Positions 1 to 64,000 of a DNA stretch of 64,000 bases are shown here, piece after piece. The position numbers and the translations under genes are program-made. Within the stretch, counting starts at the first letter, position 1; each line of letters opens with the position of its first letter. The notes below the pieces were generated by a model. That model ran no database searches. It was not told the origin of the DNA and saw only the letters and a list, made by a program, of their open reading frames with translations. The stretch is from an uncultured bacterium (GTDB taxonomy: Bacteria; Patescibacteriota; Patescibacteriia; CAIQCM01). The stretch spans positions 643,740-707,739 of the forward strand of contig OY970181.1 in assembly GCA_963708045.1 (NCBI GenBank). The letters run 5' to 3'.

Positions 1-15
1 GGAAATAGTAACTAC

Positions 16-462
16 TTGATTTATATGTACCAATGTTCAATTCACGATCACTCCCTTAGGTTCTCGCGGGCAATTTATGGAATTTTGGTACTCGTTGGTT
101 TTTTTACAAAAAATTATTGGTACGTTTTGGCGGTTATAATTATGCTGGCTTTGGGCGCGATTGACATTAAACTGAACGTCCCATACAACTTAAATCTTTT
201 TTTTACCAAGTACGTTTTTAGAAAATCTTTTGTCCCGATTAAGAAAGATTCGTCCGAATTAAATTTTGTTTCTGGTTTAACGGGTGCTTTCTTGCTCATC
301 GGTTTTCTCTGCGTTTATTTCAACAAATTCGTTGCTTTTGGTTGGATTTGGCTAATGCTTATGTCGCTCTTGTTGTTCTTGGCTTGTTTTGCCGGATTCT
401 GTATCGCCACCTTAAGCTACGCGGTGTTTATTAAATTGATCAAAAAAAATGCCCGAAGATAA
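16..462 (+). CDS. hypothetical integral membrane protein (about 4 TM helices)
   Basis: ORF of 148 aa with several long hydrophobic segments; no recognisable motif; 3' end overlaps the kinase start by 14 nt. Confidence 0.4.
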   Translation: MIYMYQCSIHDHSLRFSRAIYGILVLVGFFTKNYWYVLAVIIMLALGAIDIKLNVPYNLNLFFTKYVFRKSFVPIKKDSSELNFVSGLTGAFLLIGFLCVYFNKFVAFGWIWLMLMSLLLFLACFAGFCIATLSYAVFIKLIKKNARR

Positions 463-1642
463 AAAAAGTTGCATCAACTATTGCTCGGGAGGTGCTTGTC
501 CGAGTAAATTAGGTTGCCCAAATTACGTCAATAAAAATTGTTTTACCGCCCGAACCATTAACGCGCCGCCAACCAAACGGTGCCAGTATTGCAATCTAAA
601 ATTTTATCAATGTTTATTTTTTCAGTACGCCGTAATTACTTTGGGTCTGGTTTCGTTGTTGCTCGGTATCGCTTATTGGCTTGATCGGGAAATCACGACC
701 TCGGTCACGGTTGTGGTTTTTGGTCTGGTTATTGTTTATGGATATTTTTTCAGCCAAAGCACCGGGAAAATAATTGAGGCAAATTTTTCCGAAAAGCAAG
801 CCAAAGAGGCACTTCAAGAACTAGCTGACCATCTTGAAAATAAGGTCAAGACGCAAACGCGCAATCTAGAAGAAAAAAACAAAAACTTGGAAAAGTTACT
901 CCAGATGCGTTCTGAGTTTTTGGATTTAGCTTCGCATCAGCTGCGAACGCCGGTTGGTGTAATTAAAAATATTATGGAAATGATGGATAACGGTGACCTG
1001 ATGCATTTGTCGCCCAGTGTTAGAAAAAGTTATGTTCATAATGCTTTTGAAAAAAGCTTAAAATTAAAAAAAATTATTTCCGATATTTTAGTAACTTCCG
1101 AATTAGACACGGCTACTTTTAAGGTGAGTAATAAAAACGCTCAGACTTTGCAGGTTGAGAACTTGGTAGACAAGGCGGTCTCCGAGATGAAGTTTGAGGC
1201 CGGACAAAAGAATATCGCTTTGGATTGGCAATTTCCCAAAAAACCCCTGCCGCCAGTTGCTGGTTATGAACACTATTTGAGCTATGCTATTTTCAATCTT
1301 ATTGATAACGCTGTAAAATATACGCCTTCAACGGGCGAAAACTCGGAAACGCGAGACCGGCGCGATAAGCCGGGTTGGGTGAAGATAAAGTTAGGAGTCA
1401 AAGACCGAGAAGTAATTTTTTCGGTTGAAGATAATGGTATTGGTATTCCTCCAGACGAAACCGCCAATATTTTTAAAAAGTTTAGCCGCGCTTCTAATGC
1501 TCGTAAAATGTATACCGACGGCAGCGGTTTGGGGCTTTTTATCATCAAAGAAATTATTGAAGGTCATGGCGGAAGAGTTGGCGTAGAAAGCAAGCTAGGC
1601 GAAGGCTCAACTTTTAAAATTTACCTACCCATAAAAAAATAG
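449..1642 (+). CDS. sensor histidine kinase with Cys-rich cytoplasmic N-terminus
   Basis: H-box 'LASHQLRTPV', N-box 'FNLIDNAVKYT', G-boxes 'DNGIGIP' and 'GSGLGLFIIKEIIEGHGG'; two TM helices after a 9-Cys N-terminal segment. Confidence 0.85.
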   Translation: MPEDKKSCINYCSGGACPSKLGCPNYVNKNCFTARTINAPPTKRCQYCNLKFYQCLFFQYAVITLGLVSLLLGIAYWLDREITTSVTVVVFGLVIVYGYFFSQSTGKIIEANFSEKQAKEALQELADHLENKVKTQTRNLEEKNKNLEKLLQMRSEFLDLASHQLRTPVGVIKNIMEMMDNGDLMHLSPSVRKSYVHNAFEKSLKLKKIISDILVTSELDTATFKVSNKNAQTLQVENLVDKAVSEMKFEAGQKNIALDWQFPKKPLPPVAGYEHYLSYAIFNLIDNAVKYTPSTGENSETRDRRDKPGWVKIKLGVKDREVIFSVEDNGIGIPPDETANIFKKFSRASNARKMYTDGSGLGLFIIKEIIEGHGGRVGVESKLGEGSTFKIYLPIKK

Positions 1643-1661
1643 TTTCCAATTATTAAATCAT

Positions 1662-2036
1662 ATGAAACCAAGAGTATTGTTTATTGAGGATGACCGGGAT
1701 CAGGTTAATTTATATAAAATTAAATTTGAGCTGGAAGGTTTTGACTTTTTTTACGCTTATGAGGGGGCAGGTGGCGTGGCGGCAGCAAAGGATAAAAATC
1801 CTGGGATTATTTTTTTGGATATTTTAATGCCGGACGAAAACGGTTTGGAGGTCTTAAAAAAGCTAAAAAACGATCCGGAAACCAAAAAAATTCCAACCGT
1901 TCTTTTTACTAATTTGTCCGATAAAAATTCCCGAGAAGAGGGGATTAAAATGGGGGCGGTGGGTTATTTGGTAAAGACAGACATCTCTTTAAAAGATCTT
2001 ATCGCATGGACAAAAGAGCACATTAAAAGTTGCTAA
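1662..2036 (+). CDS. stand-alone response regulator receiver (CheY-like)
   Basis: 'LFIEDD' acidic pocket, phospho-acceptor 'FLDILMPD', conserved T/S and K ('GYLVKT'); 124 aa with no output domain. Confidence 0.85.
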   Translation: MKPRVLFIEDDRDQVNLYKIKFELEGFDFFYAYEGAGGVAAAKDKNPGIIFLDILMPDENGLEVLKKLKNDPETKKIPTVLFTNLSDKNSREEGIKMGAVGYLVKTDISLKDLIAWTKEHIKSC

Positions 2037-2082
2037 ATTTAACAAAATCGCATTCCGGTTGAATTCATTGACGTGCTAAAAT

Positions 2083-3135
2083 ATGAGAAAAATTTTCCTT
2101 TGTGGCGCGGTGGTGATTATTGTACTTGCTGGAGTTTTTGTGTTTATTTTTAATTCGCCTTATTTTTTAATACCAAAAGAAAAAATTCCGCTCGCGACCG
2201 CGACTTTGCCTTCGTCAAAAACCGATTCAATGTGGGGAATTGATTTTTCTCAGTCGCAAACCGAGTACTTGGGTTTAGACTGGAAAGAAACTTATAACGC
2301 AATTCTTGACGATCTTGGTGTAAAGGATATTAAATTACATACAAACTGGAATTGGGTTGAGGGTAAGAAAAATGATTTTTATTTTAACGATATTGATTGG
2401 CAGATTAAAAAAGCCGAAGAAAAAAACGCCAAGATAATTTATGTGCTCGGAATGAAAACTGGCCGCTGGCCGGAGTGTCATTTGCCTGATTGGGCGGAAG
2501 ATTCGTCAAAAGCAGACGTGCGCGCCGAACTTCTTAAATATATAACCGCCGTGGTCAGTCGCTACAAAGATTCAAAAGCTGTAGCTTATTGGCAAGTGGA
2601 AAACGAGCCGTTTTTAAAATTTGGCGGTTGTCCGTCTTGGTACTACGCAAAAGACAATTTTTTAAAAACGGAAATTGACTTAGTGCGTTCGCTTGATCCG
2701 TCGCGGAAAATAATCGTTTCCGAATCGGGTGAACTTTCGGATTGGACTGGGGCGGCCAAGCTCGCCGATATTGTTGGGGTCACACTTTATCGGAGTGCGT
2801 GGACAAAAGTTACGGAAACTTTTGGTTTTGAATCGTATTCGTTTAAAGTGCCGTCGTATTATGCTAAAAAAGCGGATAATATTAAAAAACTTTTTGGCAA
2901 AAATGTTATTTGTATTGAACTTCAGGCCGAGCCGTGGGCCGGAAAACCGCTTCCTTTGGCATCGCTCAAAGAGCAGTTAAAATCAATGAATTTGGCGATG
3001 TTTAAAGAAGACGTCGCGTTTGCGAAACAAACCAACTTGGACAAGTTTTATTTTTGGGGTGTAGAATGGTGGTATTGGATGAAAGCAAAGCAAAATCAGC
3101 CAGAAATTTGGAATGAAGCCAAAAAACTTTTCTAA
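2083..3135 (+). CDS. membrane-anchored clan GH-A (GH5-like) glycoside hydrolase
   Basis: N-terminal TM anchor; 'WQVENEP' acid/base motif and 'IELQAEPW' nucleophile motif about 105 aa apart; paralogous to 57669..58709. Confidence 0.7.
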   Translation: MRKIFLCGAVVIIVLAGVFVFIFNSPYFLIPKEKIPLATATLPSSKTDSMWGIDFSQSQTEYLGLDWKETYNAILDDLGVKDIKLHTNWNWVEGKKNDFYFNDIDWQIKKAEEKNAKIIYVLGMKTGRWPECHLPDWAEDSSKADVRAELLKYITAVVSRYKDSKAVAYWQVENEPFLKFGGCPSWYYAKDNFLKTEIDLVRSLDPSRKIIVSESGELSDWTGAAKLADIVGVTLYRSAWTKVTETFGFESYSFKVPSYYAKKADNIKKLFGKNVICIELQAEPWAGKPLPLASLKEQLKSMNLAMFKEDVAFAKQTNLDKFYFWGVEWWYWMKAKQNQPEIWNEAKKLF

Positions 3136-3280
3136 CGGTTACTTAATGGTCGTGCCGAAATGTGTTTATTTAATACTGGTAATAGTTATCCCCACATACA
3201 AGTTGTATTCTGTGTTAAAATTAAATTGGCAAAAATATAATATTTTTTAATTCACCAACGAGGTGATAGTGCACATTTTT

Positions 3281-3865
3281 ATGAGAAAAATAATGAAACA
3301 ATTTAAAAATATCGGCCTCTGGAGCATAACGGCAATAATAACGATTGTGGCTAGTGGTATTGGCGGGGCAAATTATGCTTATGCCGCCAACAGTGCCACA
3401 CAGTCGGCCTCAACTGCGGCAGCTACAACTATTTCAGTTGTTGCCAAGACGGCCGATACCGATGTAACCACAATTACCTTTCCTCAGGGTTCTCCGGGTG
3501 CGACCGTCTCAACCCCGTACAACAACATTGATGACGTAGCTGATGCGCAGGTGTTGAGCGGAACCGTCAGCGAACCCGTTGTAAGATTAAAAAATACCTC
3601 AGCCGGAGCGCTTACTGTTACGCTCGCTATTACCTCATGGACTAGCGGTGTAGTGGCATCAGAAGATTACGAGTTAATTGCTCCTGCCACTACAACTGTC
3701 GCAACCTTGACCAAAGCACTGTCCACTGATGGTAGTGCAGCTAGTGTTGATACTACATATTCAATTGCCTCATCCGCATACGGCGCTCTTTATCTTGAAA
3801 CAGTTCTAAGTGGTTTAGCAAGCGTGACAGGAACATCTACACTGTCTGTTCTCGGAGAATCCTAA
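3281..3865 (+). CDS. secreted protein sharing a domain with the C-terminus of the giant surface protein
   Basis: Signal peptide (ATG at 3281 after GAGGTGA); Thr/Ser/Ala-rich; 'TITFPQGSPGATVSTPYNN...LSGLASVTGTSTLSVLGES' parallels the giant protein C-terminus. Confidence 0.5.
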   Translation: MRKIMKQFKNIGLWSITAIITIVASGIGGANYAYAANSATQSASTAAATTISVVAKTADTDVTTITFPQGSPGATVSTPYNNIDDVADAQVLSGTVSEPVVRLKNTSAGALTVTLAITSWTSGVVASEDYELIAPATTTVATLTKALSTDGSAASVDTTYSIASSAYGALYLETVLSGLASVTGTSTLSVLGES

Positions 3866-3874
3866 TAAAATAAA

Positions 3875-4513
3875 ATGAAACTTATTCTTAAAGGAAATAA
3901 ATACTGCAAAAGTACAGGATTGTTGATACTGTTTTTCGGATTGCTGTTAATTTTGGGTTCTTCCGCACAAGCGACATCGGTAAACCGAATGTCGCTTGTT
4001 AATTTGGAAGCCAAACCGGGGCAGGTTATTAAGACGGAAATTACTCTAGAGGGTACCGATGGGGGAGAAAGAACTGGTTATTGGTATACAAATTACAAGC
4101 AAATAGATGGCGATGACGATAAAATGGATATTACTTCGTGGATTACGATTAGTCCAAAAGATTTTACTATCAAGCAAGGTGAAAAGTTGAACTTTACTAT
4201 TACTGTAAAGGTACCAAGAAATGCGACTAGTGGTCTCTGGGGCGCGACCGTAAAAGAAGCTGGGCAGGAAGGTCACTCTGCCGAAAGACGAACCTATGTT
4301 GTTTTTAAAGACGCCCCAGCGGGCGGCAATGTGTATTCGGGTTTATTAATTCCTGTTTCGGTCAAGGTTTCTGAAAGTGCCGACGCAGCAGCTGGCATTA
4401 TTAATTTCATTCTCAATAATTTACTTGTTATTATTTTGTCGGTGGTGATAATCGCAATGGTGGTTGTACAGTTAATATTGAAAAAAAAGAAAAAACCAGC
4501 CGTCAAACGGTAG
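3875..4513 (+). CDS. cell-surface protein with signal peptide and C-terminal TM anchor
   Basis: N-terminal signal peptide, beta-rich ectodomain, C-terminal hydrophobic helix followed by 'KKKKKPAVKR'. Confidence 0.55.
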   Translation: MKLILKGNKYCKSTGLLILFFGLLLILGSSAQATSVNRMSLVNLEAKPGQVIKTEITLEGTDGGERTGYWYTNYKQIDGDDDKMDITSWITISPKDFTIKQGEKLNFTITVKVPRNATSGLWGATVKEAGQEGHSAERRTYVVFKDAPAGGNVYSGLLIPVSVKVSESADAAAGIINFILNNLLVIILSVVIIAMVVVQLILKKKKKPAVKR

Positions 4514-4582
4514 TTAGAATCTGATTTTGACTGCCGCGTATTATTAAACTAGACAAACAAGCGTTGTTTTGTCGGTGTAATT

Positions 4583-7500
4583 ATGCTGGTAAATAAAAAG
4601 GCAAATATTATAAAAATTTTCAATCAGGGTCTTTTTCCAAAGACCCTGATTGTGATTTTAGTCATTTTCTTTTCGTTTTTTGGATCGTTAATACGACACC
4701 AGAATCAAAAAATGACCAACTCCGCCAAAACAAGCGACGTGCTTGTTGTTTCTGGTAATAGTAATTTTCGTGTTGATGAAATACCTGAGTTTCGCGTTGA
4801 TCTACCCAAAGGAACAACAGCGAAGACTAGTTTGTCAAAAGTTTTTGAAATATTCGGCGTTCGTACGACCTTGGCCGGGGATGTGGTAAAGAGCGAAGTG
4901 TCAAATTACTATGATCCAACAATAAAGCCGCAGACGGTTGCTGAGTTTGACGGCAATGGCGTTAAATTGACTGTTCCAAAACCGGAAACGCAATTTAGGC
5001 CGGGAAAATATTCCATTAAGATTGAATTTAACGCCGGTGACCAGGTTTTAAAAACGGAACGGGATTTTACTTGGGGCGTGCTGGCGGTGAACACCGACAA
5101 GTCGGTTTACTCGCCTGGCGAGACCGCTAACTTGCAATTGGGCGCGCTTACCGATGTAGGCAGCACTATTTGCCGCGGCAATCTTGAACTTGGCGTGACC
5201 GATCCGCAGGGCAAAACGACCGTTCTTTCGACTAAAGACGGTTCAATCGCCTTCGGCACCGAGTGCCGCGGCAACAACGTGACCGACAAGCCCGATTACG
5301 TCGCCAATTACTTTGTTATGGCGGTCGGTGAATATAAGTTGAAATTTACCAATCTTGATAACGGTTATTCAATTGAAGATCGTTTTGTATCGCAGAAAGC
5401 GGTTCCTTTCATTGTGGAGCGGATCGGCGCGACGCGTATTAACCCGACGCGCGCCGATTATGCGATGTCGTTTCGCATAACGGCCAACGAAGATTTTTCC
5501 GGTGACGTCAGCGAAACCGTTCCCGGGGGGTTTGTAATCAAGGAAACTGGAGATGCTATGGTGCAGGCGGTCGGGGAAACGAATGTGCTGACCTGGCGCA
5601 GTATCGCGCTTAAGGCCGGAGAGGTAAAGATATTGCGGTATGTTTATGACGCGCCCAACATTTCGCCAAAAATATACGAGCTCGGCCCGCTCAGCTTCAC
5701 GGAGAACGGAATTGTCCGATGGCAAGAAGCGCGACGCTGGCAAATAGCCGCCGATGCCACCAAAACCGCCGCCGGGACCGGTAACTGGAATACCGCCGCA
5801 ACCTGGTCGCCGAGCGGCGTGCCGGCTGCGGGCGACGATGTAATCATTATCAGCGGATACACCGTGACCATGAACGTTAACAACCCCGCCTCGCCCGCCA
5901 CCATAACGCTCGGCGGCGCAACGGCGGGAACGTTGTCAATGTCTCTGGCTAACACAAGTCTTACCTTTACGATCACGGGAAACGTGACCATAAACAGCAA
6001 CGGATCTTTCGTCGTCACCAATGCTACGGCCGCAAATACGCACACGGTCAATATCGGCGGAAATTTGGTCGAGAATGGCACCTTCGACATGGGTTCTGCC
6101 ACAGACGACTATGCGACGGTCGTCTTTAACGGCACGTCCGCGCAAACGATAAGCGGCACCGGTGCGACCTGCAGATTTTTCAGCCTTACCGCAAATAATT
6201 CGAGCGCTACAGGCTTAACGCTCGCGAGAAACGTGACAGTACAGCCGACCAGCGTGCTTACCACCACCATAACAGTATCGGCGAATCGCGTTTTTGATAT
6301 CGGCGCCTATACCATTGATCGATCAGCCGCTGGCGCCGGTTCATTCATCATTAACTCCGGCTCAACTCTTAAAATTGGCGGCACTGGCGATTTCCCAACC
6401 AATTACACAACCAACACCATAAACGCCGCAAGTACCGTCAATTATAACGGCACTACGCAAAGCGTGAACGCTTTCACGTATGGAAATTTACAGATCAACG
6501 GTTCGGGCACCAAGACATCGGCCGGAGTGATAACTGTTTCTGTTAATCTAACCATAGGAGATGGTGCAACTCTTTCGCATGGGGCTTATAACTTGACGGT
6601 GACTGGCACTTCAACGATCGGCGGGGGAACGAGCGGTGGCCTCACCCTGTCTTCGGCCACCGGCACCAAGCAATTCACCGGCGCGGTGACGGTCGCGAAC
6701 GGCGCGACCTGGAACAACTCCGGCAACTCGGCCGTTAATTTTCGCGGCGGACTCACCAATAACGGGACTTTCACTGCCGGCTCGGGCGTATATACCTTCG
6801 ATACCAATTCGCAGAACCTTTACGGAACCGTATCCATTCCCAACGTTACGGTCACCGGTGTTACTCTGACCAATAATAATTCGCTTACCGTCGGCACAGC
6901 GCTTTCCGGCACCGGCGGCGTGACCCAAGCGTCTTCCGCAAGCTTGACCATCACCGGCACGTCGGGCATAACGACGCTTACGGCCACGGCGAGCAGTAAC
7001 ACCGTCACCTATAACGGCAGCAGTCAGACTGTCAAAGCCACGACCTACTACACGCTTACTATGAACGGTTCGGGCACGGCCACACTCGGTGGTACTGTCT
7101 CGGCCACAACCTTGAATGTGTCGGCGTCCGTACTTAACACCAATAATCAGAGCTTGTCGGTGAGCGGCACGACGACCGTGGACGGGGGGCTCGGCATCAC
7201 CACCGGAACCTCGGGCACGATCAGTTTTGGCAACCTCACAATCAGTGCAACAGGCGCATTCAGCAACTCCGTCAATGACGATTTCAGTATCAGTGGAAAT
7301 TTTTCCAACAGCAACACCTTTTCTGCGGGGACGGGAAATACGGTCACATTGAATGGTGTTGGCGGCTCAACGCAGACCATTACTGGCAGCAGCACTTTTC
7401 CTAACCTAACGGCCACGGCTTCTTCCGCGCGCACAATCCGCTTTGCCGCTTCATCCACGACCACGGTTACCGGAACTTGGACAGTCGCCGGAAGCTCGGG

Positions 7501-9571
7501 ACAGCGCATAACTTTGACCTCCACAACTACGAGCCAGTGGAGCGTAAACCCGACCACCCCCGCGGTTTCCTATGTTGATTTGAACTACTCCAACAATATC
7601 AGTGGTTCTACCGCTTGCGCCACCTATTCGCAGACGACTAGCGGTAATAACACGAGCTGGATGATCTCTGACAGTGGTTCCTGTGTCAGTGTGCCGAATC
7701 CGCCGGTTTTATATCCTGACGATGGTGGTACTTATCAGGTCACCTTCAATAACACCCGGCAGTTTGACGCAACGCCTATCGTTCGCGCTTCGGCTACACA
7801 TACTGCAAGTTTCAACCGATTCCAAATTGAATTCAACGCGGCTTCGGATTTCGGCGGCACCGCCTACACCGAGACACTTTCTGGAACTTATTTGTCAGGC
7901 ACTCCTTATAACCTCCAGACTACCGGCACCTTGGGTCTGCCCACGACTGATGGGGTGACTTATTATGTCCGGGTGCGAGCCTCGGCTGACGGCGGCTCGA
8001 GCTACAGCGGCTGGTCTGCGTTGGTTTGGTCTTATACTTACAAAAGCTCGGGAAGCACCGATTGGTTTCAGACGACCGATGCACAGTTTAATACAGGGAC
8101 TTTCAGTTCAACCGAAACAACAGGTTCCGGTTCGGTCGGACTGTTAAGCGGTTCAATCGCGGAATTAAATATAATTCAGACGACAAAAGTTGAACCAACG
8201 GCAACGGGATCGTCGATTCCTTTTGTTTTAGGTTCTCAGCCGACTGTTGGCAATCTGCTGGTGGCGTTTGTTGGAAATTCTGATTATTCAGAAGACAGAA
8301 CCGCATCAGCTCCGGACGGAACCTGGACAAAAATTCAAGATCAAACAAGTTCCAATGTGCAACTTACGATTTGGTGGAAAATAGTTGGGGGAGGAGATGG
8401 GACGACATATACCTTTCCGGTCAGTGGGACGGTTGAATGGTATTCCGGAGTATTGTATGAAATTGAAGGCGCGGATTCAACTACACCTATAGATCAAAGT
8501 GCTGTAAATACCGGCTCACAAACCACACCAACCGTTACGCCGACTGTCATCGGTACCCTAGCCTTGTCATCATTAGAAACAGACGACGGCTCAACCGGCG
8601 GCATAACCCTTACTAGTATTAGCAGCGGCTGGACCGAAGATCAGACGGCACGGCCTTCATATCACACGACTTATGCGTCTTCGCGAGACGCTTTAACAAC
8701 CGATACGACAACAGCCATATCCAATGTCTATACTCTTTCCGGCTCACCAACTACTCCTGTTGCTGCAACTGTTTTAATCAAGCCTACTATTAATTCTTTT
8801 AGCTCCGGATCTGTTACGTCTCCGGCGATCAATTTTGATTCTGTTCCAAATTCAACAAGTTGGGGCACGGCATCATGGTCGGAAACGGAAACGAACGGTT
8901 CAATATCCATGCAAGTATATTATGATGCGGGCAGTGGTTGTAATACGATTATTCCAGACGGAGCACTTACTGGAAATAGTGCTGGTTTTGCGACTGGTCC
9001 TATTAATATTTCCGGCTTGAACACCACAACCTACGCCGATCTCTGCCTTAAGGCGACACTTTCTAATTCCACAGGGTCGCCGTATTTAAATGATTGGACT
9101 TTAAGTTGGTCCACCGGTCCATCAACGGCAATCGAGGTCAGGGCACAGAATTACACCACCCCGGTATCAAGCATTACTTTTCCACAAAGTCCTCCGGGCT
9201 CCGCGGTCACACAACCATATAACGACGTGAATGGGAGTGGTAGCTCACAAGCGTTCGGCAGTGCCGGGGTCGCCAAACCGGTCGTAACGCTCTATAATGG
9301 TGGCGCCGTCCCCCTGACCATTTGGTATAATATAACAACCTTCACGAATGGGATCGTTGCGAGTGAGGGGTATCTTGTAAATAACAAAGGAGCTGCTTGC
9401 GCGAATGCGGGTGCGATTACGGCGTCTGCGGTCTTTGACACGGATACAAGCACCGGCGTGACGATACTTGCCGGTGCGGGCAATGAAAAAGATCTTTATT
9501 TAAAAACAACGCTCAGTGGACTGGCAGCCGTAAGCGGCACCTCAACGTTGACTATTTTGGGTGAAACATGA
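4583..9571 (+). CDS. giant (1662 aa) membrane-anchored surface protein with beta-helix-like G/T/N-rich repeats
   Basis: Single uninterrupted 4989-nt ORF; N-terminal TM anchor; repeats such as 'GTGNWNTAATWSPSGVPAAGDDVIIISGYTVTMN' and 'TLGG..G.L'; C-terminal domain homologous to the 200-aa protein at 3281..3865. Confidence 0.8.
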   Translation: MLVNKKANIIKIFNQGLFPKTLIVILVIFFSFFGSLIRHQNQKMTNSAKTSDVLVVSGNSNFRVDEIPEFRVDLPKGTTAKTSLSKVFEIFGVRTTLAGDVVKSEVSNYYDPTIKPQTVAEFDGNGVKLTVPKPETQFRPGKYSIKIEFNAGDQVLKTERDFTWGVLAVNTDKSVYSPGETANLQLGALTDVGSTICRGNLELGVTDPQGKTTVLSTKDGSIAFGTECRGNNVTDKPDYVANYFVMAVGEYKLKFTNLDNGYSIEDRFVSQKAVPFIVERIGATRINPTRADYAMSFRITANEDFSGDVSETVPGGFVIKETGDAMVQAVGETNVLTWRSIALKAGEVKILRYVYDAPNISPKIYELGPLSFTENGIVRWQEARRWQIAADATKTAAGTGNWNTAATWSPSGVPAAGDDVIIISGYTVTMNVNNPASPATITLGGATAGTLSMSLANTSLTFTITGNVTINSNGSFVVTNATAANTHTVNIGGNLVENGTFDMGSATDDYATVVFNGTSAQTISGTGATCRFFSLTANNSSATGLTLARNVTVQPTSVLTTTITVSANRVFDIGAYTIDRSAAGAGSFIINSGSTLKIGGTGDFPTNYTTNTINAASTVNYNGTTQSVNAFTYGNLQINGSGTKTSAGVITVSVNLTIGDGATLSHGAYNLTVTGTSTIGGGTSGGLTLSSATGTKQFTGAVTVANGATWNNSGNSAVNFRGGLTNNGTFTAGSGVYTFDTNSQNLYGTVSIPNVTVTGVTLTNNNSLTVGTALSGTGGVTQASSASLTITGTSGITTLTATASSNTVTYNGSSQTVKATTYYTLTMNGSGTATLGGTVSATTLNVSASVLNTNNQSLSVSGTTTVDGGLGITTGTSGTISFGNLTISATGAFSNSVNDDFSISGNFSNSNTFSAGTGNTVTLNGVGGSTQTITGSSTFPNLTATASSARTIRFAASSTTTVTGTWTVAGSSGQRITLTSTTTSQWSVNPTTPAVSYVDLNYSNNISGSTACATYSQTTSGNNTSWMISDSGSCVSVPNPPVLYPDDGGTYQVTFNNTRQFDATPIVRASATHTASFNRFQIEFNAASDFGGTAYTETLSGTYLSGTPYNLQTTGTLGLPTTDGVTYYVRVRASADGGSSYSGWSALVWSYTYKSSGSTDWFQTTDAQFNTGTFSSTETTGSGSVGLLSGSIAELNIIQTTKVEPTATGSSIPFVLGSQPTVGNLLVAFVGNSDYSEDRTASAPDGTWTKIQDQTSSNVQLTIWWKIVGGGDGTTYTFPVSGTVEWYSGVLYEIEGADSTTPIDQSAVNTGSQTTPTVTPTVIGTLALSSLETDDGSTGGITLTSISSGWTEDQTARPSYHTTYASSRDALTTDTTTAISNVYTLSGSPTTPVAATVLIKPTINSFSSGSVTSPAINFDSVPNSTSWGTASWSETETNGSISMQVYYDAGSGCNTIIPDGALTGNSAGFATGPINISGLNTTTYADLCLKATLSNSTGSPYLNDWTLSWSTGPSTAIEVRAQNYTTPVSSITFPQSPPGSAVTQPYNDVNGSGSSQAFGSAGVAKPVVTLYNGGAVPLTIWYNITTFTNGIVASEGYLVNNKGAACANAGAITASAVFDTDTSTGVTILAGAGNEKDLYLKTTLSGLAAVSGTSTLTILGET

Positions 9572-10602
9572 AGACAATATATGTTCTGTTAATTTTAATA
9601 TGCTTGTCGTTCCAAGGCATTTCCGGTCGTGCTGCTTCACAACAGGCCAGTACAACGGCTCCGGTTTGCGGTAATAATATTAAAGAATCGGGGGAACAAT
9701 GTGATGGTGCTGACTTTGGTGGCGCTTCTTGTGTTTCGCGCGGGTATGGCGGCGGCGGTTCATTAAGTTGTAGTGTTGCTTGTGTTTTTGTTACCTCTCT
9801 CTGTATTTCTGGCGGTGGTGGAGGAGGGGGTGGCGGTGGGGGTGGCACATATATTCCACCCGTTGAAACAAGAGTAATTTTTTCGGGACGAGCATATCCA
9901 AAAAGTTCGGTAACTTTACTTAAAGATTCGGCAGTGGTCGCAGTTACTGTTGCTGACGCCGGTGCAAATTTTCAAGTTGAGTTAGCTGGACTGTCTCCGG
10001 GGAATTATATGTTTTCAGTTTACAGTGAAGACGACAAAAGTATTCGTTCTCCCATCTTGACCTTCCCAATTTTTGTTACAACCGGCACAACGACCCGTAT
10101 TGGATCGATTTTTATCGCGCCAACGATCGCTGTTGATAAAAGCGAGGTGGTCCGTGGCGATAATATCGCGATTTTTGGGCAGAGCGCGCCAAATAGCGAG
10201 ATAACGATTGCTGTTAATTCGGATGAAGAATTTTTTGGTAAGACAAATTCGGATAGTGGCGGAGCTTATTTGTATAATTTTGATACCGTTGATTTGGAAA
10301 AAGGACAACATCTCACCAAATCAAAAGCCGCACTTTCTGGGGAAATTAGCTCGTACAGCAAAGCGGTAGGTTTTACTGTCGGCGATAAAAATACGTCAAC
10401 CGTGCCGACGGACGGTGCGTGCGGTAAAAGCGATTTAAATTGTGATGGCAGAGTTAACCTAGTTGATTTTTCTATCGGTGCTTATTGGTATAAGCGAACG
10501 CTGAGCGATGCTTTTAAAAAAATTGAACAAGCTCGTTTGAATAACGATGGGAAAATTAACATTGTTGATTTTAGTATCATGGCTTATTATTGGACGGGAT
10601 AA
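9568..10602 (+). CDS. secreted protein with Cys-rich repeat, poly-Gly linker, Ig-like middle and C-terminal type-I dockerin
   Basis: Start ATG overlaps the giant gene's stop (ATGA); 'CGNNIKESGEQCDGADFGG' Cys-rich repeat; G12 tract; dockerin repeats 'DLNCDGRVNLVDFSI' and 'LNNDGKINIVDFSI'. Confidence 0.7.
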   Translation: MKTIYVLLILICLSFQGISGRAASQQASTTAPVCGNNIKESGEQCDGADFGGASCVSRGYGGGGSLSCSVACVFVTSLCISGGGGGGGGGGGGTYIPPVETRVIFSGRAYPKSSVTLLKDSAVVAVTVADAGANFQVELAGLSPGNYMFSVYSEDDKSIRSPILTFPIFVTTGTTTRIGSIFIAPTIAVDKSEVVRGDNIAIFGQSAPNSEITIAVNSDEEFFGKTNSDSGGAYLYNFDTVDLEKGQHLTKSKAALSGEISSYSKAVGFTVGDKNTSTVPTDGACGKSDLNCDGRVNLVDFSIGAYWYKRTLSDAFKKIEQARLNNDGKINIVDFSIMAYYWTG

Positions 10603-10604
10603 AT

Positions 10605-11513
10605 ATGAAAAAAATACGTCTTATTATATTGTTGTTTATTATATTTTTTTTGAGTGCAATAAAAGTAGAAGCATCAGAAATATTTTTTCGCACGAAAAAT
10701 GTTGAAGTTGGGTTGAACTCAAAAATTGAAGTCAAAGTATATTTGAATAGTGCCGATGAGCTTGTAAACGCGGTTGAGAGCGAAATAATTTTTCCGTCCG
10801 ATTTTTTTGATCTTGATGGTTTTTATACCGGCGGATCTGTTCTTTCGCTTTGGGTTGGCGAACCGACTTTGTCTTCCTCTGACACGGTTTCGTTTGCGGG
10901 AATAGTCCCTGGCGGCTTTAATGATGCGAATGGGTATTTGTTTTCAATGATTCTTACGGCTAAAAAGGATGGTGTTGCTGTTATTTCGGCGAACAACGAA
11001 AGAATTTTACTAAATGATGGACTCGGATCGCCGTCCTTGGTTACTAAAAGTTCTTTAACCTTAAACGTCAATAATTTGAGCGTACCGCAAGATTTTGTTC
11101 CGCTCGCGGACGCGACGCCGCCGGATTCTTTTGAACCAAAAATATCCAAAGATAACCAAATTTTTGACGGGCGCGCGTTTCTGTCTTTTGTTAGTCAGGA
11201 TAAAGGCACGGGAATTTATCGCTATGAAGTAAAAGAAGTTCTGCCCATGGGATCGTTTTCTAGTTTGTTTAAAAAAGGCGCGTGGCGGACGGCGGAAAGT
11301 CCATATCTCCTGCAAGACCAAACTTTAAAAAGTTTTATTTATGTTAAGGCGGTTGATTGGGATGGAAATGAGCGCATTGTACAAATACGTCCAGTAAACG
11401 ACCTTATATGGTATGAGAACTATTTAATCTGGACGATTTTTGCATTAACCGTCATAGTGTTATTTGTCTGTTCGTTATTGCTAAAGACAATTCTTATTCG
11501 CAAAAAAGCTTAG
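10605..11513 (+). CDS. cohesin-like domain protein with signal peptide and C-terminal TM anchor
   Basis: Signal peptide; about 140-aa beta-sandwich-like segment 'IEVKVYLNSADELVNAVESEIIFP...VSFAGIVPGGFNDANGYLFSMILTAKKDGVAVISANNERILLNDG' resembling type-I cohesin; C-terminal TM and 'IRKKA'. Confidence 0.5.
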   Translation: MKKIRLIILLFIIFFLSAIKVEASEIFFRTKNVEVGLNSKIEVKVYLNSADELVNAVESEIIFPSDFFDLDGFYTGGSVLSLWVGEPTLSSSDTVSFAGIVPGGFNDANGYLFSMILTAKKDGVAVISANNERILLNDGLGSPSLVTKSSLTLNVNNLSVPQDFVPLADATPPDSFEPKISKDNQIFDGRAFLSFVSQDKGTGIYRYEVKEVLPMGSFSSLFKKGAWRTAESPYLLQDQTLKSFIYVKAVDWDGNERIVQIRPVNDLIWYENYLIWTIFALTVIVLFVCSLLLKTILIRKKA

Positions 11514-11549
11514 CCTCGGGTTATTGTTTCTGTCAAAAGATAGGTTGAT

Positions 11550-11580
11550 GGCAAACCGCTTTTTGGCGGTTTTGCCAATT
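11550..11580 (+). terminator. hairpin terminator-like element downstream of the cohesin-like gene
   Basis: 'GGCAAACCGC-TTTTTG-GCGGTTTTGCC' stem-loop followed by an A/T-rich tail. Confidence 0.45.
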
Positions 11581-11639
11581 TAGAAAAATTGTTATTGTTG
11601 TTCAACGGAAATAGAACCAAAAAATCAGTCGTTTAATTT

Positions 11640-13397
11640 ATGAAAATAAAAAAACAAATAAGTGGCAATGATCAGGCAGTACCGAGCTTAGTGAGTTTAT
11701 TGCGTCGTTATCTGGGAATTATTTCGCTCCTGGTTATTTTTACCGTGATTGCGAGCGCATTAACGGTGGCTGTTCCCAAGATCATCGCTAGGGCGATTGA
11801 CGCATACGCGAGCGGCGGTTTTTCAATAAAATCTTTGGCGATTGAATTTTTGGCGGTCACGGTCTTGATTTTTATTTTTACGTATTTGCAAAATATTGCT
11901 CAAGTTTTTGCTTCCGAAAAAGCCGCGCGCGACCTGCGCAACGAAATCATAGCCAAAATCTCGGTTGAGCCCTTTTCGTATATCGCGAACGCCACGCCCG
12001 CGGCACTACTTACTAATTTAACTTCAGACGTTGACGCGGTTAAAGTTTTTATTTCAATGGTCGTGTCGTCGGTCGTGTCGTCGGCTTTTCTTATTATCGC
12101 AATCGCCGTTCTCCTTATTTTAACCGATTGGAAACTGGCGCTAATTGTGCTCGCGATTATGCCTGCGATCGGCGCCGCGTTCTTTTTTGTCCTAGCGCGG
12201 GTAAGAAAATTATTCGTTAAGTCGCAAGAAGCCATTGATTGGCTGAACAAAGTCATTAGTGAAAGCATTTTTGGCTCGGCGCTTATCCGCATTTTAAATT
12301 CTGAAGAACCTGAATTTAAAAAATTTACAGCGGCAAACGCCGAGGCAAAGCAAATAAGTCTTAAAATTCTAGGGCTATTTTCTGGTCTTATCCCGATTGT
12401 TGTGTTTTTGACAAATATTGCAACGCTCGCAATTGTTGTTTTTGGCGGCCGCTATGTTATCCGTGGAGAAATCTCACTTGGAAATTTTACCGCTTTTAAT
12501 GCCTATCTCGCGATTCTTATTTTTCCGATAATGATTATTGGTTTTATGAGCACCTTGATCGCCCAAGCACAGGCGTCATACGGTCGTATTTATAAAGTTT
12601 TAAGCGCGCCCGTGGAAAAGAAAACCGGCGGGATCACCGCAAAAATTAAAGGCGACCTTGAGGTTAAAAATCTTACGATTAATTTTGGCGAACGCGCCGC
12701 GCTTAAAGGTGTTTCGTTTTTCGTAAAAGCCGGAAGTAGGACGGCAGTAATCGGCCCCACCGCCGCCGGAAAAACGCAACTTCTTTATGCGCTCACCGGT
12801 CTCGTTGCTCCGTCTTTTGGAGAGATTATTCTTGATGGCCGAAATATAAATGAATATGACAAAGAAAGTTTACATAGCCAAGTCGGTTTCGTTTTTCAAG
12901 ACAGTGTAATGTTTAATTTAAGTTTGCGCGAGAATATCGCCTTTAACGCCGTTGCCCCCGAAGAAAATATTCAAAAAGCCGTTAAAACGGCCGAGCTTGC
13001 TGATTTTGTTGAAGCCTTGCCGCAAAAGTTGACGACGCTTGTTTCGGAGCGGGGGACAAGTCTTTCTGGCGGTCAAAAACAGCGGATTATGCTGGCGCGC
13101 GCGCTCGCGCTTAATCCGAGCGTTCTCTTGCTTGATGATTTTACGGCGCGCGTGGACGCCGCGACTGAAAGAAAAATTTTAAAAAATATCGCCGCAAATT
13201 ATCCAAATCTGACACTAATTTCGGTAACGCAAAAAATTTCTTCAATAGAGCATTACGATAAAATTATTTTGCTTATGGAGGGCGAACTCGTCGCCACGGG
13301 AACGCACGACGAGCTTTTGGCGACGTCACCCGAGTACGTTCAAATTTTTGAATCCCAGAAAAGTACGAACGAATACGAACTAAACAAAGAAAAATAA
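11640..13397 (+). CDS. ABC exporter permease/ATPase half-transporter with a degenerate NBD
   Basis: 6-TM domain plus NBD: Walker A 'GPTAAGKT', signature 'LSGGQKQRI', Walker B 'LLLDDF' (Glu to Asp), H-loop 'VTQKI' (His to Gln). Confidence 0.85.
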   Translation: MKIKKQISGNDQAVPSLVSLLRRYLGIISLLVIFTVIASALTVAVPKIIARAIDAYASGGFSIKSLAIEFLAVTVLIFIFTYLQNIAQVFASEKAARDLRNEIIAKISVEPFSYIANATPAALLTNLTSDVDAVKVFISMVVSSVVSSAFLIIAIAVLLILTDWKLALIVLAIMPAIGAAFFFVLARVRKLFVKSQEAIDWLNKVISESIFGSALIRILNSEEPEFKKFTAANAEAKQISLKILGLFSGLIPIVVFLTNIATLAIVVFGGRYVIRGEISLGNFTAFNAYLAILIFPIMIIGFMSTLIAQAQASYGRIYKVLSAPVEKKTGGITAKIKGDLEVKNLTINFGERAALKGVSFFVKAGSRTAVIGPTAAGKTQLLYALTGLVAPSFGEIILDGRNINEYDKESLHSQVGFVFQDSVMFNLSLRENIAFNAVAPEENIQKAVKTAELADFVEALPQKLTTLVSERGTSLSGGQKQRIMLARALALNPSVLLLDDFTARVDAATERKILKNIAANYPNLTLISVTQKISSIEHYDKIILLMEGELVATGTHDELLATSPEYVQIFESQKSTNEYELNKEK

Positions 13398-13401
13398 TCT
13401 T

Positions 13402-15174
13402 ATGGATTATTCGCTTTCTAAAACTGACCTTGCCAAAGAAAAAGAAAAGGGCGTGCTCGCGACCGCTTGGCGCCGCTTAGTGCCGTTAATGTCCGAAGAA
13501 GGTTGGGCGGTTTTTCTCGCGCTAATCGCGATTTTGGTGAGTTCAGCCGCCGCGCTGGTTGTTCCGGTAATTATCGCCCGCGTTGTTGATGTATATATCG
13601 TCGGAAAGGATTTTAATGGCGTGCTTGTGTATTCCACGGCGCTCGCGGTGATTTTTCTTATCGGGCTCGTTGCCAATTATTTGCAAATTAAAACGATGGG
13701 CGGGGTGGGGCGGCGGCTGTTATTTAATTTACGCAATAAAATTTTTAAAAAGCTGGAAGAACTTCCGGTCGCGTTTTTTAATCAAAATAAAGCCGGCGAC
13801 ATTATTTCGCGCATTAACAACGATACGGAAAAATTAAATCAATTTTTTTCCCAAGCCTTAATGCAATTTTTAAGCAACATCGTGCTTGTTGTCGGCACAG
13901 GGGTATTAATTCTTGTTATAGATCCGCTTTTGGGTGTCGTTGCTTTGGCACCAGCCGCGCTCGCGCTTATCGCGACGCAATTTCTTTCGCCCTGGGTTAA
14001 GCAGAGTAGTTTGCGAAGCCTCCGAACACTCGGCGGAATGAGCGCCGAAATTCAAGAAAGCATTAATAATTTTAAGGTCATTGTCGTTTTTAATCGCTTG
14101 GATTATTTCCGCGATAAGTTTAAGGAAGCAAACCAAGAAAATTATTCTGCATCAATTACGGCTGGCGTCGCCTCAAATATTTTTAATCCAATCTATGCGC
14201 TCTCATCATCGTTAGCCCAGCTTGTGGTTTTGGTTTATGGAATCTATCTTATTTCCGTGGGAAATTTTACTGTCGGTTTGCTCATCGGTTTCTTGCTCTA
14301 TGTGAATAGTTTTTATAATCCTTTGCGTCAGCTCGCGGCGGTTTGGTCGTCGCTCCAGCTCGCGCTCGCCGGCCTTGATCGGATTTCAGAAATTTTAGCG
14401 CTTGAATCGGATATAAATACGATTCAAGCGCCGCCCACTGCGCCGCCTTGTTCCAAAACGGCGGTTTTGGAATTTAGAGACGTTTCCTTTCACTATAAAG
14501 AAGGCAACGACGTGTTAAGGGGCGTAAATTTCGCGCTCCAAAAAGGAAAAACTTATGCGCTCGTTGGTCCGACTGGCGGCGGCAAAACCACGACCGCTTC
14601 GCTTATGGCGCGTCTGTATGATCCGGTAGGCGGCGCGGTTTATTTGGAGGGCAAAGACATTCGTCTTTTTGACTCCAGTGAACGAACGAAGAAAATCGGA
14701 TTTATTTTGCAGGAACCATTTCTTTTTAACGGCACGCTTGGCGAAAATATTCTTTACGGAAATACCAATAAAAAGCTAGTCGCAAGCGAGCTTGAAACAA
14801 TCTTAAAAAACGCTGGCTTGGAAAAAATTTTAACGCGCTTCGCGAACGGTCTTGAAACGCGCCTTGTTTCGGGCGGCGACGCGGTGAGTCTGGGTCAAAA
14901 ACAGCTGATCGCGTTTATTAGGGCAATTTTGCGCGACCCCGATATTTTAATATTGGACGAAGCCACGGCAAATATAGATACGGTGACCGAAGGCCTGCTT
15001 CAGGAGGTTATTGATAAATTGCCCAAACGGACGACAAAGGTGATTATCGCGCATCGCTTAAATACGATTAAAAATGCCGACGAAATATTTTTCGTAAACG
15101 GTGGACATGTTACTCCAGCCGGTTCTATGGAACACGCCGTGGAAATGCTTTTGCACGAAAAAAGAGAAAGTTAA
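13402..15174 (+). CDS. ABC exporter permease/ATPase half-transporter with a catalytically competent NBD, partner of the upstream gene
   Basis: Walker A 'GPTGGGKTT', Walker B 'ILILDEAT', H-loop 'IAHRL', but degenerate signature 'VSLGQKQL'. Confidence 0.85.
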   Translation: MDYSLSKTDLAKEKEKGVLATAWRRLVPLMSEEGWAVFLALIAILVSSAAALVVPVIIARVVDVYIVGKDFNGVLVYSTALAVIFLIGLVANYLQIKTMGGVGRRLLFNLRNKIFKKLEELPVAFFNQNKAGDIISRINNDTEKLNQFFSQALMQFLSNIVLVVGTGVLILVIDPLLGVVALAPAALALIATQFLSPWVKQSSLRSLRTLGGMSAEIQESINNFKVIVVFNRLDYFRDKFKEANQENYSASITAGVASNIFNPIYALSSSLAQLVVLVYGIYLISVGNFTVGLLIGFLLYVNSFYNPLRQLAAVWSSLQLALAGLDRISEILALESDINTIQAPPTAPPCSKTAVLEFRDVSFHYKEGNDVLRGVNFALQKGKTYALVGPTGGGKTTTASLMARLYDPVGGAVYLEGKDIRLFDSSERTKKIGFILQEPFLFNGTLGENILYGNTNKKLVASELETILKNAGLEKILTRFANGLETRLVSGGDAVSLGQKQLIAFIRAILRDPDILILDEATANIDTVTEGLLQEVIDKLPKRTTKVIIAHRLNTIKNADEIFFVNGGHVTPAGSMEHAVEMLLHEKRES

Positions 15175-15264
15175 AATTAGAAATAGCGTCCGCTTGAAAT
15201 CAAAGCAAGATCGTGATATTTTTAAGGCTAAAGACTGGGCTAAGCTTTATAAAAAAGCGTAAAA

Positions 15265-16404
15265 ATGGCCAAACTCAATCAGCACTTAAAGAATTATTTT
15301 GTTCCGCATGAAGGGAATAATCATATTCCGCACGCGCTTAAACCAAAGCGGCTAATTTTTCACGTTGCTGGTGCGATTGCAGTTAAATTAATTGTTGTTG
15401 CTTTTATTTCTTTCTTTCCTTTGCGAGCGTGGCTTTCTACGGATACGGCGACATCGGAAACAAAAAAAATTATTTCTCTTACCAATGAATTACGCCTTAG
15501 TTTAAATCTTTTGCCACTTAAGGAAAATTTTAAATTAAACCAAGCCGCGAGCGACAAAGTCGCCGATATGTTTTTGGGGCAATATTTTGCCCACGTTAGT
15601 CCGGTGGAAATTAATCTGGAATCGTTTATAAAAAAAGCTGGTTATATTTATTCAATGGCCGGAGAAAATTTGGCAATGGGTTTTGGTACCGCGCCCGAAG
15701 TAATGGCGGCTTGGGAAAAAAGTCCGACGCACTATGCCAATTTAACTGATGCTAATTTTCAAGATATTGGCGTTGCGATGAGCGTTGGTAATTTTGAAAA
15801 AGTTGAAACCACGCTCGTTGCGCAATATTTCGGCCGACCAAAGGGCGAACTTGCCGCGGCGGCAGTTGAATCGGCTGTAAAAAAAATTGTTTTGCCGCCA
15901 AAACAAACGACGCTAACCGTCAAAGTACCGCCTGTTGGTGCTGACAAGATTATACACATTGAGGTCAAGCTTCCAGAAAATACGGCCGCCGCGACTGCCT
16001 CGGTCAATAATATTAATCTTGAGCTCTCGCCCCAAGGCGACAACAATTGGCAAGGAAACGCGCTTGTGACTAAAGAAGATGAAAAGGCGATAGTGAACCC
16101 AATCGTTCCGGCTTCGGTAAAAATTACCAATACCGATGGCGGCAAAGAATTGGCCGCTTTGGACTGGGACAGTGTTGTACCAGCTAAAGCTAGCGTTTAC
16201 GATCAATATGTTCTTTTTCGTCGTAATCCGTCTCTAGAAATGAAAACAATAATGGGTTTTAGTAATATATATTTTCTTTTTTTGCTCGGTCTTGTTAGTT
16301 CGGCACTACTAAGTTTTATAATTTTGCGTAAAAAACAGCATCATCACATCCTTGCCTCCAGTCTTGTTTCTGTTGCGATTATCTTTTTATTGGTTATAGT
16401 CTAG
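15265..16404 (+). CDS. membrane-anchored CAP/SCP (YkwD-like) domain protein
   Basis: 'LTNELRLSLNL...AASDKVADM...HVSP...MAGENLAMGFGTAPEVMAAWEKSPTHYANL' CAP-domain signature; N- and C-terminal TM helices. Confidence 0.65.
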   Translation: MAKLNQHLKNYFVPHEGNNHIPHALKPKRLIFHVAGAIAVKLIVVAFISFFPLRAWLSTDTATSETKKIISLTNELRLSLNLLPLKENFKLNQAASDKVADMFLGQYFAHVSPVEINLESFIKKAGYIYSMAGENLAMGFGTAPEVMAAWEKSPTHYANLTDANFQDIGVAMSVGNFEKVETTLVAQYFGRPKGELAAAAVESAVKKIVLPPKQTTLTVKVPPVGADKIIHIEVKLPENTAAATASVNNINLELSPQGDNNWQGNALVTKEDEKAIVNPIVPASVKITNTDGGKELAALDWDSVVPAKASVYDQYVLFRRNPSLEMKTIMGFSNIYFLFLLGLVSSALLSFIILRKKQHHHILASSLVSVAIIFLLVIV

Positions 16405-16496
16405 GTATATAAATTACATTGACATAATATTGAGAAAGGCTATACTCATCGCATAAATACTTCCCCTTGGGAAGACTAATAATTATTTCATAAACT

Positions 16497-17834
16497 ATGA
16501 AGAAATCAACAACAGCAATTGCCGTTGTGGCGGTTTTTGCGCTTTTTGCGGGTAGCTTACTCGTTTCAAGTGTGAATCGCGCTTCGGCCGAAAGTGCCAA
16601 CCCTTCGTTCTCATCATTTTGCGTTGGTAGTCCAAGCGTATGCGGGACGATTGTCACCGATGTGAGTGGTAATTCCATCACGATCACTGTTCCGTATGGC
16701 ACTGATGTTACCGGTCTATTCACAAATTTTACTTTCAATGGAGCTGAAGTTTGGGCAAATGGCGTACGGCAGTATAACGGCGACTCGATAATGAATTTTT
16801 CCTCGCCTGTTGTCTATACGATCTTTTCTTGTCCACAAACACTTTCTCGCGCTAAGACTGGAATGAGAATAGCAACGATAACTAACAGTAACTATAACGG
16901 CAACACTAACAGTAATGAAAACACCAACAGCGAGGTTTGTTTAAGTGCTTCTTATGAAGTATCAGTGACAGTTGCACCCAAGCCGGTTAAAGAAATCACT
17001 TCTTTTGGTTTTGCAACACCGTCAGCCACGGGCACGATTGATCAGGAAACAAAAAAAATTAGCGTAACTGTTCCTTATGGCACCGATGTTACAGCGCTCA
17101 CGCCGACGGTTGTTTATTCTGGTAATCGCCTGCGTCCGGATACGGGGGAAGTGCAAGATTTTTCTTCGCCAGTTACCTATACGATTGATTATTGTAAAAA
17201 GGAGGCTCAAGCGATTAGAAAAACAAAAATCGCTTTTGTTGAAGACTGTGGTGTTTCGTATGTTGTGACGGTTAAAGTTGCGGCCGCGCCACCTTCGGGC
17301 GGCGGTGGTTCGTCTGGTGGTTCTGGTTGGGAAGATCCAAGCTGTCGCACGGCGGTTGTAGCGCCTATTGGGGGTTTCGTTTTTGTGGGCGAAAACGGTG
17401 CGAACGTGAGTGAACGCAAGGTAACGTTAAAAATTGACGGTGGCAACGCAGTCTCAATGTCAATTTCCAATAACGTGGATTTTTCCGGTGCGACAATTGA
17501 GCCGTATGCCAAAACCAAAGTCTGGGAACTTACCGAGGGCGAAGGGTCAAAGCTTGTCTATGTTCGTTTTTATAACAAATGTAATATCCCAACGGATACT
17601 TTCTTAACACAATTCTCTTATACCACTGAGGTTTTGCCACAAATTGGGGGAGTTGTTTTGGGTGTGAAAGTTTATGCCGAGGGGACGTTGCTTCGTGGAA
17701 CCGATCATCGGATTTACGAATTGGTTTTAGGCCATCTAAAGTATATTCACAGCCTAGAAGAACTTGCTAAATATTATTTTGGCAAGCCGATTATTGATGT
17801 GAGCGACGACGTTATTGCTAGTTTTGGATTTTAA
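16497..17834 (+). CDS. secreted protein with two tandem about 60-aa repeats and a Gly/Ser linker
   Basis: Signal peptide; repeats 'ITITVPYGTDVTGL...FSSPVVYTI' and 'ISVTVPYGTDVTAL...FSSPVTYTI'; 'PPSGGGGSSGGSG'. Confidence 0.55.
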   Translation: MKKSTTAIAVVAVFALFAGSLLVSSVNRASAESANPSFSSFCVGSPSVCGTIVTDVSGNSITITVPYGTDVTGLFTNFTFNGAEVWANGVRQYNGDSIMNFSSPVVYTIFSCPQTLSRAKTGMRIATITNSNYNGNTNSNENTNSEVCLSASYEVSVTVAPKPVKEITSFGFATPSATGTIDQETKKISVTVPYGTDVTALTPTVVYSGNRLRPDTGEVQDFSSPVTYTIDYCKKEAQAIRKTKIAFVEDCGVSYVVTVKVAAAPPSGGGGSSGGSGWEDPSCRTAVVAPIGGFVFVGENGANVSERKVTLKIDGGNAVSMSISNNVDFSGATIEPYAKTKVWELTEGEGSKLVYVRFYNKCNIPTDTFLTQFSYTTEVLPQIGGVVLGVKVYAEGTLLRGTDHRIYELVLGHLKYIHSLEELAKYYFGKPIIDVSDDVIASFGF

Positions 17835-17858
17835 CCCGTTAGAAATAATTTGATTGTA

Positions 17859-17888
17859 AAAACCCCCGCGATAATCGCGGGGGTTTTA
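17859..17888. terminator. rho-independent terminator (bidirectional-looking)
   Basis: 'AAAA-CCCCCGCGA-TAA-TCGCGGGGG-TTTT'; perfect 9-bp GC stem flanked by A-run and T-run. Confidence 0.75.
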
Positions 17889-18237
17889 AAAATATTTTTT
17901 ACAAAAAAGAAAAAGTTAATTTTTTGAATTTCAATTAGCCGATTCACCAAGCCGTCGGGCGTGCGTTACTTTAGATGAGCAGGAAGGTGCTTGGGGCGTG
18001 ATGATGGATGATGGCATCGCCGGCGTGTACGCCGCTTTTTGCTTGCTTGTCGCTGTGCTCATTTTTAAGTAAGACAAAATCTCACAGTCGCCTCTACTTA
18101 AACGCGCTTGGGTATTTACTCAAGCGCGTCGTTGTATAGAAAAATGCCCAACACGGGTTGACAAAAACAGTATTTAGCTGATAAACAGAAGGTGGTTCTT
18201 TGTCAGATTCTCATAACTATTCAAGCGAGGTGTGCCG

Positions 18238-19203
18238 ATGCATGGTTCAATACTGTCTAGCAGTTGCATTTTGTTTAGTTGTCCGCAAATGGATGGTCTT
18301 GCTAAACGCATTTGCGCGGCTAACCCGCAAATCACCCCCGGCGGTGTTTCGTGGAAACATTTTCCCGACACTTTTCCAAATATCATTTTCCAAAAAGAGC
18401 GTCAGATCAGGAGTAGGCGGGTTGCCTTTTTGGCCTCCTTTAGCCGACCTGGCAATATCTTTGAACAGCTCTGCGCTATTTGGACACTTGCGCGTTGCGG
18501 CGTTCAACATCTTAAAGTAATCTTGCCATTTTATCCCGGGTTTTTGGATCGCGTTGAGGAGGAAGGGCAGGTGGTAACGGGAGTGTTGCTGGCGCAGATG
18601 CTGTCAATGACGCCAATTTGCGGCCAAGGGCCAGCAGAGATCGTGATGTATGATATTCACGCGCTCCAACTTCGCGGAAACTTTGGCGCCCAGGTGATTC
18701 CTCGGCTCAAAACCGGTATCAAGTATTTGCTGAAAATTTTGTCGGAAATGGAAAACATCGCGATTTGCTTCCCTGATATCGGTGCGAGAAAAAGATTTGA
18801 GAAGATGTTTGTGGGCTTTGATCTGATCATCTGCGAAAAGGTTCGTCGGGGCAACGACCGTGTTGTTACACTTATTGAGGGTGATCCGCGCGACAAACAT
18901 GTGGTCATCGTTGATGACGGTATTCAAACCGGTGGCACGGGCATTAAGTGCCGCGAGGTAATGATGAATAACGGTGCTAGTCAGGTTTCGGTTTATGCAA
19001 CACACGGTATTTTTCCTGAAGATTCGTGGAAGCTTTTTGAGAATTCCGGTTTTGCAAATGTTTGGTTCACTGATTCGTGCCCCGAATCGGCGGCGCTCCT
19101 TGCAGATAGGGCGCAATTTCATGTCATCTCACTGGCTGATTCCATTGCTCGCGTACTCGTGGATACAGATGATTTGGTCAATGAAATAGCCCGGGTAGTT
19201 TAA
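18238..19203 (+). CDS. ribose-phosphate pyrophosphokinase (PRPP synthetase)-like phosphoribosyltransferase
   Basis: PRPP-binding loop 'HVVIVDDGIQTGGT'; Prs-like N-terminal half ('FPDTFPNIIF', 'LASFSRPGNIFEQL'); GAGG RBS 7 nt before ATG 18238. Confidence 0.6.
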   Translation: MHGSILSSSCILFSCPQMDGLAKRICAANPQITPGGVSWKHFPDTFPNIIFQKERQIRSRRVAFLASFSRPGNIFEQLCAIWTLARCGVQHLKVILPFYPGFLDRVEEEGQVVTGVLLAQMLSMTPICGQGPAEIVMYDIHALQLRGNFGAQVIPRLKTGIKYLLKILSEMENIAICFPDIGARKRFEKMFVGFDLIICEKVRRGNDRVVTLIEGDPRDKHVVIVDDGIQTGGTGIKCREVMMNNGASQVSVYATHGIFPEDSWKLFENSGFANVWFTDSCPESAALLADRAQFHVISLADSIARVLVDTDDLVNEIARVV

Positions 19204-19216
19204 TTAGCGCAAGACG

Positions 19217-19251
19217 AAGCCCGGTGGTCATTTAATGATCGCCGGGCTTTT
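19217..19251 (+). terminator. hairpin terminator-like element after the prs-like gene
   Basis: 15-bp stem 'AAGCCCGGTGGTCAT / ATGATCGCCGGGCTT' (two G-U pairs) then TT. Confidence 0.5.
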
Positions 19252-19340
19252 CCAATAAGTCATCTATTTGTTGCGCTAACGCGGATGGAGTATAATAACA
19301 AAAGTAAAAGACTTAATGAATTAAATGAAATTTTAATAAT

Positions 19341-19721
19341 ATGGACGAACAAAAAAAGGAAGAGCCAAAGGTTGAAGCGAAACAGGGGATTCCGGTCGCG
19401 GTCGGAATGTCGCCGGAAAAGCACAGAATGTTAATGGCAATTTTGGCCTATGTTTTATTTTTAATTCCACTCCTTACTGGTGACGCCAAAAAAGATGAGT
19501 TTGTTAAATATCACACTAAACAAGGTTTTGCGTTATTCATTGTTTGTATTGCAATTGGCATTTTAGGTTGGGTAATGCCGTTTATGTATTGGTTGCCGAT
19601 TATCCGTCTGCTTAACTTGGTAACGCTCGTCCTCTTTGTGCTTGGAGTTGTTAACGTCGTTAATAACAAAAAAGAGCCATTGCCGGTTATTGGCGCGCTT
19701 AGTGATTGGCTAAAAATTTAA
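19341..19721 (+). CDS. small integral membrane protein (DUF4870-like)
   Basis: 126 aa; 'DEFVKYHTKQGFALFIVCIAIGIL' and two or three TM helices. Confidence 0.45.
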   Translation: MDEQKKEEPKVEAKQGIPVAVGMSPEKHRMLMAILAYVLFLIPLLTGDAKKDEFVKYHTKQGFALFIVCIAIGILGWVMPFMYWLPIIRLLNLVTLVLFVLGVVNVVNNKKEPLPVIGALSDWLKI

Positions 19722-19743
19722 TTTGTTTAAAAATTAAATCTCA

Positions 19744-20934
19744 CTAGTCGGCTTTAGCCGGCTCGTGAGATTTTTTGTATAAAGCAAGAACTAAAAATAT
19801 AACAAAACCAATAAGTGACCCTATCGCGGCAACGGTAAAAGCCGCTTCTGGTCGTACCGTGTCCCAAATTTTTCCAAGTCCAAAGCCGCCAGCAATAACA
19901 GCTAATCCGGTCACAGTGTAGAAAATTCCAAAGGCCGTGCCGCGCGACTGCGCGGGAATTATGTCGGCAATCATCGCGCGCCCCGAGCCTTCGGTAAGTG
20001 CGTAAAATAATCCATAGCAGGCAAAAAGAATTAGCGCGGTCGCAAGCGATGGGTCGCGAGAAAAACCAAACTCAACGCCGGCGAGCAGAAGCCAGCCAAA
20101 AGCGATAAACGGGAGTTTGCCGATTTTGTCGCTCCAAATGCCAATTGGATAAGAAACAATCGCGTAGATCAGGGTAAAGCCGGCAAAAAGTATCGGCGTT
20201 AATGTTGTGGGAATGCCGACCGTGTGCGAGCGCAAAAGAAAAAGCGAATCATTGACCTTGGTGAGCATGGCGATCGTCATCCCGATCGTGAAGAGCCAAA
20301 ATTGCCAAGGCAATTTTTTGTAAGCGACAACTTGTTTGGTAGCGATGGTTTTTGGGTCGCGGACGCCAAAGTAAATAAGCGCCAAAGCGGCGGCGCCGGG
20401 GATGGCGGTTAAAATAAAAATTAAACGATAGGTTTGGAGTGATGGGACAAAAAGTAAAAGCAAAGCCGCCGCGGCGATCGGGCCAAAAACTGAACCAGCC
20501 GTGTCCACCATTCGCGAAAAACCAAATGCCCGTCCGGTTGCCCCCGTCGCGGCTGAGTCGGCGACAAGCGCGTCGCGTGGCGCGTCCTTACTGCCCTTGC
20601 CAACGCCATCAATGACGCGCAAAGCCGCGGCTGGAAGAAACGACGAAGTTAAAAAAAGCAAAGGACGGGCAAGCGAAGAAAGAGTGTAGCCAAAAAGAAC
20701 AAAAGTTTTTCGGTCTTTATAGCGGTCGGAAAGGACGCCTGAAACAAAACGGAAAAAACTAGTGGTGCCGTTTAAGAGTCCGTCAATCAGTCCAATCCCA
20801 GCGCCGCTTATTCCGATAAGTGCCAAATAGGCCGGAAGAATTGGCGTGATCATATCTTGTCCAAAGCCGGAGGCGAGGGCAACAAAACCCAGCACAATAA
20901 TATTTCTGGGAATTTTGGGGCGTGAATTTTCCAT
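19744..20934 (-). CDS. MFS transporter
   Basis: 396 aa with about 12 TM helices; MFS-like loop 'GVLSDRYKDRK' between TM2 and TM3. Confidence 0.75.
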   Translation of the reverse strand: MENSRPKIPRNIIVLGFVALASGFGQDMITPILPAYLALIGISGAGIGLIDGLLNGTTSFFRFVSGVLSDRYKDRKTFVLFGYTLSSLARPLLFLTSSFLPAAALRVIDGVGKGSKDAPRDALVADSAATGATGRAFGFSRMVDTAGSVFGPIAAAALLLLFVPSLQTYRLIFILTAIPGAAALALIYFGVRDPKTIATKQVVAYKKLPWQFWLFTIGMTIAMLTKVNDSLFLLRSHTVGIPTTLTPILFAGFTLIYAIVSYPIGIWSDKIGKLPFIAFGWLLLAGVEFGFSRDPSLATALILFACYGLFYALTEGSGRAMIADIIPAQSRGTAFGIFYTVTGLAVIAGGFGLGKIWDTVRPEAAFTVAAIGSLIGFVIFLVLALYKKSHEPAKAD

Positions 20935-21032
20935 AGTTATTTATTATAGCACGCTTGACTTTGCTTGCGTTTGTGTTAATTTAAACGGCTTGCCAAAGTA
21001 AGCGGCAAGATGATTTTTGACAACCAAAAGAG

Positions 21033-22412
21033 GTGATTAAAGTGAAAAAAACAAGTGCACAACCAGACAGCGGAAAATATTTTGTTTTGCCGGAGCATCT
21101 CGTTCTCGCAAAAATGGACGAACTTAGGCGAGCACGGATTACGGTGCGCAAGGTTGAAGCAATTGCTTGCGGACTTACCTTTGACGCATATCTCGTAAGA
21201 AAAAACGGAACGCGCGGCGGGTTAGAGAGGGTTCTTGCGGTTTTGAGTCTAAGCCAGAAGCAAATTCGCAGGGAAAAATGTTTTGTGAACGATTGCAAAT
21301 ATGAACTTGTTACCGTGAGCCAAGGCCGCGTTCGCATTCATGATTCTGAAAATGTTTACAAGCGAAACAAGACGTTTCAGGCGACGAGCGCCTATCGTCG
21401 CGAGCTTGAAAATTTTTCACGCCTTTTGGGTGGTGTAGAATTACATTTTCATTGCGCCAAGCTTTTTGAGCGTAATTCCTTTCCAAACGTGCCGGGTTGC
21501 TACCGAATTTTTACGAACAGTTCGCCCGCCGGTGAAGCTAGCTTCACATTTGGAACAACCATCTTTGGTATGCCTTTGGACAAGGATGGGTTTCCGGTCA
21601 AGGTAACCAAACCGACACCGGGTCGCGGGCTCAGTATGGAGGATCAGGAGGAGCAACCGTGCGTTCAGGTTCTTGGTAATACGATCTACTTTCTGGTTCC
21701 GACGGTTGGCAACTATCGCGGCGAGATCAGCCGGATTATCTTTAAGAAACTCTTTATCGCGGGGTGGGACGGAATTCGTCTCCTTGCCAAGGAAAAGAAA
21801 ACCAAGCCGCTTAGCAAGCGCGCTTGCGCCGGAATTGCGAAGCGCTGGGTTGACGGCTATCCGAACGGAGTTGAGGAGGAAATGGCGCTCTTAGACGATA
21901 AGATTGCGCGCGTAACGAAGGAACTCGCCGGATATTTGCGGAACAAACAAGAATTTGCGTCTATTCTTGCGCTTCTTAATACCCCCGGGTATGCCAGACG
22001 TGCTAAAAAACGCTTGGTTCGGGAATTTGATAAGCTGATGGCCAATCCCGATTTTGAGCGCGTATCCGTGGTTGACGAGGGACTGCATCTCGCGACCAAG
22101 CGGATCATTCCTGAACACAACGGACGCGGTTTCGATCTTGGGCGCTTTGTTATTAGGATCGGACGAAACGGGCGCGTTTCAGTTTGGAGTGAGGAACCGA
22201 CGCACCCGCGCCGCATTCCTCATCCGCACATTGATGCCGACAGTGGTCCGTGTTTTGGCAATGCGACCGAGGCAATTATAAAAGCCGCGGCCGAAGAGCG
22301 GTACGCTGACGCCGCGTCTATGACGTTGCGTTGGTTAAGGGATGGATATTCGCCGGAACTTGCGGCGGTAAAAATAGAAGAATGGCCGGTTGTTAAAGAA
22401 GGGATGGGTTGA
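21033..22412 (+). CDS. protein with C-terminal UBC/E2-like domain (candidate E2 of a Ubl-conjugation operon)
   Basis: C-terminal 'FVIRIGRNGRVSVWSEEPTHPRRIPHPHIDADSGPCFGN' mirrors the E2 core 'F.I.I.FP..YP..PP.V.F...I.HPNI...G.ICL' (HPN-like HPH, then Cys 9 residues on); GTG start with AAGAGG RBS; stop sits just before the E1-gene start. Confidence 0.5.
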   Translation: MIKVKKTSAQPDSGKYFVLPEHLVLAKMDELRRARITVRKVEAIACGLTFDAYLVRKNGTRGGLERVLAVLSLSQKQIRREKCFVNDCKYELVTVSQGRVRIHDSENVYKRNKTFQATSAYRRELENFSRLLGGVELHFHCAKLFERNSFPNVPGCYRIFTNSSPAGEASFTFGTTIFGMPLDKDGFPVKVTKPTPGRGLSMEDQEEQPCVQVLGNTIYFLVPTVGNYRGEISRIIFKKLFIAGWDGIRLLAKEKKTKPLSKRACAGIAKRWVDGYPNGVEEEMALLDDKIARVTKELAGYLRNKQEFASILALLNTPGYARRAKKRLVREFDKLMANPDFERVSVVDEGLHLATKRIIPEHNGRGFDLGRFVIRIGRNGRVSVWSEEPTHPRRIPHPHIDADSGPCFGNATEAIIKAAAEERYADAASMTLRWLRDGYSPELAAVKIEEWPVVKEGMG

Positions 22413-22413
22413 A

Positions 22414-23118
22414 ATGAAAGATCTTAATCACTCACAACAGCGGGCGCTGTTTAGTCCGAGCGCCGCGCGAGTCGTGACCGTAATCGGTGTTGGTGCGGTG
22501 GGAAGTTGTGTCGTTAAAATGCTCGCCAAGCTCGGCGTTCGCAATATTACGGTCATTGACCCCGACTACGTTGAATCACATAATCTTCCAATGTCGGCGT
22601 ACGGGCTTCGTGACCTGGCTAAATATAAAGTGTCGGCTTTGGCCGCCGAAGTGGAGCAGCAAACCGGCGTGCTTTTGATAGAGGCAAGACTGGCATACAC
22701 GGGCGGTAAGTTTAGGGGGACGGTGGTTGCTTGTGTTGATAGTATGGAAGCGCGGAGTCTGATTTGGAAATATGTAAAAAGAGATCCGCTTGTTGATGTT
22801 TTTGTGGACACGCGGACGGCCGAGGAGTTAATCTCGGTCTTTGGCGTAAATCCAACCAACGAAGAACATATCGCCTACTACGAACATCATCTTTGTCCGA
22901 CTACGGAAACGCTTAATACTACCTGTGGTCGGCACGGAATTATCTATGTAAGCGCCATTGCTGCGGCACTCGTTTGCAAACGGTTGACACAACACTGGAC
23001 AGACGGTACATATAACTTACACACAATGGGAACGGTTGACGACTTTTCGTGCGTCGGCCAAAACACAGACAGAGGAGAGAGCGATGAGGAAGCCGAAGAA
23101 AATCAGCGTAACGATTAA
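22414..23118 (+). CDS. minimal E1-like (ThiF/MoeB-family) adenylyltransferase
   Basis: Rossmann 'VTVIGVGAVGSCVVKMLAKLGVRNITVIDPDYVESHNLP' (GxGxxG plus D.D.VE.SNL); 'TTCGRHGIIYVSAIAAALVCKRL' matches the ThiF C-terminal half; ATG 22414 immediately follows the upstream stop. Confidence 0.7.
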   Translation: MKDLNHSQQRALFSPSAARVVTVIGVGAVGSCVVKMLAKLGVRNITVIDPDYVESHNLPMSAYGLRDLAKYKVSALAAEVEQQTGVLLIEARLAYTGGKFRGTVVACVDSMEARSLIWKYVKRDPLVDVFVDTRTAEELISVFGVNPTNEEHIAYYEHHLCPTTETLNTTCGRHGIIYVSAIAAALVCKRLTQHWTDGTYNLHTMGTVDDFSCVGQNTDRGESDEEAEENQRND

Positions 23119-23320
23119 AGTGGTTCCGGTCTCGGGAAGAACGAGGGAAATCAGCGTGGAACTTGGCGGGAAAAATCCGACCATCGCGACGGCGCTAACG
23201 CAAGCCGGCGTTGCCTCGGAAAGAACGGACATCACTGTTTCCAGAAAACCAGCTAAGCTTGCTGATGTGGTTCACGCAGGCGCAACGATTCGCGTTGCCG
23301 AACGTCCGCACAGTTCGTAG
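23084..23320 (+). CDS. ubiquitin-like beta-grasp protein (ThiS/MoaD-like), no C-terminal Gly-Gly
   Basis: 'ISVTIKVVPVSGRTREISVELGGKNPTIATALTQAGV...DITVSRKPAKLADVVHAGATIRV' follows the ThiS/MoaD pattern; GAGAGAG RBS before ATG 23084; overlaps the E1 3' end. Confidence 0.45.
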   Translation: MRKPKKISVTIKVVPVSGRTREISVELGGKNPTIATALTQAGVASERTDITVSRKPAKLADVVHAGATIRVAERPHSS

Positions 23321-23697
23321 TCGGAAACGACACTTGGCGCGTCGCGTGCCAAGACAAGGGGTTCTCTACAGAGAGCCCCTTTTAAAATTTTTAAAATTAA
23401 ATCGTCCGCCAAACCGATGGGGCTTGGCGGACGTGTTTCTTCGGGTTTGCTTAGTGATCCAAAAGATAGGCGAGGGTGAGGATTGGGTGAGATGGATCAA
23501 TCAATCCTCTGGTTTGCGCCAGAGAATTGAGACAATTGGCGCAGGTTGATGAGTTACGAACGGCGTCTCGCAAGGAATGTATGGCAGGACACTGGCACGG
23601 ACGTTTTCCAATTGCCTTTTCCGTGGGTTGATACAAACTGAATCGCCGGCCGCCTTTTCCAAACAAACAAAGGGTTGGTTTATAACGTGGCATCGTA

Positions 23698-24486
23698 TTA
23701 CTCCTTTTTGAAGTCTGGGGGCAGTGGAAAACCGCTCGCGAGTTCACGGTCACGATACATTTTTGGAAGCATCATCTCGCTTGTCCACGATCCGATGATT
23801 TCGGCTATGCTATCGCTTCCTTGATATTTCCCGCCGTCTTTGGCGTAGGTTGTTCGGTCGGGATCAACTTGGAAAAAGATAATTTGCGCGACGCGCATTC
23901 CCACAACCAAGATGACCGAAGTCTCGCGCATATGGTTGGTCATTTCCATTGTCCAACGCGCGATGTAGCCAAGGTCGCCCCAGCCAGCACATTTACAAAC
24001 GGTAATGCCGATTCTGCCCATACTGGAACGGGCGCGCATTTCTGTGCTAACGCAATTTCGTCCGCCGATGAATTCTATCGTGTGAGCAAGAATCGTTTCG
24101 CCAGGATCAAGGATAATGAGTTGGTCGTTGCGGCGTATGCCCTTCAGGCTAACACTGTGTTCGTCCATATATTGACCGGCGACGATGGGTAGACAAGCCT
24201 TTCCCCAATATCGGCGAATGTGGATTTCATCAAAGGGGTTTAAGATCGCCGCGTCGCCGCTTGTGCGCCGCGTCTCGCGAAAGAAATTGTGTCCCAGGCG
24301 CACATCATAGCTCATTGTTCCAAGACTCCTTTCATCGTAGGGGCTGATAATGATGTTGCCGGCTTCAAGTTGGTATTTAATCGCTAGCCGTGAAAGGTGC
24401 GAACGCCCAGGTTTGGGCAGTTGTTCAAAATCTTTGATCTCCTCATCTGTCGCAAAAACTGTTCTTGTACTTGTTTCGTTTTTCAT
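23698..24486 (-). CDS. dcd: dCTP deaminase/dUTPase-family protein with N- and C-terminal extensions
   Basis: 'YDVRLGHNF', 'LDPGETILAHTIE', 'EMRARSSMGRIGITVCKCAGWGDLGYIARWTMEMTN', 'AQIIFFQV' align to Dcd core motifs; about 30 aa extra N-terminally and about 50 aa C-terminally. Confidence 0.65.
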   Translation of the reverse strand: MKNETSTRTVFATDEEIKDFEQLPKPGRSHLSRLAIKYQLEAGNIIISPYDERSLGTMSYDVRLGHNFFRETRRTSGDAAILNPFDEIHIRRYWGKACLPIVAGQYMDEHSVSLKGIRRNDQLIILDPGETILAHTIEFIGGRNCVSTEMRARSSMGRIGITVCKCAGWGDLGYIARWTMEMTNHMRETSVILVVGMRVAQIIFFQVDPDRTTYAKDGGKYQGSDSIAEIIGSWTSEMMLPKMYRDRELASGFPLPPDFKKE

Positions 24487-24594
24487 TTATTCCTCCTGAT
24501 TTGAGGTTAGCCGAAGTAACTAGCAAGTGTCAACCGCTGGATAGCACTACTTTGGCTTTAAAAAAACTCCGCCATTTGCTATATTTAACGCATA

Positions 24595-25302
24595 ATGGCA
24601 ATTAAATACTCCGTAATTATTCCGGCTTTTAACGAGGAGAATACCATTGGTCGGGCGGTTCGTGAAACCGCCGCGGTTTTTAATCCGTTTAAAGAAGAAT
24701 ATGAGATCGTCGTTGTTGACGATGGTTCATCCGACGCAACGGTTGGCACGGCCGAAGCACTTACCATCGAATTTCCGTTTTTAAAAATTATTAAACACGA
24801 GATTAATCGTGGTAAGGGCGAAGCCGTGCGCACGGGCGTTCGCGAAGCTCTAGGTGAACAGTTGCTTTTTTTGGACAGCGACCTTGCGACGCATCCGCGC
24901 GAAGTCGCCGCCTTTATAGAAAAAATGGGGGACTACGATATTGCGATCGGTTCGCGCCGCGCCCGTGGCGCGATCATCGCCAAGCCCCAGCCATGGTTCC
25001 GGATTTTTTATGGGCGAATGATTAATTTTTTTATTCGTCATTTTTTAAAATTGCCGCATAACGATACGCAATGCGGTTTTAAAATGTTTCGCGCCGAAGT
25101 TGCTAAAAATATTTTTAACGAGCTTGGGCCAAGCCGCTGGGTTTTTGACATTGAAGTATTGCTTCGTGCTCGCGCGAACGGTTATAAAATCGCCGAGCTC
25201 CCCGTTACCTGGACTAACGGTGAATTTTCCCGCGTTAAAACCAACGAAGTTCTTGCCGATCTTTGGTATCTCGTTAAATTAAAAAATAAACTAAATAGAT
25301 AA
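24595..25302 (+). CDS. GT2 glycosyltransferase (polyprenyl-phosphate sugar synthase-like)
   Basis: 'YSVIIPAFNEE', 'EIVVVDDGSSDAT', 'LDSDL' typical of DPM/GtrB-like GT2. Confidence 0.8.
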   Translation: MAIKYSVIIPAFNEENTIGRAVRETAAVFNPFKEEYEIVVVDDGSSDATVGTAEALTIEFPFLKIIKHEINRGKGEAVRTGVREALGEQLLFLDSDLATHPREVAAFIEKMGDYDIAIGSRRARGAIIAKPQPWFRIFYGRMINFFIRHFLKLPHNDTQCGFKMFRAEVAKNIFNELGPSRWVFDIEVLLRARANGYKIAELPVTWTNGEFSRVKTNEVLADLWYLVKLKNKLNR

Positions 25303-25309
25303 ATTTTTT

Positions 25310-26179
25310 ATGAATGTGGTCGGTTTGATTTTTGCATTTATCGCGTTAATAAGTTGGGCGGCAGGCGATTTTTTAATTCAACGCGTAACTCGCAAGAGTG
25401 GCACGATAAAAACTTTGTTCTTTATCGCCGCCGTGGGCACAATCGTTTTGGCGCCGTGGGCAATACCGCATCTTAACGAACTTTTTTTTGGAAATAATCT
25501 GGTTTTGCTCATTCTTGCGGTTTGTATTACATTTTTTGCGGCGGTTTTTGATTTTGACGCGCTTCACGATGGCAAGCTTGCGGTTGTTGAACCAGTGCTT
25601 GGACTGGAGTTGCCGATCATCGTTCTTTTGTCTATGGTTTTTCGGGGTGAGTCGCTCGGTTTGTTTCAAATTTTAGCGATCGTTGTTATTTTTATCGGTA
25701 TTACCTTGACTGTGACGGAACGGAAATTACGCTGGCATCATAAAATTATTTTTGAGAAGGGTTTTATTTATGCCGGCGTCGGGGCGGTCGGGATGGGGCT
25801 TAGCAGTTTTTTGTATTGTGTCGGCAGTCAAGAATCATCGGCTCTTTTAACGGTTTGGTTTATTCATGCGATTATTGCTATTGTTTGTCTCATTATTCTT
25901 TTGCGCCGGCGGGTTTTTCTTACGGTTTTCTCTGATCTTAAAAAATTTCCGATAGCCATTTTATTGATGGCCGCCGCTGATAATGCTGCTTGGCTGGCAT
26001 ATGGATCAGCTTCAACGTATATACCAATTTCTATAGCAACAGCGATTAGCGAGTCATATATCGCCCTTGCATTAATTCTTGGCGTTGTTGTAAATAAAGA
26101 AAAATTTCATAAACATCAATACCTTGGCGCTGTTTTTGCGATTATTGGTTTGGTCACGCTCTCATTAATTTCTCCGTAA
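25310..26179 (+). CDS. EamA/DMT-family membrane transporter
   Basis: 289 aa with about 10 TM helices arranged as two EamA-like repeats. Confidence 0.6.
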   Translation: MNVVGLIFAFIALISWAAGDFLIQRVTRKSGTIKTLFFIAAVGTIVLAPWAIPHLNELFFGNNLVLLILAVCITFFAAVFDFDALHDGKLAVVEPVLGLELPIIVLLSMVFRGESLGLFQILAIVVIFIGITLTVTERKLRWHHKIIFEKGFIYAGVGAVGMGLSSFLYCVGSQESSALLTVWFIHAIIAIVCLIILLRRRVFLTVFSDLKKFPIAILLMAAADNAAWLAYGSASTYIPISIATAISESYIALALILGVVVNKEKFHKHQYLGAVFAIIGLVTLSLISP

Positions 26180-26191
26180 TTGTAAAAAGTA

Positions 26192-26698
26192 TTGATAAAA
26201 ATTATGAAACTTATTGCCATAATAAATCCGGAAAATGTGTCCGATGAAGAGGTGAAAAAATTTAAAACCAGGGTCGCGGCGCGGGGAATTGTTTATGACA
26301 ACGATGGCAAGGTTGCGATTTTAAATGTTTCAAAGAAAAATTATCACAAACTGCCTGGCGGCGGGGTTGAAGAAGGGGAGGATCTTTACGAAACGTTAAA
26401 ACGCGAGTGTCGGGAAGAGATTGGCTGCGAAGTTGAAATAAGTGGCGAAGTTGGTGAAATAATAGAATATCGGAAACTTTATGAAATAAAACAAACGTCG
26501 TTTTGTTATACGGCCAAGGTCGTGGGTGAAAAAGGGAAACCGCAATTTACCGAAGATGAGGCAGAAAAAGGTTTTGAAATTTTGTGGTTACCAATACAAG
26601 AAGCGCGGGCTTTGCTTGCAGCGGATTTTCCTTCGGCCGCAGAGGGTAAAATGTATATCGTGCCGCGCGACAAGGCGTTTTTGGAACAAATAAAATAA
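26192..26698 (+). CDS. NUDIX hydrolase
   Basis: Nudix box 'GGGVEEGEDLYETLKRECREEIGCEV'. Confidence 0.75.
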   Translation: MIKIMKLIAIINPENVSDEEVKKFKTRVAARGIVYDNDGKVAILNVSKKNYHKLPGGGVEEGEDLYETLKRECREEIGCEVEISGEVGEIIEYRKLYEIKQTSFCYTAKVVGEKGKPQFTEDEAEKGFEILWLPIQEARALLAADFPSAAEGKMYIVPRDKAFLEQIK

Positions 26699-26707
26699 TT
26701 TAAAAAA

Positions 26708-27493
26708 TTATTTTTTAATTGCTTTTAAAATAAGAAACATCGGGATCTCGGTGCGGGCGCGGTTTTCGGCTTTGGCGCGCGCGCCCGGGTCGCTCATTCG
26801 GTTAGAAACAAGTTCTTCCATTCCAGTAATAGCAAAACCGTTTTTAGCAAGCGCGTTTATATAAGCGGCAAGGGGGCGATGAAAAGAAAAAGTTTTGGCG
26901 GAATTTTTTTCTCCAGGATGAGCAATAATCGGAATCGCGAGTTCACTAAGGTATGCGTCAATCCGGCGGTACTGAATTTTGCGCTCTTCTTCCCAGCCCC
27001 ACGCGCTTTGGCGGGGGATGCGGAAAATTGGGTGGTTCATTGCAATAACAAACGGCGCACCGGGTTTTAGCGCGGCACCGGCACCAGCAAAAACTTTTTC
27101 AAAATTTTTAATGTTTTGAATGGCTAAAATGCAGACGGCAGCGTCAAATTTTTTGTTGTTTAACAAGGGTAAAAAATTTTCTGCGTCGGCGACAAAATAA
27201 TTGGTATTTTTTGGCATTGCTCCTCGTGCGCGAGTAATAAGCGATGGCGCTAGGTCAAAGCCGGTTATGGCTGCGCCAGCAGTAATGGCTAAGCGCGTAA
27301 AAGCGCCTTCGCCGCAGGCAATGTCTAACAACGTTTTACCACGAAGCTCGCCCAACTCTTTTAGAGTGGCGGGATAAACAACGGTCTTTAAAAGACTGTC
27401 TTCTTCTTTAAGGTGGTCGCCGTACCAGCGAGAAACATTTTCCCAGCTATTTTTAGCGATTCGTGGGTTTGGATGTTGATGAAATTTCTTCAT
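26708..27493 (-). CDS. class I SAM-dependent methyltransferase
   Basis: Motif I 'LLDIACGEGAF' and motif II 'FDAAVCILAIQNI'. Confidence 0.75.
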   Translation of the reverse strand: MKKFHQHPNPRIAKNSWENVSRWYGDHLKEEDSLLKTVVYPATLKELGELRGKTLLDIACGEGAFTRLAITAGAAITGFDLAPSLITRARGAMPKNTNYFVADAENFLPLLNNKKFDAAVCILAIQNIKNFEKVFAGAGAALKPGAPFVIAMNHPIFRIPRQSAWGWEEERKIQYRRIDAYLSELAIPIIAHPGEKNSAKTFSFHRPLAAYINALAKNGFAITGMEELVSNRMSDPGARAKAENRARTEIPMFLILKAIKK

Positions 27494-27552
27494 ACCTGTA
27501 TCATATCCGTCTTGGCATCATTATTCAAATAAAGAAACATAACCCACCCCAG

Positions 27553-27614
27553 CCCTCCCTTACCTTTCCGCCCAAGGCGGATCAGCCTCGGGCTGAAAGG
27601 GAGGGAAACTAAGT
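27553..27614 (+). promoter_or_regulatory. structured 5' leader of gpmI with the SD sequestered in a 9-bp helix
   Basis: 'CCCTCCCTT...AAGGGAGGG' outer stem pairs the GGGAGG SD (27599..27605); two inner hairpins 'CCGCC-CAA-GGCGG' and 'CAGCC-TCG-GGCTG'. Confidence 0.4.
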
Positions 27615-29129
27615 ATGAAACAAAAAATAAAACCCTTTGTCCTTGTTGTTTTAGATGGCTGGGGACATCGTTTGGAAAAAGAGTTTAATGGAATTTTTGA
27701 AGCGCAAACGCCGGTAATGGATCGCCTACTTCGCGAATATCCGCATTCGGTTTTGGACGCGTCAGCCGAAAGCGTCGGATTGCCCGAGGGTCAAATGGGT
27801 AACTCCGAAATTGGGCATATGACGATCGGTGCCGGAAAAGTTATTGATACCGACCTAGTGAAGATCGGTAAGGCGATAAAAACCGGCGAGTTTAAAAACA
27901 ATCCCGAATTTGGCGCGCTTTTTTCGCATGTTAAAAAATTTGGAAGCACCCTGCACGTTATGGGTTTGCTTTCGCCAGGCGGCGTGCATAGCCATAATCA
28001 ACATCTTTATGAATTTTTAAAAGCGGCCAAGGCGGCGGACGTTTCGCGTGTCGCGATTCACGCGATTACCGATGGTCGCGATGTGGCGCCGCAAAGTGCC
28101 GTGGAATATCTAACGGAACTGGAAGCGGTGATGGCCGAAGTCGGAATCGGTTTTATCGCCACTTGTTCGGGCAGGTTTTTTGCAATGGATCGGGATAAAA
28201 ATTGGGATCGCTTAAAGCGTGCTGAAGACGCGATGTTTAATTGTTTGGCCAAAGTTTGTACCAAGGAAAAACCGTCGGCAACCGTCGCGCGCCTGCATAA
28301 AGACGGTTTTGTTGACGAACATCTGGAGCCAGTGGTATTTTTGGATGAAAATGGCCAGAGTTATCCGGTTGCCGAAAACGACGGTATTTTTATTTTTAAT
28401 TATCGTGCTGACCGCGCGCGAATGATCGCTGGACGCTTGGCCGATGAGTCAAAAAGTAAAAATCTTTTTCTCGTGACGATGACCGAATACGATAAGACGA
28501 TAAATTGCCGCGTTGCCTTTCCGCCGAGTTCAATAGAAACTACTTTGGCTGCGGAAATTTCTAAGCACGGCTTAACGCAAGCCCATATCGCGGAAACGGA
28601 AAAGTACGCTCACGCGACTTACTTTTTAAACGGGGGAGTAGAAACACCGCATCAAGGCGAAGAATTTGTTTTGGTGGAAAGTCGTAAAGATGTGGCCACG
28701 CACGACCTCGCGCCAGAAATGCGCGCGCGTGAGGTTGCCGATAAAGCGCTTGAAAAAATTAACGCGGGGACGGATTTTCTCTTTATCAATTTTGCCAATG
28801 CTGATATGGTTGGCCACACTGCCGTACCAAAAGCAATCCTTGTTGCTGTAGAAACAGCTGATCGCGAACTTGGGCGGGTGGTTGATGCGGTTTTAGAAAA
28901 AGGCGGCGCGGTTTTTATAACCGCCGATCATGGCAATGCCGAACATTATTTTGACGCCGCAAAAAATGAAAAAATAACTTCGCACACGATGAATTTGGTG
29001 CCGGCAATTTTGACGATCAAAGACGCGGAATTAAAAAACGGTTCGCTCGCCGACGTCGCGCCAACAGTTCTTTCGGCAATGGGCTTGCCCGTGCCGCCCG
29101 CAATGACTGGCCACAACCTTGTTAAATAA
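27615..29129 (+). CDS. gpmI: 2,3-bisphosphoglycerate-independent phosphoglycerate mutase
   Basis: 'VVLDGWGHR', 'GNSEIGHMTIGAGKV', 'TADHGNAE'; 504 aa. Confidence 0.9.
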   Translation: MKQKIKPFVLVVLDGWGHRLEKEFNGIFEAQTPVMDRLLREYPHSVLDASAESVGLPEGQMGNSEIGHMTIGAGKVIDTDLVKIGKAIKTGEFKNNPEFGALFSHVKKFGSTLHVMGLLSPGGVHSHNQHLYEFLKAAKAADVSRVAIHAITDGRDVAPQSAVEYLTELEAVMAEVGIGFIATCSGRFFAMDRDKNWDRLKRAEDAMFNCLAKVCTKEKPSATVARLHKDGFVDEHLEPVVFLDENGQSYPVAENDGIFIFNYRADRARMIAGRLADESKSKNLFLVTMTEYDKTINCRVAFPPSSIETTLAAEISKHGLTQAHIAETEKYAHATYFLNGGVETPHQGEEFVLVESRKDVATHDLAPEMRAREVADKALEKINAGTDFLFINFANADMVGHTAVPKAILVAVETADRELGRVVDAVLEKGGAVFITADHGNAEHYFDAAKNEKITSHTMNLVPAILTIKDAELKNGSLADVAPTVLSAMGLPVPPAMTGHNLVK

Positions 29130-29206
29130 CTTTTAGCTTTTAACTTTTAACTGTTAGTCCCACTTCTCGCTCCTAAAAGTTAACAGTTAATAGTTAAAAG
29201 TTTATA

Positions 29207-30961
29207 TTAGGCAACAAATCCTCCGGCTTGGATTTGCCAGAATTTTTTGTAAACCCCGCCGCGTTTTTTAAGAAGTGATGCGTGCGTGCCCTCATCAATC
29301 ATTTGGCCGTTTTCCATCACAATAATTCTATCCATCTTGGCGATTGTGGATAGGCGATGGGCGATCACAATAACAGTTTTTTCGCGCATTAATTCGGCCA
29401 GCGCTTGTTGGATTAGCATTTCCGACTCGGAGTCCAGCGACGAGGTAGCTTCGTCCAAAACCAGAATGGGCGCGTTTCTAAGAATGGCGCGCGCGATTGC
29501 AACCCGTTGGCGTTCGCCGCCCGAAAGTTTCACCCCGCGTTCGCCGACAAAGGTATTGTATCCGTCGGGAAGGCTCACGATAAATTCGTGGCAGTGCGCT
29601 TTTTTGGCCGCTTCCATAACCTCTTTGTCGGTGGCATTAAATTTTCCATAACGAATATTTTCCATCAGCGAACGGTGAAAGAGCATTGGATCTTGGGGGA
29701 CCAGGCTTAAGATATTATGCAAACTTTCTTGCGTGGCTTTGGCAATATCTTGTCCGTCTATTAAAATTTTTCCTTCGGTCACGTCAAAAAATCTAAAGAG
29801 TAATTTAACAACGGTGGATTTGCCAGCGCCGCTTGATCCGACGAGGGCGATTTTTTCATGCGGTTTTATTTTTAACAAAAAGTCTTTAAGGACAGTGCGT
29901 GTTTCGTTGTAGTTAAAACCGACCTTGTCAAAAATAATTTCTCCGTTGTTTGCAGAAATATTTTTTGCGTCAGGTGCGTCCCGAACTTCGTATGGCGTGT
30001 TTAAGATATCGGTCATTTCTTCGGCATCCGAAGTTGCTTCTAGCCAGTCACGAAGCACTTGGCCGATGTTCATAATGGCGCTAGAAAGTTGAACAATAAT
30101 GATTTGAATCATAGCAAAATCGCCAACCGTAAAGCGGCCTTGTTTCCATCCTGAGACCAAATAAAAAAGGGTGACGGTTTCAATGGCGATGACAAAAATA
30201 TCTTGCGATCGCCAAGACATAAATTGCGCCCACCAAACTTTTGTTCTGGCGATGGCAAGATCATTCAAAATTTTGTCAAACAAGTTGATTTCGTGGGTGC
30301 TACCATTAAAGAGTTTGATGTTGTTGGAATTAATTATCGCGTCCGAAAGCGCGCCGGTTGCCTTAGAGTCAAGGGCAGTACGTTTTTTTCGGATCAAGTG
30401 AAGGCTTTTTGAATGAAGCAGGTTGTAGACAAAAATGATTCCGACCCAAAGCAGAAAAACACCGGCAAGGAGCGGGCTTTTTCCGCCGATTAAAATAACG
30501 GCAATCGTCGTCGCGGCAAGAAGCTGGAGAACGCTATAAAGGAGAATACTCATTATTACCGTGTATGAATTGGCTGTGCGCTGAATTTTTTTTACGAGCG
30601 AACCGGAAAAATTATTCGTAAAAAAACGATAAGAGTGTTTCTCGGTTGCTTGATAGAGCGTTGATGTAAGCGAACCAATTGCCCGCGGCGTTGTAATTGA
30701 TTCTATACCCCCCGAGACAGTTCTAAAGATTATTCTTCCTAGGTAGATGAGACAAAGGAAGACGATTAGTTTAGTAAGCTCGGGTGCGCCCTTGATAATT
30801 TCTCCAACGCTAATGATATTAATAAAGCGCTGGTAAATTAACGGAACTAGTGAGTTAAAAGAAAGTGAAATAATGGCGGCTAAGAAAATAAAAAAATACT
30901 GCCAGCCGAATTTCTTTACGGTGTTCCAAAAAAGGCTGTAAACGGTAATACTTTTTGTCGC
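29207..30961 (-). CDS. ABC exporter permease/ATPase (canonical NBD), tandem paralogue
   Basis: 6-TM domain; 'GSSGAGKST', '[16 protein letters not shown]', 'LVLDEATSSLD', 'IAHRL'; start set at 'MATKSITVY' 7 nt after the upstream gene's TAA. Confidence 0.85.
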   Translation of the reverse strand, partial: ATKSITVYSLFWNTVKKFGWQYFFIFLAAIISLSFNSLVPLIYQRFINIISVGEIIKGAPELTKLIVFLCLIYLGRIIFRTVSGGIESITTPRAIGSLTSTLYQATEKHSYRFFTNNFSGSLVKKIQRTANSYTVIMSILLYSVLQLLAATTIAVILIGGKSPLLAGVFLLWVGIIFVYNLLHSKSLHLIRKKRTALDSKATGALSDAIINSNNIKLFNGSTHEINLFDKILNDLAIARTKVWWAQFMSWRSQDIFVIAIETVTLFYLVSGWKQGRFTVGDFAMIQIIIVQLSSAIMNIGQVLRDWLEATSDAEEMTDILNTPYEVRDAPDAKNISANNGEIIFDKVGFNYNETRTVLKDFLLKIKPHEKIALVGSSGAGKSTVVKLLFRFFDVTEGKILIDGQDIAKATQESLHNILSLVPQDPMLFHRSLMENIRYGKFNATDKEVMEAAKKAHCHEFIVSLPDGYNTFVGERGVKLSGGERQRVAIARAILRNAPILVLDEATSSLDSESEMLIQQALAELMREKTVIVIAHRLSTIAKMDRIIVMENGQMIDEGTHASLLKKRGGVYKKFWQIQAGGFVA

Positions 30962-30971
30962 CATAAAATAT

Positions 30972-32726
30972 TTAAGCAATAAAGCCGCCGGCCTGAATGT
31001 CCCAAAGTTTTTTATAAGTCCCGACACGCCCCAGTAGTTCTTGATGTGTTCCGGCGTCAATAATTTTTCCGTTTTCAACAATGGCGATTTGGTCCATTTC
31101 CATTATCGTGGACAGGCGGTGGGCGATTACAATAACGGTTTTGTCTTTCATTAATTTTTTTAAAGCATCGTGAATCAGCATTTCTGACTCGGAGTCCAAC
31201 GATGAGGTGGCTTCGTCCAAAACAAGAATCGGCGCGTTTTTAAGAATCGCGCGGGCGATCGCGACCCGTTGGCGTTCACCGCCAGAAAGTTTCACCCCGC
31301 GTTCGCCGACAAACGTATTATATCCTTCGGGAAGACTAATAATAAATTCGTGGCAATGCGCTTTTTTGGCAGCGGCGATAACTTCTTTGTCCGACGCGTC
31401 ACGTCGCCCATAGCGGATGTTGTCCATGATTGATCGGTGAAAGAGAAGGGGGTCTTGAGGAACCATACTAATCGCATCGCGCAAACTATCTTGGGTGGCT
31501 TTGGCAATATTTTGTCCATCAATTTTTATCTCACCAGAAGCAAGGTCATAAAAACGGAAAAGCAATTTAATTATTGTTGACTTGCCGGCGCCGCTTGATC
31601 CGACAAAGGCGATTTTTTCATGCGGTTTTATTTTTAATGAAAAGTCTTTAAGTACGTTGCGCGTTTCGTTGTAGTTAAAACCGACTTTGTCAAAGAAAAT
31701 TTCGCCAGAAGAAACTGATAATTTTTTTGCTTTTGGCGCATTGGTTATTTCGTGCGGCGTTTCCAAAATCTCCACCATTTCTTTGGCATCGGAAACCGAA
31801 TCGTTTAAGCGACGGATTACTTGGTTAATACCCCAAAGATTATCAAAGAGCGCTATAAGCAAAGCTTGCAAAAGAACAAAATCGCCAATTGTAAGAATGC
31901 CTTTTGACCAAAAAATCATCGCATAATATAAGACTGTCATTTCAATCGCGACGTTAAGCAAAAATTGGCAGGCAAACATTATGTCGTATGAGTTCCAGCG
32001 AAAACGGCGAAGCAATCTAATTTGTTCGGTTAGTTTTCCAAGAATTGATTTTTCATATTCAGCGCCGGAAAACAGTGCAATATTGTTACTGTTAGTAACC
32101 GCATCAGAAAGCGCACCGGAAATTTCGGAATCAAGCTTAGTACTCCGTTCGTTGTATTTCGCGATCCAGCGGGCGTAGATAAGCCCGCTTAGCAGATAAA
32201 GAATAATCCAAACCGAAATAATTGCCGCAAGAAACGGACTTCGGTTAAAAGAAATAATAATTGTTCCAGTAATGCTTACAAGTAGTGGAATAATTTGAAA
32301 TTTAATGGCGTCGCTTATGTCTTCGTATGATTGTGCGAGGCGAGTAATTTTGCGAATAAGCGAGCCGGAAAAAACATTAGAAAAAAATTTATATGAGTGG
32401 CCGATAGTATAGGCAAAAGATTGGTTAACGATATTGCTCATTATGCGACTATCCAAATGATTGGCAATAAAATTGGCGACCCTAAAGATGAGCACTCTTG
32501 AAACCGCCAAACCGGCGATAATTAACAAAAATTTTATCAAAGTTTGGACGACTATGGTTCTGTCGTCGGGAGCCGTGCTCATGGCGTCAAAAAAACGTTT
32601 ATAAAAAATTGGCGTGATGATCCATTGAACATTGGCGGCAAAAAAACAAAATATAGATATCGCCGTAAGTAAGCGGTATCTGCGTAAATAACCCCAATAA
32701 GTTTGAAAAACTTTTTTACCGGTCAT
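30972..32726 (-). CDS. ABC exporter permease/ATPase (canonical NBD), tandem paralogue
   Basis: NBD nearly identical to the downstream paralogue ('[48 protein letters not shown]'). Confidence 0.85.
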   Translation of the reverse strand: MTGKKVFQTYWGYLRRYRLLTAISIFCFFAANVQWIITPIFYKRFFDAMSTAPDDRTIVVQTLIKFLLIIAGLAVSRVLIFRVANFIANHLDSRIMSNIVNQSFAYTIGHSYKFFSNVFSGSLIRKITRLAQSYEDISDAIKFQIIPLLVSITGTIIISFNRSPFLAAIISVWIILYLLSGLIYARWIAKYNERSTKLDSEISGALSDAVTNSNNIALFSGAEYEKSILGKLTEQIRLLRRFRWNSYDIMFACQFLLNVAIEMTVLYYAMIFWSKGILTIGDFVLLQALLIALFDNLWGINQVIRRLNDSVSDAKEMVEILETPHEITNAPKAKKLSVSSGEIFFDKVGFNYNETRNVLKDFSLKIKPHEKIAFVGSSGAGKSTIIKLLFRFYDLASGEIKIDGQNIAKATQDSLRDAISMVPQDPLLFHRSIMDNIRYGRRDASDKEVIAAAKKAHCHEFIISLPEGYNTFVGERGVKLSGGERQRVAIARAILKNAPILVLDEATSSLDSESEMLIHDALKKLMKDKTVIVIAHRLSTIMEMDQIAIVENGKIIDAGTHQELLGRVGTYKKLWDIQAGGFIA

Positions 32727-32728
32727 AA

Positions 32729-33511
32729 TTATTTTTTCTCGGCAATAATAACGCTTGGCACCTGAACAATGCTGTTTATTGTTTCAATTGATTTGGGAAT
32801 TATGGAGGCGAGACCGGATGATGGTCCGCCGTCCAAATTAAGAACGTTGTTCCACGGAACGCCGATTTTATTAATCATCGCCGCGGCTTCGGCAAGGGTA
32901 ACCTCATTGTCTGGAATTATACCAAAATAAATGTTTCCTTGCGTGTCTTCGCCCACAAACGAGCGGCGCGCCTTTTTTTCGGTCGCGACTTTTTGCTCCA
33001 CGCCCGCGGCGATAAGTAGGGGATAGCTTTGGCCGGCTTCGGATATTTTTGCTTCGTCAAATTTTTCTTGAGCGGTGTTGATAATTTTAAACTCTGGCGC
33101 GAGCGCCAAAACGGCGGATTTATTTAATTCATATTTATTCTTGCCAACAATTTGTCCGTTTGTTTTAAGAAAGCCAGTTGGCAGATACTTTTCGTTAAAG
33201 TAAACGCCGTTAATAGCAAAAACGGCCTTGGGATTGGCGTTAAGGTGTCCAAGAACGGTAAGCGGTGCAGAAGTATTTTCAAAACGCCAAACAAAGCCGT
33301 CTTTAGGAAAACGATAAACAATCATTTTGACCAAACATTCTGGTTCGGCGCATTCAAAACGCACGGTGCCAAGACTGGTTTTTTCCCAGACAGCTTTGGA
33401 AACCGGCGGTTTTTCTTGTTTGTCCTTTGTCGTATTTTGTGACGTGCAGCCACTGCCTAGGAGGATTATTGCTGAAATAATCAAAATTTTTTGTATTTTC
33501 ATACAAATCAT
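32729..33511 (-). CDS. lipoprotein of the phosphodiester glycosidase (NAGPA/DUF2233-like) family
   Basis: Lipobox 'LLGSGC'; 'AINGVYFNEKYLPTGFLKTNGQIVG' and 'LNLDGGPSSGL'. Confidence 0.55.
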   Translation of the reverse strand: MICMKIQKILIISAIILLGSGCTSQNTTKDKQEKPPVSKAVWEKTSLGTVRFECAEPECLVKMIVYRFPKDGFVWRFENTSAPLTVLGHLNANPKAVFAINGVYFNEKYLPTGFLKTNGQIVGKNKYELNKSAVLALAPEFKIINTAQEKFDEAKISEAGQSYPLLIAAGVEQKVATEKKARRSFVGEDTQGNIYFGIIPDNEVTLAEAAAMINKIGVPWNNVLNLDGGPSSGLASIIPKSIETINSIVQVPSVIIAEKK

Positions 33512-33575
33512 TTTATCAGAAAGTTGATTAAATTAGTATTCCGTGCTATAATTTCTTAGTAAAATTGAATTTTCT

Positions 33576-35138
33576 ATGAAAAAAAGAATTATCATCGGAA
33601 TTATTATCGCCGTAGTCGCCACGCTCGGCGTCATAATTTTTTATCCTAAAAAAAGCGCGCCGCAGGCAACGATCAAAGTTACGCGCGGCTCCATTGTTGA
33701 AGCGGTAACGGTAACGGGCGCGACCAAGGCGTCGTCCAGTGTTGAACTGTCTTTTGAAACAACGGGACGGGTTACCAATGTTTATGCCAAAGTGGCCGAC
33801 AAAGTTAAAGCTGGTCAGGCGCTCGTCGCGATAGACAAAAGCTCACTTTTGGCGGATCTTGCTCAAGCACAAGCAGGATTGGATTCGGCCAAAGCAAGAT
33901 TGGACGAGCTTAAAAAGGGGACACGCCCCGAAGAAATCGCGATTAGCGAAGCGTCTGTTGCTAACGCACGCGTGGCCTTAACGAGTTCGCGTCTGACGCT
34001 TTTGGACGCGATTAATAACGCCTTTACCGCGGCCGATGATGCTGGAAGAAATAAAACCGATTCTGTTTTTAAAAATCCAGCCAGTTCAAATCCTAAACTG
34101 ATTTTCACCTCGTCAAACGAACAATATGCGCCCGATCTTGAAGGTAAGAAAGTTTCAATGGTGCAAAATCTTGTTTCGTGGAGAAGTCATATTGATGCAA
34201 TCACGAACCAGAGCGATATTTTGGCCGCCTCCGACGAAGCGCAAACTCGCTTAGACGAAGTAAAAAGTTTTTTAAATGAATTATCACTTGCACTTAATAC
34301 TGCCATTATTACTTTTGACGTAACGCAGGAAACCATAGATGCCTGGAAGGCGAGTACGGCAACCGCACGCGCTGGGTTAAATACAGCGACAAGTAGTCTT
34401 TCTGGGGCGGCGTCGGGAATGCGTGGAACTGCGGCCGCTCTTTCTATTGAAGAAGGTAATTTGGCTCTAAAGAAAGCTGGAAGTACGGCTGAACAAATTT
34501 CTGCACAGGCGGCGGTCGTGGCACAGGCGGCGGCAAACGTTGATTCGGTAAATGTTCGTTTAAACAAAACAGTTTTGCGTTCGCCGATTGACGGGGTTGT
34601 TACGCGCCAAGACGCCAAACTCGGCCAGATCGTTACAGTTTCCACTTCTGGCGTGTCAAACTCTGGCCTTGTTTCAATCAGCTCGCCGAATAATTTAGAA
34701 ATTGAGGCTAACATTCCCGAAACGCAAATCGGAAGAATTTTAATCGGCGAAGACGTTGACATTGCTTTTGATGCCTTTCAAGGAAAAGGTTTTAAGGGAA
34801 AGGTTATAAAAATTAACCCAGCGGAAACAATAATTGACGGTGTGGTTAATTACAAAATAACTATTGGTTTTGTTAAGGACGAAGACGTTAGTTTGTTAAA
34901 GAGCGGACTCACTGCTAATTTAACCATTAAGATCGTGACTAAGAACGACATTCTGCTTTTGCCGCAATACGCTATTTTGCAAAACGATGCTGGGGTTTTT
35001 ATCCGCATACCCGATGGCAAAGGCGGTACAACCGATCGCCCGATTGTAACTGGAAGCCGCGATCAAAACGGAATGGTGGAAATAATCTCTGGCGCGACCG
35101 AGGGGGAAGAGGTAATTAATGTCGGATTTAAATCATAA
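33576..35138 (+). CDS. HlyD/MacA-type periplasmic adaptor with long coiled coil
   Basis: N-terminal TM; biotinyl-lipoyl-like 'KVKAGQALVAID'; long alpha-helical insert; C-terminal beta-barrel segment. Confidence 0.75.
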   Translation: MKKRIIIGIIIAVVATLGVIIFYPKKSAPQATIKVTRGSIVEAVTVTGATKASSSVELSFETTGRVTNVYAKVADKVKAGQALVAIDKSSLLADLAQAQAGLDSAKARLDELKKGTRPEEIAISEASVANARVALTSSRLTLLDAINNAFTAADDAGRNKTDSVFKNPASSNPKLIFTSSNEQYAPDLEGKKVSMVQNLVSWRSHIDAITNQSDILAASDEAQTRLDEVKSFLNELSLALNTAIITFDVTQETIDAWKASTATARAGLNTATSSLSGAASGMRGTAAALSIEEGNLALKKAGSTAEQISAQAAVVAQAAANVDSVNVRLNKTVLRSPIDGVVTRQDAKLGQIVTVSTSGVSNSGLVSISSPNNLEIEANIPETQIGRILIGEDVDIAFDAFQGKGFKGKVIKINPAETIIDGVVNYKITIGFVKDEDVSLLKSGLTANLTIKIVTKNDILLLPQYAILQNDAGVFIRIPDGKGGTTDRPIVTGSRDQNGMVEIISGATEGEEVINVGFKS

Positions 35139-35141
35139 ACA

Positions 35142-35855
35142 ATGATTAGCGTCGGCAAACTAATAAAAAATTATTCCGATGACGGCGTTACCACGGCGGC
35201 TCTTCAAGGCGTCAGTTTTGAAATAAACGACGGCGAATTTGTTGCAATAATGGGGCCGTCGGGTTCGGGCAAATCAACACTTTTGAATATTTTAAGTTTT
35301 CTTGATCGCCCAAGTTCCGGTAATTACACTTTTAACGGTAAGAAAATTGACGAGCTTTCCGACAAAGAACTGGCGCGGGTCAGGAATAAGCAAATGGGTT
35401 TTATTTTTCAATCGTTTAATCTCTTAAGTCGTTCTACGGTTTATGAGAACGTGGAAATTCCTTTGCTTTACGAACCCGATGTGCCGGTTGGAAAAAGAAA
35501 AGAGTTGGTGGAGAAAGCTGTAGCCTCGGTTGGGCTTGCCGAAAAATTAAATGTTGAGGCGGGTAAACTTTCCGGCGGCCAAAAACAGCGCGTGGCAATC
35601 GCGCGGGCGCTCGTAAATAATCCGTCAGTTATTTTTGCCGATGAACCGACAGGTAACCTTGATTCGGCTTCGGGCGCGCAGGTAATGGAGATTTTGTCCA
35701 ACTTGCACCACGCTGGGCGAACGATTATTTTGGTTACGCACGAAACTTATACTTCAGAATTTGCGCACCGTCTCATTCGTTTAAAAGATGGACACCTAGA
35801 AGCCGATGCACCGATAAAAAACCACCGTGACGGCAAGGATAACTTTATTAAATAA
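35142..35855 (+). CDS. ABC ATP-binding protein (MacB/LolD type)
   Basis: 'GPSGSGKST', '[15 protein letters not shown]', '[11 protein letters not shown]', 'VTHE'. Confidence 0.9.
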
Positions 35856-35861
35856 ATATTT

Positions 35862-37106
35862 ATGAAAGCGTCTGATTCGTTGGTTATCGCTTGGAGGGGA
35901 GTTAAGCACGCCGGAATGCGGTCGTTTTTGACAATGCTTGGTATTATCATTGGCATTTCCTCGGTCATTCTGCTTATGTCCATTGGCCAATCGTCACAAG
36001 ACTATATTCTTGGCCAAGTTGAGGGGATTGGTTCAAATTTAATTTTCGTTACGCCAAATGCGCCTTCCAAAGGCTCTAAATTTGCACCGCCCTCGGCGGC
36101 TTTTGGCGTGGTTATTAAAACATTAAAAGATCAGGATCTTGAAGCGTTACGGCGCGAGCCTTCTATTGATAAGGTTGGTGTGGAAAACCACGGCCAAGCT
36201 CGCGCTGTTTATAATGATATTGACCAGACGGTAACATATACCGGCGTGAATTTTGATTATACACAGGCAGTTAATTTGCCGACCGGTCGCGGAGTTTGGT
36301 TTAGCGCGGCCGATGTTGAAGATCTTAATCACGTGGCGGTTATCGGCCCACAGGTGGCCAAGGATTTTTTTGGGGAGGTTGATCCGCTTGGCAAAGCGCT
36401 ACGTATTAAAAATATTTCTTTTCAAGTTGTTGGAATTTTAGAAAACAAAGGATCGTTTCTTGGCGCCAACATAGACAGTATGGTTTTCTTGCCGTCAACG
36501 GTCGTAAACAAACAGCTTTTGGGTATTGATTATTACGGCGGCTTCGTCGTCAGCGCCAAAAGCGATTACAACATAGACTTTGTAAAAGGGCGGATTACTA
36601 GCATCCTGCGTTCTAACCACTTTATTATCGATCCGAACAAGGATGATTTTATGATGAATACGCAGGAAGAAGTGTTATCAATTTTGGGCAATATTACTTT
36701 GATAATGTCGGTTTTCTTAACGGCGATTGCCGCGATTTCGCTCGTCGTGGGCGGTATTGGAATTATGAATATTATGTTGGTTTCGGTTGTGGAACGCACC
36801 AAAGAGATTGGTTTGCGCAAGGCGATTGGCGCGTCCAATAACGACATTATGGCGCAATTTTTGTGGGAGTCGGTAATGTTAACGTTTTTCGGCGGCGCGA
36901 TTGGCGTTGCTTTGGGTGCGGGAACGAGTTTTCTTGCTTACTTGGCTGTTAATAAGTGGGGCGGAATCGTTTGGACGTTTGCACTCCCGCTTAACTCCGT
37001 GCTTTTGGCGGTGGCTGTTTCTTCGTTTATCGGCCTTGTTTTTGGAATTTATCCGGCACGCCAGGCGGCGCGAAAAAATCCGATTGATTCCTTACGCTAC
37101 GAATAA
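35862..37106 (+). CDS. FtsX-like ABC permease (MacB-type)
   Basis: TM1, then a large periplasmic domain, then 3 C-terminal TM helices; 'IMNIMLVSVVERTKEIGLRKAIGA'. Confidence 0.85.
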   Translation: MKASDSLVIAWRGVKHAGMRSFLTMLGIIIGISSVILLMSIGQSSQDYILGQVEGIGSNLIFVTPNAPSKGSKFAPPSAAFGVVIKTLKDQDLEALRREPSIDKVGVENHGQARAVYNDIDQTVTYTGVNFDYTQAVNLPTGRGVWFSAADVEDLNHVAVIGPQVAKDFFGEVDPLGKALRIKNISFQVVGILENKGSFLGANIDSMVFLPSTVVNKQLLGIDYYGGFVVSAKSDYNIDFVKGRITSILRSNHFIIDPNKDDFMMNTQEEVLSILGNITLIMSVFLTAIAAISLVVGGIGIMNIMLVSVVERTKEIGLRKAIGASNNDIMAQFLWESVMLTFFGGAIGVALGAGTSFLAYLAVNKWGGIVWTFALPLNSVLLAVAVSSFIGLVFGIYPARQAARKNPIDSLRYE

Positions 37107-37216
37107 TTTTTTTGACCAATCTTGACCAGAATTTATTTTAGAAGTAATATTCCGACTTCATCTCTAGGGGTGAAGTTTTTTGTACCGTGAAAATTTAGCC
37201 GATAAGGGAGGACACA

Positions 37217-38275
37217 ATGGAAAGAATTGTTGAAGAACTGATCGCGTTAAATGACGGCAGTTCGTTAATGTTTTGCGATGCGGGCGTGCGGGCGCAACGG
37301 ATGCGTTTTCGCGCCAAATATAAAATTCGTACGGTTTGCTTTAAGTGTGGCGACGGACGAATTAACCTGGCGCATATTACCAAAACTCCGCTGGGATTAA
37401 TTTTCCCTTTCCGGAACATCGGCGGCGTTTTTGATATGGGCTGGCCAGCGCTCGCCGAACGAGTCTGTGGAATTGTTCAAAATTCAATTGACGATGGTCG
37501 CTCAAATCTTTTTGTTGTCACCTATCATTTTTCTAAGGGCGATGTTCATCGCGGTTGTCGCGGGATGGGCTATGATAAACAAAAAGGAGTTGATAACGCC
37601 GCTCGTTTCGTTCGTCAACTAGAAGAAGTTTTTGGCTCTGGGCACGAGCAAGTTGACGTGGTGATGGTTGGAATAGAGACGGATGAAGACCTTTTAATCT
37701 TGCACGACCGGAGCGGGGCGAGGGCAATTGCGACGACGGAGGTTATGAAAGACGGCAAAGAATCGGCTGTTTCAATCATTCGTGAGTTGTATCCGGATAT
37801 GGCACCGGAAATGGTGAACTACTTTCTTCATTTGGTTGAGGGGAACGTCGCGCACGTAGAAGAGTTGCGGAAAAATCCGCGCCCGCCCGTGTCGCTTAGT
37901 CATACCGAACGCGTGCTGGCACTTGGGCAGGGTTTTGACTGGTTGCATTCGCCTAATTTCGCCGTCATTGTCAATTACTTTGATCCGATGTTGGACGACG
38001 CGGTTGGTACCGGCGCTGGCATCATCATTAATAATCGCGACGAGGGAAGGATACCTAACGACAATGCCTTGCTGGTTGCGTCAATTGGTTATCGCGAGCA
38101 AGGATTTCAATACAACGCCGCCAAAGCACAAGCTTTTTATTTGGCAAGGTTGGGAATGGAATCTGTTCGTAAGTTTCATCCAGGGAACGAAGGGTTTTTT
38201 CATTCAGTTGTCGGTGTTGTTGATATGTATCGGCGGAAATTGGAAATTCTTCGGGTCAACGGCTTATCGGTTTAG
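37217..38275 (+). CDS. hypothetical cytoplasmic protein with beta-carbonic-anhydrase-like CxDxR...HxxC signature
   Basis: 'KCGDGR' (C44-x-D46-x-R48) and 'HRGC' (H111, C114) spaced like beta-CA zinc ligands; GGGAGG RBS; strong terminator follows. Confidence 0.4.
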   Translation: MERIVEELIALNDGSSLMFCDAGVRAQRMRFRAKYKIRTVCFKCGDGRINLAHITKTPLGLIFPFRNIGGVFDMGWPALAERVCGIVQNSIDDGRSNLFVVTYHFSKGDVHRGCRGMGYDKQKGVDNAARFVRQLEEVFGSGHEQVDVVMVGIETDEDLLILHDRSGARAIATTEVMKDGKESAVSIIRELYPDMAPEMVNYFLHLVEGNVAHVEELRKNPRPPVSLSHTERVLALGQGFDWLHSPNFAVIVNYFDPMLDDAVGTGAGIIINNRDEGRIPNDNALLVASIGYREQGFQYNAAKAQAFYLARLGMESVRKFHPGNEGFFHSVVGVVDMYRRKLEILRVNGLSV

Positions 38276-38284
38276 TTCGCGTTT

Positions 38285-38330
38285 TTCACCCCAACCAAGC
38301 TCGGCTTGGTTGGGGTGAAGTTATATTTTC
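38285..38330 (+). terminator. rho-independent terminator
   Basis: Perfect 16-bp stem 'TTCACCCCAACCAAGC-TCG-GCTTGGTTGGGGTGAA' followed by a T-rich tail. Confidence 0.65.
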
Positions 38331-38387
38331 GTCACAAAGAGTGCACTTTACAAAGGAAATCGGTTTGCGCTATAGTTTTATCTTGAA

Positions 38388-38930
38388 ATGCTAAGACTTT
38401 TTGCGAAAACCTTGCGCACGGGAATAATCACCGAATCTCCCTCAAAGATTCGTGATTTTAATTTAGAAAATTTTGAAATAATCGGCGGCAATATTAAGAA
38501 ACTCGTGGACGAACTTTACGGCGGCCGCGCTTTGCGGATTCGCCACGTGGATGCCGGTTCAACCAATGCGGAAGAACTAGAACTCACTGCACTCGGGAAT
38601 CCGTATTACGACCTTGAACGTTTTGGTTTGTCGTTTACCGCTTCGCCAAGGCATGCCGATATTTTGACCGTTTCGGGTCCCGTAACGCGCAATATGGAAC
38701 ACGCGCTAAAAGTCGCTTATGAAATGACGCCCGAACCGAAGATAGTAGTTGCGGTGGGGGATGGGGCGATAACGGGCGGTATCTGGAATGGATCTTATGC
38801 AATCGTGGGACCGGTTCACGCAGTTATTCCGGTTGACGCAAAAATCCCCGGCGATCCGCCGTCGCCCCTCGCGATAATGAAAGGCTTGCTTTCGGCTTTG
38901 CAAACCGTCAAAGATAAAAAAGATGTTTAA
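38388..38930 (+). CDS. NuoB / hydrogenase small-subunit homologue with no cysteines
   Basis: 'YDLERFG', 'ASPRHADILTVSG', 'MTPEPKIVVAVGDGAITGG', 'IPVDAKIPGDPP' align to NuoB; every cluster-ligand Cys is replaced (CC to GS, C to G, C to D). Confidence 0.8.
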   Translation: MLRLFAKTLRTGIITESPSKIRDFNLENFEIIGGNIKKLVDELYGGRALRIRHVDAGSTNAEELELTALGNPYYDLERFGLSFTASPRHADILTVSGPVTRNMEHALKVAYEMTPEPKIVVAVGDGAITGGIWNGSYAIVGPVHAVIPVDAKIPGDPPSPLAIMKGLLSALQTVKDKKDV

Positions 38931-40932
38931 TCAAAACACGATTTCCTATTTGTTTTTTGCGGCAACGGCCTTGTCACTCGCGGCTGGAATTTTTGGTTTG
39001 TTTGGAAAAAATTCAAAAGCCTTTAATACCGTGGTTGGTGTTTTAAATATGGCGGGCGCGCTCGCGCTGGCTGTGTCCGCCGGCAGTTTTTTATTTTTGC
39101 AGGATCGCGGTTTGTTTGCGGTAGGGGACGCTCGCCTGATTGATCTTTCACACCTCGTGCCGTTTATTGGTTCGCGCGCTCTCTCTTTGGATATGCTCTC
39201 GGCCTATTTTCTTTTGCTTGTCGGCCTTGGTGTTTTTCTTGTTTCTTGGTTTGGAATATTTTATTTGCCGCGCTACAAAGAACAGTATCGTTTCCCTTGG
39301 CTTCACATTGCGACGGCGCTGTTTATTTTTGGAATGGAAATTACCGTTGTCGCCGGAACGCCGTTGGTTTTTCTTTTTGCTTGGGAAATAATGTCGTTTG
39401 CCGCGTATTTTTTGGTGATTGCCGACCGCAAAGCCGAATCGGTTAAAGCTGGTTTTTCTTATATCATTATGACCCAGCTTGGCGCCGCTTGTTTGCTTGC
39501 TGGTTTTGCGATTGTTTCGGGTGGTAATATGAACGCGCTGCTTTCTGGTTTGCAATTAGCGCCGGGCGCGGCGGCGGTTGCCGGCTTGGTTTTGCTGATC
39601 ATTGGTTTTGCCGCCAAGGCCGGTATTTTCCCGTTTCACGAATGGCTTCCACTCGCGCATCCGCAAGCGCCGTCGTCAGCTTCGGCACTTATGAGCGGCG
39701 TGATGCTTAAGGTGGCGCTTTACGGACTTTTGCGAACACTCCAAACGATCGCCCATTTTTCTCTACCTCTCTCTGTGGTTCTCATCATTATCGGCTTTGC
39801 GCTTTTTACTGCGTTTTACGGCGCACTGATGGCGGCGGTGGAAACCGACCTTAAACGAACTTTGGCTTGGAGTTCGGTTGAAAATATGGGGTTAATGTTT
39901 GCGATGGCTGGCACGGTTACTTTTTTGGTGCAACTTGGCGCGATGGATGCCGCGGGCGCCGTTTGGATCGCGCTTTTTGTTTTTGCCTTTTGCCATATGC
40001 TTTTTAAGTCGGGTTTGTTTATGGCCGCGGGCGCGCTTATTTCGGAAACACATACGCGTGACCTTGATCTAATGGGTGGACTGGCGAAAAAGTGGCCGGT
40101 TTTCTCGGGTTGGTTTTTATTGCTCGCGCTTTCGGCCGCCGCCTTGCCGCCGGCGGGAACGTTTTATGCGGAATGGATTTTCTTAACGACGGCGGGCGCG
40201 GTTGCGAGCGCTGGCGCGGTTGTCGGATTTATTTTTGTAATCATAATTTCTATTTTTGCTTTGGCCGCTGGTTTAGCTGCGTTTGCAATGATTAAAGTTT
40301 TTGCCGCCGCGTTTCTTGCAAAGCCGCGGAGTGAACATTCGGAACACGCCAAAAGAATGCCAAAAGCGCTTTATGCGCCAGCGGCCGTCGCCGCCGCTTT
40401 GTGCGTTGGCCTTGGTTTGGCACTTCCATATTTTTTGCGCGGCTTATGGCCAAGCGCGGAACGCGTGGTATTTTCTAACGCTTCGCTTATCGCTAGTGGC
40501 GCAAAACTTTCGCCCTTGTTTGTTGCCGCGGCCTTTGTCTTTGTCGCACTTGGCGTTTGGCTGATTCGTTTAGCTTTTAACCGACGCAAGATTCGCATTA
40601 CGGATACCTGGGACTGCGGCGCGCCGCTAACAGCTCGTATGGAATACACGGCAACGGCTTTTTCCGCGCCGCCGCGTTTCTTTTTCCGCGCCTTTACTTT
40701 GCCTTGGAAAAAAATGTCCGTCACGCCAGTTACATTGGGAAACAAATGGATCGCGCAAAAAAAATTGGAGCACGGCACAAAAATGCTCGCCGAGCGCTTT
40801 CTTTATCAACCGGTCGCAATGACGCTTGACCGTCTTTCGGGCGGCGTAAAACTGATGCAAAATGGTGTGGTTCAGTTTTATCTGGCGCTTATCTTTGTTG
40901 CTTTGGTCGTAACGCTTATTGTTGCCCTATGA
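38923..40932 (+). CDS. NuoL/MrpA/HyfB-like antiporter-type membrane subunit
   Basis: 'FPFHEWLPLAHPQAPSSASALMSGVMLKVALYGLLR' hallmark motif; 669 aa and about 16 TM helices; ATG overlaps upstream stop. Confidence 0.8.
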   Translation: MFNQNTISYLFFAATALSLAAGIFGLFGKNSKAFNTVVGVLNMAGALALAVSAGSFLFLQDRGLFAVGDARLIDLSHLVPFIGSRALSLDMLSAYFLLLVGLGVFLVSWFGIFYLPRYKEQYRFPWLHIATALFIFGMEITVVAGTPLVFLFAWEIMSFAAYFLVIADRKAESVKAGFSYIIMTQLGAACLLAGFAIVSGGNMNALLSGLQLAPGAAAVAGLVLLIIGFAAKAGIFPFHEWLPLAHPQAPSSASALMSGVMLKVALYGLLRTLQTIAHFSLPLSVVLIIIGFALFTAFYGALMAAVETDLKRTLAWSSVENMGLMFAMAGTVTFLVQLGAMDAAGAVWIALFVFAFCHMLFKSGLFMAAGALISETHTRDLDLMGGLAKKWPVFSGWFLLLALSAAALPPAGTFYAEWIFLTTAGAVASAGAVVGFIFVIIISIFALAAGLAAFAMIKVFAAAFLAKPRSEHSEHAKRMPKALYAPAAVAAALCVGLGLALPYFLRGLWPSAERVVFSNASLIASGAKLSPLFVAAAFVFVALGVWLIRLAFNRRKIRITDTWDCGAPLTARMEYTATAFSAPPRFFFRAFTLPWKKMSVTPVTLGNKWIAQKKLEHGTKMLAERFLYQPVAMTLDRLSGGVKLMQNGVVQFYLALIFVALVVTLIVAL

Positions 40933-41852
40933 ACACGGTAAATTTAATTATCAGCACAGTTATTATTATTCTTCTCGCGCCGCTTTTTACCGGCTTGATT
41001 CGGAAATTTAAAGCGTTTTTTGGTAATCGCCGCGGCGCGCCCTTGCTTCAGCCATATCGTTCGCTGGCCACGCTTACAAAAAAAGAAATGACGATATCTG
41101 AACACGCAAGCTGGGTGTTTCACGGCGTACCGTTTGTTGTTTTGGGTTGTGCAATTTTTGTGGCCGTGATTGTTCCGACGTTTTTTGCGAGCGGTGTCAC
41201 AATTGGCAATTTATTTTTACTCTCCGCGGTTTTGATGATCGGCGCTTGTGCTTTAGTTTTGGGTGGAATGGACACAGCCTCGGCTTTTGGCGGAATGGGT
41301 GCTAGCCGCGAAATGACCATTGCCGCGCTGACCGAGCCAGTGCTTGTTCTTGCGCTGGTTGCGCTTGGTGCGACGACTGGTTCGTGGACTGCGGGTGGAG
41401 TGCTACAGGAAATGGCTTTGGCGCCGTGGTGGCTGGTGCATCCGTTTATGGTGCTCGTCTTTGGCGCTTTGGCGATGATTGTTTTGGCCGAAGGCGCGCG
41501 CTATCCGGTTGATAACCCGACCACCCACCTTGAACTCACAATGGTTCACGAAGCAATGGTGCTTGAATATTCTGGTCCGTATTTGGCGATGCTTGAATAT
41601 GCGGCGGCTTTAAAATATGCCGTGCTCGCCGTTTTCTTCGTTAACTTAGTCGTGCCTTATAGTGTTTGGGGCGCGGGCGCGACGCTTACTGCTGGCATTA
41701 TCGGTTTTGCTGTTAAGTTTATTTTGGCCGCGTTCCTTACAGCGTTTCTTGAATCAATGGTTGCCAAAATGCGCTTCTACCGCTTGCAAGAATATTTTAC
41801 GGCTGCTTACTTGCTCGTATTTTTTGGTTTTTTACTTTCCTTGATGTTCTAA
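40929..41852 (+). CDS. NuoH/HycD-like membrane subunit
   Basis: 'GNRRGAPLLQPYRSLATLTKKE' loop resembling NuoH 'R.GP...QP..D..KL..KE'; 8 TM helices; ATGA overlap. Confidence 0.7.
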   Translation: MNTVNLIISTVIIILLAPLFTGLIRKFKAFFGNRRGAPLLQPYRSLATLTKKEMTISEHASWVFHGVPFVVLGCAIFVAVIVPTFFASGVTIGNLFLLSAVLMIGACALVLGGMDTASAFGGMGASREMTIAALTEPVLVLALVALGATTGSWTAGGVLQEMALAPWWLVHPFMVLVFGALAMIVLAEGARYPVDNPTTHLELTMVHEAMVLEYSGPYLAMLEYAAALKYAVLAVFFVNLVVPYSVWGAGATLTAGIIGFAVKFILAAFLTAFLESMVAKMRFYRLQEYFTAAYLLVFFGFLLSLMF

Positions 41853-41856
41853 AGCT

Positions 41857-42513
41857 ATGACTGCTGACACTTATCGTTTATTGGTTGATATCCTCGCAGG
41901 TGTGATGCTTGTTTCTGGAGTTTTTATGCTTGGTCGCGTTCGCGTCCGCTCGCTTTTGCGTTTCTTTGCCGTGCAATCGTTCGCGCTCGCGCTTGTCGCC
42001 GCGGCAAGTGCGATCTTTGAAGGGCGTTGGCACCTAATGGCGACAGCGATTCTTGTTTTTGCTATAAAAACAATTTTTTTGCCGCTGTTTATGGTCTCGG
42101 TTATGGCCAAAGGGCGCATTTACGAACGGCTGGTTTTTGCAATGCGTCCGGCACTGTCAATGTTTGTCGGCGCGATAATGGCAGTGCTTGGTTTTTATCT
42201 GACGGCTTCGCTTATTCCCGAACTTGGCGATAATTTTTTCGTGGTTGCAGTTTCGGTTTCCATTGCCCTTGTTGGTCTCCTAATGCTTATGACGCGCAAA
42301 GGACTCTACGGCCAAATCGTCGGCTTCCTAATTTTAGAGAACGGGATTTTTACTTTGGGGATGGCGCTTACCGGAGGGATGCCGCTCATTGTTGAGGTTG
42401 GAATATTTTTTGACGTAACCGTTGGCGCGATTATTATGGCCTTGCTTTCATATCGCGTTCACAGCGAAAGCCGCCGCGCTGACACTGAGTATTTGGAAAC
42501 TCTTATTGACTAG
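41857..42513 (+). CDS. HyfE/NuoK-family small membrane subunit
   Basis: 218 aa with 6-7 TM helices, no Cys-rich motif; position and size match HyfE. Confidence 0.5.
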   Translation: MTADTYRLLVDILAGVMLVSGVFMLGRVRVRSLLRFFAVQSFALALVAAASAIFEGRWHLMATAILVFAIKTIFLPLFMVSVMAKGRIYERLVFAMRPALSMFVGAIMAVLGFYLTASLIPELGDNFFVVAVSVSIALVGLLMLMTRKGLYGQIVGFLILENGIFTLGMALTGGMPLIVEVGIFFDVTVGAIIMALLSYRVHSESRRADTEYLETLID

Positions 42514-42516
42514 CTT

Positions 42517-43977
42517 ATGTATATAATTTTTGCCGTCCTAGCCGCCGCCATCACCGCCCTTGTTTGTCTTTTTGCGCGGAATTATCGCGCGCTCACGATC
42601 TCGGCCGTTAGCGGATCGTTTGTTGTTTTTGCCTTCGCGCTCATTTCCATCGGCGCTTGGTTTGGTTTTATTCCGGGGAGTATGGCTTGGCTTAAGTTTG
42701 ACGGGTTTGGCGCGGTGATGTTGGCGCTCGTTGCCGTCGTGCAACTTTTTGCGACCATTTCAAGCGTTCCGTATTTGCGCGCGGAAATAGAAGAGGGGAC
42801 GGTTACTTTTTCGCAAGCGCGTTGGTATAACGCGCTAATTCCAGCCTTTGTCATTTCAATGATCCTCGCGGTTTCGGTTGATTCGCTTGGTCTTATGTGG
42901 ATTGCGATGGAAGGCACGACGCTTGCGACGACAATGCTTGTAGCTTTTTATACAAAAGAAGGTTCGCTTGAAGCGGCTTGGAAATATATTCTCGTTTGCT
43001 CGGCCGGCATTGCGATTGGTTTGATTGGCGTTCTCCTTATCTTCTATGCCGCTTTTTTGGGAAGCGGCAGCGAAACCGTTTCCATAACTTGGACAAGCCT
43101 TTTGGCGTCGGCGCACTTGTTGCCGCCGGCAGTTGTTAAATTGGCGTTCGTTTTTGCTTTCATCGGTTTTGGCACCAAAGTCGGAATGGTGCCAATGCAT
43201 ACTTGGCTTCCCGATGCCCATGGCAGGACGCCGTCGCCGGTTTCGGGAATGCTTTCGGCTGTGCTTTTGCCAATCGCGCTTTTGATTATTTATCGTGCCA
43301 AGGTGGTTGTTGATGCCGTTCTTGGCTCGGCTGACTGGAGCAATGGTTTCTTTATTTTCTTTGGCGCGCTTTCGGTTGCCGTGTCGGTTTGTTTTATGGT
43401 GAGGCAAAAAAACTACAAGCGCCTGCTCGCTTATTCCTCCATAGAACATATGGGCTTTGCGGTTTTTGCCTTAGGCTTTGGAAAGCTCGGTGTAATTTTT
43501 GCGATGATTCACATTATCGGCCATGCCCTAATTAAATCGGCACTCTTCTTTGGCACGGGTAATATTTTGATCGCCTATAAAAGCACCAAGTTTGACAAGG
43601 TGGCGATGGTTGCCAAATATTTGCCAAGACTCTCTGTACTTTTTGTCATTGCCTTGCTAATGCTTTTGGCCGTACCGCCGTCGCCGCTTTTCTTTTCCGA
43701 GCTGGGAATTTTTGCGCTGGGTTTTGGCACGCATCCGCTCGCTTCAGCCATCGTGCTCGCCGCTTCGGTTATCGCCGCTGGTTCGTTTTTTATGAATTTT
43801 ATTCCGATGTTTTTTCTTGGTCACGACGACGCCCGGCCGACGCATAAAGAAGTTGAACATTGGAACGCGACGCATACGGCGATTGCGGCCGGTTTGGTTT
43901 TAGCCGTGGCTTTTGGTGTGTCGCTTCTCGCTGGTTCTGGCCGCGAAATGCTTGCTCAAATTATTTCAATCATCTAG
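42517..43977 (+). CDS. NuoN/NuoM/HyfF-like antiporter-type membrane subunit
   Basis: 'MVPMHTWLPDAHGRTPSPVSGMLSAVLLPIALL' hallmark motif; 486 aa. Confidence 0.8.
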   Translation: MYIIFAVLAAAITALVCLFARNYRALTISAVSGSFVVFAFALISIGAWFGFIPGSMAWLKFDGFGAVMLALVAVVQLFATISSVPYLRAEIEEGTVTFSQARWYNALIPAFVISMILAVSVDSLGLMWIAMEGTTLATTMLVAFYTKEGSLEAAWKYILVCSAGIAIGLIGVLLIFYAAFLGSGSETVSITWTSLLASAHLLPPAVVKLAFVFAFIGFGTKVGMVPMHTWLPDAHGRTPSPVSGMLSAVLLPIALLIIYRAKVVVDAVLGSADWSNGFFIFFGALSVAVSVCFMVRQKNYKRLLAYSSIEHMGFAVFALGFGKLGVIFAMIHIIGHALIKSALFFGTGNILIAYKSTKFDKVAMVAKYLPRLSVLFVIALLMLLAVPPSPLFFSELGIFALGFGTHPLASAIVLAASVIAAGSFFMNFIPMFFLGHDDARPTHKEVEHWNATHTAIAAGLVLAVAFGVSLLAGSGREMLAQIISII

Positions 43978-43982
43978 ACATT

Positions 43983-45542
43983 ATGGAAATAAAAGATATT
44001 GTCGCCGAACTTAAACTTGTCGCGCCGGAAAAGAAAACCGAATCCGAGCCGGTTTTTGACGTTGCTCGCGAAAACATTGCCGTGCTTGCCGACAAGCTTG
44101 TAAATAGTCTTGGCTTGTCGCTCGCGCAAATGTTTGCCGTGGAAGAAAAACGCGGCGTTTCGTTTTCGCTTTATGTGGTTTTTCGCACGAACGGAGCAGT
44201 GCCGTATTTTTCTTTGCGCACCGCGATACTAGCAAACGATCCGCACTACCCGTCGCTTACGGCGCACGTTATGGCGGCACATTGGTATGAACGCCTAATT
44301 CAAGATATGTTCGGCTTGGTTGCCGACGGTCATCCTGATTCGCGGCGCTTAGTTCATCACGAAAATATTCCCGCGGCCACACATCCGCTCCGAAAAGATT
44401 TTTCGTGGAACGAAAAGCTCGCGCACGCGAGCGAACCGTACCCAATGCATCGCGTGGAAGGCAAGGGGATTTATGAAATTCCCGTTGGCCCAATTCACGC
44501 CGGCATTATTGAACCGGGACATTTTCGTTTTAATGTCATTGGCGAACGGGTTATAACACTGGAGGGAAAATTATTTTTCAAACACAAAGGCGTGGAAAAA
44601 ATTTTGGAGGGCAAAACGCCGACCGAAGCCCTGCCGTTTGTTGAACGCGTTTCTGGCGATATGGCCGTGGGTCACACTTTGGCTTTTTGCCAAGCCGTAG
44701 AAACTATCGCCGGGACGAAAGTTTCAGGGCGGGCAAAGTATTTGCGCGTCGTCCTTTCCGAGTTTGAACGCGTCATAATGCACTTGCACGATATTTCCAA
44801 CATCGGCGGCAACGGCACGGCGCTTTCGTTTATGTTTGCCCAAGGCTCAAGATTAGTTGAACGCGAACGTCGTCTTGCGGAAAAACTTTTTGGCCATCGC
44901 TTTTTGCGCGGCAACATTATTCCAGGCGGTGTTACGCACGACCTAGACGCCACCCAAGCCAACGAATTAACGGTTGAGTTGGAATATATCAGAAAAGAAA
45001 TTGACGCCCTAGAAAAAATCGCTCGCAATTCGGACAGTTTTATGGAGCGACTTGAAACCACTGGCATCCTTAAACAAGACGCCGCGATCGCTTATGGCGC
45101 AGTTGGACTTCCGGCACGAGCCTCCGGCCTTACCTGGGACGTCCGCCTTGGCGCGCCGTATGCCGCCTACAACAAATTAAGCCCAATCATTAAAGTGGAA
45201 CAGTCCGGCGACGTTTACGCCAGATTTATTATGCGCTTCCGCGAAATTCGCGAAGCCATTCGTTTAATTAAAGAAGCGCTTGCAACTATGCCTACTGGCT
45301 CACTTGCTACTAGCTTTGTGCCACAAGCTGGCAGCGCGCTTGGATATGCCGAAAGCTGGCGCGGCGAAATATTAGACTGGGTCAAACTAGACAAAGACGG
45401 CCGCATTGACCGCTGCGTTATCCGCGACCCAAGCTTCTGCAACTGGTCCCTCTTCAGCGAACTAACCCCCGGCAACATCGTCCCCGACTTCCCAATCTGC
45501 AACAAAAGTCTGAACTTGTCGTATTCGGGGAATGATTTGTAG
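43983..45542 (+). CDS. NuoC-NuoD fusion / HycE-like large subunit lacking NiFe-ligand cysteines
   Basis: N-terminal NuoC-like 'YERLIQDMFGLVADGHPDSRRL'; NuoD/hydrogenase core 'GPIHAGIIEPGHFRF'; L1 position reads 'ERVSGDMAVGH' (not R.CG.C...H); C-terminal 'DPSFCNW' instead of DPCxxC. Confidence 0.8.
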   Translation: MEIKDIVAELKLVAPEKKTESEPVFDVARENIAVLADKLVNSLGLSLAQMFAVEEKRGVSFSLYVVFRTNGAVPYFSLRTAILANDPHYPSLTAHVMAAHWYERLIQDMFGLVADGHPDSRRLVHHENIPAATHPLRKDFSWNEKLAHASEPYPMHRVEGKGIYEIPVGPIHAGIIEPGHFRFNVIGERVITLEGKLFFKHKGVEKILEGKTPTEALPFVERVSGDMAVGHTLAFCQAVETIAGTKVSGRAKYLRVVLSEFERVIMHLHDISNIGGNGTALSFMFAQGSRLVERERRLAEKLFGHRFLRGNIIPGGVTHDLDATQANELTVELEYIRKEIDALEKIARNSDSFMERLETTGILKQDAAIAYGAVGLPARASGLTWDVRLGAPYAAYNKLSPIIKVEQSGDVYARFIMRFREIREAIRLIKEALATMPTGSLATSFVPQAGSALGYAESWRGEILDWVKLDKDGRIDRCVIRDPSFCNWSLFSELTPGNIVPDFPICNKSLNLSYSGNDL

Positions 45543-45602
45543 TCAAACAAAACAAATTTACATCGTTTTGTGGTGTTAGGTGTATTCTATAAACACCAAC
45601 TG

Positions 45603-45634
45603 AAACACGGCCTTGATTAAAGGTCGTGTTTTTG
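45603..45634 (+). terminator. hairpin terminator after the hydrogenase-like operon
   Basis: 'AAACACGGCC-TTGATTAAA-GGTCGTGTTT' (one G-U pair) followed by TT. Confidence 0.55.
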
Positions 45635-45657
45635 TATATGCTAGGTCATATTTGATT

Positions 45658-46038
45658 ATGTCTCACCCTACCGTAGGAATAATTTGTTCAACCATATCGG
45701 ATTTTTCAGTAAAAACACCAGGAGAGACAATCTCGTTCATTTTTAAATATGGGCATTATCCGTGGCGATACATTATTATTGTAATATTAGTAATATTTGT
45801 TTTTTGGGAGTTTAGTACAAGATGGCAGGGGAGAAAATCAGTAAATGGTTTTTCACGAAAATTTAATGTACTGGTAGGAAGTGTAGTTTATATGTTGAAT
45901 CTTTGGCTAGTTGGATATTTAATTAGTTTATTTATAGGCGATTCGGCGGCCTGTATTCCTGAATCCGTCGGATCGTATTTCGTTGCGTTCTTTTTAACCA
46001 AGAAAGAGTTAAGAATAATAGGATTCTGGGTTTATTAA
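45658..46038 (+). CDS. small hypothetical membrane protein (AT-rich island)
   Basis: ATG 45658 'MSHPTVGIICST...'; three hydrophobic segments; about 33% GC. Confidence 0.4.
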   Translation: MSHPTVGIICSTISDFSVKTPGETISFIFKYGHYPWRYIIIVILVIFVFWEFSTRWQGRKSVNGFSRKFNVLVGSVVYMLNLWLVGYLISLFIGDSAACIPESVGSYFVAFFLTKKELRIIGFWVY

Positions 46039-46181
46039 GGAAGATATGTATCTGGGACAGAACTGTGTCATCCTATGTTAATAGAAAAAGGCATTATAGG
46101 GGAGGAGTTGTAATTGATGGTTTAAACGACTACGCTATCAGTGTAACCACTACCGATTTAGAGTCTATATAATTAACCGCA

Positions 46182-48167
46182 ATGAAATCAGAAAAGTCAT
46201 CAAAATTAATTGAACAAATAAATCGTAGAGTGGGGGTAGTCAACCTCTTAGCTCTCTTTAAGGCCGTGATCGTGGGAATATTATCGGCCGAGGCTTTTTA
46301 TGTTGCGAAAGTCATCGCCAATCTGCTAGAAGAAACTATAAAAAGGGCAAATTTTGAAAATTGGGCAATTGCAATCAGTGTTTTATGTCTCGTAATCGTT
46401 GGTATTTATGTGTTTGTGAGGGGACTATTTTTTGACATTTGGAAGATACTGAAAAGTTTACGGTTCGATATATACGTTTCTTTTTTATTGGGAATTTCAA
46501 TCAGCATATCATTCAATGGTATTGGAACAAATTTATATAAAACAATTCTTTCGTACTTAAATATAAGTCAGGTTTTGGTTCTCATCCTTACTCCTATTAT
46601 CGTTGGTTTGCTAATATTAATCCGCGCTGTTTTGGAAGAATTACTCGGCGGGAAAAAAGAAGATCCGTTTTTTATTCCTGACAAGGAAGAAAGATATAAA
46701 AACAACGATCTTCTTGATTATGCCAACCAAGCGACTCTTTTTGCTGAAAGAATATATAATAACGGGTCTGAGAATAGTTTAGTTTTTGGAATCGATGCGC
46801 CGTGGGGTGTTGGTAAATCAACCTTTATAAATTTTTGCATAGAATCATTTGAGGAGAAGAAATACAAAGACCGAGTTGTAGTTTATAGATTTAACCCATT
46901 GAGATACGAGGATCGGACAAATCTACTCGAAAAATTTATTGATGGATTAATAACGACTATTCAAAAAAATACATTTGCACCAGAAATTAGACCATTGATT
47001 TCGCATTACTCACGGATTATTAAGTCTAAGGTTTCGGCACCTATTTCATTTTTTGGTATCGGAATAAAATTATCTCCTGGAACCTACACGGTTGATGACG
47101 CTTTTAATGATTTAGAGTCAGCTTTAAAAAACCTTAAGAAAAAAATTGTTATAATTGTTGACGATTTGGATCGTCTTGAGCTTTCGGCAATAAAAGATGT
47201 TCTTTTTACTCTAAAAACGAGTTTTAATTTACCGAATGTGTCCTATGTTATTTGTTATGACACAGAAAATATTGCAACTTTAAACTATGGTAGCCCGGAC
47301 GATGATAAATTAATGGAGTTTTTTGAAAAATTTGTAAATGTCAAGGTAAGTCTCTTTATTGATAATAAGATACTCGAAAAATATGTTACAGATAATTTTA
47401 ATATTGCCCTACAAAATAATCTTGGAACAAATCCCATAACGCGTGAAAAAATACGAGAAGCCATTTGTGAGTTGGTAAATATATACAAATCGCAAGAAGC
47501 TCATTTGTACCAGTCATTTATTGGTGACATTAGAAAATTGAAAAGACTCATTAATACGATAATGCTTTTAAAAATCGAAGAGACTGATTTTGGAAATAGC
47601 GATTTTGACAAAAGTGATTTGGTTCATCTTTTATTGATATACATAAATTACCCGAATATTTTTCGAAAAATATATAATACTGAAACAGGCGGCAAGAGAA
47701 GATTCTTTTCGGTCGTCGCCCCACATGAGGATGGTTTTATTGGAATACCCGGCCAGCGTTCAGAGGATGGGCAATATGAAAATTCCACATACTATAAGGA
47801 ATACTTAAAGAGCCTAAATGATAATCAACGCTTTCTTTTAAATAAAATCTTTGATGTTACTAAACGATTGCCTGATACTCGTCGGATTGATTCGGTATCG
47901 CCAACGATAAAAAAATCTTATGCATGTTTTAATGGCGGTTGGGGTGCGGGGAAAAACCTTGAAGAATACCTTCATCTCATTGTTAAATTAGTGAAACCAC
48001 AAAAAAGAGGTCAGTATAAATTTTATTTGAATGCACGGGATAAGGTGAAAGGCGGAACAAGCCCCGAGGCCATTTTTAAATCAGAGAAAGATTTTAGTTT
48101 TTCTGAAAGCGAGAACAGTCATCTTCAATTCTGGAACATAATAATGGATACCGCCAACGATCTCTGA
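46182..48167 (+). CDS. KAP-family P-loop NTPase with N-terminal 4-TM domain
   Basis: KAP Walker A 'GIDAPWGVGKSTF'; Walker B 'IVIIVDDLDRLE'; four N-terminal TM helices; AT-rich. Confidence 0.75.
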   Translation: MKSEKSSKLIEQINRRVGVVNLLALFKAVIVGILSAEAFYVAKVIANLLEETIKRANFENWAIAISVLCLVIVGIYVFVRGLFFDIWKILKSLRFDIYVSFLLGISISISFNGIGTNLYKTILSYLNISQVLVLILTPIIVGLLILIRAVLEELLGGKKEDPFFIPDKEERYKNNDLLDYANQATLFAERIYNNGSENSLVFGIDAPWGVGKSTFINFCIESFEEKKYKDRVVVYRFNPLRYEDRTNLLEKFIDGLITTIQKNTFAPEIRPLISHYSRIIKSKVSAPISFFGIGIKLSPGTYTVDDAFNDLESALKNLKKKIVIIVDDLDRLELSAIKDVLFTLKTSFNLPNVSYVICYDTENIATLNYGSPDDDKLMEFFEKFVNVKVSLFIDNKILEKYVTDNFNIALQNNLGTNPITREKIREAICELVNIYKSQEAHLYQSFIGDIRKLKRLINTIMLLKIEETDFGNSDFDKSDLVHLLLIYINYPNIFRKIYNTETGGKRRFFSVVAPHEDGFIGIPGQRSEDGQYENSTYYKEYLKSLNDNQRFLLNKIFDVTKRLPDTRRIDSVSPTIKKSYACFNGGWGAGKNLEEYLHLIVKLVKPQKRGQYKFYLNARDKVKGGTSPEAIFKSEKDFSFSESENSHLQFWNIIMDTANDL

Positions 48168-48184
48168 ACTCAAAAACGGCGTCT

Positions 48185-49227
48185 GTGCTAATTGATTATC
48201 TACTTAACCACATTACAGATTATTCATTATTTAAAAACGCCGAATTGGGGGTTGGGTTGAGACATGAATTAAACTTATATCTTGTAAAATTACTTAATGA
48301 TGCTGGTTGGTCAGATCAGAATGGGGAGCATTACAATAATATTGGTAATAATTTATCAGAAATTGCTGATTGGATATTCGGTGAAAATCAACATCTTGGT
48401 AGCGGTGTACTCAATTTGTTGAGCAAGGAAGATCGTGGCGTTTTTGGACTTTACGACCTTCTCGCGTTTCGATTGTTTTGTAGTGCCGATAGGAATGGTG
48501 GGGTATATCACATTCAAGAGGCGTTATCTAAACACGGGAATCCCGACGCGATAACAAGTGGTTCGGTAAATGATATCGCGATTGGCGAGATGCGTGAGAT
48601 ATCACAAAGGGTGTTTAAAATTTTTAAAAGTCAGTATATCGAAAAAGAAGATAAATATTTTTGATGTGATTGATAAAATTACATTGGAAGATATTTCGGG
48701 TAAGTACTTAGATTATATTAATAGTAATATCTCTTCCGGAAAGGTTAAAAATGTAAACGAAACGGTCTCCGGATTAAAATCAAATCTTAAATCATTCATA
48801 ATTTATCAACTTGGAAATTCATTGATAAGCCTCGGGGTCGGTTGCGGTTATTATGACCCAACTGGAAATGAAGATAAAAAGGGTATCAAATTACAAATCA
48901 ATGATTATATTTTTGGGATTTGTTTCGAACCGTCAGATGATGATAAATATGAACATTTCTTAGACTACTTGTTAATAAATTTATCTCACAACTCTCCATT
49001 AGATCCGAGAAGTGTATTCTCTCCAAATGTAAATGAATTTACTAAAGTTCTCGAAAAAAGAAAAACTTATTAACTACTGGGAAAAACACGGCGCAAAAAT
49101 TAAAGAACTCAATTTCCCGGCTAAAGAAAAAACTATATTCACCCCGAACTATTCGGCTACATATAAGGAAGATTTATCAAATGTTTATAAAGTTCTTGAT
49201 GATTTAATTAACGAACAAATTAAATAA
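48185..49227 (+). pseudogene. candidate frame-shifted gene (three consecutive overlapping ORFs in frames 2, 0 and 1) of unknown function
   Basis: ORFs 48185..48664, 48570..49073 and 49033..49227 overlap head-to-tail at homopolymer runs (T5 near 48655; A6 and A5 near 49055); no motif recognised. Confidence 0.35.
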
Positions 49228-49252
49228 CTGTGACAGGATCGTTTGTTAATGT

Positions 49253-49822
49253 ATGTTAAATTCACAACGTGTTTATTGGGAAAATTACAAAAAAGAAATC
49301 ATAGATTCCGTGAACGTTTTGATTGAAAAAGGGCATTATAACGCCGCCGCTAAATTAATTTTATTAGGCATAGATAGTGTGGCTGGATTTTACATGGGCA
49401 GAGTGGAAAATGGATTTATAACAAAATCATTCAGTGGGTTTGTAGAAAAATATATGTGGAAATTTAATGACGTTAATTTCCCGACAAAAGGGGTTGTGTT
49501 GATTAATCGTAAGACTGGATATAGGTTCAATAAACCAAGCGAGGTACTTTACCATGTAATTCGTAATGGCTTTATTCATGATGGATTTGTAGGAATCGGT
49601 ATTGAAATATATAAAGATTTAGATTCAAGGGTATTATGGAGCGGTTCGGGTTTTAATATTTTCAGGCTAAACATTGTAGGATTTTTTGAGTACTTTAAAA
49701 TATCTCTCGTAAATTACGAGAATGATTTGAATACAGATACTGTTTTGATGCAAAAATTCGTTAATAAATATAATGATATAAACTTTTTTTCTTTTGGTTC
49801 TTTAAAAACGAAGAAGGCGTGA
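49253..49822 (+). CDS. hypothetical protein (AT-rich island)
   Basis: 189-aa ORF with AT-rich codon usage; no recognised motif. Confidence 0.4.
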   Translation: MLNSQRVYWENYKKEIIDSVNVLIEKGHYNAAAKLILLGIDSVAGFYMGRVENGFITKSFSGFVEKYMWKFNDVNFPTKGVVLINRKTGYRFNKPSEVLYHVIRNGFIHDGFVGIGIEIYKDLDSRVLWSGSGFNIFRLNIVGFFEYFKISLVNYENDLNTDTVLMQKFVNKYNDINFFSFGSLKTKKA

Positions 49823-49889
49823 CTCTTCGTTTTTGCTATCCACTCGCCCTACACCAATACTAAAATAAAAAATACAGTACACTTTTGAC

Positions 49890-49940
49890 TGTACACGTTT
49901 TCATCCGGCCGGATGAAAACGTGTACAGTAAAATTTTTTT
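49890..49940. terminator. perfect 38-bp palindrome plus T-run (strong bidirectional terminator-like element)
   Basis: 'TGTACACGTTTTCATCCGG|CCGGATGAAAACGTGTACA' then 'GTAAAATTTTTTTT'; A-run upstream. Confidence 0.6.
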
Positions 49941-49945
49941 TGTTT

Positions 49946-49995
49946 CCGTCTCACGGTTGTCTCGGGTGGGACAACGGTGAGGCGGGGAGTTTTTG
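49946..49995 (+). terminator. second strong hairpin plus T-run
   Basis: 'CCGTCTCACGGTTGTC-TCGGGTGG-GACAACGGTGAGGCGG' (16-bp stem, one mismatch) then 'GGAGTTTTTG'. Confidence 0.45.
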
Positions 49996-50133
49996 CAAAT
50001 TTAAACTGATTCTAGTGTTGTTGAACGGAATTAAAAAAAGGTAGACCCTTTTGTGTCCTTTTTTAATTTATCAATTCGTTATAATAATGTAATATAACAA
50101 TTATCACTAAGGTAATTTAAATGTGACTAAAAT

Positions 50134-50883
50134 ATGACACCAGAAAAAGCCGGCCGAGGAGCGATAATGCTCAAATACGCGGCAATAGGTGAGTGTGTGT
50201 CGTTCGTAGCGACGCTGTTTTTCGTCGTTGTCACTTCGTATACGGCGTACGTGTTCAAATTTTTCAGTCCGTCCGCGTTCAATAAAGTAATAATATTTTT
50301 TGTAGCGTTGCTGGTTTGGCAAGCATCATCGGCGACTTACCGGATTTGGAAAAGGAATTCGGTAATTAAGAACAACGCCCTCCAGTCGGCCAAGCCGCCG
50401 GTTCCCCAAACGCCGCTTTCACCGGATGAAAAAGCCGTTGTCGTCGTTGCGCCTATCAGCTGGCGCAAATTTCCTGATTTTCGAAATCAAAATGAGTACC
50501 GCTCCATTTATCCTTCATGGTTTCCGCAGAACTCGCTCATCATCACCGACCGCGGATTGTTGTTCGTTTATGCGCCGTTATACTTGGGCGACCAGATGTT
50601 CGGCAAAAAGGTTTCGGTTGCTGATAGTAATTTTGTCTGGGCCGATAAACTGATCGTCGCAAAAATTCATGATCTGCTGGAGAAGAATTCGCTCAAAGAA
50701 GTTTACGAAAGCTACCCGGCAAATTTCCGCTTGGGTTTTGACGAAATTGAATCGATCCAGCATCCCGATCTTCCGTACATACTTCTGATCAAGCTAAAAA
50801 ACGGCTCACGTTTTATCGTTACCGTCAGATCAAGCGACGATTACGAAAAGGCCAGGCAGGTGTTGGGACAGAAGGGTTTTTAA
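50134..50883 (+). CDS. hypothetical membrane protein (2 N-terminal TM helices plus soluble C-terminal domain)
   Basis: 249-aa ORF in a GC-richer segment; no recognised motif. Confidence 0.45.
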   Translation: MTPEKAGRGAIMLKYAAIGECVSFVATLFFVVVTSYTAYVFKFFSPSAFNKVIIFFVALLVWQASSATYRIWKRNSVIKNNALQSAKPPVPQTPLSPDEKAVVVVAPISWRKFPDFRNQNEYRSIYPSWFPQNSLIITDRGLLFVYAPLYLGDQMFGKKVSVADSNFVWADKLIVAKIHDLLEKNSLKEVYESYPANFRLGFDEIESIQHPDLPYILLIKLKNGSRFIVTVRSSDDYEKARQVLGQKGF

Positions 50884-51082
50884 AAGAATTAAGAAAAAAC
50901 TAAAGCGAAAACGAAGGGGGTACACTCCTTCGTTTTTGGTATATTGACACGAAAATGTTTTTCGGTTAATGTAAAACGTTTTGAAAGATAAGGAGAGAAC
51001 ATGAACAAGCCAGTACCAGGAAACGACGTGAAATCGGCTTTTATCGCCGTCCAAATACGGCGGATGTGCGACAGATCTCTGT

Positions 51083-51664
51083 GTGTCCGAAGCAAAGCGG
51101 CTGGGCCTGAGCGATCTGCATAGCCAACTCGTGGCCGGTCACGGGCAGATGCATATACGAAACAGCTTGGCCGAGGCAGGGGAGGGCGTTGTAGATGTCG
51201 GCGAAATCTATGAGTTCGTGCGCTCTGTGGTCGTGATGGCCGCAGCGCATTTCCACGACCTTGAACAACTTGAGGCTGGGTGGGCAATGACGCTCTATCC
51301 GAGCATGGATATCATGCTGTTTGTTTGGGCGCGCGCCAAACGTTCTGGAACGAACGGCCTAGGCGCCTGCATCAAACTGCGTGACGAATTTCGCGTGCGC
51401 AACGAGGCAATCGCCAAGGTCGTCATCGGACATCTGCTTCGTTCCATGGATTCTACGGAACACGTTGAGACCTACACGGGCGCGTTCGCCGGGGAGATCG
51501 CTTTTCGCGTTTCCGACTACGCTGAATCGCTTCTTGAAGAGCTGCCGCCAGTTGCGGTCGATTTTCAGGAGCCTGCCAACGGCTTGGAAGCGCTCGAAAA
51601 TGTTCGACGAAGGCATTGCTCTTATTCCGGACGAGGACCTGCCGATCCTTCCTTACGAGATTAA
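51083..51664 (+). CDS. hypothetical protein (uncertain; GC-rich segment with overlapping ORFs)
   Basis: 193-aa GTG-initiated ORF; an upstream ATG at 51001 with a strong AAGGAGAG RBS is in another frame and stops after 40 codons, so the gene may be frame-shifted. Confidence 0.3.
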   Translation: MSEAKRLGLSDLHSQLVAGHGQMHIRNSLAEAGEGVVDVGEIYEFVRSVVVMAAAHFHDLEQLEAGWAMTLYPSMDIMLFVWARAKRSGTNGLGACIKLRDEFRVRNEAIAKVVIGHLLRSMDSTEHVETYTGAFAGEIAFRVSDYAESLLEELPPVAVDFQEPANGLEALENVRRRHCSYSGRGPADPSLRD

Positions 51665-51978
51665 CGCCATTGACTGCGTTAATGCGTTCATGCGCGAGAT
51701 GCTGTCGCAAGCGGGCCGGCCAGCTGGCAGTATGGGGATCGTCAACCTCGAACCGCTCGAAAACGATTGGAAGGCATGTGGCGAAATACGCCTTTATCGC
51801 CTTGGGTCTGCCGCTCCACTGAGGATCGGCAACGGCTTACGCCACGCGAATGGGAGGATCCTTCGGGATCCTCCAATTTTTTTTGTCAGCATCCACACGG
51901 TGAGGCGAAGTTTGTGTGATATTTGACAAACGATTCCTTACAGTGTAAAAAATTCCCAGGACAACAACAGGAGTACCA

Positions 51979-52272
51979 ATGACCGAAACCGCTAGACAGC
52001 TCATTTTCGTCGTCAGCCAAATGATGTTTGTGACAGGTGTCATAATCATCGCCCTCGCCAGCTGTGAGGCAAAGAGCATACCGCGCCTGTTCAAGGCGTT
52101 CGCCGCCGTTGTCGCTTTGGTGATGAGTGCACTGTCCTTTCACGCGCTCATCACCAATCCGCACTTCGGTATTTCGCTCAATTATGCCTGTGTCGTCGTC
52201 GCCGGAGCCAGTATCGTCGCCTTGTTGGTGGCGGTTACAGCCTCGCGTCGTTCGTCGCCGGCGGTCAACTGA
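51979..52272 (+). CDS. small hypothetical membrane protein
   Basis: 97 aa with 2-3 TM helices; AGGAG RBS 6 nt upstream. Confidence 0.35.
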   Translation: MTETARQLIFVVSQMMFVTGVIIIALASCEAKSIPRLFKAFAAVVALVMSALSFHALITNPHFGISLNYACVVVAGASIVALLVAVTASRRSSPAVN

Positions 52273-52397
52273 CCGCCAACTAGGGCACATCACACGGGGT
52301 CGCTTCGGCGACCCTTGTTTTTATATGCAAAGGGAACTGAGATTGTTGCGGAGGAATAGCCGGTGTACATCGGGGTGGTATTTGGTACAATAAAAAA

Positions 52398-53141
52398 ATG
52401 ATTCACTTTACGCCGATACCGCAAATAACCGTATTTTTTTGGCAGGTTCCTGTTCACGGGCTTTTGATTGCTGTTGGTTTTTTGATTGCTTTATTTTTTG
52501 CGACCCGCGAGGCAAGGCGGCGCGGGTTGAATACGGCGCCGCTTGAAAATGCTGCGGCAGTTGGCGCGATTATTGGCTTAATCGGCGCGCGCCTTGTTTA
52601 CTTAATTTTTTGGGGCGGGGGAATGAGTCTATTGGAAATGTTGCGCGTTTGGGACGGCGGGCTTTCTTCGCATGGTGGATATATTTTTGGCGTCATTGCT
52701 GCTTGGTTATATTTAAAAATCTATAAAGTTGACGTTCTTGGTTATTTTGATGCAGCCGCGCCTTTCATTCTTTTAGGGTGGGCGATTGGGCGGCTGGGGT
52801 GCTTTCTAAATTGGGACTCATACGGCAAGATTGGTGATTCGTTTTTTTCTATTGTTGTTCTTGGCGAAAGCCGTTTCCCGACCCAACTTTTTGAAGCGGC
52901 AGGATATTTAATCGGGTTTGCTGTTTGTTATCTTTGTTTGCAAAAGTTTGCAGGTAGGCTTAAAAAAGGGGGGATTCTCGCTCTTTCATTATGTTTGTTT
53001 GCGGCGGTAAGATTTTCTGTTGATTTTTTGCGCGACGATCCGTTTTCTTATTTTTTATTTTCGCAGGTTTTAACGGGCCTGATTCTATTGGTTTCGGGAA
53101 TTTATTTTTTGCGAAGCATAAACAAAAAAATCGTGATATAA
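52398..53141 (+). CDS. lgt: prolipoprotein diacylglyceryl transferase
   Basis: 'IAVGFLIALFFATREARRRGL', 'GARLVYLIFWG', 'WDGGLSSHGG', 'GWAIGRLGCFLN' are Lgt signature regions. Confidence 0.85.
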   Translation: MIHFTPIPQITVFFWQVPVHGLLIAVGFLIALFFATREARRRGLNTAPLENAAAVGAIIGLIGARLVYLIFWGGGMSLLEMLRVWDGGLSSHGGYIFGVIAAWLYLKIYKVDVLGYFDAAAPFILLGWAIGRLGCFLNWDSYGKIGDSFFSIVVLGESRFPTQLFEAAGYLIGFAVCYLCLQKFAGRLKKGGILALSLCLFAAVRFSVDFLRDDPFSYFLFSQVLTGLILLVSGIYFLRSINKKIVI

Positions 53142-53200
53142 TAATTAACTTATAAACGACGAAGGGTTGATTCTTGGTCATAGACGTTAATTAAACAAGT

Positions 53201-54541
53201 ATGGCGAAAAAAAGTACCAATAGCGCCAAAGCGTGGGTTGTTGCCGTCACCATGGGTTACGGTCACCTCCGCGCCGCTTATCCGCTTCGCGATTTAGCTG
53301 ACGCGAAACACTATCTTTTTGCCGACGAATACGAGGGAATGCCGGCGTCCGACCGTTCCATTTGGAAAAATAGCCGTAAATTATACGAAACCATTTCCCG
53401 TTTTCGCGTTGTCCCAATCATTGGTGAGCCGATTTTTTCTTTGCTTGATCGCTGGCAGTCGCTTAAAATGTTTTACCCGGAACGCGATCTTTCCAAACCA
53501 ACCTTTCCTGTGCGCCAAGCCTATGCGTTTTTCCGCCGGGGTTTTATGGAGCATTTTATCAGGCGCTTGGCCAAAGAGCCCATACCGCTCGTGACCTCGT
53601 TTTTTTATGTGGCACAGGCGGCTGAATTTTATAATTACCCCAACGAAATTTATTGCGTTATTTGCGACAGCGATATGTCGCGAAGCTGGGTCGCGCAAGA
53701 GCCGCAAAAAAGCCGGATAAAATATTTTGCGCCAAATCGTCGCGTTGTGGAAAGACTTAGGGAATATGGCGTACCGGATAAGAATATATTTTTAACGGGC
53801 TTTCCGCTTCCAAAAGAGCTTATCGGCGGATTGGAATATAAAACGCTAAAAAAAGACCTCGCGCACCGGCTATTTAATCTAGATACCAGTGGTATTTATG
53901 CAGCGCGTTTTGGTCCGGCCGTGCAAAAGTTGCTTGGAAAAGAAAATTATCCTGGGCATAACGGTCATCCGCTTACGCTCGCGTTTGCCGTTGGCGGCGC
54001 TGGCGCCCAGCGTGAAATGGCAATGCCGATTTTGCGGAGTCTTAAGTCTAAAATAAAAAGCGGCGCGATTCGCGTAATTCTCATTGCCGGTAACCGTCGC
54101 GAGGTTGCGGATTATTTTGAAAACGTTATCAAACAGAACGGTCTTGCACCGTATAAAAATTTTGTTTCCGTTCTTGTTGGGCGCGACAAGCAAGAATATT
54201 TTGAAATGTTTGACAACGCCTTGCGCACCATAGACGTGCTTTGGACAAAGCCGTCCGAATTGTCTTTTTATTCGGCGCTAGGCATTCCGATAATTATTGC
54301 GCCGACCATTGGTTCGCAAGAAGATTTTAATTCCTGGTGGCTTAGGAGTATTGGCGGCGGTATACCGCAACTTGATCCGGCTTATTGCGACGAGTGGCTT
54401 ACCGACTGGCTTTCATCGGGTTGGCTCGCGCGCGCCGCCGTGGCTGGCTTTACGAACGCGCCTAAGCGCGGCGTTTATCGCATTGACGAGATCGTCACAA
54501 AAGGCGCGCCAAGTTTGCCTGAGCCGATTGAACCTGTTTAA
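53201..54541 (+). CDS. GT28-family glycosyltransferase (MGDG-synthase / UgtP-like, GT-B fold)
   Basis: N-terminal 'VAVTMGYGHLRAAYPL'; C-terminal 'IDVLWTKPSELSFYSALGIPIIIAPTIGSQEDFNSWWLRSIGGGI' matches the MurG/MGDG-synthase donor-binding region. Confidence 0.6.
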   Translation: MAKKSTNSAKAWVVAVTMGYGHLRAAYPLRDLADAKHYLFADEYEGMPASDRSIWKNSRKLYETISRFRVVPIIGEPIFSLLDRWQSLKMFYPERDLSKPTFPVRQAYAFFRRGFMEHFIRRLAKEPIPLVTSFFYVAQAAEFYNYPNEIYCVICDSDMSRSWVAQEPQKSRIKYFAPNRRVVERLREYGVPDKNIFLTGFPLPKELIGGLEYKTLKKDLAHRLFNLDTSGIYAARFGPAVQKLLGKENYPGHNGHPLTLAFAVGGAGAQREMAMPILRSLKSKIKSGAIRVILIAGNRREVADYFENVIKQNGLAPYKNFVSVLVGRDKQEYFEMFDNALRTIDVLWTKPSELSFYSALGIPIIIAPTIGSQEDFNSWWLRSIGGGIPQLDPAYCDEWLTDWLSSGWLARAAVAGFTNAPKRGVYRIDEIVTKGAPSLPEPIEPV

Positions 54542-54543
54542 TA

Positions 54544-55101
54544 ATGACAACTCGCTACCCCAATTTATTAGTTTTTTTAGCAGGGCTCGCGATATCTTTG
54601 GTATTATTTTTTACAGGTAGCCTTGTTTATGCCGTTGATTTTCTTGGCAAGCTGAGTTATCTCGGTTCTTTAATATTGGGCGCCCTCTATGCTTCGGCTT
54701 TAACCGGTGGCTTTGCTTCGGTTGCCTTTGTAGCGATCGGCGAAAAAAATAATCCGCTCGTCGTCGCGATTTTAGGCGGTCTTGGGGCAATGTTTGCCGA
54801 TTTTTTAATATTCCGTTTTATAAAAATCGGAATCATCAGCGAAATAAAACTTTTGTTTGAGGGACGTTTTAATTTAATCAGAACGCAAAGAATAAAAAAT
54901 TTTGTCGGTTTGCGTTTGTTTCGTGTTCCGGCGCTGCTGTTTGGATTTTTGGTGATCGCTTCGCCGCTTCCCGACGAACTTGGAATTTTTATTCTCGCGT
55001 CGCTCGGCGTTAGGATCAAGCGGTCGGCGCCTTTGTTTTTTATTCTGAACGCATCCGGAATTTATTTGCTGGCCTTGGTCGGCGCCGCGATCGCTCAGTA
55101 A
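54544..55101 (+). CDS. hypothetical integral membrane protein
   Basis: 185 aa with about 5 TM helices; no motif recognised. Confidence 0.4.
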   Translation: MTTRYPNLLVFLAGLAISLVLFFTGSLVYAVDFLGKLSYLGSLILGALYASALTGGFASVAFVAIGEKNNPLVVAILGGLGAMFADFLIFRFIKIGIISEIKLLFEGRFNLIRTQRIKNFVGLRLFRVPALLFGFLVIASPLPDELGIFILASLGVRIKRSAPLFFILNASGIYLLALVGAAIAQ

Positions 55102-55107
55102 CGTTTT

Positions 55108-57672
55108 ATGAACACACAAGACTATTACTCTCTCGGCACGGCGGAAGTTTTTAACGATCTTAAATCAATGCGTTCGGGAATTACCGAGCGCGAGGCTGAG
55201 GCACGTTTAAAACATTTTGGCTTAAACGAACTGCCTTCGCCGCCGGCAATTTCTTCAATCAAAATTTTTTTAAGACAAATTATCTCGCCGCTCGTTTTAC
55301 TGTTGGTTATTGCGGCAATGATCTCGTTATTTTTGGGAAAAGGAAATGACGCACTATTGATTATTGCAACCGTACTCATAACGGTTATATTTGGTTTTTT
55401 TCAAGAGATAAAAGCCGAACGCTCGCTTGAGGCGCTTAGAAAAGCCGTTAGAAGTACAGCCAGAGTAATTAGAGATGGAAAAGAATTGTTGCTCGCGACG
55501 AGTATGATCGTTCCAGGTGACGTAATAATTTTTTCTGAAGGCGATCGCTTGCCGGCTGATTTGCGAATTATTGAAGCATCAAGTTTATCAACTAACGAAG
55601 CCTTGCTCTCTGGCGAATCACTGCCCTCAGAAAAACAAATTCATTCTTTGCCAAAAAATACCATCTTGGCCGAAAGGTCAAATATGGTTTTTGCCGGCAC
55701 GACGGTTGTTTCCGGCGAAGGCGAAGGCGTGGTTGTCGCGACCGGCCTTGCAACCGAGATTGGCAAAATTGCCGGCGCACTTCAGACGGTTAAAGATGAG
55801 CCGTCACTGCTCTCACTTCAGATTAAGCGAATGACGATTGTGATAACAATAATGATTGTCGCCGCGGGAACGGTGGTTTTCTCGGTTGGTTTATGGCAAG
55901 GGCGACCGCTTTTTGAAATGCTGGTTTTGTCGGTCGCGGCGATTGTTTCGGCGATTCCCGAAGGTTTGGCTGTTTCCGTAACCGTAATTATGGCCGTTGG
56001 AATGCTTAAACTGCATAAGGCCAATGCTTTGGTAAGACGGCTCTCTTCGGCTGAAACTCTTGGTTCAGTTTCAGTGATTTGTTTTGACAAAACCGGCACT
56101 TTAACCGAAGGAAAAATGTCGCTCATTCAGATTGTTGGCGATAAAAAACTCGCGGCCGAACTTATTGTTTCCGGAGTTTCGGCACGCGTCACCAATATTC
56201 ACGAACCAGAAGCGTCTTGGCGGGTGTCTGGCGAAAGCACCGAAGCAGCGTTGCTCGCTGGCGCGCTCAAAGAAAATGTCGCGAACGAATACAAGAAAAA
56301 AGTTGTAATTGAAGATTTGCCATTTTCTTCGGAAAGAGGTTTTCGTGCGACGCTTACCGAAATCGCGGATGGTTATCGTCTAACCGTGATCGGCCAGCCT
56401 GAACTTCTTTTGGATTATTCAAAACATGCCAATAAGGAGATTTTGAGTGATTGGCGTGAACGGGTCAAACAAATGGCAAGCGAGGGGACGCGAGTTTTGG
56501 GAATCGCGACAAAAAAACTTAATACGCCGATTAATTTATCCGACGCCGTTGCTGTGTTGTCGTCTTTGGAATTTGTCGCCTTGGCGGGATTGGCCGATCC
56601 GCTTCGTCAAAATTCTAAACAAGCAATTGGGCGAATTCGCGCAGCTGGTATTAGGGCAATAATGATAACCGGCGACAATTCGGTTACGGCCGCGGCGATC
56701 GCAAAAAAGTCTGGAATTATTGATTCTGACGCACGCGCCATTGCTTGGTCGGAAATTGAAAATTTGCCGCCCGAAGGGTTTGTTAGGGCGCTTGGCCGCT
56801 ATGACGTTTTTGCCCGCGTTCCGCCATCGGAAAAATTGCGCATCATCGGGGCACTGCAAGGAGCAGGGGAAACTGTCGCGATGACTGGGGACGGCGTTAA
56901 TGACGCGCCAGCTTTAAAACGCGCCTCAATTGGCGTGGTTATGGGTAGTGGCACCGACGTTGCCAAAGAAACTGGCGATCTTATTTTGCTTGACGATAAT
57001 TTGGAAACGATCGTTAAAGCCATAAGCGGCGGACGAAGAATTTTTGACAATATTCGTAAGGTCACGCTTTTTTTACTAATGGATTCTTTTCAGGAAATGT
57101 TGCTCATTGTCGTCACGATTGCCTGGAATTGGTCGTTGCCAATTTTGCCCGTTCAAATTCTTTGGGTTAATTTAATTGGTGACACTTTGCCCGCGTTCGC
57201 GCTGGCTTTTGAGCCTCACGAGTCGCGGGTTATGCAAGAATCGCCGCGGCGGCGCGGTGGCGGAATTTTGGACAAGCGATATCGTAACTTTTTATTTTTT
57301 TCCGGCGCCTTCACTTCGGTAATTTTTATTGTCTTTGTCGCCTTGCTCATTTGGACCGAGACGGACATAAATTATATTCGCACAATGACCTTCGTGGCTT
57401 TGGGTATTGATTCGTTGTTTATTATCTTTTCTTTGCGGCGTTTGCGAGAGAGTGTTTTTACAGGAAGCCCGTTTCAAAATCCGCTGGTAATTTTTGCGGT
57501 TTTGGCCGGTTTCTTTCTGTATTTTATCGCCTTATATTTTCCGCCCCTGGCCGCACTTTTTGGGAATGTGCCGCTCGGGTGGTATGATTGGAGTAAGCTC
57601 TTTGTTTTCGGGCTTATACAGTTAGTTGTGATTGATTTAATTAAAACTAAAATGTTTGCGCATAAAAAATGA
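55108..57672 (+). CDS. P2-type cation-transporting ATPase (Ca2+/Mg2+-type)
   Basis: 'ICFDKTGTLT', 'MITGDN', 'MTGDGVNDAPALK', 'GSGTDVAKETGDLILLDDNLETIV'; 854 aa with 10 TM helices. Confidence 0.9.
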   Translation: MNTQDYYSLGTAEVFNDLKSMRSGITEREAEARLKHFGLNELPSPPAISSIKIFLRQIISPLVLLLVIAAMISLFLGKGNDALLIIATVLITVIFGFFQEIKAERSLEALRKAVRSTARVIRDGKELLLATSMIVPGDVIIFSEGDRLPADLRIIEASSLSTNEALLSGESLPSEKQIHSLPKNTILAERSNMVFAGTTVVSGEGEGVVVATGLATEIGKIAGALQTVKDEPSLLSLQIKRMTIVITIMIVAAGTVVFSVGLWQGRPLFEMLVLSVAAIVSAIPEGLAVSVTVIMAVGMLKLHKANALVRRLSSAETLGSVSVICFDKTGTLTEGKMSLIQIVGDKKLAAELIVSGVSARVTNIHEPEASWRVSGESTEAALLAGALKENVANEYKKKVVIEDLPFSSERGFRATLTEIADGYRLTVIGQPELLLDYSKHANKEILSDWRERVKQMASEGTRVLGIATKKLNTPINLSDAVAVLSSLEFVALAGLADPLRQNSKQAIGRIRAAGIRAIMITGDNSVTAAAIAKKSGIIDSDARAIAWSEIENLPPEGFVRALGRYDVFARVPPSEKLRIIGALQGAGETVAMTGDGVNDAPALKRASIGVVMGSGTDVAKETGDLILLDDNLETIVKAISGGRRIFDNIRKVTLFLLMDSFQEMLLIVVTIAWNWSLPILPVQILWVNLIGDTLPAFALAFEPHESRVMQESPRRRGGGILDKRYRNFLFFSGAFTSVIFIVFVALLIWTETDINYIRTMTFVALGIDSLFIIFSLRRLRESVFTGSPFQNPLVIFAVLAGFFLYFIALYFPPLAALFGNVPLGWYDWSKLFVFGLIQLVVIDLIKTKMFAHKK

Positions 57673-58709
57673 ATTTTTTATTTAAAAAATATAAAAATCT
57701 AGGAAAAGTAAAAGTTAAACGTTGGGTTCCGGCCGTGATCGTCGTTGGAATTATTTTATTCGTTTTTTGTTTTAATGTTATTCGTGACAACGTCGGAACA
57801 ATGACGCCTATTAAATGGGGTGTTACGTTCTCAAAAAAATATGCCGAAGAGCTTGGTTTGGATTGGAAGCATGTTTTTGTGGCGGCGCTAGACGAGCTTA
57901 ATGTAAAAAATTTCCGCCTTCCTATTCCTTGGGACAGCGTTGAATCGGTCCGCGGCACATATGACTTTAAAGACATAGACTGGATGTTGGACGAAGCGGA
58001 AAAAAGAAATGCCAAAGTTTTTTTGGCAATCGGACGGCGAACACCGCGTTGGCCAGAATGCCACACGCCAGAATGGGCCAAAACTTTGCGTCTCGCTGAT
58101 CAAAATCAACAACTTAAAAGTTTGTTGCGCGCCGAGGTAGAGCATTTTAAAGGCCGTAATTCGGTCGTTGCCTGGCAAATTGAAAACGAGCCGCTTTTAG
58201 ATGTTTTTGGCGTTTGTCCTCCAGGCGACGTTAAGTTTCTCTCCGAAGAGGTAAGGCTCGTTAAGTCGTTGGATAATTCTCGCCCAATTATTATTACCGA
58301 TTCCGGCGAATTGTCATTTTGGATTAGGACTGGCTGGCACGCCGACATTCTGGGAATTTCAATGTATCGCGCGAGTTGGAACAAATGGTTTGGCTATTTC
58401 TTTTACCCAATCACGCCGGCTTTTTATCGCGAAAAGGCACAAGCGGTTTATCCGATCGTAAAAAAAATCATCGTCACCGAACTTCAAGCTGAGCCATGGC
58501 CAGGCAATCAAAAGTCTATTCCCGAAACGTCAATTCCGGAACAATATCGTTCAATGAATATTCAGCGTTTTTATGACAATGTTGAATTTGCTCGGCGTGT
58601 TGGTTTTTCTGAAGTGTATTTGTGGGGTGTTGAGTGGTGGTATTGGATCCGCGAGCGCGGCGATTCATCTTTTTGGAATGCGGCCAGAAATTTATTTATG
58701 GAAAAATAA
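57669..58709 (+). CDS. membrane-anchored clan GH-A (GH5-like) glycoside hydrolase, paralogue of 2083..3135
   Basis: 'WQIENEPL' and 'VTELQAEPWPG' catalytic motifs; 'GRRTPRWPECH' and 'WGVEWWYW' shared with the first paralogue; ATGA overlap with the ATPase gene. Confidence 0.7.
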   Translation: MNFLFKKYKNLGKVKVKRWVPAVIVVGIILFVFCFNVIRDNVGTMTPIKWGVTFSKKYAEELGLDWKHVFVAALDELNVKNFRLPIPWDSVESVRGTYDFKDIDWMLDEAEKRNAKVFLAIGRRTPRWPECHTPEWAKTLRLADQNQQLKSLLRAEVEHFKGRNSVVAWQIENEPLLDVFGVCPPGDVKFLSEEVRLVKSLDNSRPIIITDSGELSFWIRTGWHADILGISMYRASWNKWFGYFFYPITPAFYREKAQAVYPIVKKIIVTELQAEPWPGNQKSIPETSIPEQYRSMNIQRFYDNVEFARRVGFSEVYLWGVEWWYWIRERGDSSFWNAARNLFMEK

Positions 58710-58717
58710 ATTTTGTT

Positions 58718-60043
58718 ATGCCTCAAGATAACGCAAAAGAAAAGCACTTGAATACGCCGGACATTGGATCGGTTGCCGAACATCGTCACGAGAAATTAGC
58801 TTTTCCCGAAGGTTTTTTGTGGGGGACAGCCACAGCTGCTTATCAGGTTGAAGGAAATAATGAACACACTGATTGGTGGCAGTGGGAAAAAGACAACCCG
58901 ACGCGCGTTCGCGAACCGTCGGGGCTTGCTGTTGATCATTATCATCGTTACGAAGCCGACTTGGATATGGCGGCAACGCTTGGAACGAAGCTGTATCGGT
59001 TTTCCATTGAGTGGGCACGCGTGGTGCCGCACGAAAACGCCATTGATCGCCACGAGCTGGAACATTATGGCAATATGCTTCGCGCTTGTCGTGCGCGCGG
59101 GCTTAAAACAATGGTCACGCTTCATCACTTCACTATTCCTGAGTGGTTAAAGGAAAAAGGCGGCTGGGAATGGTCGGGCGCAGCCAGTGCTTTTCGCGAT
59201 TTTGCGCGCCTTGTCGCTACCGAGTATCTTGATCTGGTTGATTATTGGATTACGATTAACGAACCCATGGTTATTGTTTCTCAAGGATATGTAACAGCGG
59301 TTTGGGCGCCGGCCAAACGCAATTATTTTTCCGCTTACGTTGTTTACCGACATTTGGTTTCCGCGCACAAGCAAGCGTATCGGGCGATTCATGAGGTCGC
59401 GGAAAAGCAAAAGAAAAACGTGCTAGTCGGCGCCGCTAATAATCTTATTTCGCTTTCCGCTTATAATCGTCACCGTTTTGCCGATCGCTGGTATGTTTGG
59501 TTAATGGATAGAATTTGGAACCATGCGTTTATTGACGCGACCAAAGGATGTCATGATTATTTGGGCGTTAATTATTATTTTCACCAAAGAATTGATCCGG
59601 GAAAAAAACGGATTATGGGGGTGATTGTGGACATCCGCGAGGAACAGCGCGATATGTCGGACATTGGTTGGGAAGTTTTTCCCGCCGGGCTTTTTGACGC
59701 GCTTTTAGATATTTCCAATTACAAACTGCCGATAATAATTACGGAAAACGGGATCGCGACCAAAAATGACGACCGGCGCGCGCGATATATTGTTTCATAT
59801 ATTAAAGAGCTTTATCACACGATCGCCGCGGGAATTGATGTGCGCGGTTATTGCTATTGGTCGCTTTTGGATAATTTTGAATGGGAAAAAGGTTTTGGCG
59901 CGAGTTTTGGACTAATAGAAGTTAAACAGCCGACCTTGGAGCGTTCGTTTAAACCTTCGGCCAAAATTTATGGAATGATTGCCAAAGAAAATGGCATCCC
60001 ACACGAACTGCTCCGATTTGTCGGACACGAGGCGAAGCTGTAA
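58718..60043 (+). CDS. GH1 beta-glucosidase/beta-galactosidase
   Basis: 'TINEPMV' acid/base and 'IIITENGIA' nucleophile motifs; 'FLWGTATAAYQVEG' N-terminal signature. Confidence 0.85.
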   Translation: MPQDNAKEKHLNTPDIGSVAEHRHEKLAFPEGFLWGTATAAYQVEGNNEHTDWWQWEKDNPTRVREPSGLAVDHYHRYEADLDMAATLGTKLYRFSIEWARVVPHENAIDRHELEHYGNMLRACRARGLKTMVTLHHFTIPEWLKEKGGWEWSGAASAFRDFARLVATEYLDLVDYWITINEPMVIVSQGYVTAVWAPAKRNYFSAYVVYRHLVSAHKQAYRAIHEVAEKQKKNVLVGAANNLISLSAYNRHRFADRWYVWLMDRIWNHAFIDATKGCHDYLGVNYYFHQRIDPGKKRIMGVIVDIREEQRDMSDIGWEVFPAGLFDALLDISNYKLPIIITENGIATKNDDRRARYIVSYIKELYHTIAAGIDVRGYCYWSLLDNFEWEKGFGASFGLIEVKQPTLERSFKPSAKIYGMIAKENGIPHELLRFVGHEAKL

Positions 60044-60053
60044 GATGCACGTA

Positions 60054-60083
60054 TCATGAACCATGAACCATGAACCATGAATC
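60054..60083. repeat. tandem heptamer (CCATGAA) x4
   Basis: 'ATCATGAACCATGAACCATGAACCATGAATCAT' just upstream of the exonuclease gene. Confidence 0.6.
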
Positions 60084-60098
60084 ATTAACTACTCATTA

Positions 60099-60707
60099 AT
60101 GGATGGTACGTGGTACATGATCATAAACAATATGCGCGAAATCGTTTTAGACATAGAAACGCAAAATTTAATTGAACGCGGTAATGGCGGAATGAATAAA
60201 CTAAAAATTTCCTTCGTGGGAATTTTTGATTATCAAACCCGCACCTACGACGGTTTTTTTGAACAAGACCTGCCGCGGCTTTGGAAAATTTTGGAACACA
60301 GCGATCGGATCATTGGCTACAACACCAAGGGTTTTGATGTTCCAGTGATGAATGGTTATTATCCTGGCGATTTATTTAAGATTGGACAGCTGGATATGAT
60401 GGAAGAAGTTGCCAAACACACCGGTTTCCGACTTAAACTAGACGACCTCGCGCACGCCACTTTGGGTATTGGGAAGTCGGGGAGCGGCTTGGATGCGGTA
60501 AAGTATTGGCAAGCCGGGGAATTAGACAAACTGCGCGAATATTGTCTTATGGACGTCAAAGTCACCAAGGAACTTTATGAACACGGACGGACGCAAGGCA
60601 AAGTTTTTTACTTTGATCGTTTTAAAAATGAAAAAATAGAAGTGCCGGTAAATTTTATCCCGCCCAAAATTGAAAAACCAGCAATGAATTTATCGCTGGG
60701 GTTTTAA
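60099..60707 (+). CDS. DEDD-family 3'-5' exonuclease (RNase H-like fold)
   Basis: Exo I 'LDIETQN', Exo II 'IGYNTKGFDVP', Exo III 'YCLMDVKVT'. Confidence 0.6.
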   Translation: MDGTWYMIINNMREIVLDIETQNLIERGNGGMNKLKISFVGIFDYQTRTYDGFFEQDLPRLWKILEHSDRIIGYNTKGFDVPVMNGYYPGDLFKIGQLDMMEEVAKHTGFRLKLDDLAHATLGIGKSGSGLDAVKYWQAGELDKLREYCLMDVKVTKELYEHGRTQGKVFYFDRFKNEKIEVPVNFIPPKIEKPAMNLSLGF

Positions 60708-60711
60708 GTTT

Positions 60712-61647
60712 TTAAACCGGACTCTTTTTGCGTTCGCTTAGGCGTAGCCAGATGGGCATAAAAGTTACCCAGGGGATAATGGCAAAGACGAGCGGTAGGA
60801 CAACGCTTGGGCGCGGGAAAAATTGGCTGGCGAGATAAATTGCCAAAGTAAAATTCATACACGCAAGCGAAATGGAAACGGTTTGTCTGGTTTCGTGCGT
60901 TTCCCAAGAAAAGCTGTAGTAGCCGATAATGTTGGTAATAAGAAAAAAGGCGTAAAGAATGGCGATCGTCAAAATTAAATTTTTCCAATCCGAAGTAATG
61001 GCTTCGGCCGCGCCGACTTGTTTACCGACGGCGCCAGCGATAATCAGTCCCAAGGCAACAAAAGAAAATACTTTTGTTTTGTTTTTTATTTGCGCGACCG
61101 TCTTTGGCCAAATGGCGCGGACGATTGCCGCTAAAACAAAAGGAATAAAGATAACCGTTGCGAGTTGAACGAAAATATCTGTGGCATTAACGCTAATGTT
61201 GGCACCAAAGAGAAATTTGGTAAGAGTGGGGATGGTAAACGGCGCGAAAAGCGAGGTTGTGGCCGTTAAGATCATCGTGATTGACGCTTTGCCGCCGTTT
61301 AATTCAACAAGCAGTGGCGCGGTCATACCAATCGGCATCGCGGCGAGGAGGTAAATGGCAAAAATAATATCCGCTGGCCAAATCAGCCAAACCAGCCAGA
61401 CTAAAGTTGGAAAGACAATCAACATCAGCGCGTTCGCCAGCAATAAAAATTTCCAGTCCTTTACATAATCAATGTACGAGTGAAAATTAATTTTTAAGCA
61501 GGAAAGGAAGAAAATAATTTGTAAAAAAATAGTGTTCCATTGTCCAAGGTCGTGGGCGTGCGGCACAAACATTCCCGCCAAAACGGCAACGGCCATCGTT
61601 AGAATATAGGATTGTGAGATAATGAATTTAAGAATACCTTTTAACAT
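60712..61647 (-). CDS. BASS/AEC-like polytopic membrane transporter (paralogue A)
   Basis: 311 aa with about 9 TM helices; about 45% identical to 61957..62865 ('FIPFVLAAIVRAIWPKT' versus 'FIPFAIAMIVKNIIPKT'). Confidence 0.5.
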   Translation of the reverse strand: MLKGILKFIISQSYILTMAVAVLAGMFVPHAHDLGQWNTIFLQIIFFLSCLKINFHSYIDYVKDWKFLLLANALMLIVFPTLVWLVWLIWPADIIFAIYLLAAMPIGMTAPLLVELNGGKASITMILTATTSLFAPFTIPTLTKFLFGANISVNATDIFVQLATVIFIPFVLAAIVRAIWPKTVAQIKNKTKVFSFVALGLIIAGAVGKQVGAAEAITSDWKNLILTIAILYAFFLITNIIGYYSFSWETHETRQTVSISLACMNFTLAIYLASQFFPRPSVVLPLVFAIIPWVTFMPIWLRLSERKKSPV

Positions 61648-61746
61648 AGAATGGAATTATACAATATAGTTAATAACTTGCATAAATTTATAAAAACTTT
61701 GTTTAGTTAATTTAAACAAAAAACAACCAAAGGGTTGTTTTTTATA

Positions 61747-61819
61747 TCGGGCTGGCGGGGCTCGAACCCACGACCTCACGGTCCCGAACCGTGCGTTCTA
61801 CCTACTGAACTACAGCCCG
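61747..61819 (-). tRNA. tRNA-Pro(CGG)
   Basis: Reverse complement folds as a cloverleaf: 7-bp acceptor CGGGCTG/CAGCCCG, D-arm GTTC/GAAC, anticodon stem CACGG/CCGTG with loop TTCGGGA (anticodon CGG, G37), T-arm GTGGG-TTCGAGC-CCCGC, discriminator A; CCA not encoded; hairpin terminator at 61719..61745. Confidence 0.85.
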
Positions 61820-61956
61820 AAGCGGGGAGTAAAGTGGTTGCGCTTGCGCAAACACTTTCTCCGAACGAGTGAATGTATTGCCGAGACAATACAGCCTAAC
61901 GACGAGTCAATAATGTAACACCTATGTTAATTTCTTTCAAGACTTAAGTAAAAAGC

Positions 61957-62865
61957 TTATTGTCTAATGATTCTCCTCCAAATCGGCATAAAGGTCGCCC
62001 AAGGGATGATGGCGAGGACAAGGGGAAGAATAACTTGATGGCGCGGGAAGAATTGGCTCGCCAAAAAGATCGCGAGCGTAAAATTCATATAGGCGAGAGA
62101 AATGGATGCGGTTTGTTTGATCTCGCGCTTTTCCCAATAAAAGGAAAAATATCCAGCCAAATGAATAATGAGAAAGAAGACGTAAAGGGCGATGATGGTT
62201 CCAAGGAAAATCCAAAACGACGCGGCCATTTGCGTAATTGCGCCGGATTGTTTGGCAACGGCGCCGGCGATGAGTAGGCCGAGGAGAATAAGCGAAATTG
62301 GTTTGGTATTGTCTTTTATTTTTTCAATCGTTTTTGGAATAATATTTTTTACAATCATCGCAATTGCGAAGGGGATAAAGATAACGATCGCGAGCTCTGT
62401 AAACATACTGGTCGCGTTTACGTCCACGCTCGTGCCAAAGAAAATTTTTGTAAGCAAAGGGACGGTAAATGGCGCGAGAAGCGAGGTCGTCACAGTCAAA
62501 ACCATCGCAATTGATTGAATGCCGCCGCCAACTTCGGCGAGGAGCGGCGCGGTCATACCGACCGGCATTGCCGCGAGGAGAAACAGGGCAAAACCAAAAT
62601 CTGTCGGATGGATTAGATTAAATATCCAAACAACGGCGGGAAAAATTATTAACATTAGTAGATTAGCGAGCGTCAGCATTTTCCAGTCTTTAAAATGCGA
62701 AAGAACGGTTTTTAAATCAATTTTAAGGCACGAAATAAAAAAGATTACTTGTAAAATAAGCGTGTTCCACGCAATTAAATATTGGGCGTGTGGAAGAAAA
62801 ATTCCCGCTAAAATCGCGACCAAGGTAATAATGATATACCGCTCCGCAAGCAGTTTTTTAAACAT
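61957..62865 (-). CDS. BASS/AEC-like polytopic membrane transporter (paralogue B)
   Basis: 302 aa with the same topology and conserved blocks as 60712..61647. Confidence 0.5.
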   Translation of the reverse strand: MFKKLLAERYIIITLVAILAGIFLPHAQYLIAWNTLILQVIFFISCLKIDLKTVLSHFKDWKMLTLANLLMLIIFPAVVWIFNLIHPTDFGFALFLLAAMPVGMTAPLLAEVGGGIQSIAMVLTVTTSLLAPFTVPLLTKIFFGTSVDVNATSMFTELAIVIFIPFAIAMIVKNIIPKTIEKIKDNTKPISLILLGLLIAGAVAKQSGAITQMAASFWIFLGTIIALYVFFLIIHLAGYFSFYWEKREIKQTASISLAYMNFTLAIFLASQFFPRHQVILPLVLAIIPWATFMPIWRRIIRQ

Positions 62866-62924
62866 ATTTGGATATTATACCAAACCATTTCCAAAGACGC
62901 CCGTATTGGTTATAATCAAGGCCA

Positions 62925-63803
62925 ATGGATTTGAGCATTATTATTGTAACTTGGAATAGCGTGGGAGAGATCGCGGCTTCGTTGCGGTCTATTTTTGCTT
63001 ATGCAAACGGGCTTAAATGCGAGGTTTTCGTTATAGACAACGCTTCAACGGACGGGACGCGGCGTGTGGTTGAAAACGTAATCAAAGACGAGGGGCACGT
63101 TCGCGTTAAGTTGATTTGTAACGACCGGAATCTTGGTTTTGCCGCGGCTGTAAATCAAGGAATCGTAAAAAGCACCGGGGCATATGTTTTGCTTTTAAAC
63201 CCCGACACCGAACTTACGAGCGGGTGCCTAGAAACAATGTTGGAGTATTTAAAAACGCGACCCGAGGTCGGAGTCGCGGGCGGAAAGGTACTAAACACCG
63301 ACGGCTCGCTTCAACCGTCGGTGCGACGATTCCCAAAGGTCGGGGATCAGGCGATTATTCTACTTAAGTTGCATAATTTTTTTCCTAAAATTGTCGCGAA
63401 ATATTTTTGCGAAGGTTTTGACTATAACCGCGAAGCAGAGGTTGACCAAGTTCGCGGCGCATATTTTTGGATCAATAGAAAATTAATAGACAAGATCGGC
63501 AGTCTTGATGCAAAGAATTTTTTTATTTGGTTTGAAGAAGTTGATTATTGTTGGCGCGCCAAAGACGCGGGTTATAAAGTAATGTATGTTCCCGAGTCGG
63601 TCGCGAAACACCAAGGCGGCGCAAGTTTTATTCAAGAGGTTTCAATTAAAAAACAGCGCTGGTTAAACGCGAGCATGCGCAATTATTTTAAAAAACGGAA
63701 AATGTATTTTTCTTGGCTTGTCGTTTCCGTTTTATCGCCATTCTCGCTCGCGCTCGCTTTTCTTGTTCAGCATCTTAAAATTAAACCGCGAAAATATGTT
63801 TAA
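62925..63803 (+). CDS. GT2 glycosyltransferase
   Basis: 'LSIIIVTWNS', 'VFVIDNASTDGT', 'GFAAAVNQG', 'LNPD', 'YFWINRKL' GT2_2 pattern. Confidence 0.8.
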   Translation: MDLSIIIVTWNSVGEIAASLRSIFAYANGLKCEVFVIDNASTDGTRRVVENVIKDEGHVRVKLICNDRNLGFAAAVNQGIVKSTGAYVLLLNPDTELTSGCLETMLEYLKTRPEVGVAGGKVLNTDGSLQPSVRRFPKVGDQAIILLKLHNFFPKIVAKYFCEGFDYNREAEVDQVRGAYFWINRKLIDKIGSLDAKNFFIWFEEVDYCWRAKDAGYKVMYVPESVAKHQGGASFIQEVSIKKQRWLNASMRNYFKKRKMYFSWLVVSVLSPFSLALAFLVQHLKIKPRKYV

Positions 63804-64000
63804 GGTTGCGGTTCAGCTCTTGTCATGGAACGGCGAAAAACACCTTCGCGCTTGCTTGGAGTCGCTTGCTAAGCAAACTTATGTTGATTTTGAATTGTTA
63901 GTTTTGGATAGCGGTTCAACCGACAACTCGGTTCTGGTTATTGAAGACGTTTTAAAAACTTTTCCGCGTCCTGCGCGTCTTATTAAATTAGAAAAAAATC
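63796..64000 (+). CDS. GT2 glycosyltransferase (5' fragment, truncated by window end)
   Basis: 'MFKVAVQLLSWNGEKHLRACLESLAKQTYVDFELLVLDSGSTDNS'; ATG overlaps the upstream stop (ATGTTTAA). Confidence 0.6.
   Translation, partial: MFKVAVQLLSWNGEKHLRACLESLAKQTYVDFELLVLDSGSTDNSVLVIEDVLKTFPRPARLIKLEKN

Follow-up and report, generated by a model that had tools for sequence, protein, structure and literature searches.

A conserved Patescibacteria operon that pairs a dockerin protein with a membrane-anchored, predicted cohesin in a WxL-cluster-like layout

Results

Gene content of the locus

Here we describe five tightly spaced genes, P1 to P5, on the plus strand of a 64-kb stretch of Patescibacterium DNA, the whole of which we call the window. 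All five are present in the ORF list of the window at the coordinates reported in an earlier sequence-only reading, and the organism is a small-genome Patescibacterium, in keeping with that reading's mention of a small-genome organism: the identical proteins sit on a 1.19-Mb contig, and the relatives too are Patescibacteria throughout. P1 (3281..3865) encodes a small secreted protein, P2 (3875..4513) a protein with a signal peptide, an Ig-like ectodomain and a transmembrane (TM) anchor, P3 (4583..9571) a 1662-residue cargo protein, P4 (9568..10602) a secreted dockerin protein and P5 (10605..11513) a membrane-anchored protein with a predicted cohesin. The spacers from P1 to P5 are 9, 69, -4 and 2 nt: the P3 stop and P4 start share the sequence ATGA, as the direct read of the DNA bore out, and the ATG of P5 starts 2 nt past the P4 stop. 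In a hydropathy scan each of the five proteins had a hydrophobic segment near its N-terminus, and P2 and P5 also had a C-terminal TM helix with a basic tail. Database homologues at E < 1e-50 exist for each gene, so P1 to P5 are not chance ORFs.

A new domain shared by P1 and P3

P1 carries a signal peptide (about residues 1-34, AYA|AN), and the mature protein consists of a single all-beta domain, the P1 domain. Overlooked until now, this domain recurs at the C-terminus of P3 (9089..9568, residues 1503-1662), where the last 160 residues are 41% identical to P1 (BLASTP, E 2e-25) and terminate in ...GTSTLTILGET; an HMM of the P1 family covers residues 1493-1662 (E 2e-53). P1 is thus a stand-alone copy of the P3 C-terminal domain. 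Its close homologues (n=86) are 51-79% identical, and the labelled ones are all from Patescibacteria. An exhaustive search of the family, which forms 129 clusters at 50% identity, found the domain either alone or at the extreme C-terminus of a protein and in no other placement. Median identity is 60% (up to 79%) among stand-alone copies and 67% among fused copies from 18 loci.

The P1 domain has no family match in Pfam or NCBIfam. The AF2 model of P1 is confident (pLDDT 87; core above 94), with a conserved Ser/Thr/Ala-rich strand at the mature N-terminus that scores below the core (pLDDT 74-86), and Foldseek found no fold match in the PDB under E 0.008. The FimA structure 6r74 (E 9.6e-3, TM 0.25-0.29) and the Sulfolobus 0406 thread subunit 7pnb (E 0.035) were not significant; FimH was also among the weak matches. 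A WxL profile retrieved nothing at E <= 1 from P1, P3 and 41 family members. The dual Trp-x-Leu motif was not found in the domain, which has a single near-invariant Trp in the context ...W(T/S)(N/G)... and a family C-terminus, ...STLTVLGE, without Trp; we therefore rejected its assignment as a WxL domain. The P1 domain defines a new C-terminal domain family without a Pfam entry or solved relative.

P2 and the cargo protein P3

The C-terminal TM anchor proposed for P2 is confirmed by hydropathy as a helix at residues 183-201 (nt 4421-4477), followed by a Lys-rich tail and preceded by one Ig-like ectodomain. P2 lies directly 3' of P1 in every related locus with sampled flank. Its match to Pfam WxLIP_PGBD (DUF916) is sub-threshold (E 0.015; cut-off 27.3 bits), and the same match, again under the 27.3-bit cut-off, recurs in 5 of 10 P2 relatives scanned (E 1.6e-4 to 0.018). 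No Pfam annotation occurs among the best 120 of 511 P2-family relatives, and a profile search of the PDB for the family gave zero matches. At the level of sequence, P2 resembles a membrane-anchored WxL-interacting protein, a likeness drawn entirely from sub-threshold matches.

P3 begins with a hydrophobic segment (residues 19-37), signal or anchor, and continues with an Ig/MG2-like region, a Thr/Ser/Gly/Asn-rich region, further beta domains and the P1 domain. The G/T/N-rich composition noticed earlier holds: residues 396-1030 (nt 5768-7672) contain 21% T, 13% S, 13% G and 10% N and show a strand-like lag-2 alternation; we annotate this region as beta-rich. The membrane anchor ascribed to P3 would have to be the N-terminal segment, as hydropathy found no second one and the C-terminus is a soluble domain. 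The description of P3 as a beta-helix-like repeat protein gained no support: no regular repeat period was detectable at the DNA or protein level, hydrophobic periodicity beyond lag 2 was no greater than in shuffles, and neither PbH1 nor Beta_helix matched. The profile matches, all weak, are limited to MG2 (E 6e-4), G8 (E 1e-3, sub-threshold) and WxLIP_HBD (E 0.03-0.05), and a sequence search of the PDB gave none. We regard P3 as a putative 1662-residue, Thr/Ser/Gly/Asn-rich adhesin.

In relatives, the gene at the P3 position encodes 180-1429 residues, and what is joined to the P1 domain varies, including lectin-like, MG2, CHB_HEX_C, papain-protease and Ig modules; some of these cargo proteins carry a lectin/3-keto-disaccharide-hydrolase-like module. 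The giant protein thus fills a variable cargo slot and is not a fixed component, a point that the earlier reading had missed.

The dockerin of P4 and the predicted cohesin of P5

In P4 the signal peptide is followed by a Cys-rich module (about residues 34-80) and, beyond a Gly13 linker (nt 9817-9846), by two Ig-like domains (Big_6 at residues 105-164, 29.4 bits and over the cut-off when scanned by itself; the second at about 184-275). A dockerin (10426..10599, residues 287-344) makes up the C-terminus. Pfam Dockerin_1 (PF00404) matches with E 2.6e-4, although its 21.6 bits fall 1.3 short of the 22.9 cut-off. Among PDB dockerins, 2y3n_B matches best on record here (E 7.8e-4), with 5nrm_B, 4fl4_A and 1daq_A also matching; several dockerins other than 2y3n_B lie at E 0.016-0.3.

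The module contains two near-identical repeats of a calcium loop and helix, DLNCDGRVNLVDFSIGAYWYKR and RLNNDGKINIVDFSIMAYYWTG. Type I dockerin loops have D/N at positions 1, 3, 5, 9 and 12, followed by a helix, in two repeats, and P4 shows this EF-hand-like, two-repeat pattern with one departure. Both repeats had been read as 'D.N.DG.VN.VD'; the first, DLNCDGRVNLVD, fits exactly, with all five ligands (D289, N291, D293, N297, D300), while in the second, RLNNDGKINIVD, Arg replaces Asp at loop position 1, leaving four of five (R323, N325, D327, N331, D334). Across 101 family sequences the motif is well kept and shows near two-fold symmetry (loop 1: D94, N92, D97, N90, D99%; loop 2: D61/R21, N91, D98, D67/N23, D100%). 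Of 99 loci, 98 contain exactly one dockerin ORF, invariably with the module at the C-terminus. Judged by its sequence, the C-terminus of P4 is a genuine dockerin, conserved across about 100 relatives. That no catalytic domain is attached to it was upheld by Pfam scans of P4; Pfam and NCBIfam detected none across P1 to P5, and no dockerin protein in the loci examined carries an enzyme domain.

Residues 1-23 of P5 form a signal peptide and residues 24-156 (nt 10674-11072) a predicted cohesin. After a linker that bears a DxxPPExF motif come an FN3-like domain (179-261; nt 11139-11387) and a TM helix (273-301; nt 11421-11507), within which the hydropathy scan marks residues 274-292. Its AF2 model (pLDDT 95.2, pTM 0.81) has the beta-sandwich (jelly-roll) fold of cohesins, and the top 49 Foldseek matches in the PDB are all cohesins at probability 1.00. 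The best is 2w1n, a C. perfringens cohesin with FN3 (E 2.6e-11); 2vo8 aligns with TM 0.82 and rmsd 2.3 A, and the closest single-cohesin matches have rmsd 2.2-2.3 A. By sequence, P5 has no match to Pfam Cohesin (PF00963) or any other Pfam/NCBIfam family at E <= 1, and phmmer against the PDB found no cohesin. Intermediates supply continuity with recognised cohesins: 6 of 53 P5 relatives match Pfam Cohesin (best E 2.9e-6), P0099, P0113 and P0114 carry PF00963, and the family profile retrieves from the PDB R. flavefaciens cohesins exclusively (E 0.013-0.07). The earlier view of the ectodomain as cohesin-like therefore stands on fold and on relatives and fails on a Pfam match of its own. Predicted fold and transitive sequence links support assignment of the P5 ectodomain as a cohesin.

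Conservation across Patescibacteria

The five genes form one conserved operon, normally with a sixth gene for a second cohesin (P6), which the earlier reading had missed. In 74 of 80 genome loci, drawn from many Patescibacteria lineages, the dockerin gene immediately precedes that of the cohesin, which bears out the proposed gene pair. In relatives the cohesin gene is usually followed by P6, giving two cohesins per dockerin and leaving the partner of the dockerin ambiguous; P6 is absent from the 64-kb window, where P5 is the sole cohesin. The 18 metagenome loci that were fully sampled, and L161, have P1, P2, the cargo gene with its P1 domain, P4 and P5 (then P6) in this same order. Co-expression of P3 with the dockerin gene, suggested from the ATGA overlap, agrees with translational coupling at this position in relatives: cargo and P4 overlap or lie within 18 nt in 13 of the 18 loci. 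A P2-like gene stands upstream of the dockerin gene in 41 of 60 and 19 of 20 loci.

Conservation of P5 is far lower than that of the dockerin (median identity 35% vs 60%), and genes flanking the operon show no conservation across relatives. Six divergent loci rebuild the same layout with an unrelated shared domain, which argues that the architecture itself is kept by selection. Among species-representative genomes, relatives of the cohesin protein are encoded in at least 179 stretches, and the kit recurs in well over 100 related species. No description of the cassette was found in the searchable literature.

Discussion

Relation to known systems

The locus is best read as a cohesin-dockerin tether joined with a WxL-cluster-like layout. 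Type I cohesin-dockerin assemblies include cellulosomes, amylosomes and mucinolysomes (PMC5429695, PMC4611034, PMC12997984), and like type I dockerins P4 has two nearly identical 22-residue repeats of calcium loop and helix, a feature that underlies the established dual binding mode of such dockerins (PMC5429695). Unlike cellulosomes, the window holds no multi-cohesin scaffoldin and no dockerin-bearing CAZymes, and P5 is anchored by a TM helix, not by SLH or sortase. We rejected a cellulosome, as each protein has one cohesin and each locus one dockerin, on a non-catalytic protein. The best structural matches of P5 come from Clostridium perfringens glycoside-hydrolase/toxin complexes (2w1n, 2vo8, 2jh2) and the Archaeoglobus fulgidus cohesin 2xdh. 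As in non-cellulosomal pairs of the C. perfringens type, one cohesin is matched with one dockerin and no cellulose degradation is involved; in contrast to them, P5 carries at its C-terminus the TM helix that tethers its cohesin, P4 lacks an enzyme or toxin domain, the similarity of P5 to Pfam Cohesin is below detection, and the pair sits in a conserved operon of five to six genes in Patescibacteria.

The other half of the locus recalls the WxL (Csc) clusters of Firmicutes, in which a small WxL protein and a large protein with a C-terminal WxL domain accompany a membrane-anchored DUF916-DUF3324 'WxLIP' (PMC10599100, PMC1534035). Taking the layout as defined in PMC10599100 (WxL PF13731; WxLIP PF06030/PF11797), P1, P3 and P2 show the same three-part logic and gene order: a domain-only protein, a protein with that domain at its C-terminus and an Ig-like membrane protein. 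P2 and its relatives recurrently match WxLIP_PGBD, weakly and under threshold. Unlike in WxL clusters, the P1 domain has no WxL match in Pfam and no dual Trp-x-Leu motif, the window P2 has one Ig domain and not two, and the operon is fused to a cohesin-dockerin module in another phylum.

A model for the operon

On balance we lean towards a non-enzymatic, non-covalent surface-display complex typical of Patescibacteria, built on two tethering systems; we infer its contacts between proteins, its surface location and its adhesive role. P5 would be held in the cytoplasmic membrane by its C-terminal helix and present the cohesin on an FN3-like stalk, to which secreted P4 would bind through its calcium-dependent C-terminal dockerin. 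Membrane-anchored, Ig-like P2 and the P1 domain would retain or organise P1 and the cargo P3, by the tether logic of Firmicutes WxL clusters. The P3 position would carry variable, specificity-determining cargo, and P4, translationally coupled to the cargo gene, is probably an adaptor between the cohesin anchor on one side and cargo and P1 domains on the other. The signal peptides and TM anchors fit such a display model. Counting against it are the Arg at the first calcium-ligand position of dockerin loop 2, the failure of P5 to match Pfam Cohesin and of P4 to reach the Dockerin_1 cut-off, the missing P6, the lower conservation of P5 relative to the dockerin, the sub-threshold link of P2 to WxLIP and the want of WxL in P1.

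The same genes might instead build a fibre or pilus, with P1 as a polymerising major subunit (e.g., by donor-strand exchange), P3 as a FimH-like tip adhesin that combines N-terminal binding domains with a pilin-like P1 domain, P2 as a membrane chaperone or base and P4-P5 as the membrane anchor. A small, strongly conserved P1, the separate conservation of its free and fused subtypes, and its Ser/Thr/Ala-rich N-terminal strand are consistent with this, as is the layout of the cargo, N-terminal binding modules with a subunit-like domain at the C-terminus, which is shared with FimH/FimA and the archaeal 0406 threads (7pnb). The resemblances to FimA, FimH and the thread subunit, however, are not significant (E >= 0.0096, TM <= 0.29), there is no chaperone or usher gene in the window, and relatives show no conserved gene beside the operon for an usher, sortase, dedicated signal peptidase or ATPase. 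We consider a fibre unlikely. A still less probable reading takes P4 and P5 as co-regulated surface neighbours whose dockerin-like and cohesin-like modules do not bind each other, the dockerin serving as a calcium- or glycan-binding module or binding a cohesin from elsewhere (e.g., of the P6 type). Relatives with two cohesins and one dockerin, the missing P6 and the faster divergence of P5 speak for it; non-cellulosomal dockerins without a known partner are moreover common, for instance SEML1_0315, a stand-alone dockerin protein that is essential in a Saccharibacterium (PMC10633639). Set against this are the near-universal adjacency of P4 and P5 on the same strand with tight spacing, the single dockerin per locus and the position of P5 as the sole cohesin within 64 kb.

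Least probable, to the point where we give it little credence, is a miniature cellulosome-like complex that degrades polysaccharide or protein and does not serve adhesion or display. It would draw on the papain-type protease, CHB_HEX_C or lectin/3-keto-disaccharide-hydrolase-like modules in the cargo of some relatives and on a membrane-anchored, clan-A glycoside-hydrolase-like gene just upstream of the operon in the window. That gene is not kept with the operon in relatives, none of the five window proteins has a detected catalytic domain, and the dockerin protein, one per locus and facing no multi-cohesin scaffoldin, never carries an enzyme domain.

Implications for attachment

To our knowledge, host recognition and attachment in the ultra-small, host-dependent Patescibacteria (CPR) are little understood beyond type IV pili. 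The operon offers a concrete, testable candidate for attachment, in which dockerin and cohesin form a recognisable plug and socket and the cargo position is hypervariable, and as a surface-display complex the kit may be a route of adhesin display in Patescibacteria. It would also take cohesin-dockerin biology into a setting that is tethered to the membrane and non-enzymatic. More speculatively, and with doubt prevailing, the operon could be the core of a phylum-wide attachment organelle, in which the cohesin pair and dockerin adaptor form a universal socket and lineage-specific cargo is mounted on it through interchangeable C-terminal plug domains. The plug would be the P1 domain here and an unrelated domain in other lineages. 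If so, the cargo position would set which host cell or polymer an episymbiont binds. Experiments are conceivable, since Ca. Microsyncoccus archaeolyticus (L006), an archaeal parasite available in enrichment, has a related cassette.

A conserved five-gene operon

The sequence-only reading had proposed five consecutive genes, and five plus-strand ORFs are indeed present: P1 at 3281-3865 (194 aa), P2 at 3875-4513 (212 aa), the giant cargo protein P3 at 4583-9571 (1662 aa), the dockerin protein P4 at 9568-10602 (344 aa) and the cohesin protein P5 at 10605-11513 (302 aa). As that reading had also stated, P4 starts within the stop codon of P3, an ATGA overlap seen in the sequence; a gap of 2 nt separates the P4 stop from the ATG of P5. 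All five proteins have strong homologues, their named relatives are all Patescibacteria (CPR), and the window proteins are encoded, as exact matches, on a 1,188,223-bp contig; the five-gene finding is real. A Kyte-Doolittle scan placed an N-terminal hydrophobic segment in P1, P2, P3, P4 and P5, and a C-terminal TM helix with a basic tail in both P2 and P5. P3, which had been described as membrane-anchored, could be so only through its N-terminal segment; at the C-terminus it has a soluble domain.

With P5 as seed (11-sequence alignment), species-representative genomes yielded at least 179 relatives, with Wolfe-, Vogel-, Colwell-, Lipton-, Uhr-, Kaiser-, Doudna-, Campbell-, Falkow-, Jorgensen-, Komeili- and Harrisonbacteria and Ca. 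Microsyncoccus archaeolyticus among the named sources. We examined the loci of the best 80 of these. In 74 of the best 80 the P5-type gene is immediately preceded by a P4-type dockerin gene. In about 70 of the 80 it is immediately followed by a second cohesin gene, P6, whose product (about 570-700 aa) comprises, in the examples read, a signal peptide, a cohesin and FN3/Ig domains, with a TM helix that precedes a coiled-coil tail. Upstream of P4, a P2-like membrane-anchored Ig protein is encoded at 41 of the 60 loci with sufficient flank. Seeding with P1 recovered 18 metagenome loci with all components, and these, together with the genome-scan locus L161, keep one gene order: P1, P2, a cargo protein of 180-1429 aa with a C-terminal P1 domain (the domain common to P1 and the P3 C-terminus), P4, P5 and usually P6. 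In 13 of the 18 metagenome loci P4 overlaps the cargo gene or lies at most 18 nt from it, and median identity to the window across the 18 is 60% for P1, 61% for P2, 67% for the fused P1 domain of the cargo protein, 60% for the dockerin and 35% for P5.

The genes flanking the operon are not conserved among the related loci, and no other recurring partner family was found beside it there. The neighbouring two-component system, GH-like gene, ABC-transporter pair and CAP gene were considered as parts of the system and set aside, as none is conserved with the operon. The GH-like gene (2083-3135), directly upstream, encodes a membrane-anchored, clan-A glycoside-hydrolase-like protein with a weak GH42 match and an 'ENEP' motif, and is not kept with the operon in related loci.

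Cohesin and dockerin

Because direct HMM matches are absent, the cohesin identity of P5 was reached through structure prediction and family-level searches. P5 itself matches nothing in Pfam, NCBIfam or the PDB sequences (phmmer), and its family numbers 116 matches, all from Patescibacteria where labelled. Pfam Cohesin is found in 6 of 53 P5 relatives (best E 2.9e-6), and the only PDB matches of the family profile are Ruminococcus flavefaciens cohesins. In the AlphaFold2 model, built from a 53-sequence alignment (pLDDT 95.2), a signal helix leads into a first beta domain at residues 24-156; a linker joins this to a second one (179-261), which a TM helix (273-301) follows. In a Foldseek search of the PDB its first 49 matches are cohesins without exception, led by 2w1n, a double module of cohesin and FN3 from Clostridium perfringens GH84C (E 2.6e-11); for 2vo8 the TM-score was 0.82 and the rmsd 2.3 A. 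The earlier description of the ectodomain as cohesin-like is therefore upheld by fold and by transitive sequence links, though not by a direct profile match.

P4 scores just under the Pfam Dockerin_1 cut-off (21.6 bits, E 2.6e-4; cut-off 22.9) and aligns to solved dockerins, 2y3n_B at E 7.8e-4. The two type-I calcium-binding repeats attributed to it were compared with the C-termini of 100 relatives: loop 1 is complete, D-x-N-x-D-G-x-V-N-x-x-D, with 90-99% conservation across the relatives and the window, while loop 2 follows the same motif except for Arg at position 1, in the window and in 21% of relatives. The dockerin helices, DFSIxAYWY and DFSIMAYYW, are almost the same. Near-identical dockerin repeats underlie dual binding of type I dockerins, and the symmetry of P4 may accordingly be read as that of a dual-binding type. 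In the remainder of P4, a Cys-rich module that is weakly DUF4215-like is joined by a Gly13 linker to two Ig-like (Big_6) domains; family scans found no enzyme domain, in agreement with the proposal of a dockerin without an attached catalytic domain. The Gly13 linker is also the tandem array reported by TRF at 9817-9846, and its codons (GGT/GGC/GGA/GGG) account for a spurious 98-aa antisense ORF (9552-9848, minus strand), which opens with poly-Pro and is no gene.

A domain shared by P1 and the cargo protein

Residues 37-194 of P1 are 41% identical to the last 160 residues of P3 (E 2e-25), a common domain that the sequence-only reading had missed. It has no family match in Pfam or NCBIfam, and when 1.84 billion representatives were searched exhaustively with its profile, no more than 129 clusters contained it. 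It either stands alone, in proteins of about 185-198 aa that also carry a signal peptide, or forms the very C-terminus of larger proteins (300-1427 aa). It is a new domain family. The N-terminal parts of the large proteins differ from one to the next and include DUF2341, Laminin_G_3, a 3-keto-disaccharide-hydrolase-like lectin fold, MG2, CHB_HEX_C/Fn3_assoc, and a papain protease with a lectin. The P1 model (pLDDT 87, core >94) has no significant neighbour in the PDB (best E 8.5e-3, TM at most 0.37).

P3 occupies the cargo position, which in relatives is hypervariable in length and content. The protein is T/S/G/N-rich with strand-like alternation, matches MG2, G8 and WxLIP_HBD, all weakly, and has no sequence relative in the PDB. 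Beta-helix periodicity was not significant and no repeat period was found, so that 'beta-helix-like', from its earlier description, is still a guess. Two genes (1169 and 452 aa) are called in place of the giant gene in ERR12035931, a near-identical Logan assembly; the split reflects either a difference between strains or a fault of assembly or reading frame.

Six divergent loci (L014, L018, L020, L027, L041 and L047) keep the six-gene layout, but the domain common to the small protein and the C-terminus of the cargo is another one (in L018, for example, 1764-2459 and 4525-8880). This domain of about 190 aa is unmatched in Pfam and carries 'GW.L' and 'DWTL' motifs that recall WxL; homology to the P1 domain was rejected (hhalign probability 0.1). 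The small proteins of these loci retain a P1-like signal peptide (...GGLG.ATYVLA). By eye, the stretch 2474-4541 of L018 encodes a P2-like protein that combines a pair of Ig-like domains with a TM helix and a tail resembling LysM, and a class-A beta-lactamase-like gene stands between the gene of this protein and the giant cargo gene.

A putative surface-display complex

The function that we infer for the operon, as its best-supported and a reasonably probable reading, is that of a non-covalent surface-display complex, all of whose contacts are putative. The TM-anchored cohesin P5, joined in relatives by P6, would capture the dockerin of the secreted P4, which, given its coupling to the cargo gene, may act as an adaptor. 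In a role like that of the membrane-anchored WxL-interacting proteins (WxLIP) and WxL domains of Firmicutes (PMC10599100), P2 and the P1 domain would organise both P1 and P3, the variable cargo. P2 and its relatives give repeated but sub-threshold WxLIP_PGBD matches; a 22-sequence P2 profile returned 511 matches, the best 120 of which have no Pfam annotation, and found nothing in the PDB, so that kinship of P2 with WxLIP is only suggestive. P1 was rejected as a WxL domain, with no Pfam match in 41 family members and no WxL motifs. As P1 lacks these defining features, the operon would work like a WxL cluster without being one.

In a rival reading, P1 would be the subunit and P3 the tip of a donor-strand-type fibre; the fold hints from the P1 model against the PDB are weak, and we regard this as unlikely. 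That these are simply neighbouring surface proteins that do not interact seems less likely still. A small degradative '-some' is highly improbable: there is only one dockerin, and no catalytic domain was found in any of P1-P5. Non-cellulosomal cohesin-dockerin systems are known in amylosomes (PMC4611034) and mucinolysomes (PMC12997984), and such pairs also occur in C. perfringens, in the complexes to which 2w1n and 2vo8 belong.

WxL clusters are likewise already known (PMC1534035, PMC10599100). What is new, beside the TM-anchored single cohesins, is the combination of cohesin-dockerin with a WxL-like layout in one conserved Patescibacteria operon. No description of the cassette was found in the literature searched. 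The nearest mention is SEML1_0315, an essential dockerin-domain protein of the Saccharibacterium Southlakia epibionticum, which we rejected as a member, since it differs in architecture and context, being a stand-alone, Ig-rich protein of 927 aa adjoining a tRNA (PMC10633639).

An apparently mosaic locus and other features of the window

No P6 or other second cohesin was found within the 64 kb of the window, where P5 is followed by 126 nt (11514-11639) and then an ABC-transporter pair. This pair is common to the window and L162, the locus with the closest P5 relative (E 4e-109), which has neither P1-P3 nor a P6-type gene. P1-P4 of the window are closest to L161 (P4 E 9e-148), and P5 and the ABC pair to L162; from these similarities the locus looks like a mosaic.

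Promoter and terminator scans gave matches no better than chance. A perfect hairpin with a 14-bp stem (CAATCAGGGTCTTT/ttcc/AAAGACCCTGATTG) lies at 4621-4652, within codons 13-24 of P3 and shortly 5' of the codons for its hydrophobic segment. The hairpin could have arisen by chance, or it could act between P2 and P3 as an attenuator or as a processing site.

Elsewhere, a run of plus-strand genes at 37217-45542 with strong negative AT skew includes a Mrp-antiporter/NuoL-like membrane subunit (38923-40932, plus strand; Proton_antipo_M) and a fused Complex1_30kDa+49kDa/NiFe-hydrogenase-large-subunit-like protein (43860-45542, plus strand). The run resembles a module of the group-4 membrane-bound hydrogenase or complex-I-like type, an unusual feature for a Patescibacterium. 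A low-GC island at 46000-50000 (0.34 against about 0.45), which encodes a P-loop NTPase of the KAP family (46182-48167) besides small ORFs without a family, may be a mobile or defence-type insertion.

Follow-up and report, generated by a model that had tools for sequence, protein, structure and literature searches.

Complexes of the energy-converting-hydrogenase-related (Ehr) type are a known family, and a monophyletic clade of them in CPR bacteria, whose large subunit has no metal-binding cysteines, has already been described by Jaffe et al. 2020 (PMC7304191), who concluded that the complex "likely cannot interact with H2". In two other systems, DAB and NDH-1MS, NuoL-type subunits are coupled to sites resembling those of beta-carbonic anhydrases (bioRxiv 10.64898/2026.03.13.711513, 10.64898/2026.05.01.722082). 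To the known family and clade we add here a clade-wide loss of the FeS cluster, purifying selection and an invariant ion path, and we put forward a CO2/HCO3- reading of the complex as a new, testable hypothesis.

The locus belongs to a tiny-genome CPR/Patescibacteria bacterium and lies in a 64-kb stretch of DNA, called the window below. The Ehr genes are as follows.

38388-45542, plus strand: Ehr operon, six co-directional genes in the order B-L-H-E-N-CD
38388-38930, plus strand: small subunit, NuoB/HyfI/EhrS-like, 180 aa (PF01058, 9e-26)
38923-40932, plus strand: antiporter-like subunit, HyfB/HycC/NuoL-like, 669 aa (PF00361; NCBIfam HyfB, 3e-121; PDB HycC, 7e-38)
40929-41852, plus strand: NuoH/HyfC/HycD-like subunit, 307 aa (PF00146; PDB HycD, 2e-25)
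41857-42513, plus strand: HyfE-like small membrane subunit, 218 aa (NCBIfam PRK11492 'hydrogenase 4 membrane subunit', 7e-20, full length)
42517-43977, plus strand: second antiporter-like subunit, HyfF/NuoN-M-like, 486 aa (PF00361; HyfF, 6e-97)
43983-45542, plus strand: large subunit, NuoC-NuoD fusion, HyfG/HycE-like, 519 aa (PF00329, PF00346 and weak PF00374)

All six ORFs are intact, with no internal stops, and the Pfam and NCBIfam matches bear out the gene set of the original prediction (NuoB, NuoL, NuoH, HyfE, NuoN and a NuoC-NuoD fusion). The HyfE-like subunit gave no Pfam match, and the sequence search found no PDB homologue for it. The large subunit most likely starts at ATG 43983 rather than at the upstream TTG 43860, and its 519-aa product is identical to a database protein (P0001). 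Overlapping start and stop codons, claimed for the operon earlier, are found at two of the five junctions (B/L, 8 nt; L/H, 4 nt), but the other three genes are separated from their predecessors by gaps of 3-5 nt. Some 45 further ORFs were scanned against Pfam, and nowhere in the 64 kb was a hyp gene, a formate dehydrogenase, NuoE/F/G or a ferredoxin of NuoI type detected, in agreement with the original prediction, which had named a linked ferredoxin or hyp genes as findings that would speak against it. The operon encodes homologues of HyfB, C, E, F, G and I only, a content equal to that of Hyq/Ehr. Judged by sequence, this is an intact Ehr complex of Hyf/Hyq type from a CPR-specific clade; the earlier assignment to Ehr was right, as both this gene content and a family-wide signature in the large subunit indicate.

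The small subunit, for which MbhJ is the best PDB match (7e-31), contains no cysteine at all. Alignment to MbhJ and HycG placed T59, E62, G126 and D156 at the four [4Fe-4S] ligand positions, so that the predicted replacement of all four N2 ligands was correct, and the same substitutions occur in 120 of the 120 nearest small-subunit relatives. Among the 67 Ehr clusters for which a small subunit was recovered, 50 keep the four cysteines. Loss of the cluster occurred at least three times in the Ehr family, giving T/S-E-G/A-D in the CPR clade, TCDD/DCGD, and D-x-D-N in Methanosarcina and Dehalogenimonas, while the large-subunit signature is constant throughout, which argues that the core function of Ehr needs no electron relay.

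In the large subunit, which matches HycE in the PDB (3e-62), the alignment shows 'RVSGDMAVGH' in place of HycE 'RVCGICGFAH' (C to S224, C to M227), just as had been predicted, and 'SLNLSYSGND' at the extreme C-terminus in place of 'SLDPCYSCTD' (C to S513, C to G516). The original prediction had taken 'DPSFCNW' for the C-terminal DPCxxC motif; this was a misalignment, since that segment pairs with HycE 'RAATYANW' and the true counterpart is 'NLSYSG'. With the alignment corrected, it still holds that no cysteine ligand is left: all four [NiFe] ligand positions are replaced (S224/M227/S513/G516), identically in 120 of 120 nearest large subunits. Ehr and hydrogenases can be told apart at K202, S224, D226, P483, N511, S513 and G516. 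The family-wide signature, R-x-S-G-D...H plus N-x-S-Y-S-G-x-D, recurs in 77 large subunits of Ehr complexes across many phyla, and none of 14 true hydrogenases sampled alongside has it.

The membrane arm, formed by both antiporter-like subunits and the NuoH- and HyfE-like ones, is preserved down to single residues relative to true group-4 hydrogenases. In the HyfB-like subunit, E155, K232, H239, K263, H358, K362 and E417 are invariant across Ehr groups and present in 11-12 of 12 co-sampled true hydrogenases. The NuoH-like subunit, the connection from the cavity to the membrane arm, conserves R34, D115, R127, E128, E136, E188, R191, D195, H200, E202, H207, E208, E213, K280 and R282 in all groups. 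Conserved residues also include K71, R147, E161-N162, E180 and D186 of the HyfE-like subunit and E132, K221, H228, H336, K340 and E395 of the HyfF-like one, whose TM8 position is P252 here and Asn, not Lys, in most relatives. The canonical Glu/Lys/His residues of both antiporter-like subunits, the NuoH-like loops and HyfE are thus invariant in Ehr with or without the FeS cluster and in true hydrogenases alike. This agrees with the earlier view of an antiporter-like arm and Q-module scaffold retained without redox cofactors, and the invariant ion path fits its suggestion of conformational ion translocation or a partner scaffold in place of electron transfer.

The Ehr of the closest relative (L007) is 70-90% identical to that of the window, and dN/dS between the two is 0.05-0.12 for the five measurable genes, with the small subunit at 0.05; for HyfE, 78% identical and with no internal stop, dS is saturated. 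The 120 relatives in which the substitutions are fixed cover about 55-90% identity, and the operon keeps its architecture from one CPR class to another. With no [NiFe] site, no proximal [4Fe-4S] cluster and no ferredoxin-type subunit nearby, the complex can neither transfer electrons nor produce or consume H2. Taken together, the substitution rates and alignments indicate that the six genes are under purifying selection and that the complex is functional but is not a redox enzyme.

Directly upstream of the operon, and not a member of it, lies a carbonic anhydrase (CA) gene, which the original prediction did not include. The region contains three features.

37217-38275, plus strand: CsoSCA-type beta-carbonic anhydrase gene, 352 aa (PF20686, 7e-8; PF00484, 2e-4)
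38284-38320, plus strand: strong terminator-like hairpin separating the CA gene from the Ehr operon (17-bp stem, 9 GC pairs, T-rich tail)
38347-38376, plus strand: promoter-like site TTTACA-18-TATAGT, by consensus match only (10/12), 12 nt upstream of the start codon of the small-subunit gene

The AlphaFold model of the CA (pLDDT 93.7) has CsoSCA structures as its top Foldseek matches in the PDB (8thm, 9g4t, 2fgy; TM 0.72-0.78, E ~1e-18), and C44-x-D46-G-R48, H104 and C114 are invariant among 31 homologues. No signal peptide or TM segment was read from its sequence. Model and conserved residues together identify the neighbour as a genuine CA-type protein. It is a candidate functional partner of Ehr, and the hairpin implies that CA and Ehr would form separate transcripts in this genome.

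A CsoSCA-like CA also stands directly upstream of the small-subunit gene in L118 and L145 and is convergent in L120, and the four CAs belong to different CA clades. In a Thiobacillus locus (L074), SulP, Ehr and a CsoSCA-like CA follow one another on a single strand (spacings 7 and 300 bp); in a gammaproteobacterium (L045) a canonical beta-CA lies 113 bp downstream of the small-subunit gene. SulP is directly upstream of Ehr in three Methylococcales loci (L053, L056, L063) and 1.7 kb upstream, on the same strand, in a Muproteobacteria locus (L067). SulP and/or CA adjoin 6 of 11 proteobacterial Ehr loci with flanks, as against 0 of 14 true-hydrogenase loci. The SulP substrate is ambiguous from PDB matches: the Thiobacillus protein best matches a plant sulfate transporter, and only that of L063 matches first 6ki1, which we take to be BicA. 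The same CA family provides the last gene of operons of DabA plus 3-4 antiporter-like subunits (L112, L121, L129, L155), lies beside DabA/antiporter-like clusters in about 10 loci altogether, and is the gene right after atpC in about 10 CPR loci. An F1Fo atp operon is directly upstream of FeS-less Ehr in L012, L018, L118 and L145, two of them without CA. Thus CA, SulP or the F1Fo operon turns up repeatedly beside Ehr in CPR, Thiobacillus and Methylococcales, but this holds for a minority of loci only. Among nine CPR-type loci found through Ehr itself, CA adjoins only in the window and the atp operon only in L012; no CA is near the Ehr of L007, no Ehr occurs at the syntenic MacAB locus of the closest CA relatives (L009, L010, L091), and no neighbour is universally conserved across 80 Ehr loci, whose contexts are very diverse. 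A NuoI-like 2x[4Fe-4S] protein is encoded at four Ehr loci.

Rather than redox chemistry, the genes beside this Ehr hint at a role in handling CO2/bicarbonate and protons. The best explanation, to which we tentatively assign a probability of about 0.35, is a non-redox, ion-gradient-coupled conversion of CO2/HCO3-/H+ by Ehr with the CA. Ehr would be a non-redox machine in which proton movement in the membrane arm is coupled, through the NuoH/NuoB/NuoD-like junction, to a non-redox event in or close to the old metal pocket, now remodelled (Ser224-Gly-Asp226 ... Asn511-x-Ser513-Tyr-Ser-Gly516). The likeliest such event, weakly supported, may be CO2 <-> bicarbonate conversion jointly with the cytoplasmic CA, giving a 'vectorial carbonic anhydrase', or a module that handles protons and bicarbonate, by analogy with DabAB and cyanobacterial NDH-1MS/CupA; it could be energised by, or feed, the proton gradient kept by the F1Fo ATPase in a host without a respiratory chain. 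Against this reading stand the minority CA linkage, with none in L007 and no Ehr at the syntenic locus of the nearest CA relatives, the lack of a universal neighbour, the ambiguous SulP substrate, the terminator and promoter-like site between CA and Ehr, and no evident need of a fermentative episymbiont for energised carbon uptake; moreover, the sole Ehr-type genetics, on the FeS-keeping Azorhizobium Hyq, was interpreted as H2 recycling (PMC3357923).

It is possible, if on balance unlikely, that Ehr works alone as a secondary ion translocator or as a regulator of the proton gradient, for instance as an exchanger of H+ or cation/H+ that serves pH homeostasis beside the ATPase, with the NuoB/CD module a mere structural plug or gate and the CA an unrelated neighbour. 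The fully conserved ion path, the atp operon adjoining Ehr in four CPR loci (two without CA), the terminator in the window and the lack of a CA or SulP neighbour at most Ehr loci would all suit such a device. However, Mrp-type Na+/H+ exchange relies on MrpB/E/F/G-like subunits, which are not encoded here, and a proton path without a coupled reaction would be a leak; furthermore, constraint is highest on the peripheral subunits (dN/dS 0.05 for the small subunit), and a strictly invariant new signature in the former metal pocket exceeds the needs of a plug.

A membrane scaffold or assembly platform, neither carbon-related nor ion-transporting, or a function beyond known systems, is rather improbable. 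The diverse contexts without a universal partner, and a literature that up to 2025 gives no function for Ehr, would be expected of it, but the strictly conserved, buried charged residues of the proton path are hard to reconcile with a passive role.

That Ehr is still a redox or H2-related enzyme, by way of a cofactor that has gone unrecognised or of a partner whose gene lies elsewhere (cf. the proposed Hyq 'endo-hydrogenase' and FDH-Ehr complexes), is very unlikely. Deletion of hyq in Azorhizobium shifts H2 evolution about 10-fold even though HyqG has no CxxC motifs (PMC3357923), Geobacter Ehr subunits are up on formate (PMC7894505), Margulisbacteria have been proposed to contain an FDH-Ehr complex (PMC6349859), and there are the four loci with the NuoI-like protein. 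In the window, by contrast, the Cys-free small subunit leaves no wire from a donor to the pocket, and ferredoxin, FDH, NuoEFG and hyp genes are missing. CPR bacteria are reported to be without respiratory electron-transport chains and are not known to have quinones. H2 does not induce the Ehr of N. moscoviensis (PMC12342949), and the conclusion of Jaffe et al. (PMC7304191) points the same way. Finally, a decaying hydrogenase-operon relic en route to pseudogene, as the loss of every cofactor ligand might suggest and as the original prediction had considered, is effectively refuted by the six intact ORFs, the low dN/dS, the substitutions fixed in 120/120 relatives and the architecture kept across CPR classes.

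Compared with known systems, the window operon shares with Ehr complexes (Geobacter EhrA-D/L/S, Nitrospira Ehr, the CPR clade) the six-subunit inventory, the loss of the four [NiFe] cysteines and the S-G-D / N-x-S-Y-S-G-x-D signature; the CPR clade differs from most Ehr in its lost small-subunit cysteines and in having the small-subunit gene first, not last. Azorhizobium caulinodans Hyq (hyqBCEFGI) has an identical subunit set, and HyqG is likewise a NuoC-NuoD fusion without both CxxC motifs (PMC3357923), but HyqI still has the cysteines of an N2-type cluster (Cys-55, -58, -112 and -152) and its host has quinones; the H2:quinone role proposed for Hyq is impossible with the Cys-free small subunit here. 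E. coli hydrogenase-4/formate hydrogenlyase (Hyf, Hyc; 7Z0S) and P. furiosus MBH (6CFW) give the best sequence matches for every subunit and have identical proton-path residues, whereas the window Ehr is without their [NiFe] ligands, FeS cluster, HyfA/HyfH/HycF ferredoxin subunits and HyfD and has no formate dehydrogenase or hyp genes nearby. Mrp (Mnh) cation/proton antiporters also combine two MrpA/D-type subunits with no redox chemistry, but the window has no MrpB/E/F/G equivalents, and its NuoH-, NuoB- and NuoCD-like subunits are absent from Mrp. Relative to DabAB and CupA, the window has no DabA (PF10070) or CupA, its CA is a separate soluble protein with its own transcript, and its membrane partner is a whole complex-I-like module with NuoH/B/CD homologues, coupling being hypothetical. 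As in DabAB (DAB1/DAB2) and NDH-1MS/CupA, a NuoL-type proton-translocating subunit is here genomically paired with a beta-CA-type zinc enzyme, and the CsoSCA-like family of that enzyme is itself embedded in DabA plus antiporter-like operons at other loci.

All six open reading frames at positions 38388-45542 run in one direction, and each was identified by Pfam and NCBIfam matches. In gene order, the products of this energy-converting hydrogenase-related (Ehr) operon are:

NuoB/HyfI-type small subunit
HyfB/NuoL-type antiporter-like subunit
NuoH/HyfC-type subunit
HyfE-type membrane protein
HyfF/NuoN-type antiporter-like subunit
NuoC-NuoD fusion of the HyfG/HycE type (large subunit)

These matches confirm the six co-directional complex-I- and hydrogenase-like genes of the original prediction, but the overlapping start and stop codons that it described occur at only two junctions (8 nt and 4 nt), and 3-5 nt separate the genes at the other three. 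The most likely start of the large subunit is ATG 43983, since translation from this codon gives a 519-aa product that matches a database protein (P0001) exactly. The nearest solved relatives of the subunits belong to formate hydrogenlyase of E. coli (7Z0S) or to the MBH/MBS complexes of P. furiosus; for the HyfE-like subunit, neither phmmer nor a 23-sequence profile gave a meaningful PDB match, and the NCBIfam HyfE model was its only match. Relatives carry the names Kaiserbacteria, Parcubacteria, Uhrbacteria and Patescibacteria, and the same six-gene operon with the small subunit first is also present in Kaiserbacteria, Parcubacteria, Saccharibacteria and other CPR contigs, as well as on one contig of a 3.2-Mb genome.

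Alignment of the small subunit to MbhJ and HycG revealed T59, E62, G126 and D156 at the four [4Fe-4S] ligand positions, and the whole protein contains no cysteine, in accordance with the prediction of a cysteine-free NuoB homologue whose N2 ligands have been replaced. In the large subunit, 'RVCGICGFAH' of the HycE N-terminal motif is replaced by 'RVSGDMAVGH' (S224, M227) and 'SLDPCYSCTD' of the C-terminal motif by 'SLNLSYSGND' (S513, G516), and none of the four [NiFe] cysteines of L1 (RxCGxCxxxH) and L2 (DPCxxC) is kept. The loss of these ligands had also been predicted correctly, but the 'DPSFCNW' stretch taken for the C-terminal motif aligns to 'RAATYANW' of HycE, the true positions being S513 and G516. 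Cys506 was considered as a new metal ligand and rejected; it is present in 119 of 120 sequences of the CPR clade, but the position is C, I or V across Ehr at large. As for the quinone pocket, to which the original prediction had drawn attention, the quinone-binding Tyr of complex I ('LDY' motif; Nqo4 Y87) is replaced by Gly225 in the alignment to 9iho_D, and the position of the quinone-binding His (H38 of NuoD) is ambiguous, the hydrogenase-type loop being longer. Pfam scans of ~45 other ORFs in the 64-kb window found no NuoI-type ferredoxin, NuoE/F/G, formate dehydrogenase or hyp gene, and agree with the earlier reading that NuoI and NuoE/F/G are missing from it. The complex has no electron path.

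Using a profile of the large subunit, we collected 80 loci from species-representative genomes and sorted them by motif. Fourteen true hydrogenases, whose large and small subunits both read CCCC, were present among the sampled loci. Across 77 Ehr large subunits, S224, S513 and G516 were found in all 77, D226 in 72 and N511 in 71. Together with K202 and P483, each of these residues occurs in at least 90% of the 77 Ehr sequences and differs in the 14 hydrogenases, and all seven are present in the window. One cluster holds the genes for large, small, NuoH-like and antiporter-like subunits, as in relatives and as an Ehr assignment calls for. Because the large-subunit signature residues are common to Ehr and differ in true hydrogenases, we assign the window complex on sequence grounds to Ehr, the class originally proposed; the gene content and the lost [NiFe] cysteines uphold this assignment. 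Jaffe et al. 2020 reported that CPR sequences form a monophyletic subclade inside Ehr and that CPR Ehr lack the metal-binding cysteines, and concluded that they 'likely cannot interact with H2' (PMC7304191). By itself, the object in the window is therefore not new; it is a well-preserved member of a clade already in the literature. As far as we found, three elements go beyond published work, namely that the FeS cluster was lost throughout the clade and repeatedly, that the coupling residues stay invariant, and that carbonic anhydrase (CA), SulP and ATP synthase genes recur as neighbours. No discussion of the small-subunit (FeS) state in CPR Ehr was found in the literature examined.

The four small-subunit cysteines are retained in 50 of the 67 Ehr clusters with a small subunit recovered, and HyqI of Azorhizobium also has all four (PMC3357923). 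At least three lineages have lost the cluster. The CPR type is T/S-E-G/A-D: among the 120 nearest small subunits, which lack the four cysteines without exception, the ligand positions read TEGD in 101, NEGD in 8, TEAD in 5, SEGD in 5 and TEGS in 1. The four [NiFe] cysteines are likewise absent from all of the 120 nearest large subunits. A second lineage is of the TCDD/DCGD type (Daviesbacteria, Saccharibacteria, Thermoleophilia) and a third of the D-x-D-N type (Methanosarcina, Dehalogenimonas). Acidic residues take the place of cluster cysteines in all three independent lineages (E62/D156, D..D and D-x-D-N; window 38562-38855 compared with L020, L035, L055, L084, L086 and L089), which hints that a salt bridge, a cation site or the like may have arisen convergently as a stand-in for the cluster.

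Several arrangements were seen among the retrieved Ehr loci. Two Nitrospirota loci (L025 4772-19841, L041 1-14000) carry two complete Ehr operons in tandem on the same strand; their large subunits differ ('SGTSS' vs 'SGDTT') and both small subunits contain the cysteines. In Methanomassiliicoccus (L034 176-13772), the Ehr operon lies beside a smaller cluster in which the large subunit keeps all four cysteines, a true group-4 hydrogenase. A NuoI-like 2x[4Fe-4S] gene is situated between the large- and small-subunit genes in L021, L034, L060 and L069. Because genes for a sigma-54-dependent response regulator and a histidine kinase recur beside the operons of Nitrospira, Methylococcaceae and Thiobacillus (L046, L058, L070, L074, L023, L065), Ehr expression in these organisms is suggested to be regulated rather than constitutive.

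Compared with the closest Ehr relative (L007), the five computable genes gave dN/dS values of 0.05-0.12 at 71-90% protein identity, the minimum being that of the cofactor-less small subunit; dS was saturated for the HyfE-like gene (78% identity). None of the six genes contains an internal stop. The operon is thus under strong selection and is not a relic. These results, together with the fixation of the substitutions in 120 of 120 relatives, speak against pseudogenes, a possibility that the original prediction had left standing.

To describe the ion path, 72-85 homologues per subunit were aligned and grouped as FeS-less Ehr, FeS-containing Ehr and true hydrogenases. In the HyfB-like subunit, E155 (TM5), K232 and H239 (TM7), K263 (TM8), H358 and K362 (TM11) and E417 (TM12) are invariant or nearly so across the three groups. 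The HyfF-like subunit keeps the same set except at TM8, where most relatives, Ehr and CPR alike, have Asn, NuoM/N have Lys, and the window has the outlier P252 (43270-43272). Fifteen charged or polar residues of the NuoH-like subunit, including the loop 'D-x4-H-x-E...H-E...E-Y-S-G', and K71, R147, E161-N162, E180 and D186 of the HyfE-like subunit are also (near-)invariant. Since the ion-path residues are invariant or nearly so in all three groups, the machinery coupling the peripheral pocket to protons is preserved, and it is the chemistry of the pocket that differs. The proton path is intact, and the former metal pocket is both remodelled and invariant.

The gene directly upstream of the Ehr operon (37217-38275), which had escaped the original prediction, encodes a 352-aa cytoplasmic protein matching the CsoSCA catalytic domain PF20686 (7e-8). 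Its AlphaFold model (pLDDT 93.7) gave Foldseek TM scores of 0.72-0.78 to the CsoSCA structures 8thm, 9g4t and 2fgy, and its homologues share an invariant C44-x-D46-G-R48, H104 and C114, that is, the zinc triad and Asp-Arg dyad of beta-CAs. With this two-domain fold, Cys/His/Cys zinc site and dyad, the protein is a predicted CsoSCA-type beta-carbonic anhydrase. It scored 40 bits against NCBIfam TIGR02701 (cutoff 241) and, at 352 residues, is some 100 aa short of the solved CsoSCA chains (457-471 residues), the missing part presumably being the N-terminal domain. No carboxysome genes were found in the 64-kb window. Association with a carboxysome, for which a cso operon and an N-terminal Rubisco-binding region would be typical, is therefore not supported. 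Two sites lie between the CA gene and the Ehr operon:

38284-38320, terminator with a 17-bp stem
38347-38376, promoter-like site

Because these sites precede the Ehr operon, the CA gene forms its own transcription unit in the window, and co-transcription of CA and Ehr is rejected here.

Elsewhere in the window, a low-GC island (46182-49822; 0.34 vs ~0.47 in the flanks) directly downstream of the operon encodes a KAP-family P-loop NTPase (PF07693, 1.5e-44) and three ORFs without Pfam match, and resembles a defence or mobile insert gained by horizontal transfer. A giant 1662-aa ORF without Pfam match (4583-9571) covers the only GC-rich stretch (0.54 at 6-8 kb) and possibly encodes a large surface protein; the ORFs after it have an Ig-like domain or no match. 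Some 10-17 kb downstream of Ehr there are two SBF/BASS-family (Na+-coupled) transporter genes in tandem and a gene for a P-type cation ATPase (60712-62865 on the minus strand and 55108-57672). Other ion-handling genes, but no respiratory genes, are thus found in the window.

Among nine CPR-type loci reached through Ehr, a CA gene is adjacent only in the window and an ATP synthase (atp) operon only in L012. Adjacency of CA and Ehr was rejected as a conserved trait of the nearest relatives: L007 has Ehr but no CA, and at the same MacAB-flanked locus the nearest CA relatives (L009, L010, L091) carry the CA gene but no Ehr. Scanning metagenome contigs for the CA gene yielded 80 loci, many of them short. 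In two of them (L118, L145) the Ehr small-subunit gene comes right after the CA gene, and in another (L120) the CA gene and the end of the operon converge; in a neighbour-joining tree, the CAs of these three loci, the window and Thiobacillus belong to five different clades. In ~10 CPR loci, a CsoSCA-like CA directly follows atpC, and such genes also occur beside SulP transporters. The distance is 11-27 nt, as for a last atp-operon gene, in L145 (2141-11023), L006, L095, L107, L125, L131, L142, L151 and L166, and L006 has two tandem CA copies followed by a SulP/STAS transporter. The order in L145 is atpBEFHAG-D-C, 11 nt, CA, 116 nt, ehrB-L-H-E-N-CD; in L012 and L018 the atp operon abuts an FeS-less Ehr with no CA. 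The c-subunits of the linked ATP synthases read AFAEA(V/I)AIY, which is probably an H+-type rather than a Na+-type motif.

Outside CPR, Thiobacillus (L074) has SulP/STAS, Ehr and a CsoSCA-like CA on one strand, separated by 7 bp and 300 bp, and in a gammaproteobacterium (L045) the small-subunit gene is followed, 113 bp on, by a canonical beta-CA gene (PF00484, 4.5e-55), the sole such case among the Ehr loci examined. SulP lies directly upstream of Ehr in Methylococcales (L053, L056, L063), and 1.7 kb upstream on the same strand in Muproteobacteria (L067). SulP and/or CA genes adjoin 6 of the 11 proteobacterial Ehr loci whose flanks could be used, but none of the 14 hydrogenase loci sampled alongside. 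Which anion these SulP proteins would carry differs with the match: a plant sulfate transporter is the best PDB match of the L074 protein, and 6ki1 (BicA) ranks first for the L063 protein alone. The linkage of Ehr to CA, SulP and atp is recurrent, but it concerns a minority of loci that are partly non-independent phylogenetically. A CsoSCA-like CA also lies beside DabA/antiporter-like clusters in ~10 loci overall. It is the final gene of operons with a long DabA (PF10070, ~1100 aa) and 3-4 antiporter-like (PF00361) genes in L112, L121, L129 and L155 (also L005, L104, L164, L167), which look like an enlarged DAB-type system with a second carbonic anhydrase.

Because a proton conduit without coupling would be a leak, we infer that some event at or near the remodelled pocket would be coupled to proton movement. 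The best candidate for this event may be CO2/HCO3- interconversion with carbonic anhydrase, to which we assign a probability of roughly 0.35, on account of the gene-neighbourhood data and the precedent of DabAB and NDH-1MS/CupA, in which beta-CA-like sites are driven by NuoL-type subunits (bioRxiv 10.64898/2026.03.13.711513, 10.64898/2026.05.01.722082). The direction could be either way, the proton gradient being used to trap CO2 or a CO2/HCO3- disequilibrium giving rise to a gradient. With considerable reserve, we propose that Ehr complexes could make up a class of complex-I-derived 'vectorial carbonic anhydrase / bicarbonate-proton' machines not recognised before, the fourth of its kind, with the cofactor-free CPR form as the clearest case. 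In CPR, Ehr would then act as a non-redox chemiosmotic module with F1Fo ATPase and a CsoSCA-like CA, in the atp-CA-ehr order of L145 and L118; a gradient made by the ATPase would trap CO2 as bicarbonate, or alternatively the disequilibrium would be converted to proton-motive force. Such a module would account for membrane energisation in organisms that have no electron-transport chain.

A partner-independent ion translocator or regulator is a less probable alternative. No universal partner gene was found next to Ehr across the 80 loci, a NuoI-like ferredoxin occurring in only four. That the complex is a scaffold, or has some other function, is slightly less probable still; papers up to 2025 still call the function of Ehr unknown, and the conserved coupling residues speak against a passive scaffold. 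A cryptic redox or H2 enzyme, as suggested for Hyq or FDH-Ehr, is improbable in the window, being disfavoured by the cysteine-free small subunit. A decaying relic is hardly conceivable under such selection.

Ehr is widespread; about half of the Nitrospirales genomes have it, as do many methanotrophs and sulfur oxidisers, Geobacter and rhizobia, and CPR genomes by the thousand. The CPR form amounts to a 'minimal' experiment made by nature: a coupling machine of the complex-I type that has no redox cofactor and yet is under strong selection. The conserved function of the scaffold can therefore be studied apart from electron transfer. The recurrent CA/SulP/ATP synthase neighbourhood makes this function experimentally addressable. 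If the proposed role in CO2 and proton handling is true, Ehr would represent a new carbon-concentrating or proton-handling system and would bear on the long-standing question of how CPR energise their membranes without an electron-transport chain; if it is not confirmed, the object is an ordinary member of a known enigmatic family.

Compared with known systems, the window complex differs from group 4 [NiFe]-hydrogenases (Hyf/Hyc/Mbh/Ech) in having none of the four Ni-Fe cysteine ligands of the large subunit, T59/E62/G126/D156 in place of the four proximal [4Fe-4S] cysteines of the small subunit, and neither a ferredoxin-type subunit (HycF/HyfH/MbhN/EchF) nor hyp genes within 64 kb. Complex I (Nuo/Nqo) carries cluster N2 in NuoB and the quinone Tyr in NuoD, whereas the NuoB homologue here is free of cysteine and the Tyr has become Gly225; genes for NuoA, NuoJ, NuoI and the NADH-oxidising NuoE/F/G were not found in the window. 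Mrp/Mnh antiporters combine MrpA/MrpD with MrpB, C, E, F and G, whereas the window has two PF00361 subunits and a HyfE-like protein and no match to MrpB/E/F/G, which, along with the probable H+-type c-subunits of linked ATP synthases, weakens a reading as an Mrp-like Na+/H+ antiporter. In DAB, DabA (PF10070), with its beta-CA-like zinc site, shares an operon with the NuoL-like DabB. The window lacks PF10070, and its adjacent CA is of the PF20686 type and lies beyond a terminator; the likeness between the two systems would be one of function only.

Follow-up and report, generated by a model that had tools for sequence, protein, structure and literature searches.

An AT-rich island in a Patescibacteria genome carrying a KAP-family NTPase gene apparently broken by three insertions

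The island, its edges and its small genes

The window, by which we mean the whole 64,000-nucleotide stretch analysed, contains a segment at ~45,500-50,250 in which GC content is 0.31-0.37, against 0.44-0.57 on both sides; the mean is 0.337 in the island (45550-50130) versus 0.458 in the remaining window. This GC scan agrees with the initial annotation, which had described an AT-rich island of about 33-35% GC between flanks of about 45-55%. The island and its edges hold the following features.

45602..45637, plus strand: terminator-like hairpin of the intrinsic type (13-bp stem, 5-nt loop, U-run), left island edge
45613..46038, plus strand: TM141, a small gene inside the island with two predicted transmembrane (TM) helices (ORF list, hydrophobicity)
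46182..49227, plus strand: KAP-family P-loop NTPase gene, probably now a pseudogene, ancestrally ~1,013 codons, in four frame segments
46230..46628, plus strand: N-terminal membrane anchor of four predicted TM helices (Kyte-Doolittle scan)
46788..47174, plus strand: KAP core, Walker A to Walker B (motif positions, PF07693)
49253..49822, plus strand: orf189, an intact gene of 189 aa (ORF list, family alignment)
49803..49988, plus strand: three stacked terminator-like hairpins (folds and terminator scan), right island edge
49803-49835: first of these hairpins, overlapping the orf189 stop (fold z=-2.7)
49888-49929: middle hairpin, a 42-bp perfect palindrome followed by T8 (fold z=-7.2)
49943-49988: third hairpin, GC-rich (fold z=-4.0)

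At the left side, GC falls directly past the stop codon (45540-42) of a nuoCD-like gene. The hairpin previously reported at 45.6 kb is present there, at 45602-45632, and terminates the upstream hydrogenase-like operon; the fold of 45540-45650 has an energy of -32.2 kcal/mol (z=-3.8). The palindrome at the right edge is perfect, as had been claimed, but is 42 bp long rather than 38, and it has no second copy in the window.

Rather than being syntenic and conserved in relatives, the island and its KAP gene were missing 3' of the conserved hydrogenase-like operon from every one of the 18 related Patescibacteria loci compared, ~13 of which reach several kb beyond the conserved gene. No recombinase gene was found within the island itself. 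Together, the GC anomaly and the absence from the 18 loci support a foreign origin of the island. The 4.6-kb AT-rich segment (~45,550-50,130) is probably DNA that a Patescibacteria (CPR) genome acquired horizontally, with insertion just 3' of a conserved hydrogenase/complex-I-like operon.

The two small genes flank the KAP gene. Depending on whether TTG 45613 or ATG 45658 is the start codon, TM141 encodes 141 or 126 aa; it has a GC content of 0.34 and gave no match in Pfam, PHROG, NCBIfam or PADLOC. Its product is identical in two independent Logan assemblies. No relatives were found beside the 6 intact KAP homologues, and TM141 is not a conserved KAP partner. The product of orf189, previously called an orphan, belongs to a rare family of ~185 aa; a search of 1.84 billion proteins yielded ~20 cluster representatives (best 58% identity). 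In the family alignment, R104 and H109 are invariant within FRNGLIHEG, an Rx4H motif. The predicted model is of high confidence (pLDDT 89.7), and a fold search returned HEPN/AbiV matches at noise level only; orf189 is possibly HEPN-like. One significant match was obtained, to a phage protein without a name. Its relatives adjoin DUF3800, HNH, Schlafen and T5orf172 genes. Because 6 KAP contexts contained no orf189 relative and 10 orf189 loci no KAP gene, orf189 is independent of KAP and not its partner.

One KAP gene in four frame segments

The 661-aa ORF at 46182..48167 matches PF07693 (KAP_NTPase) over residues 180-462 (E=1.5e-44, 152.9 bits). Walker A is GIDAPWGVGKST (residues 203-214, nt 46788-46823) and Walker B is IVIIVDDLDR (residues 322-331, nt 47145-47174), and the interval between them carries no TM insert. 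G192, G194, K195 and D310-R314, in the numbering of the homologue P0002, are invariant in the family. TM helices are predicted at residues 17-35, 61-79, 97-115 and 131-149 (Kyte-Doolittle), and in the AlphaFold model of P0002, which is 65% identical to the window KAP, residues 3-140 form long helices. The domain match and the hydrophobicity scan bear out the initial annotation of a transmembrane KAP NTPase with four N-terminal TM helices.

Downstream, ORFs at 48185..48664, 48570..49073 and 49033..49227 overlap head-to-tail in three frames. The initial annotation preferred to see in these a distinct companion gene (~350 aa, two frameshifts) and offered as its fallback that they supply the C-terminal part lacking from a larger KAP protein. 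Nearly all of the 120 closest KAP homologues listed are 990-1,060 aa in size, and nearly all of them cover 96-100% of the 661-aa ORF. In tblastn, full-length P0002, P0003, P0006 and P0035 run colinearly across this ORF and then the three small ORFs, and close homologues align in segments at 46182-48164, 48164-48646, 48645-49064 and 49039-49221. Since the homologues are ~1,000-1,050 aa long and colinear over all four frame segments, 46182..49227 is a single KAP gene of ~1,013 codons and the "companion" is its own C-terminal third. The small ORFs did not prove to be independently conserved genes: short matches to the companion region are fragments on short contigs whose alignments also run into the N-terminal part.

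Frameshift junctions were placed by MAFFT alignment with >30 homologues.

46182-48164, 48167-48645, 48647-49058 and 49060-49227, plus strand: the four KAP frame segments (MAFFT junctions)
48162..48167, plus strand: lesion 1, inferred +2 insertion (CT), GATCTGAAC becoming GATCT[CT]GAAC
48642..48646, plus strand: lesion 2, +1 A (A4 to A5), from MAFFT alignment with homologues
49054..49059, plus strand: lesion 3, +1 A (A5 to A6), from MAFFT alignment with homologues

Lesion 1 sits at CTCT 48162-65, outside any homopolymer, and homologue HSPs join at 48164. The added CT displaces the reading frame by +2 and generates the TGA (48165-67) at which the 661-aa ORF seems to end; where homologues read ..NSA-YEF-DSK.., the window reads DTANDL/NSKTAS (slash, junction). 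At lesion 2, homologues have QYIEKNKNIFDLID and the window QYIEK/KINIFDVID over two frames. The insertion lies in the A-run 48642-46, not in the T-run near 48658, so that the homopolymer suspected near 48655 was not the right one. Lesion 3, in contrast, was correctly anticipated near 49055: it falls in the A6 run 49054-59, where EFTKVLEREKLxxYW of the homologues becomes EFTKVLEK/EKLINYW over two frames. Of the earlier account, the three-frame overlap therefore stands, but not the claim that every break is at a homopolymer, and three frameshifts replace two. The one that had been missed makes the TGA of the 661-aa ORF, and with it the fallback reading proves correct.

Undoing the +2, +1 and +1 insertions gives back family-consensus residues exactly and yields 1,013 aa with no internal stops. 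In the intact protein the C-terminal region is ~550 aa, all-helical and without known domain. As the gene stands, lesion 1 would truncate the product at residue 661, leaving lesions 2 and 3 in an untranslated remainder.

Origin and age of the lesions

We consider it likely that the locus is a foreign island with one KAP gene broken by three insertions, whose intact form would, by analogy, be an anti-phage NTPase. The ratio of C-part to N-part identity is 0.887 in the repaired KAP and 0.889 +/- 0.04 in the family, and highly conserved columns are kept after repair in both the C-part (55/56) and the N-part (124/127). A C-terminal third as conserved as in intact relatives points to a very recent inactivation.

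Counting runs of 4 nt or longer, indels affect 2 of 26 homopolymer runs in the KAP C-part and 0 of ~1,440 in other window coding sequence (Fisher p=3e-4). The window holds six lesions, three in KAP and three in a neighbour gene at 51.0-51.8 kb; all are insertions, five are +A on one strand, and no substitution-level decay accompanies them. In the neighbour gene, the first lesion lies outside homopolymers, and two of the three are absent from a Logan allele.

Two Logan assemblies cover the locus, and the lengths of 9 neighbouring genes are identical in both and in the window. ERR12035931 repeats lesions 2 and 3, with exact 167-aa and 64-aa ORFs at equal offsets, although an important caveat is that this agreement is not fully independent if ERR12035931 reads underlie the window assembly. 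In ERR15459707, where the KAP pieces adjoin identical TM141 and orf189, gene coordinates alone give a KAP ORF open for 818 codons, past the point of lesion 1, and a 194-codon terminal ORF continuous across the lesion 3 site to the natural stop; judged by these coordinates, neither lesion 1 nor lesion 3 appears to interrupt the allele, which also speaks for a recent inactivation. At the A-run of lesion 2, the two ERR15459707 contigs break. Exact look-ups of the partial products predicted for this assembly (194 aa and 71 aa) gave no match, and databases seldom keep products truncated at a contig end.

These observations bear on whether the gene is instead intact in the organism, the three insertions being consensus errors confined to an accessory region on a long contig. 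That all six lesions are insertions, +A in 5/6, fits localised consensus error, as do the conservation of the repaired protein, the read-through of lesions 1 and 3 in ERR15459707, and a neighbour gene with similar lesions, two of them missing from a Logan allele. However, no frameshift occurs in ~55 kb of other window coding sequence with its ~1,440 homopolymer runs, and this sequence includes orf189 and the KAP N-part (2 kb), both of the same composition. Lesion 1 and the first neighbour-gene lesion are outside homopolymers, and the affected runs are short (A3-A5); such runs are not known to be typical error sites on current sequencing platforms. The independently built ERR12035931 assembly, with the caveat above, and the exact match of neighbouring gene lengths also argue against error. 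We therefore regard an artefact as rather unlikely, and the lesions as probably the result of biological decay.

Alternatively, the 661-aa product, which comprises the TM anchor, the full NTPase core and some of the helical region, could still be expressed and kept for a function; this would account for why no KAP lesion lies outside the final 35% of the gene. Across its 1,983 bp, which contain 67 homopolymer runs, the N-part is unbroken and retains its conserved columns as given above, and three lesions would all fall in the last 35% with P=0.043. Given lesion 1, however, the probability that the other two lie downstream is a non-significant 0.12, and an intact N-part is expected anyway because the inactivation is so recent. 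Deletion of the C-terminal region also abolishes defence in EF_KAP (PMC13552941). A retained short product seems improbable to us.

A complete 661-aa NTPase with a twice-frameshifted ~350-aa companion would match the ORF layout (TGA at 48165, GTG start at 48185), and in the databases several entries, 210-550 aa in size, have matches to the companion region alone. Those entries lie on 1-7 kb contigs or are flagged partial, and they reach into the N-part (47628-48173). Single proteins of ~1,000-1,050 aa that span both parts make up nearly the whole list of the 120 closest full-length relatives, the family consensus continues through the junction residues, and the 818-codon ORF of ERR15459707 spans the supposed boundary. 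Homologue lengths, colinear alignment and junction residues thus refute a two-gene system. Defence genes are sometimes phase-variable, and A-runs hold two of the three lesions, but restoring the full-length protein by programmed frameshifting, transcriptional slippage or phase variation is scarcely credible, as it needs three separate corrections (-2, -1, -1) at runs of 5-6 nt, far below known slippage/contingency tracts, plus a CT duplication with an in-frame TGA, and such shifts occur in none of the homologues examined.

Putative function and known systems

Intact KAP homologues are single-gene cassettes, mostly from Patescibacteria and also from other uncultivated lineages. A large serine recombinase is found in 3 of 6 contexts, adjoining the gene in L020 and L026 and 3 kb off in L021. 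Other homologues lie next to a type III-like R-M pair, relaxase and coupling protein (L019), a conjugation ATPase (L022), an HTH gene (L024/25) or, on a Burkholderia plasmid, integrases and an AIPR protein. GC of the KAP gene is below both flanks in 5 of 6 distinct homologue loci. These contexts are mobile/defence contexts, and through them and the literature the suggested link to defence islands gains indirect support.

The main island cargo is one gene for a ~1,013-aa protein with four TM helices, a KAP core and a helical C-terminal region, which we hypothesize to have acted as a single-protein, membrane-anchored anti-phage NTPase by analogy to the EF_KAP class, PifA and Tmn. The C-terminal region may serve to detect infection, to exert the effect or both, and NTP hydrolysis that depends on Walker A/B may drive a response at the membrane, probably with oligomerisation. 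Because EF_KAP loses defence without its C-terminal region, the truncated 661-aa product is most likely non-functional.

In PADLOC, the best matches of the window KAP are PifA (E=1e-27), PDC-S20 and QatA, and no phage-defence HMM spans its full length. PifA, the F-plasmid KAP NTPase that excludes phage T7, shares the KAP core, but within the NTPase domain the match is limited to the N-terminal half (model positions 13-228 of 720), and the two proteins have unrelated C-terminal regions. PifA is described as acting at the membrane, with depolarisation and nucleotide leakage, and has no TM helices (PMC13001434). QatA of QatABCD, likewise a KAP-type ATPase, matches weakly at the N terminus (NCBIfam NF041923, E=1e-9) but reaches 37 bits where the curated cut-off is 600, and no QatB, QatC or QatD neighbours were found in the window or the KAP homologue contexts.

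The protein had no sequence-level match to any solved structure. With the full-length model, Foldseek ranked RdrA, the RADAR ATPase (PDB 8hr8, 8fnu), best (E=1e-6 over ~900 columns), then ORC/Cdc6 and NLR/Apaf-1 STAND ATPases. RdrA likewise has a P-loop core followed by helical domains and forms ring oligomers, but TM-scores are low (0.20-0.29), and RdrA is a soluble protein with the deaminase RdrB as its partner, whereas no RdrB-like gene is present here. Tmn is also a membrane-anchored P-loop NTPase with a helical/solenoid C-terminal sensor and single-protein defence, coupling ATP turnover to a membrane effect (Mg2+ export, plasmolysis). It belongs to another NTPase family, its TM helices lie inside the P-loop domain after Walker A, whereas all four in the window KAP precede Walker A, and the two share no significant sequence match.

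EF_KAP, of Enterococcus faecalis and others, is an experimentally validated single-gene KAP NTPase defence (PMC13552941, PLoS Biol 2026; preprint PMC12632615), in which Walker B mutation also abolishes defence (PMC13552941). It consists of TM helices, KAP domain and a 322-aa uncharacterised region, and is linked to serine recombinases on mobile islands (PMC13552941; PMC12632615). Compared by described architecture, the window family shares the TM helices, the KAP P-loop NTPase and a large C-terminal region without known domain, as well as the single-gene cassette and the serine-recombinase link. EF_KAP has two TM helices, one inside the NTPase domain, whereas the window family has four, all N-terminal; its C-terminal region is 322 aa against ~550 aa; and the window family comes mainly from Patescibacteria and other uncultivated lineages, its window copy being broken. 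By this analogy, the window gene would be a decaying member of a membrane KAP NTPase class already known to block phages.

A KAP NTPase gene in four frame segments

The 661-aa ORF at 46182..48167, taken in the initial annotation for a KAP P-loop NTPase with four N-terminal transmembrane (TM) helices, bears out that description. It matches PF07693 at 152.9 bits, above the gathering threshold of 20 (E=1.5e-44), over residues 180-462 and profile positions 1-288 of 293, and a hydrophobicity scan places four hydrophobic 19-mers at residues 17-149. Walker A (GIDAPWGVGKST, residues 203-214, pattern GxxxxGKS/T) and Walker B (IVIIVDDLDR, residues 322-331, pattern hhhhDDxD) are intact, and their equivalents are invariant in 70 homologues. 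KAP NTPases are expected to associate with the membrane through two or four TM helices, and have been described with four outside the P-loop domain (PMC13001434); the four helices predicted here would associate the protein with the membrane. An AlphaFold model of P0002, an intact, 65%-identical homologue, has long helices matching the TM segments.

In this model (mean pLDDT 83), a helical membrane bundle at the N terminus precedes the alpha/beta P-loop core (about residues 180-460), and the region beyond it (about 460-1000) is entirely helical. The closest structural neighbor of the model is RADAR's ring-forming ATPase RdrA (E=1e-6 over about 900 columns, with low TM-scores), followed by ORC/Cdc6 and the NLR/Apaf-1 STAND ATPases. 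No sequence match to solved structures was found in the PDB, nor any Pfam domain in the C-terminal region or its fragments. The helical C-terminal domain does carry family-invariant motifs, such as FCSADRGGD and GVGCGYYD.

Searched against 5.8 billion proteins, the 661-aa ORF returned an exact copy of itself; the other 119 closest among the matches listed are nearly all 990-1,060 aa long, with 45-65% identity and 96-100% query coverage. For comparison, 661 plus 347 residues gives about 1,008. When four full-length relatives (P0002, P0003, P0006 and P0035) were aligned to the window by tblastn, they fell into four colinear segments, each in a different frame.

Colinear tblastn segments of the KAP gene
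46182-48164, residues 1 to about 650
48164-48646, residues about 649-808
48645-49064, residues about 808-947
49039-49221, residues about 940-1000

The three ORFs downstream of the 661-aa ORF (48185..48664, 48570..49073 and 49033..49227) overlap in three frames, as noted initially. They had been read as a separate, frameshifted companion gene, with independent small genes as the refuting case, but full-length relatives are colinear over all of the ORFs. The short proteins that match only this region come from small contigs (1-7 kb) or carry a partial flag, and they reach upstream into the part of the gene before residue 661 or so; they are therefore fragments and not independent genes. The fallback offered at the time, that the ORFs are the missing C-terminal part of a larger KAP protein, is the correct one. 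The frameshifts number three instead of the proposed two, and the additional one creates the stop that ends the 661-aa ORF. To place the junctions, the gene was aligned by MAFFT to more than 30 homologues.

Inferred insertions in the KAP gene (+ strand)
48162-65, lesion 1, GATCTGAAC to GATCT[CT]GAAC, +2; family ..NSA-YEF-DSK.. against window DTANDL/NSKTAS
48642-46, lesion 2, A4 to A5; QYIEK/KINIFDVID
49054-59, lesion 3, A5 to A6; EFTKVLEK/EKLINYW

The TGA stop is a product of lesion 1, which does not lie in a homopolymer; judged from sequence, this lesion might conceivably be a 1-nt deletion in a lineage-specific extra codon instead. Removal of the four inserted bases gives an uninterrupted protein of 1,013 aa. 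The locus is a recently pseudogenised KAP NTPase, a single-gene defence candidate. A single KAP NTPase pseudogene is the proper annotation here, in place of a 661-aa KAP protein and three hypothetical proteins, and the same misannotation is likely wherever this 4-TM family of about 1,010 aa is frameshifted.

An AT-rich islet of independent accessory genes

In 500-nt windows, GC content is 0.31-0.37 over about 45,500-50,250 and 0.44-0.57 in the flanks on both sides; the segment 45550-50130 averages 0.337, against 0.458 for the remainder of the window. The AT-rich island described initially is therefore sound, as is the hairpin terminator at its left edge. The palindrome reported at 49.9 kb is present and perfect, but is 42 bp long and not 38.

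Features of the islet and its surroundings
37217-45542, group-4 [NiFe]-hydrogenase/complex-I-like membrane operon
45602-45632, terminator hairpin with a 13-bp stem
45613..46038 (+), TM141, an ORF with two TM helices
46182..49227 (+), KAP gene
49253..49822 (+), orf189
49803-49835, terminator-like hairpin after orf189
49888-49929, perfect palindrome, the middle of three stacked terminator-like hairpins
50134..50883 (+), orf249
50904-50937, terminator-like hairpin after orf249
51001..51822 (+), second broken gene

Three strong hairpins are stacked inside 190 nt (49803-49988). The hairpins that follow orf189 and orf249 share a stem (AAAACGAAG / CTTCGTTTT) and differ in their loops. Flanking direct repeats or att-like sites were sought, with chance-level matches only. 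The window contains no recombinase gene or remnant; no tRNA lies at the island, and the sole Rfam match in the window is a tRNA-Pro at 61.7 kb.

The upstream hydrogenase-like operon has six genes, including NuoB-, NuoL/M-, NuoH- and NuoCD-like ones; in the window, a gene for a CsoSCA-like carbonic anhydrase comes before it. The operon and its gene order are kept in 18 Patescibacteria loci (L001-L018), none of which has KAP, orf189, orf249 or lgt downstream. Nothing 3' of the operon is shared between the window and these loci, which amounts to an absence of synteny and not to an empty site; because these relatives are distant (42-74% amino-acid identity), no empty site can be defined. Both public read sets with Logan assemblies, ERR12035931 and ERR15459707, have the island at the same place. 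We conclude that this is an AT-rich, horizontally acquired islet in a CPR genome.

The intact 189-aa product of orf189 had been called an orphan; it belongs instead to a rare family, of which a search of 1.84 billion proteins yielded 20 representatives. All 20 share an invariant R104 and H109 within FRNGLIHEG, an Rx4H motif that falls within the HEPN pattern Rx4-6H. Its model (pLDDT 89.7) has one significant match, an unnamed phage protein. Foldseek against the PDB gave nothing significant, with AbiV (9bj7) and HEPN proteins (4nqf, 2hsb) at noise level (E=2-8), and Pfam HEPN_Cthe2314 matches one of the 20 members at E=0.044. The family may possibly be HEPN-like. In some relatives (L030 7941..9131; P0140) the orf189 domain is joined to about 200 further residues at its C-terminal end, 380-396 aa in total, so it can be the N-terminal module in larger proteins. 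TM141 has no detectable family. Between the island and the second broken gene, orf249, with two predicted N-terminal TM helices and a host-like GC of 0.47, likewise matches no family.

Intact KAP homologues are single-gene units whose neighbors change between loci.

Neighbors of KAP homologues
L020, L026: large serine recombinase adjoining KAP
L021: large serine recombinase 3 kb from KAP
L019: methyltransferase and ResIII restriction enzyme, relaxase and coupling protein
L022: TraC-like ATPase
L024/25: small HTH gene
L026: also AAA_21/SMC-like ATPase and toxin-antitoxin genes
Burkholderia glumae plasmid: integrases and AIPR protein

The GC content of KAP is below that of both flanks in five of six distinct loci. 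Names on the homologues are mostly Patescibacteria, with Schekmanbacteria, WS5, Zixibacteria and Methylophilaceae also represented. The Burkholderia glumae plasmids NZ_CP100255.1 (H3) and NZ_CP100261.1 (L038) encode a KAP family NTPase with 34% identity and a length of 992 aa. One of the plasmids has KAP in four pieces, another decayed copy; the intact gene adjoins two integrases, an imuA-imuB-dnaE2 mutagenesis cassette and an AIPR protein. Neither KAP nor orf189 was found on phages, nor orf189 on plasmids.

Relatives of orf189, located with a 7-member alignment, adjoin genes for DUF3800, HNH, Schlafen/AlbA_2, T5orf172, trypsin-like peptidase and ADP-ribosylglycohydrolase proteins; the 10 orf189 loci contain no KAP gene. 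Conversely, orf189, TM141 and orf249 were rejected as conserved KAP partners, as tblastn found no relatives of them in six KAP contexts, and an orf189-profile HMM matched none of the small KAP neighbors. With neither family beside the other in these loci, we take the island to be a small mosaic in which the accessory genes are independent, and not an operon-encoded system.

Decay of the KAP allele

We consider the lesions probably real. That a localised assembly artefact made them is unlikely, although every lesion is an insertion, as such an error might leave. Among homopolymer runs of at least 4 nt, two of 26 in the part of KAP after residue 661 or so carry an indel, whereas about 1,440 runs in about 55 kb of other coding sequence have no frameshift (Fisher p=3e-4), and lesion 1 is not a homopolymer event at all. 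An exact 167-aa ORF, running from a start upstream of lesion 2 to the stop made by lesion 3, recurs together with the exact 64-aa ORF, both at unchanged offsets, on a contig of 1,742 bp in the independent Logan assembly of ERR12035931, a read set that may itself be the data behind the window assembly. In Logan sequence from this set, equivalent to 48176..48391, a partial 71-aa gene call stops where the window has CAA (48389-91), which suggests an extra CAA-to-TAA nonsense change in its already broken allele.

ERR15459707 appears to hold the intact form. One contig, of 19.5 kb, has the hydrogenase-like operon of the window together with an identical TM141; its KAP ORF runs on for 818 codons until the contig ends, so lesion 1 is read through. 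Another, of 1,275 bp, has a 194-codon ORF that reaches the natural KAP stop, then an identical orf189; the extra A of lesion 3 is therefore missing, and the terminal fragment predicted without it is exactly 194 aa. The two contigs abut at the A-run of lesion 2, and 818 plus 194 makes 1,012. Neither the 194-aa nor the 71-aa partial product predicted turned up in exact look-ups, although proteins truncated at contig ends seldom enter such records. Intact and broken KAP alleles apparently coexist across public read sets.

After repair, the C-terminal third has a C/N identity ratio of 0.887, compared with 0.889 +/- 0.04 in intact relatives, and 55 of the 56 columns at least 95% conserved in this part are kept. 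Since it is conserved as in intact relatives, the inactivation of KAP, read from sequence, is very recent.

Just right of the island lies a second broken gene (GC 0.53), whose lesions follow the same pattern. Its intact homologues (P0166, P0167) are 271-272 aa long, and three +A corrections are needed to match them.

Insertions in the second broken gene
near 51073, +A, GAC[A]GATCTCTG
near 51600, +A, GAAATG to GAAAATG
near 51760, +A, GAAACG to GAAAACG

In P0165, an allele from Logan (304 aa), the first two sites are intact, and the third has a different lesion. The family is very rare (three clusters among 5.8e9 proteins), with no Pfam match. Together with KAP, this gene fits a small patch of decaying accessory genes, and it feeds the artefact explanation equally. 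The window's six frameshift lesions, all insertions on the + strand (one CT, five A), lie within 3.6 kb (48162-51760); their cause may be either an indel-biased mutation spectrum (e.g., no mismatch repair) or a localised consensus error.

The 8-mer GATCTCTG occurs at 7663, 9038, 18635(-), 48159 and 51074, five times against 0.47 expected from dinucleotide shuffles and about 2 for random sequence of the window's length. Two sites coincide with frameshift lesions. A hotspot of mutation or methylation was considered for them, but their flanks have no further similarity and the two events differ. Phase variation or programmed frameshifting would need three corrections on short runs and was dismissed.

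Proposed function and comparison with known systems

If the preferred reading of real lesions is true, intact and freshly broken alleles in natural populations of one CPR organism would capture defence gain and loss in the reduced genome of an episymbiont; the polymorphism, if confirmed by read-level data, would provide a case from nature in which a defence gene is rapidly lost. The recently validated anti-phage class of TM-KAP proteins with C-termini of unknown function would gain a large, CPR-enriched 4-TM subfamily. P0002 and the repairable window allele provide test material. Pseudogenised defence genes on AT-rich islets are frequent and will not surprise a specialist; follow-up is worthwhile only for the 4-TM KAP subfamily and the apparent intact/broken polymorphism. 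The joint reading, in which the 4-TM KAP of about 1,010 aa, widespread among Patescibacteria and in further uncultivated lineages, is a distinct single-protein membrane defence, its C-terminal domain a new sensor/effector module, allele coexistence a case of defence gain and loss, and orf189 a new HEPN-like RNase family, is possible but doubtful as a whole.

PifA and Tmn illustrate that membrane-associated P-loop NTPases can stop phages, perturbing membrane or ion balance (PMC13001434). From these precedents and the EF_KAP-type proteins, named for a tested Enterococcus faecalis defence protein, we infer a phage-defence role for intact KAP. By analogy, it would be a membrane-anchored, NTP-driven, single-protein defence whose C-terminal helical region may sense infection, execute the response or both. 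The window allele, truncated at residue 661, would be inactive.

The PADLOC match to PifA covers only model positions 13-228 of 720, short of full length, and PifA is without TM helices (PMC13001434), whereas four are predicted here. Tmn and YobI have two TM helices inside the P-loop domain after Walker A; the island protein has no hydrophobic segment from 203-214 to 322-331, and all of its TM segments precede residue 150. QatA of QatABCD scores 37.3 bits against an NCBIfam cut-off of 600, and the neighbors are TM141 and orf189, with no QueC-like or TatD-like genes. RADAR (RdrA/RdrB) offers only distant fold similarity (TM-scores 0.2-0.29), and the island has no deaminase gene.

EF_KAP-type proteins combine TM helices and a KAP NTPase with 322 aa of unknown function; linkage to serine recombinases led to their discovery. 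They shield E. faecalis from phages without being abortive-infection systems, and lose activity on Walker B mutation or C-terminal deletion (PMC13552941; PMC12632615). In the window allele, the C-terminal region is out of frame. Linkage differs in part: L020, L026 and L021 lie near large serine recombinases, whereas the marker in the EF_KAP paper is small ones, and the window has neither a recombinase gene nor a remnant. The 1,013-aa reconstruction and its homologues likewise join TM helices, a KAP NTPase and a large domain-less C-terminal region in one polypeptide, and this shared architecture points to the EF_KAP-type proteins as the nearest experimentally characterised analogues of the island KAP.
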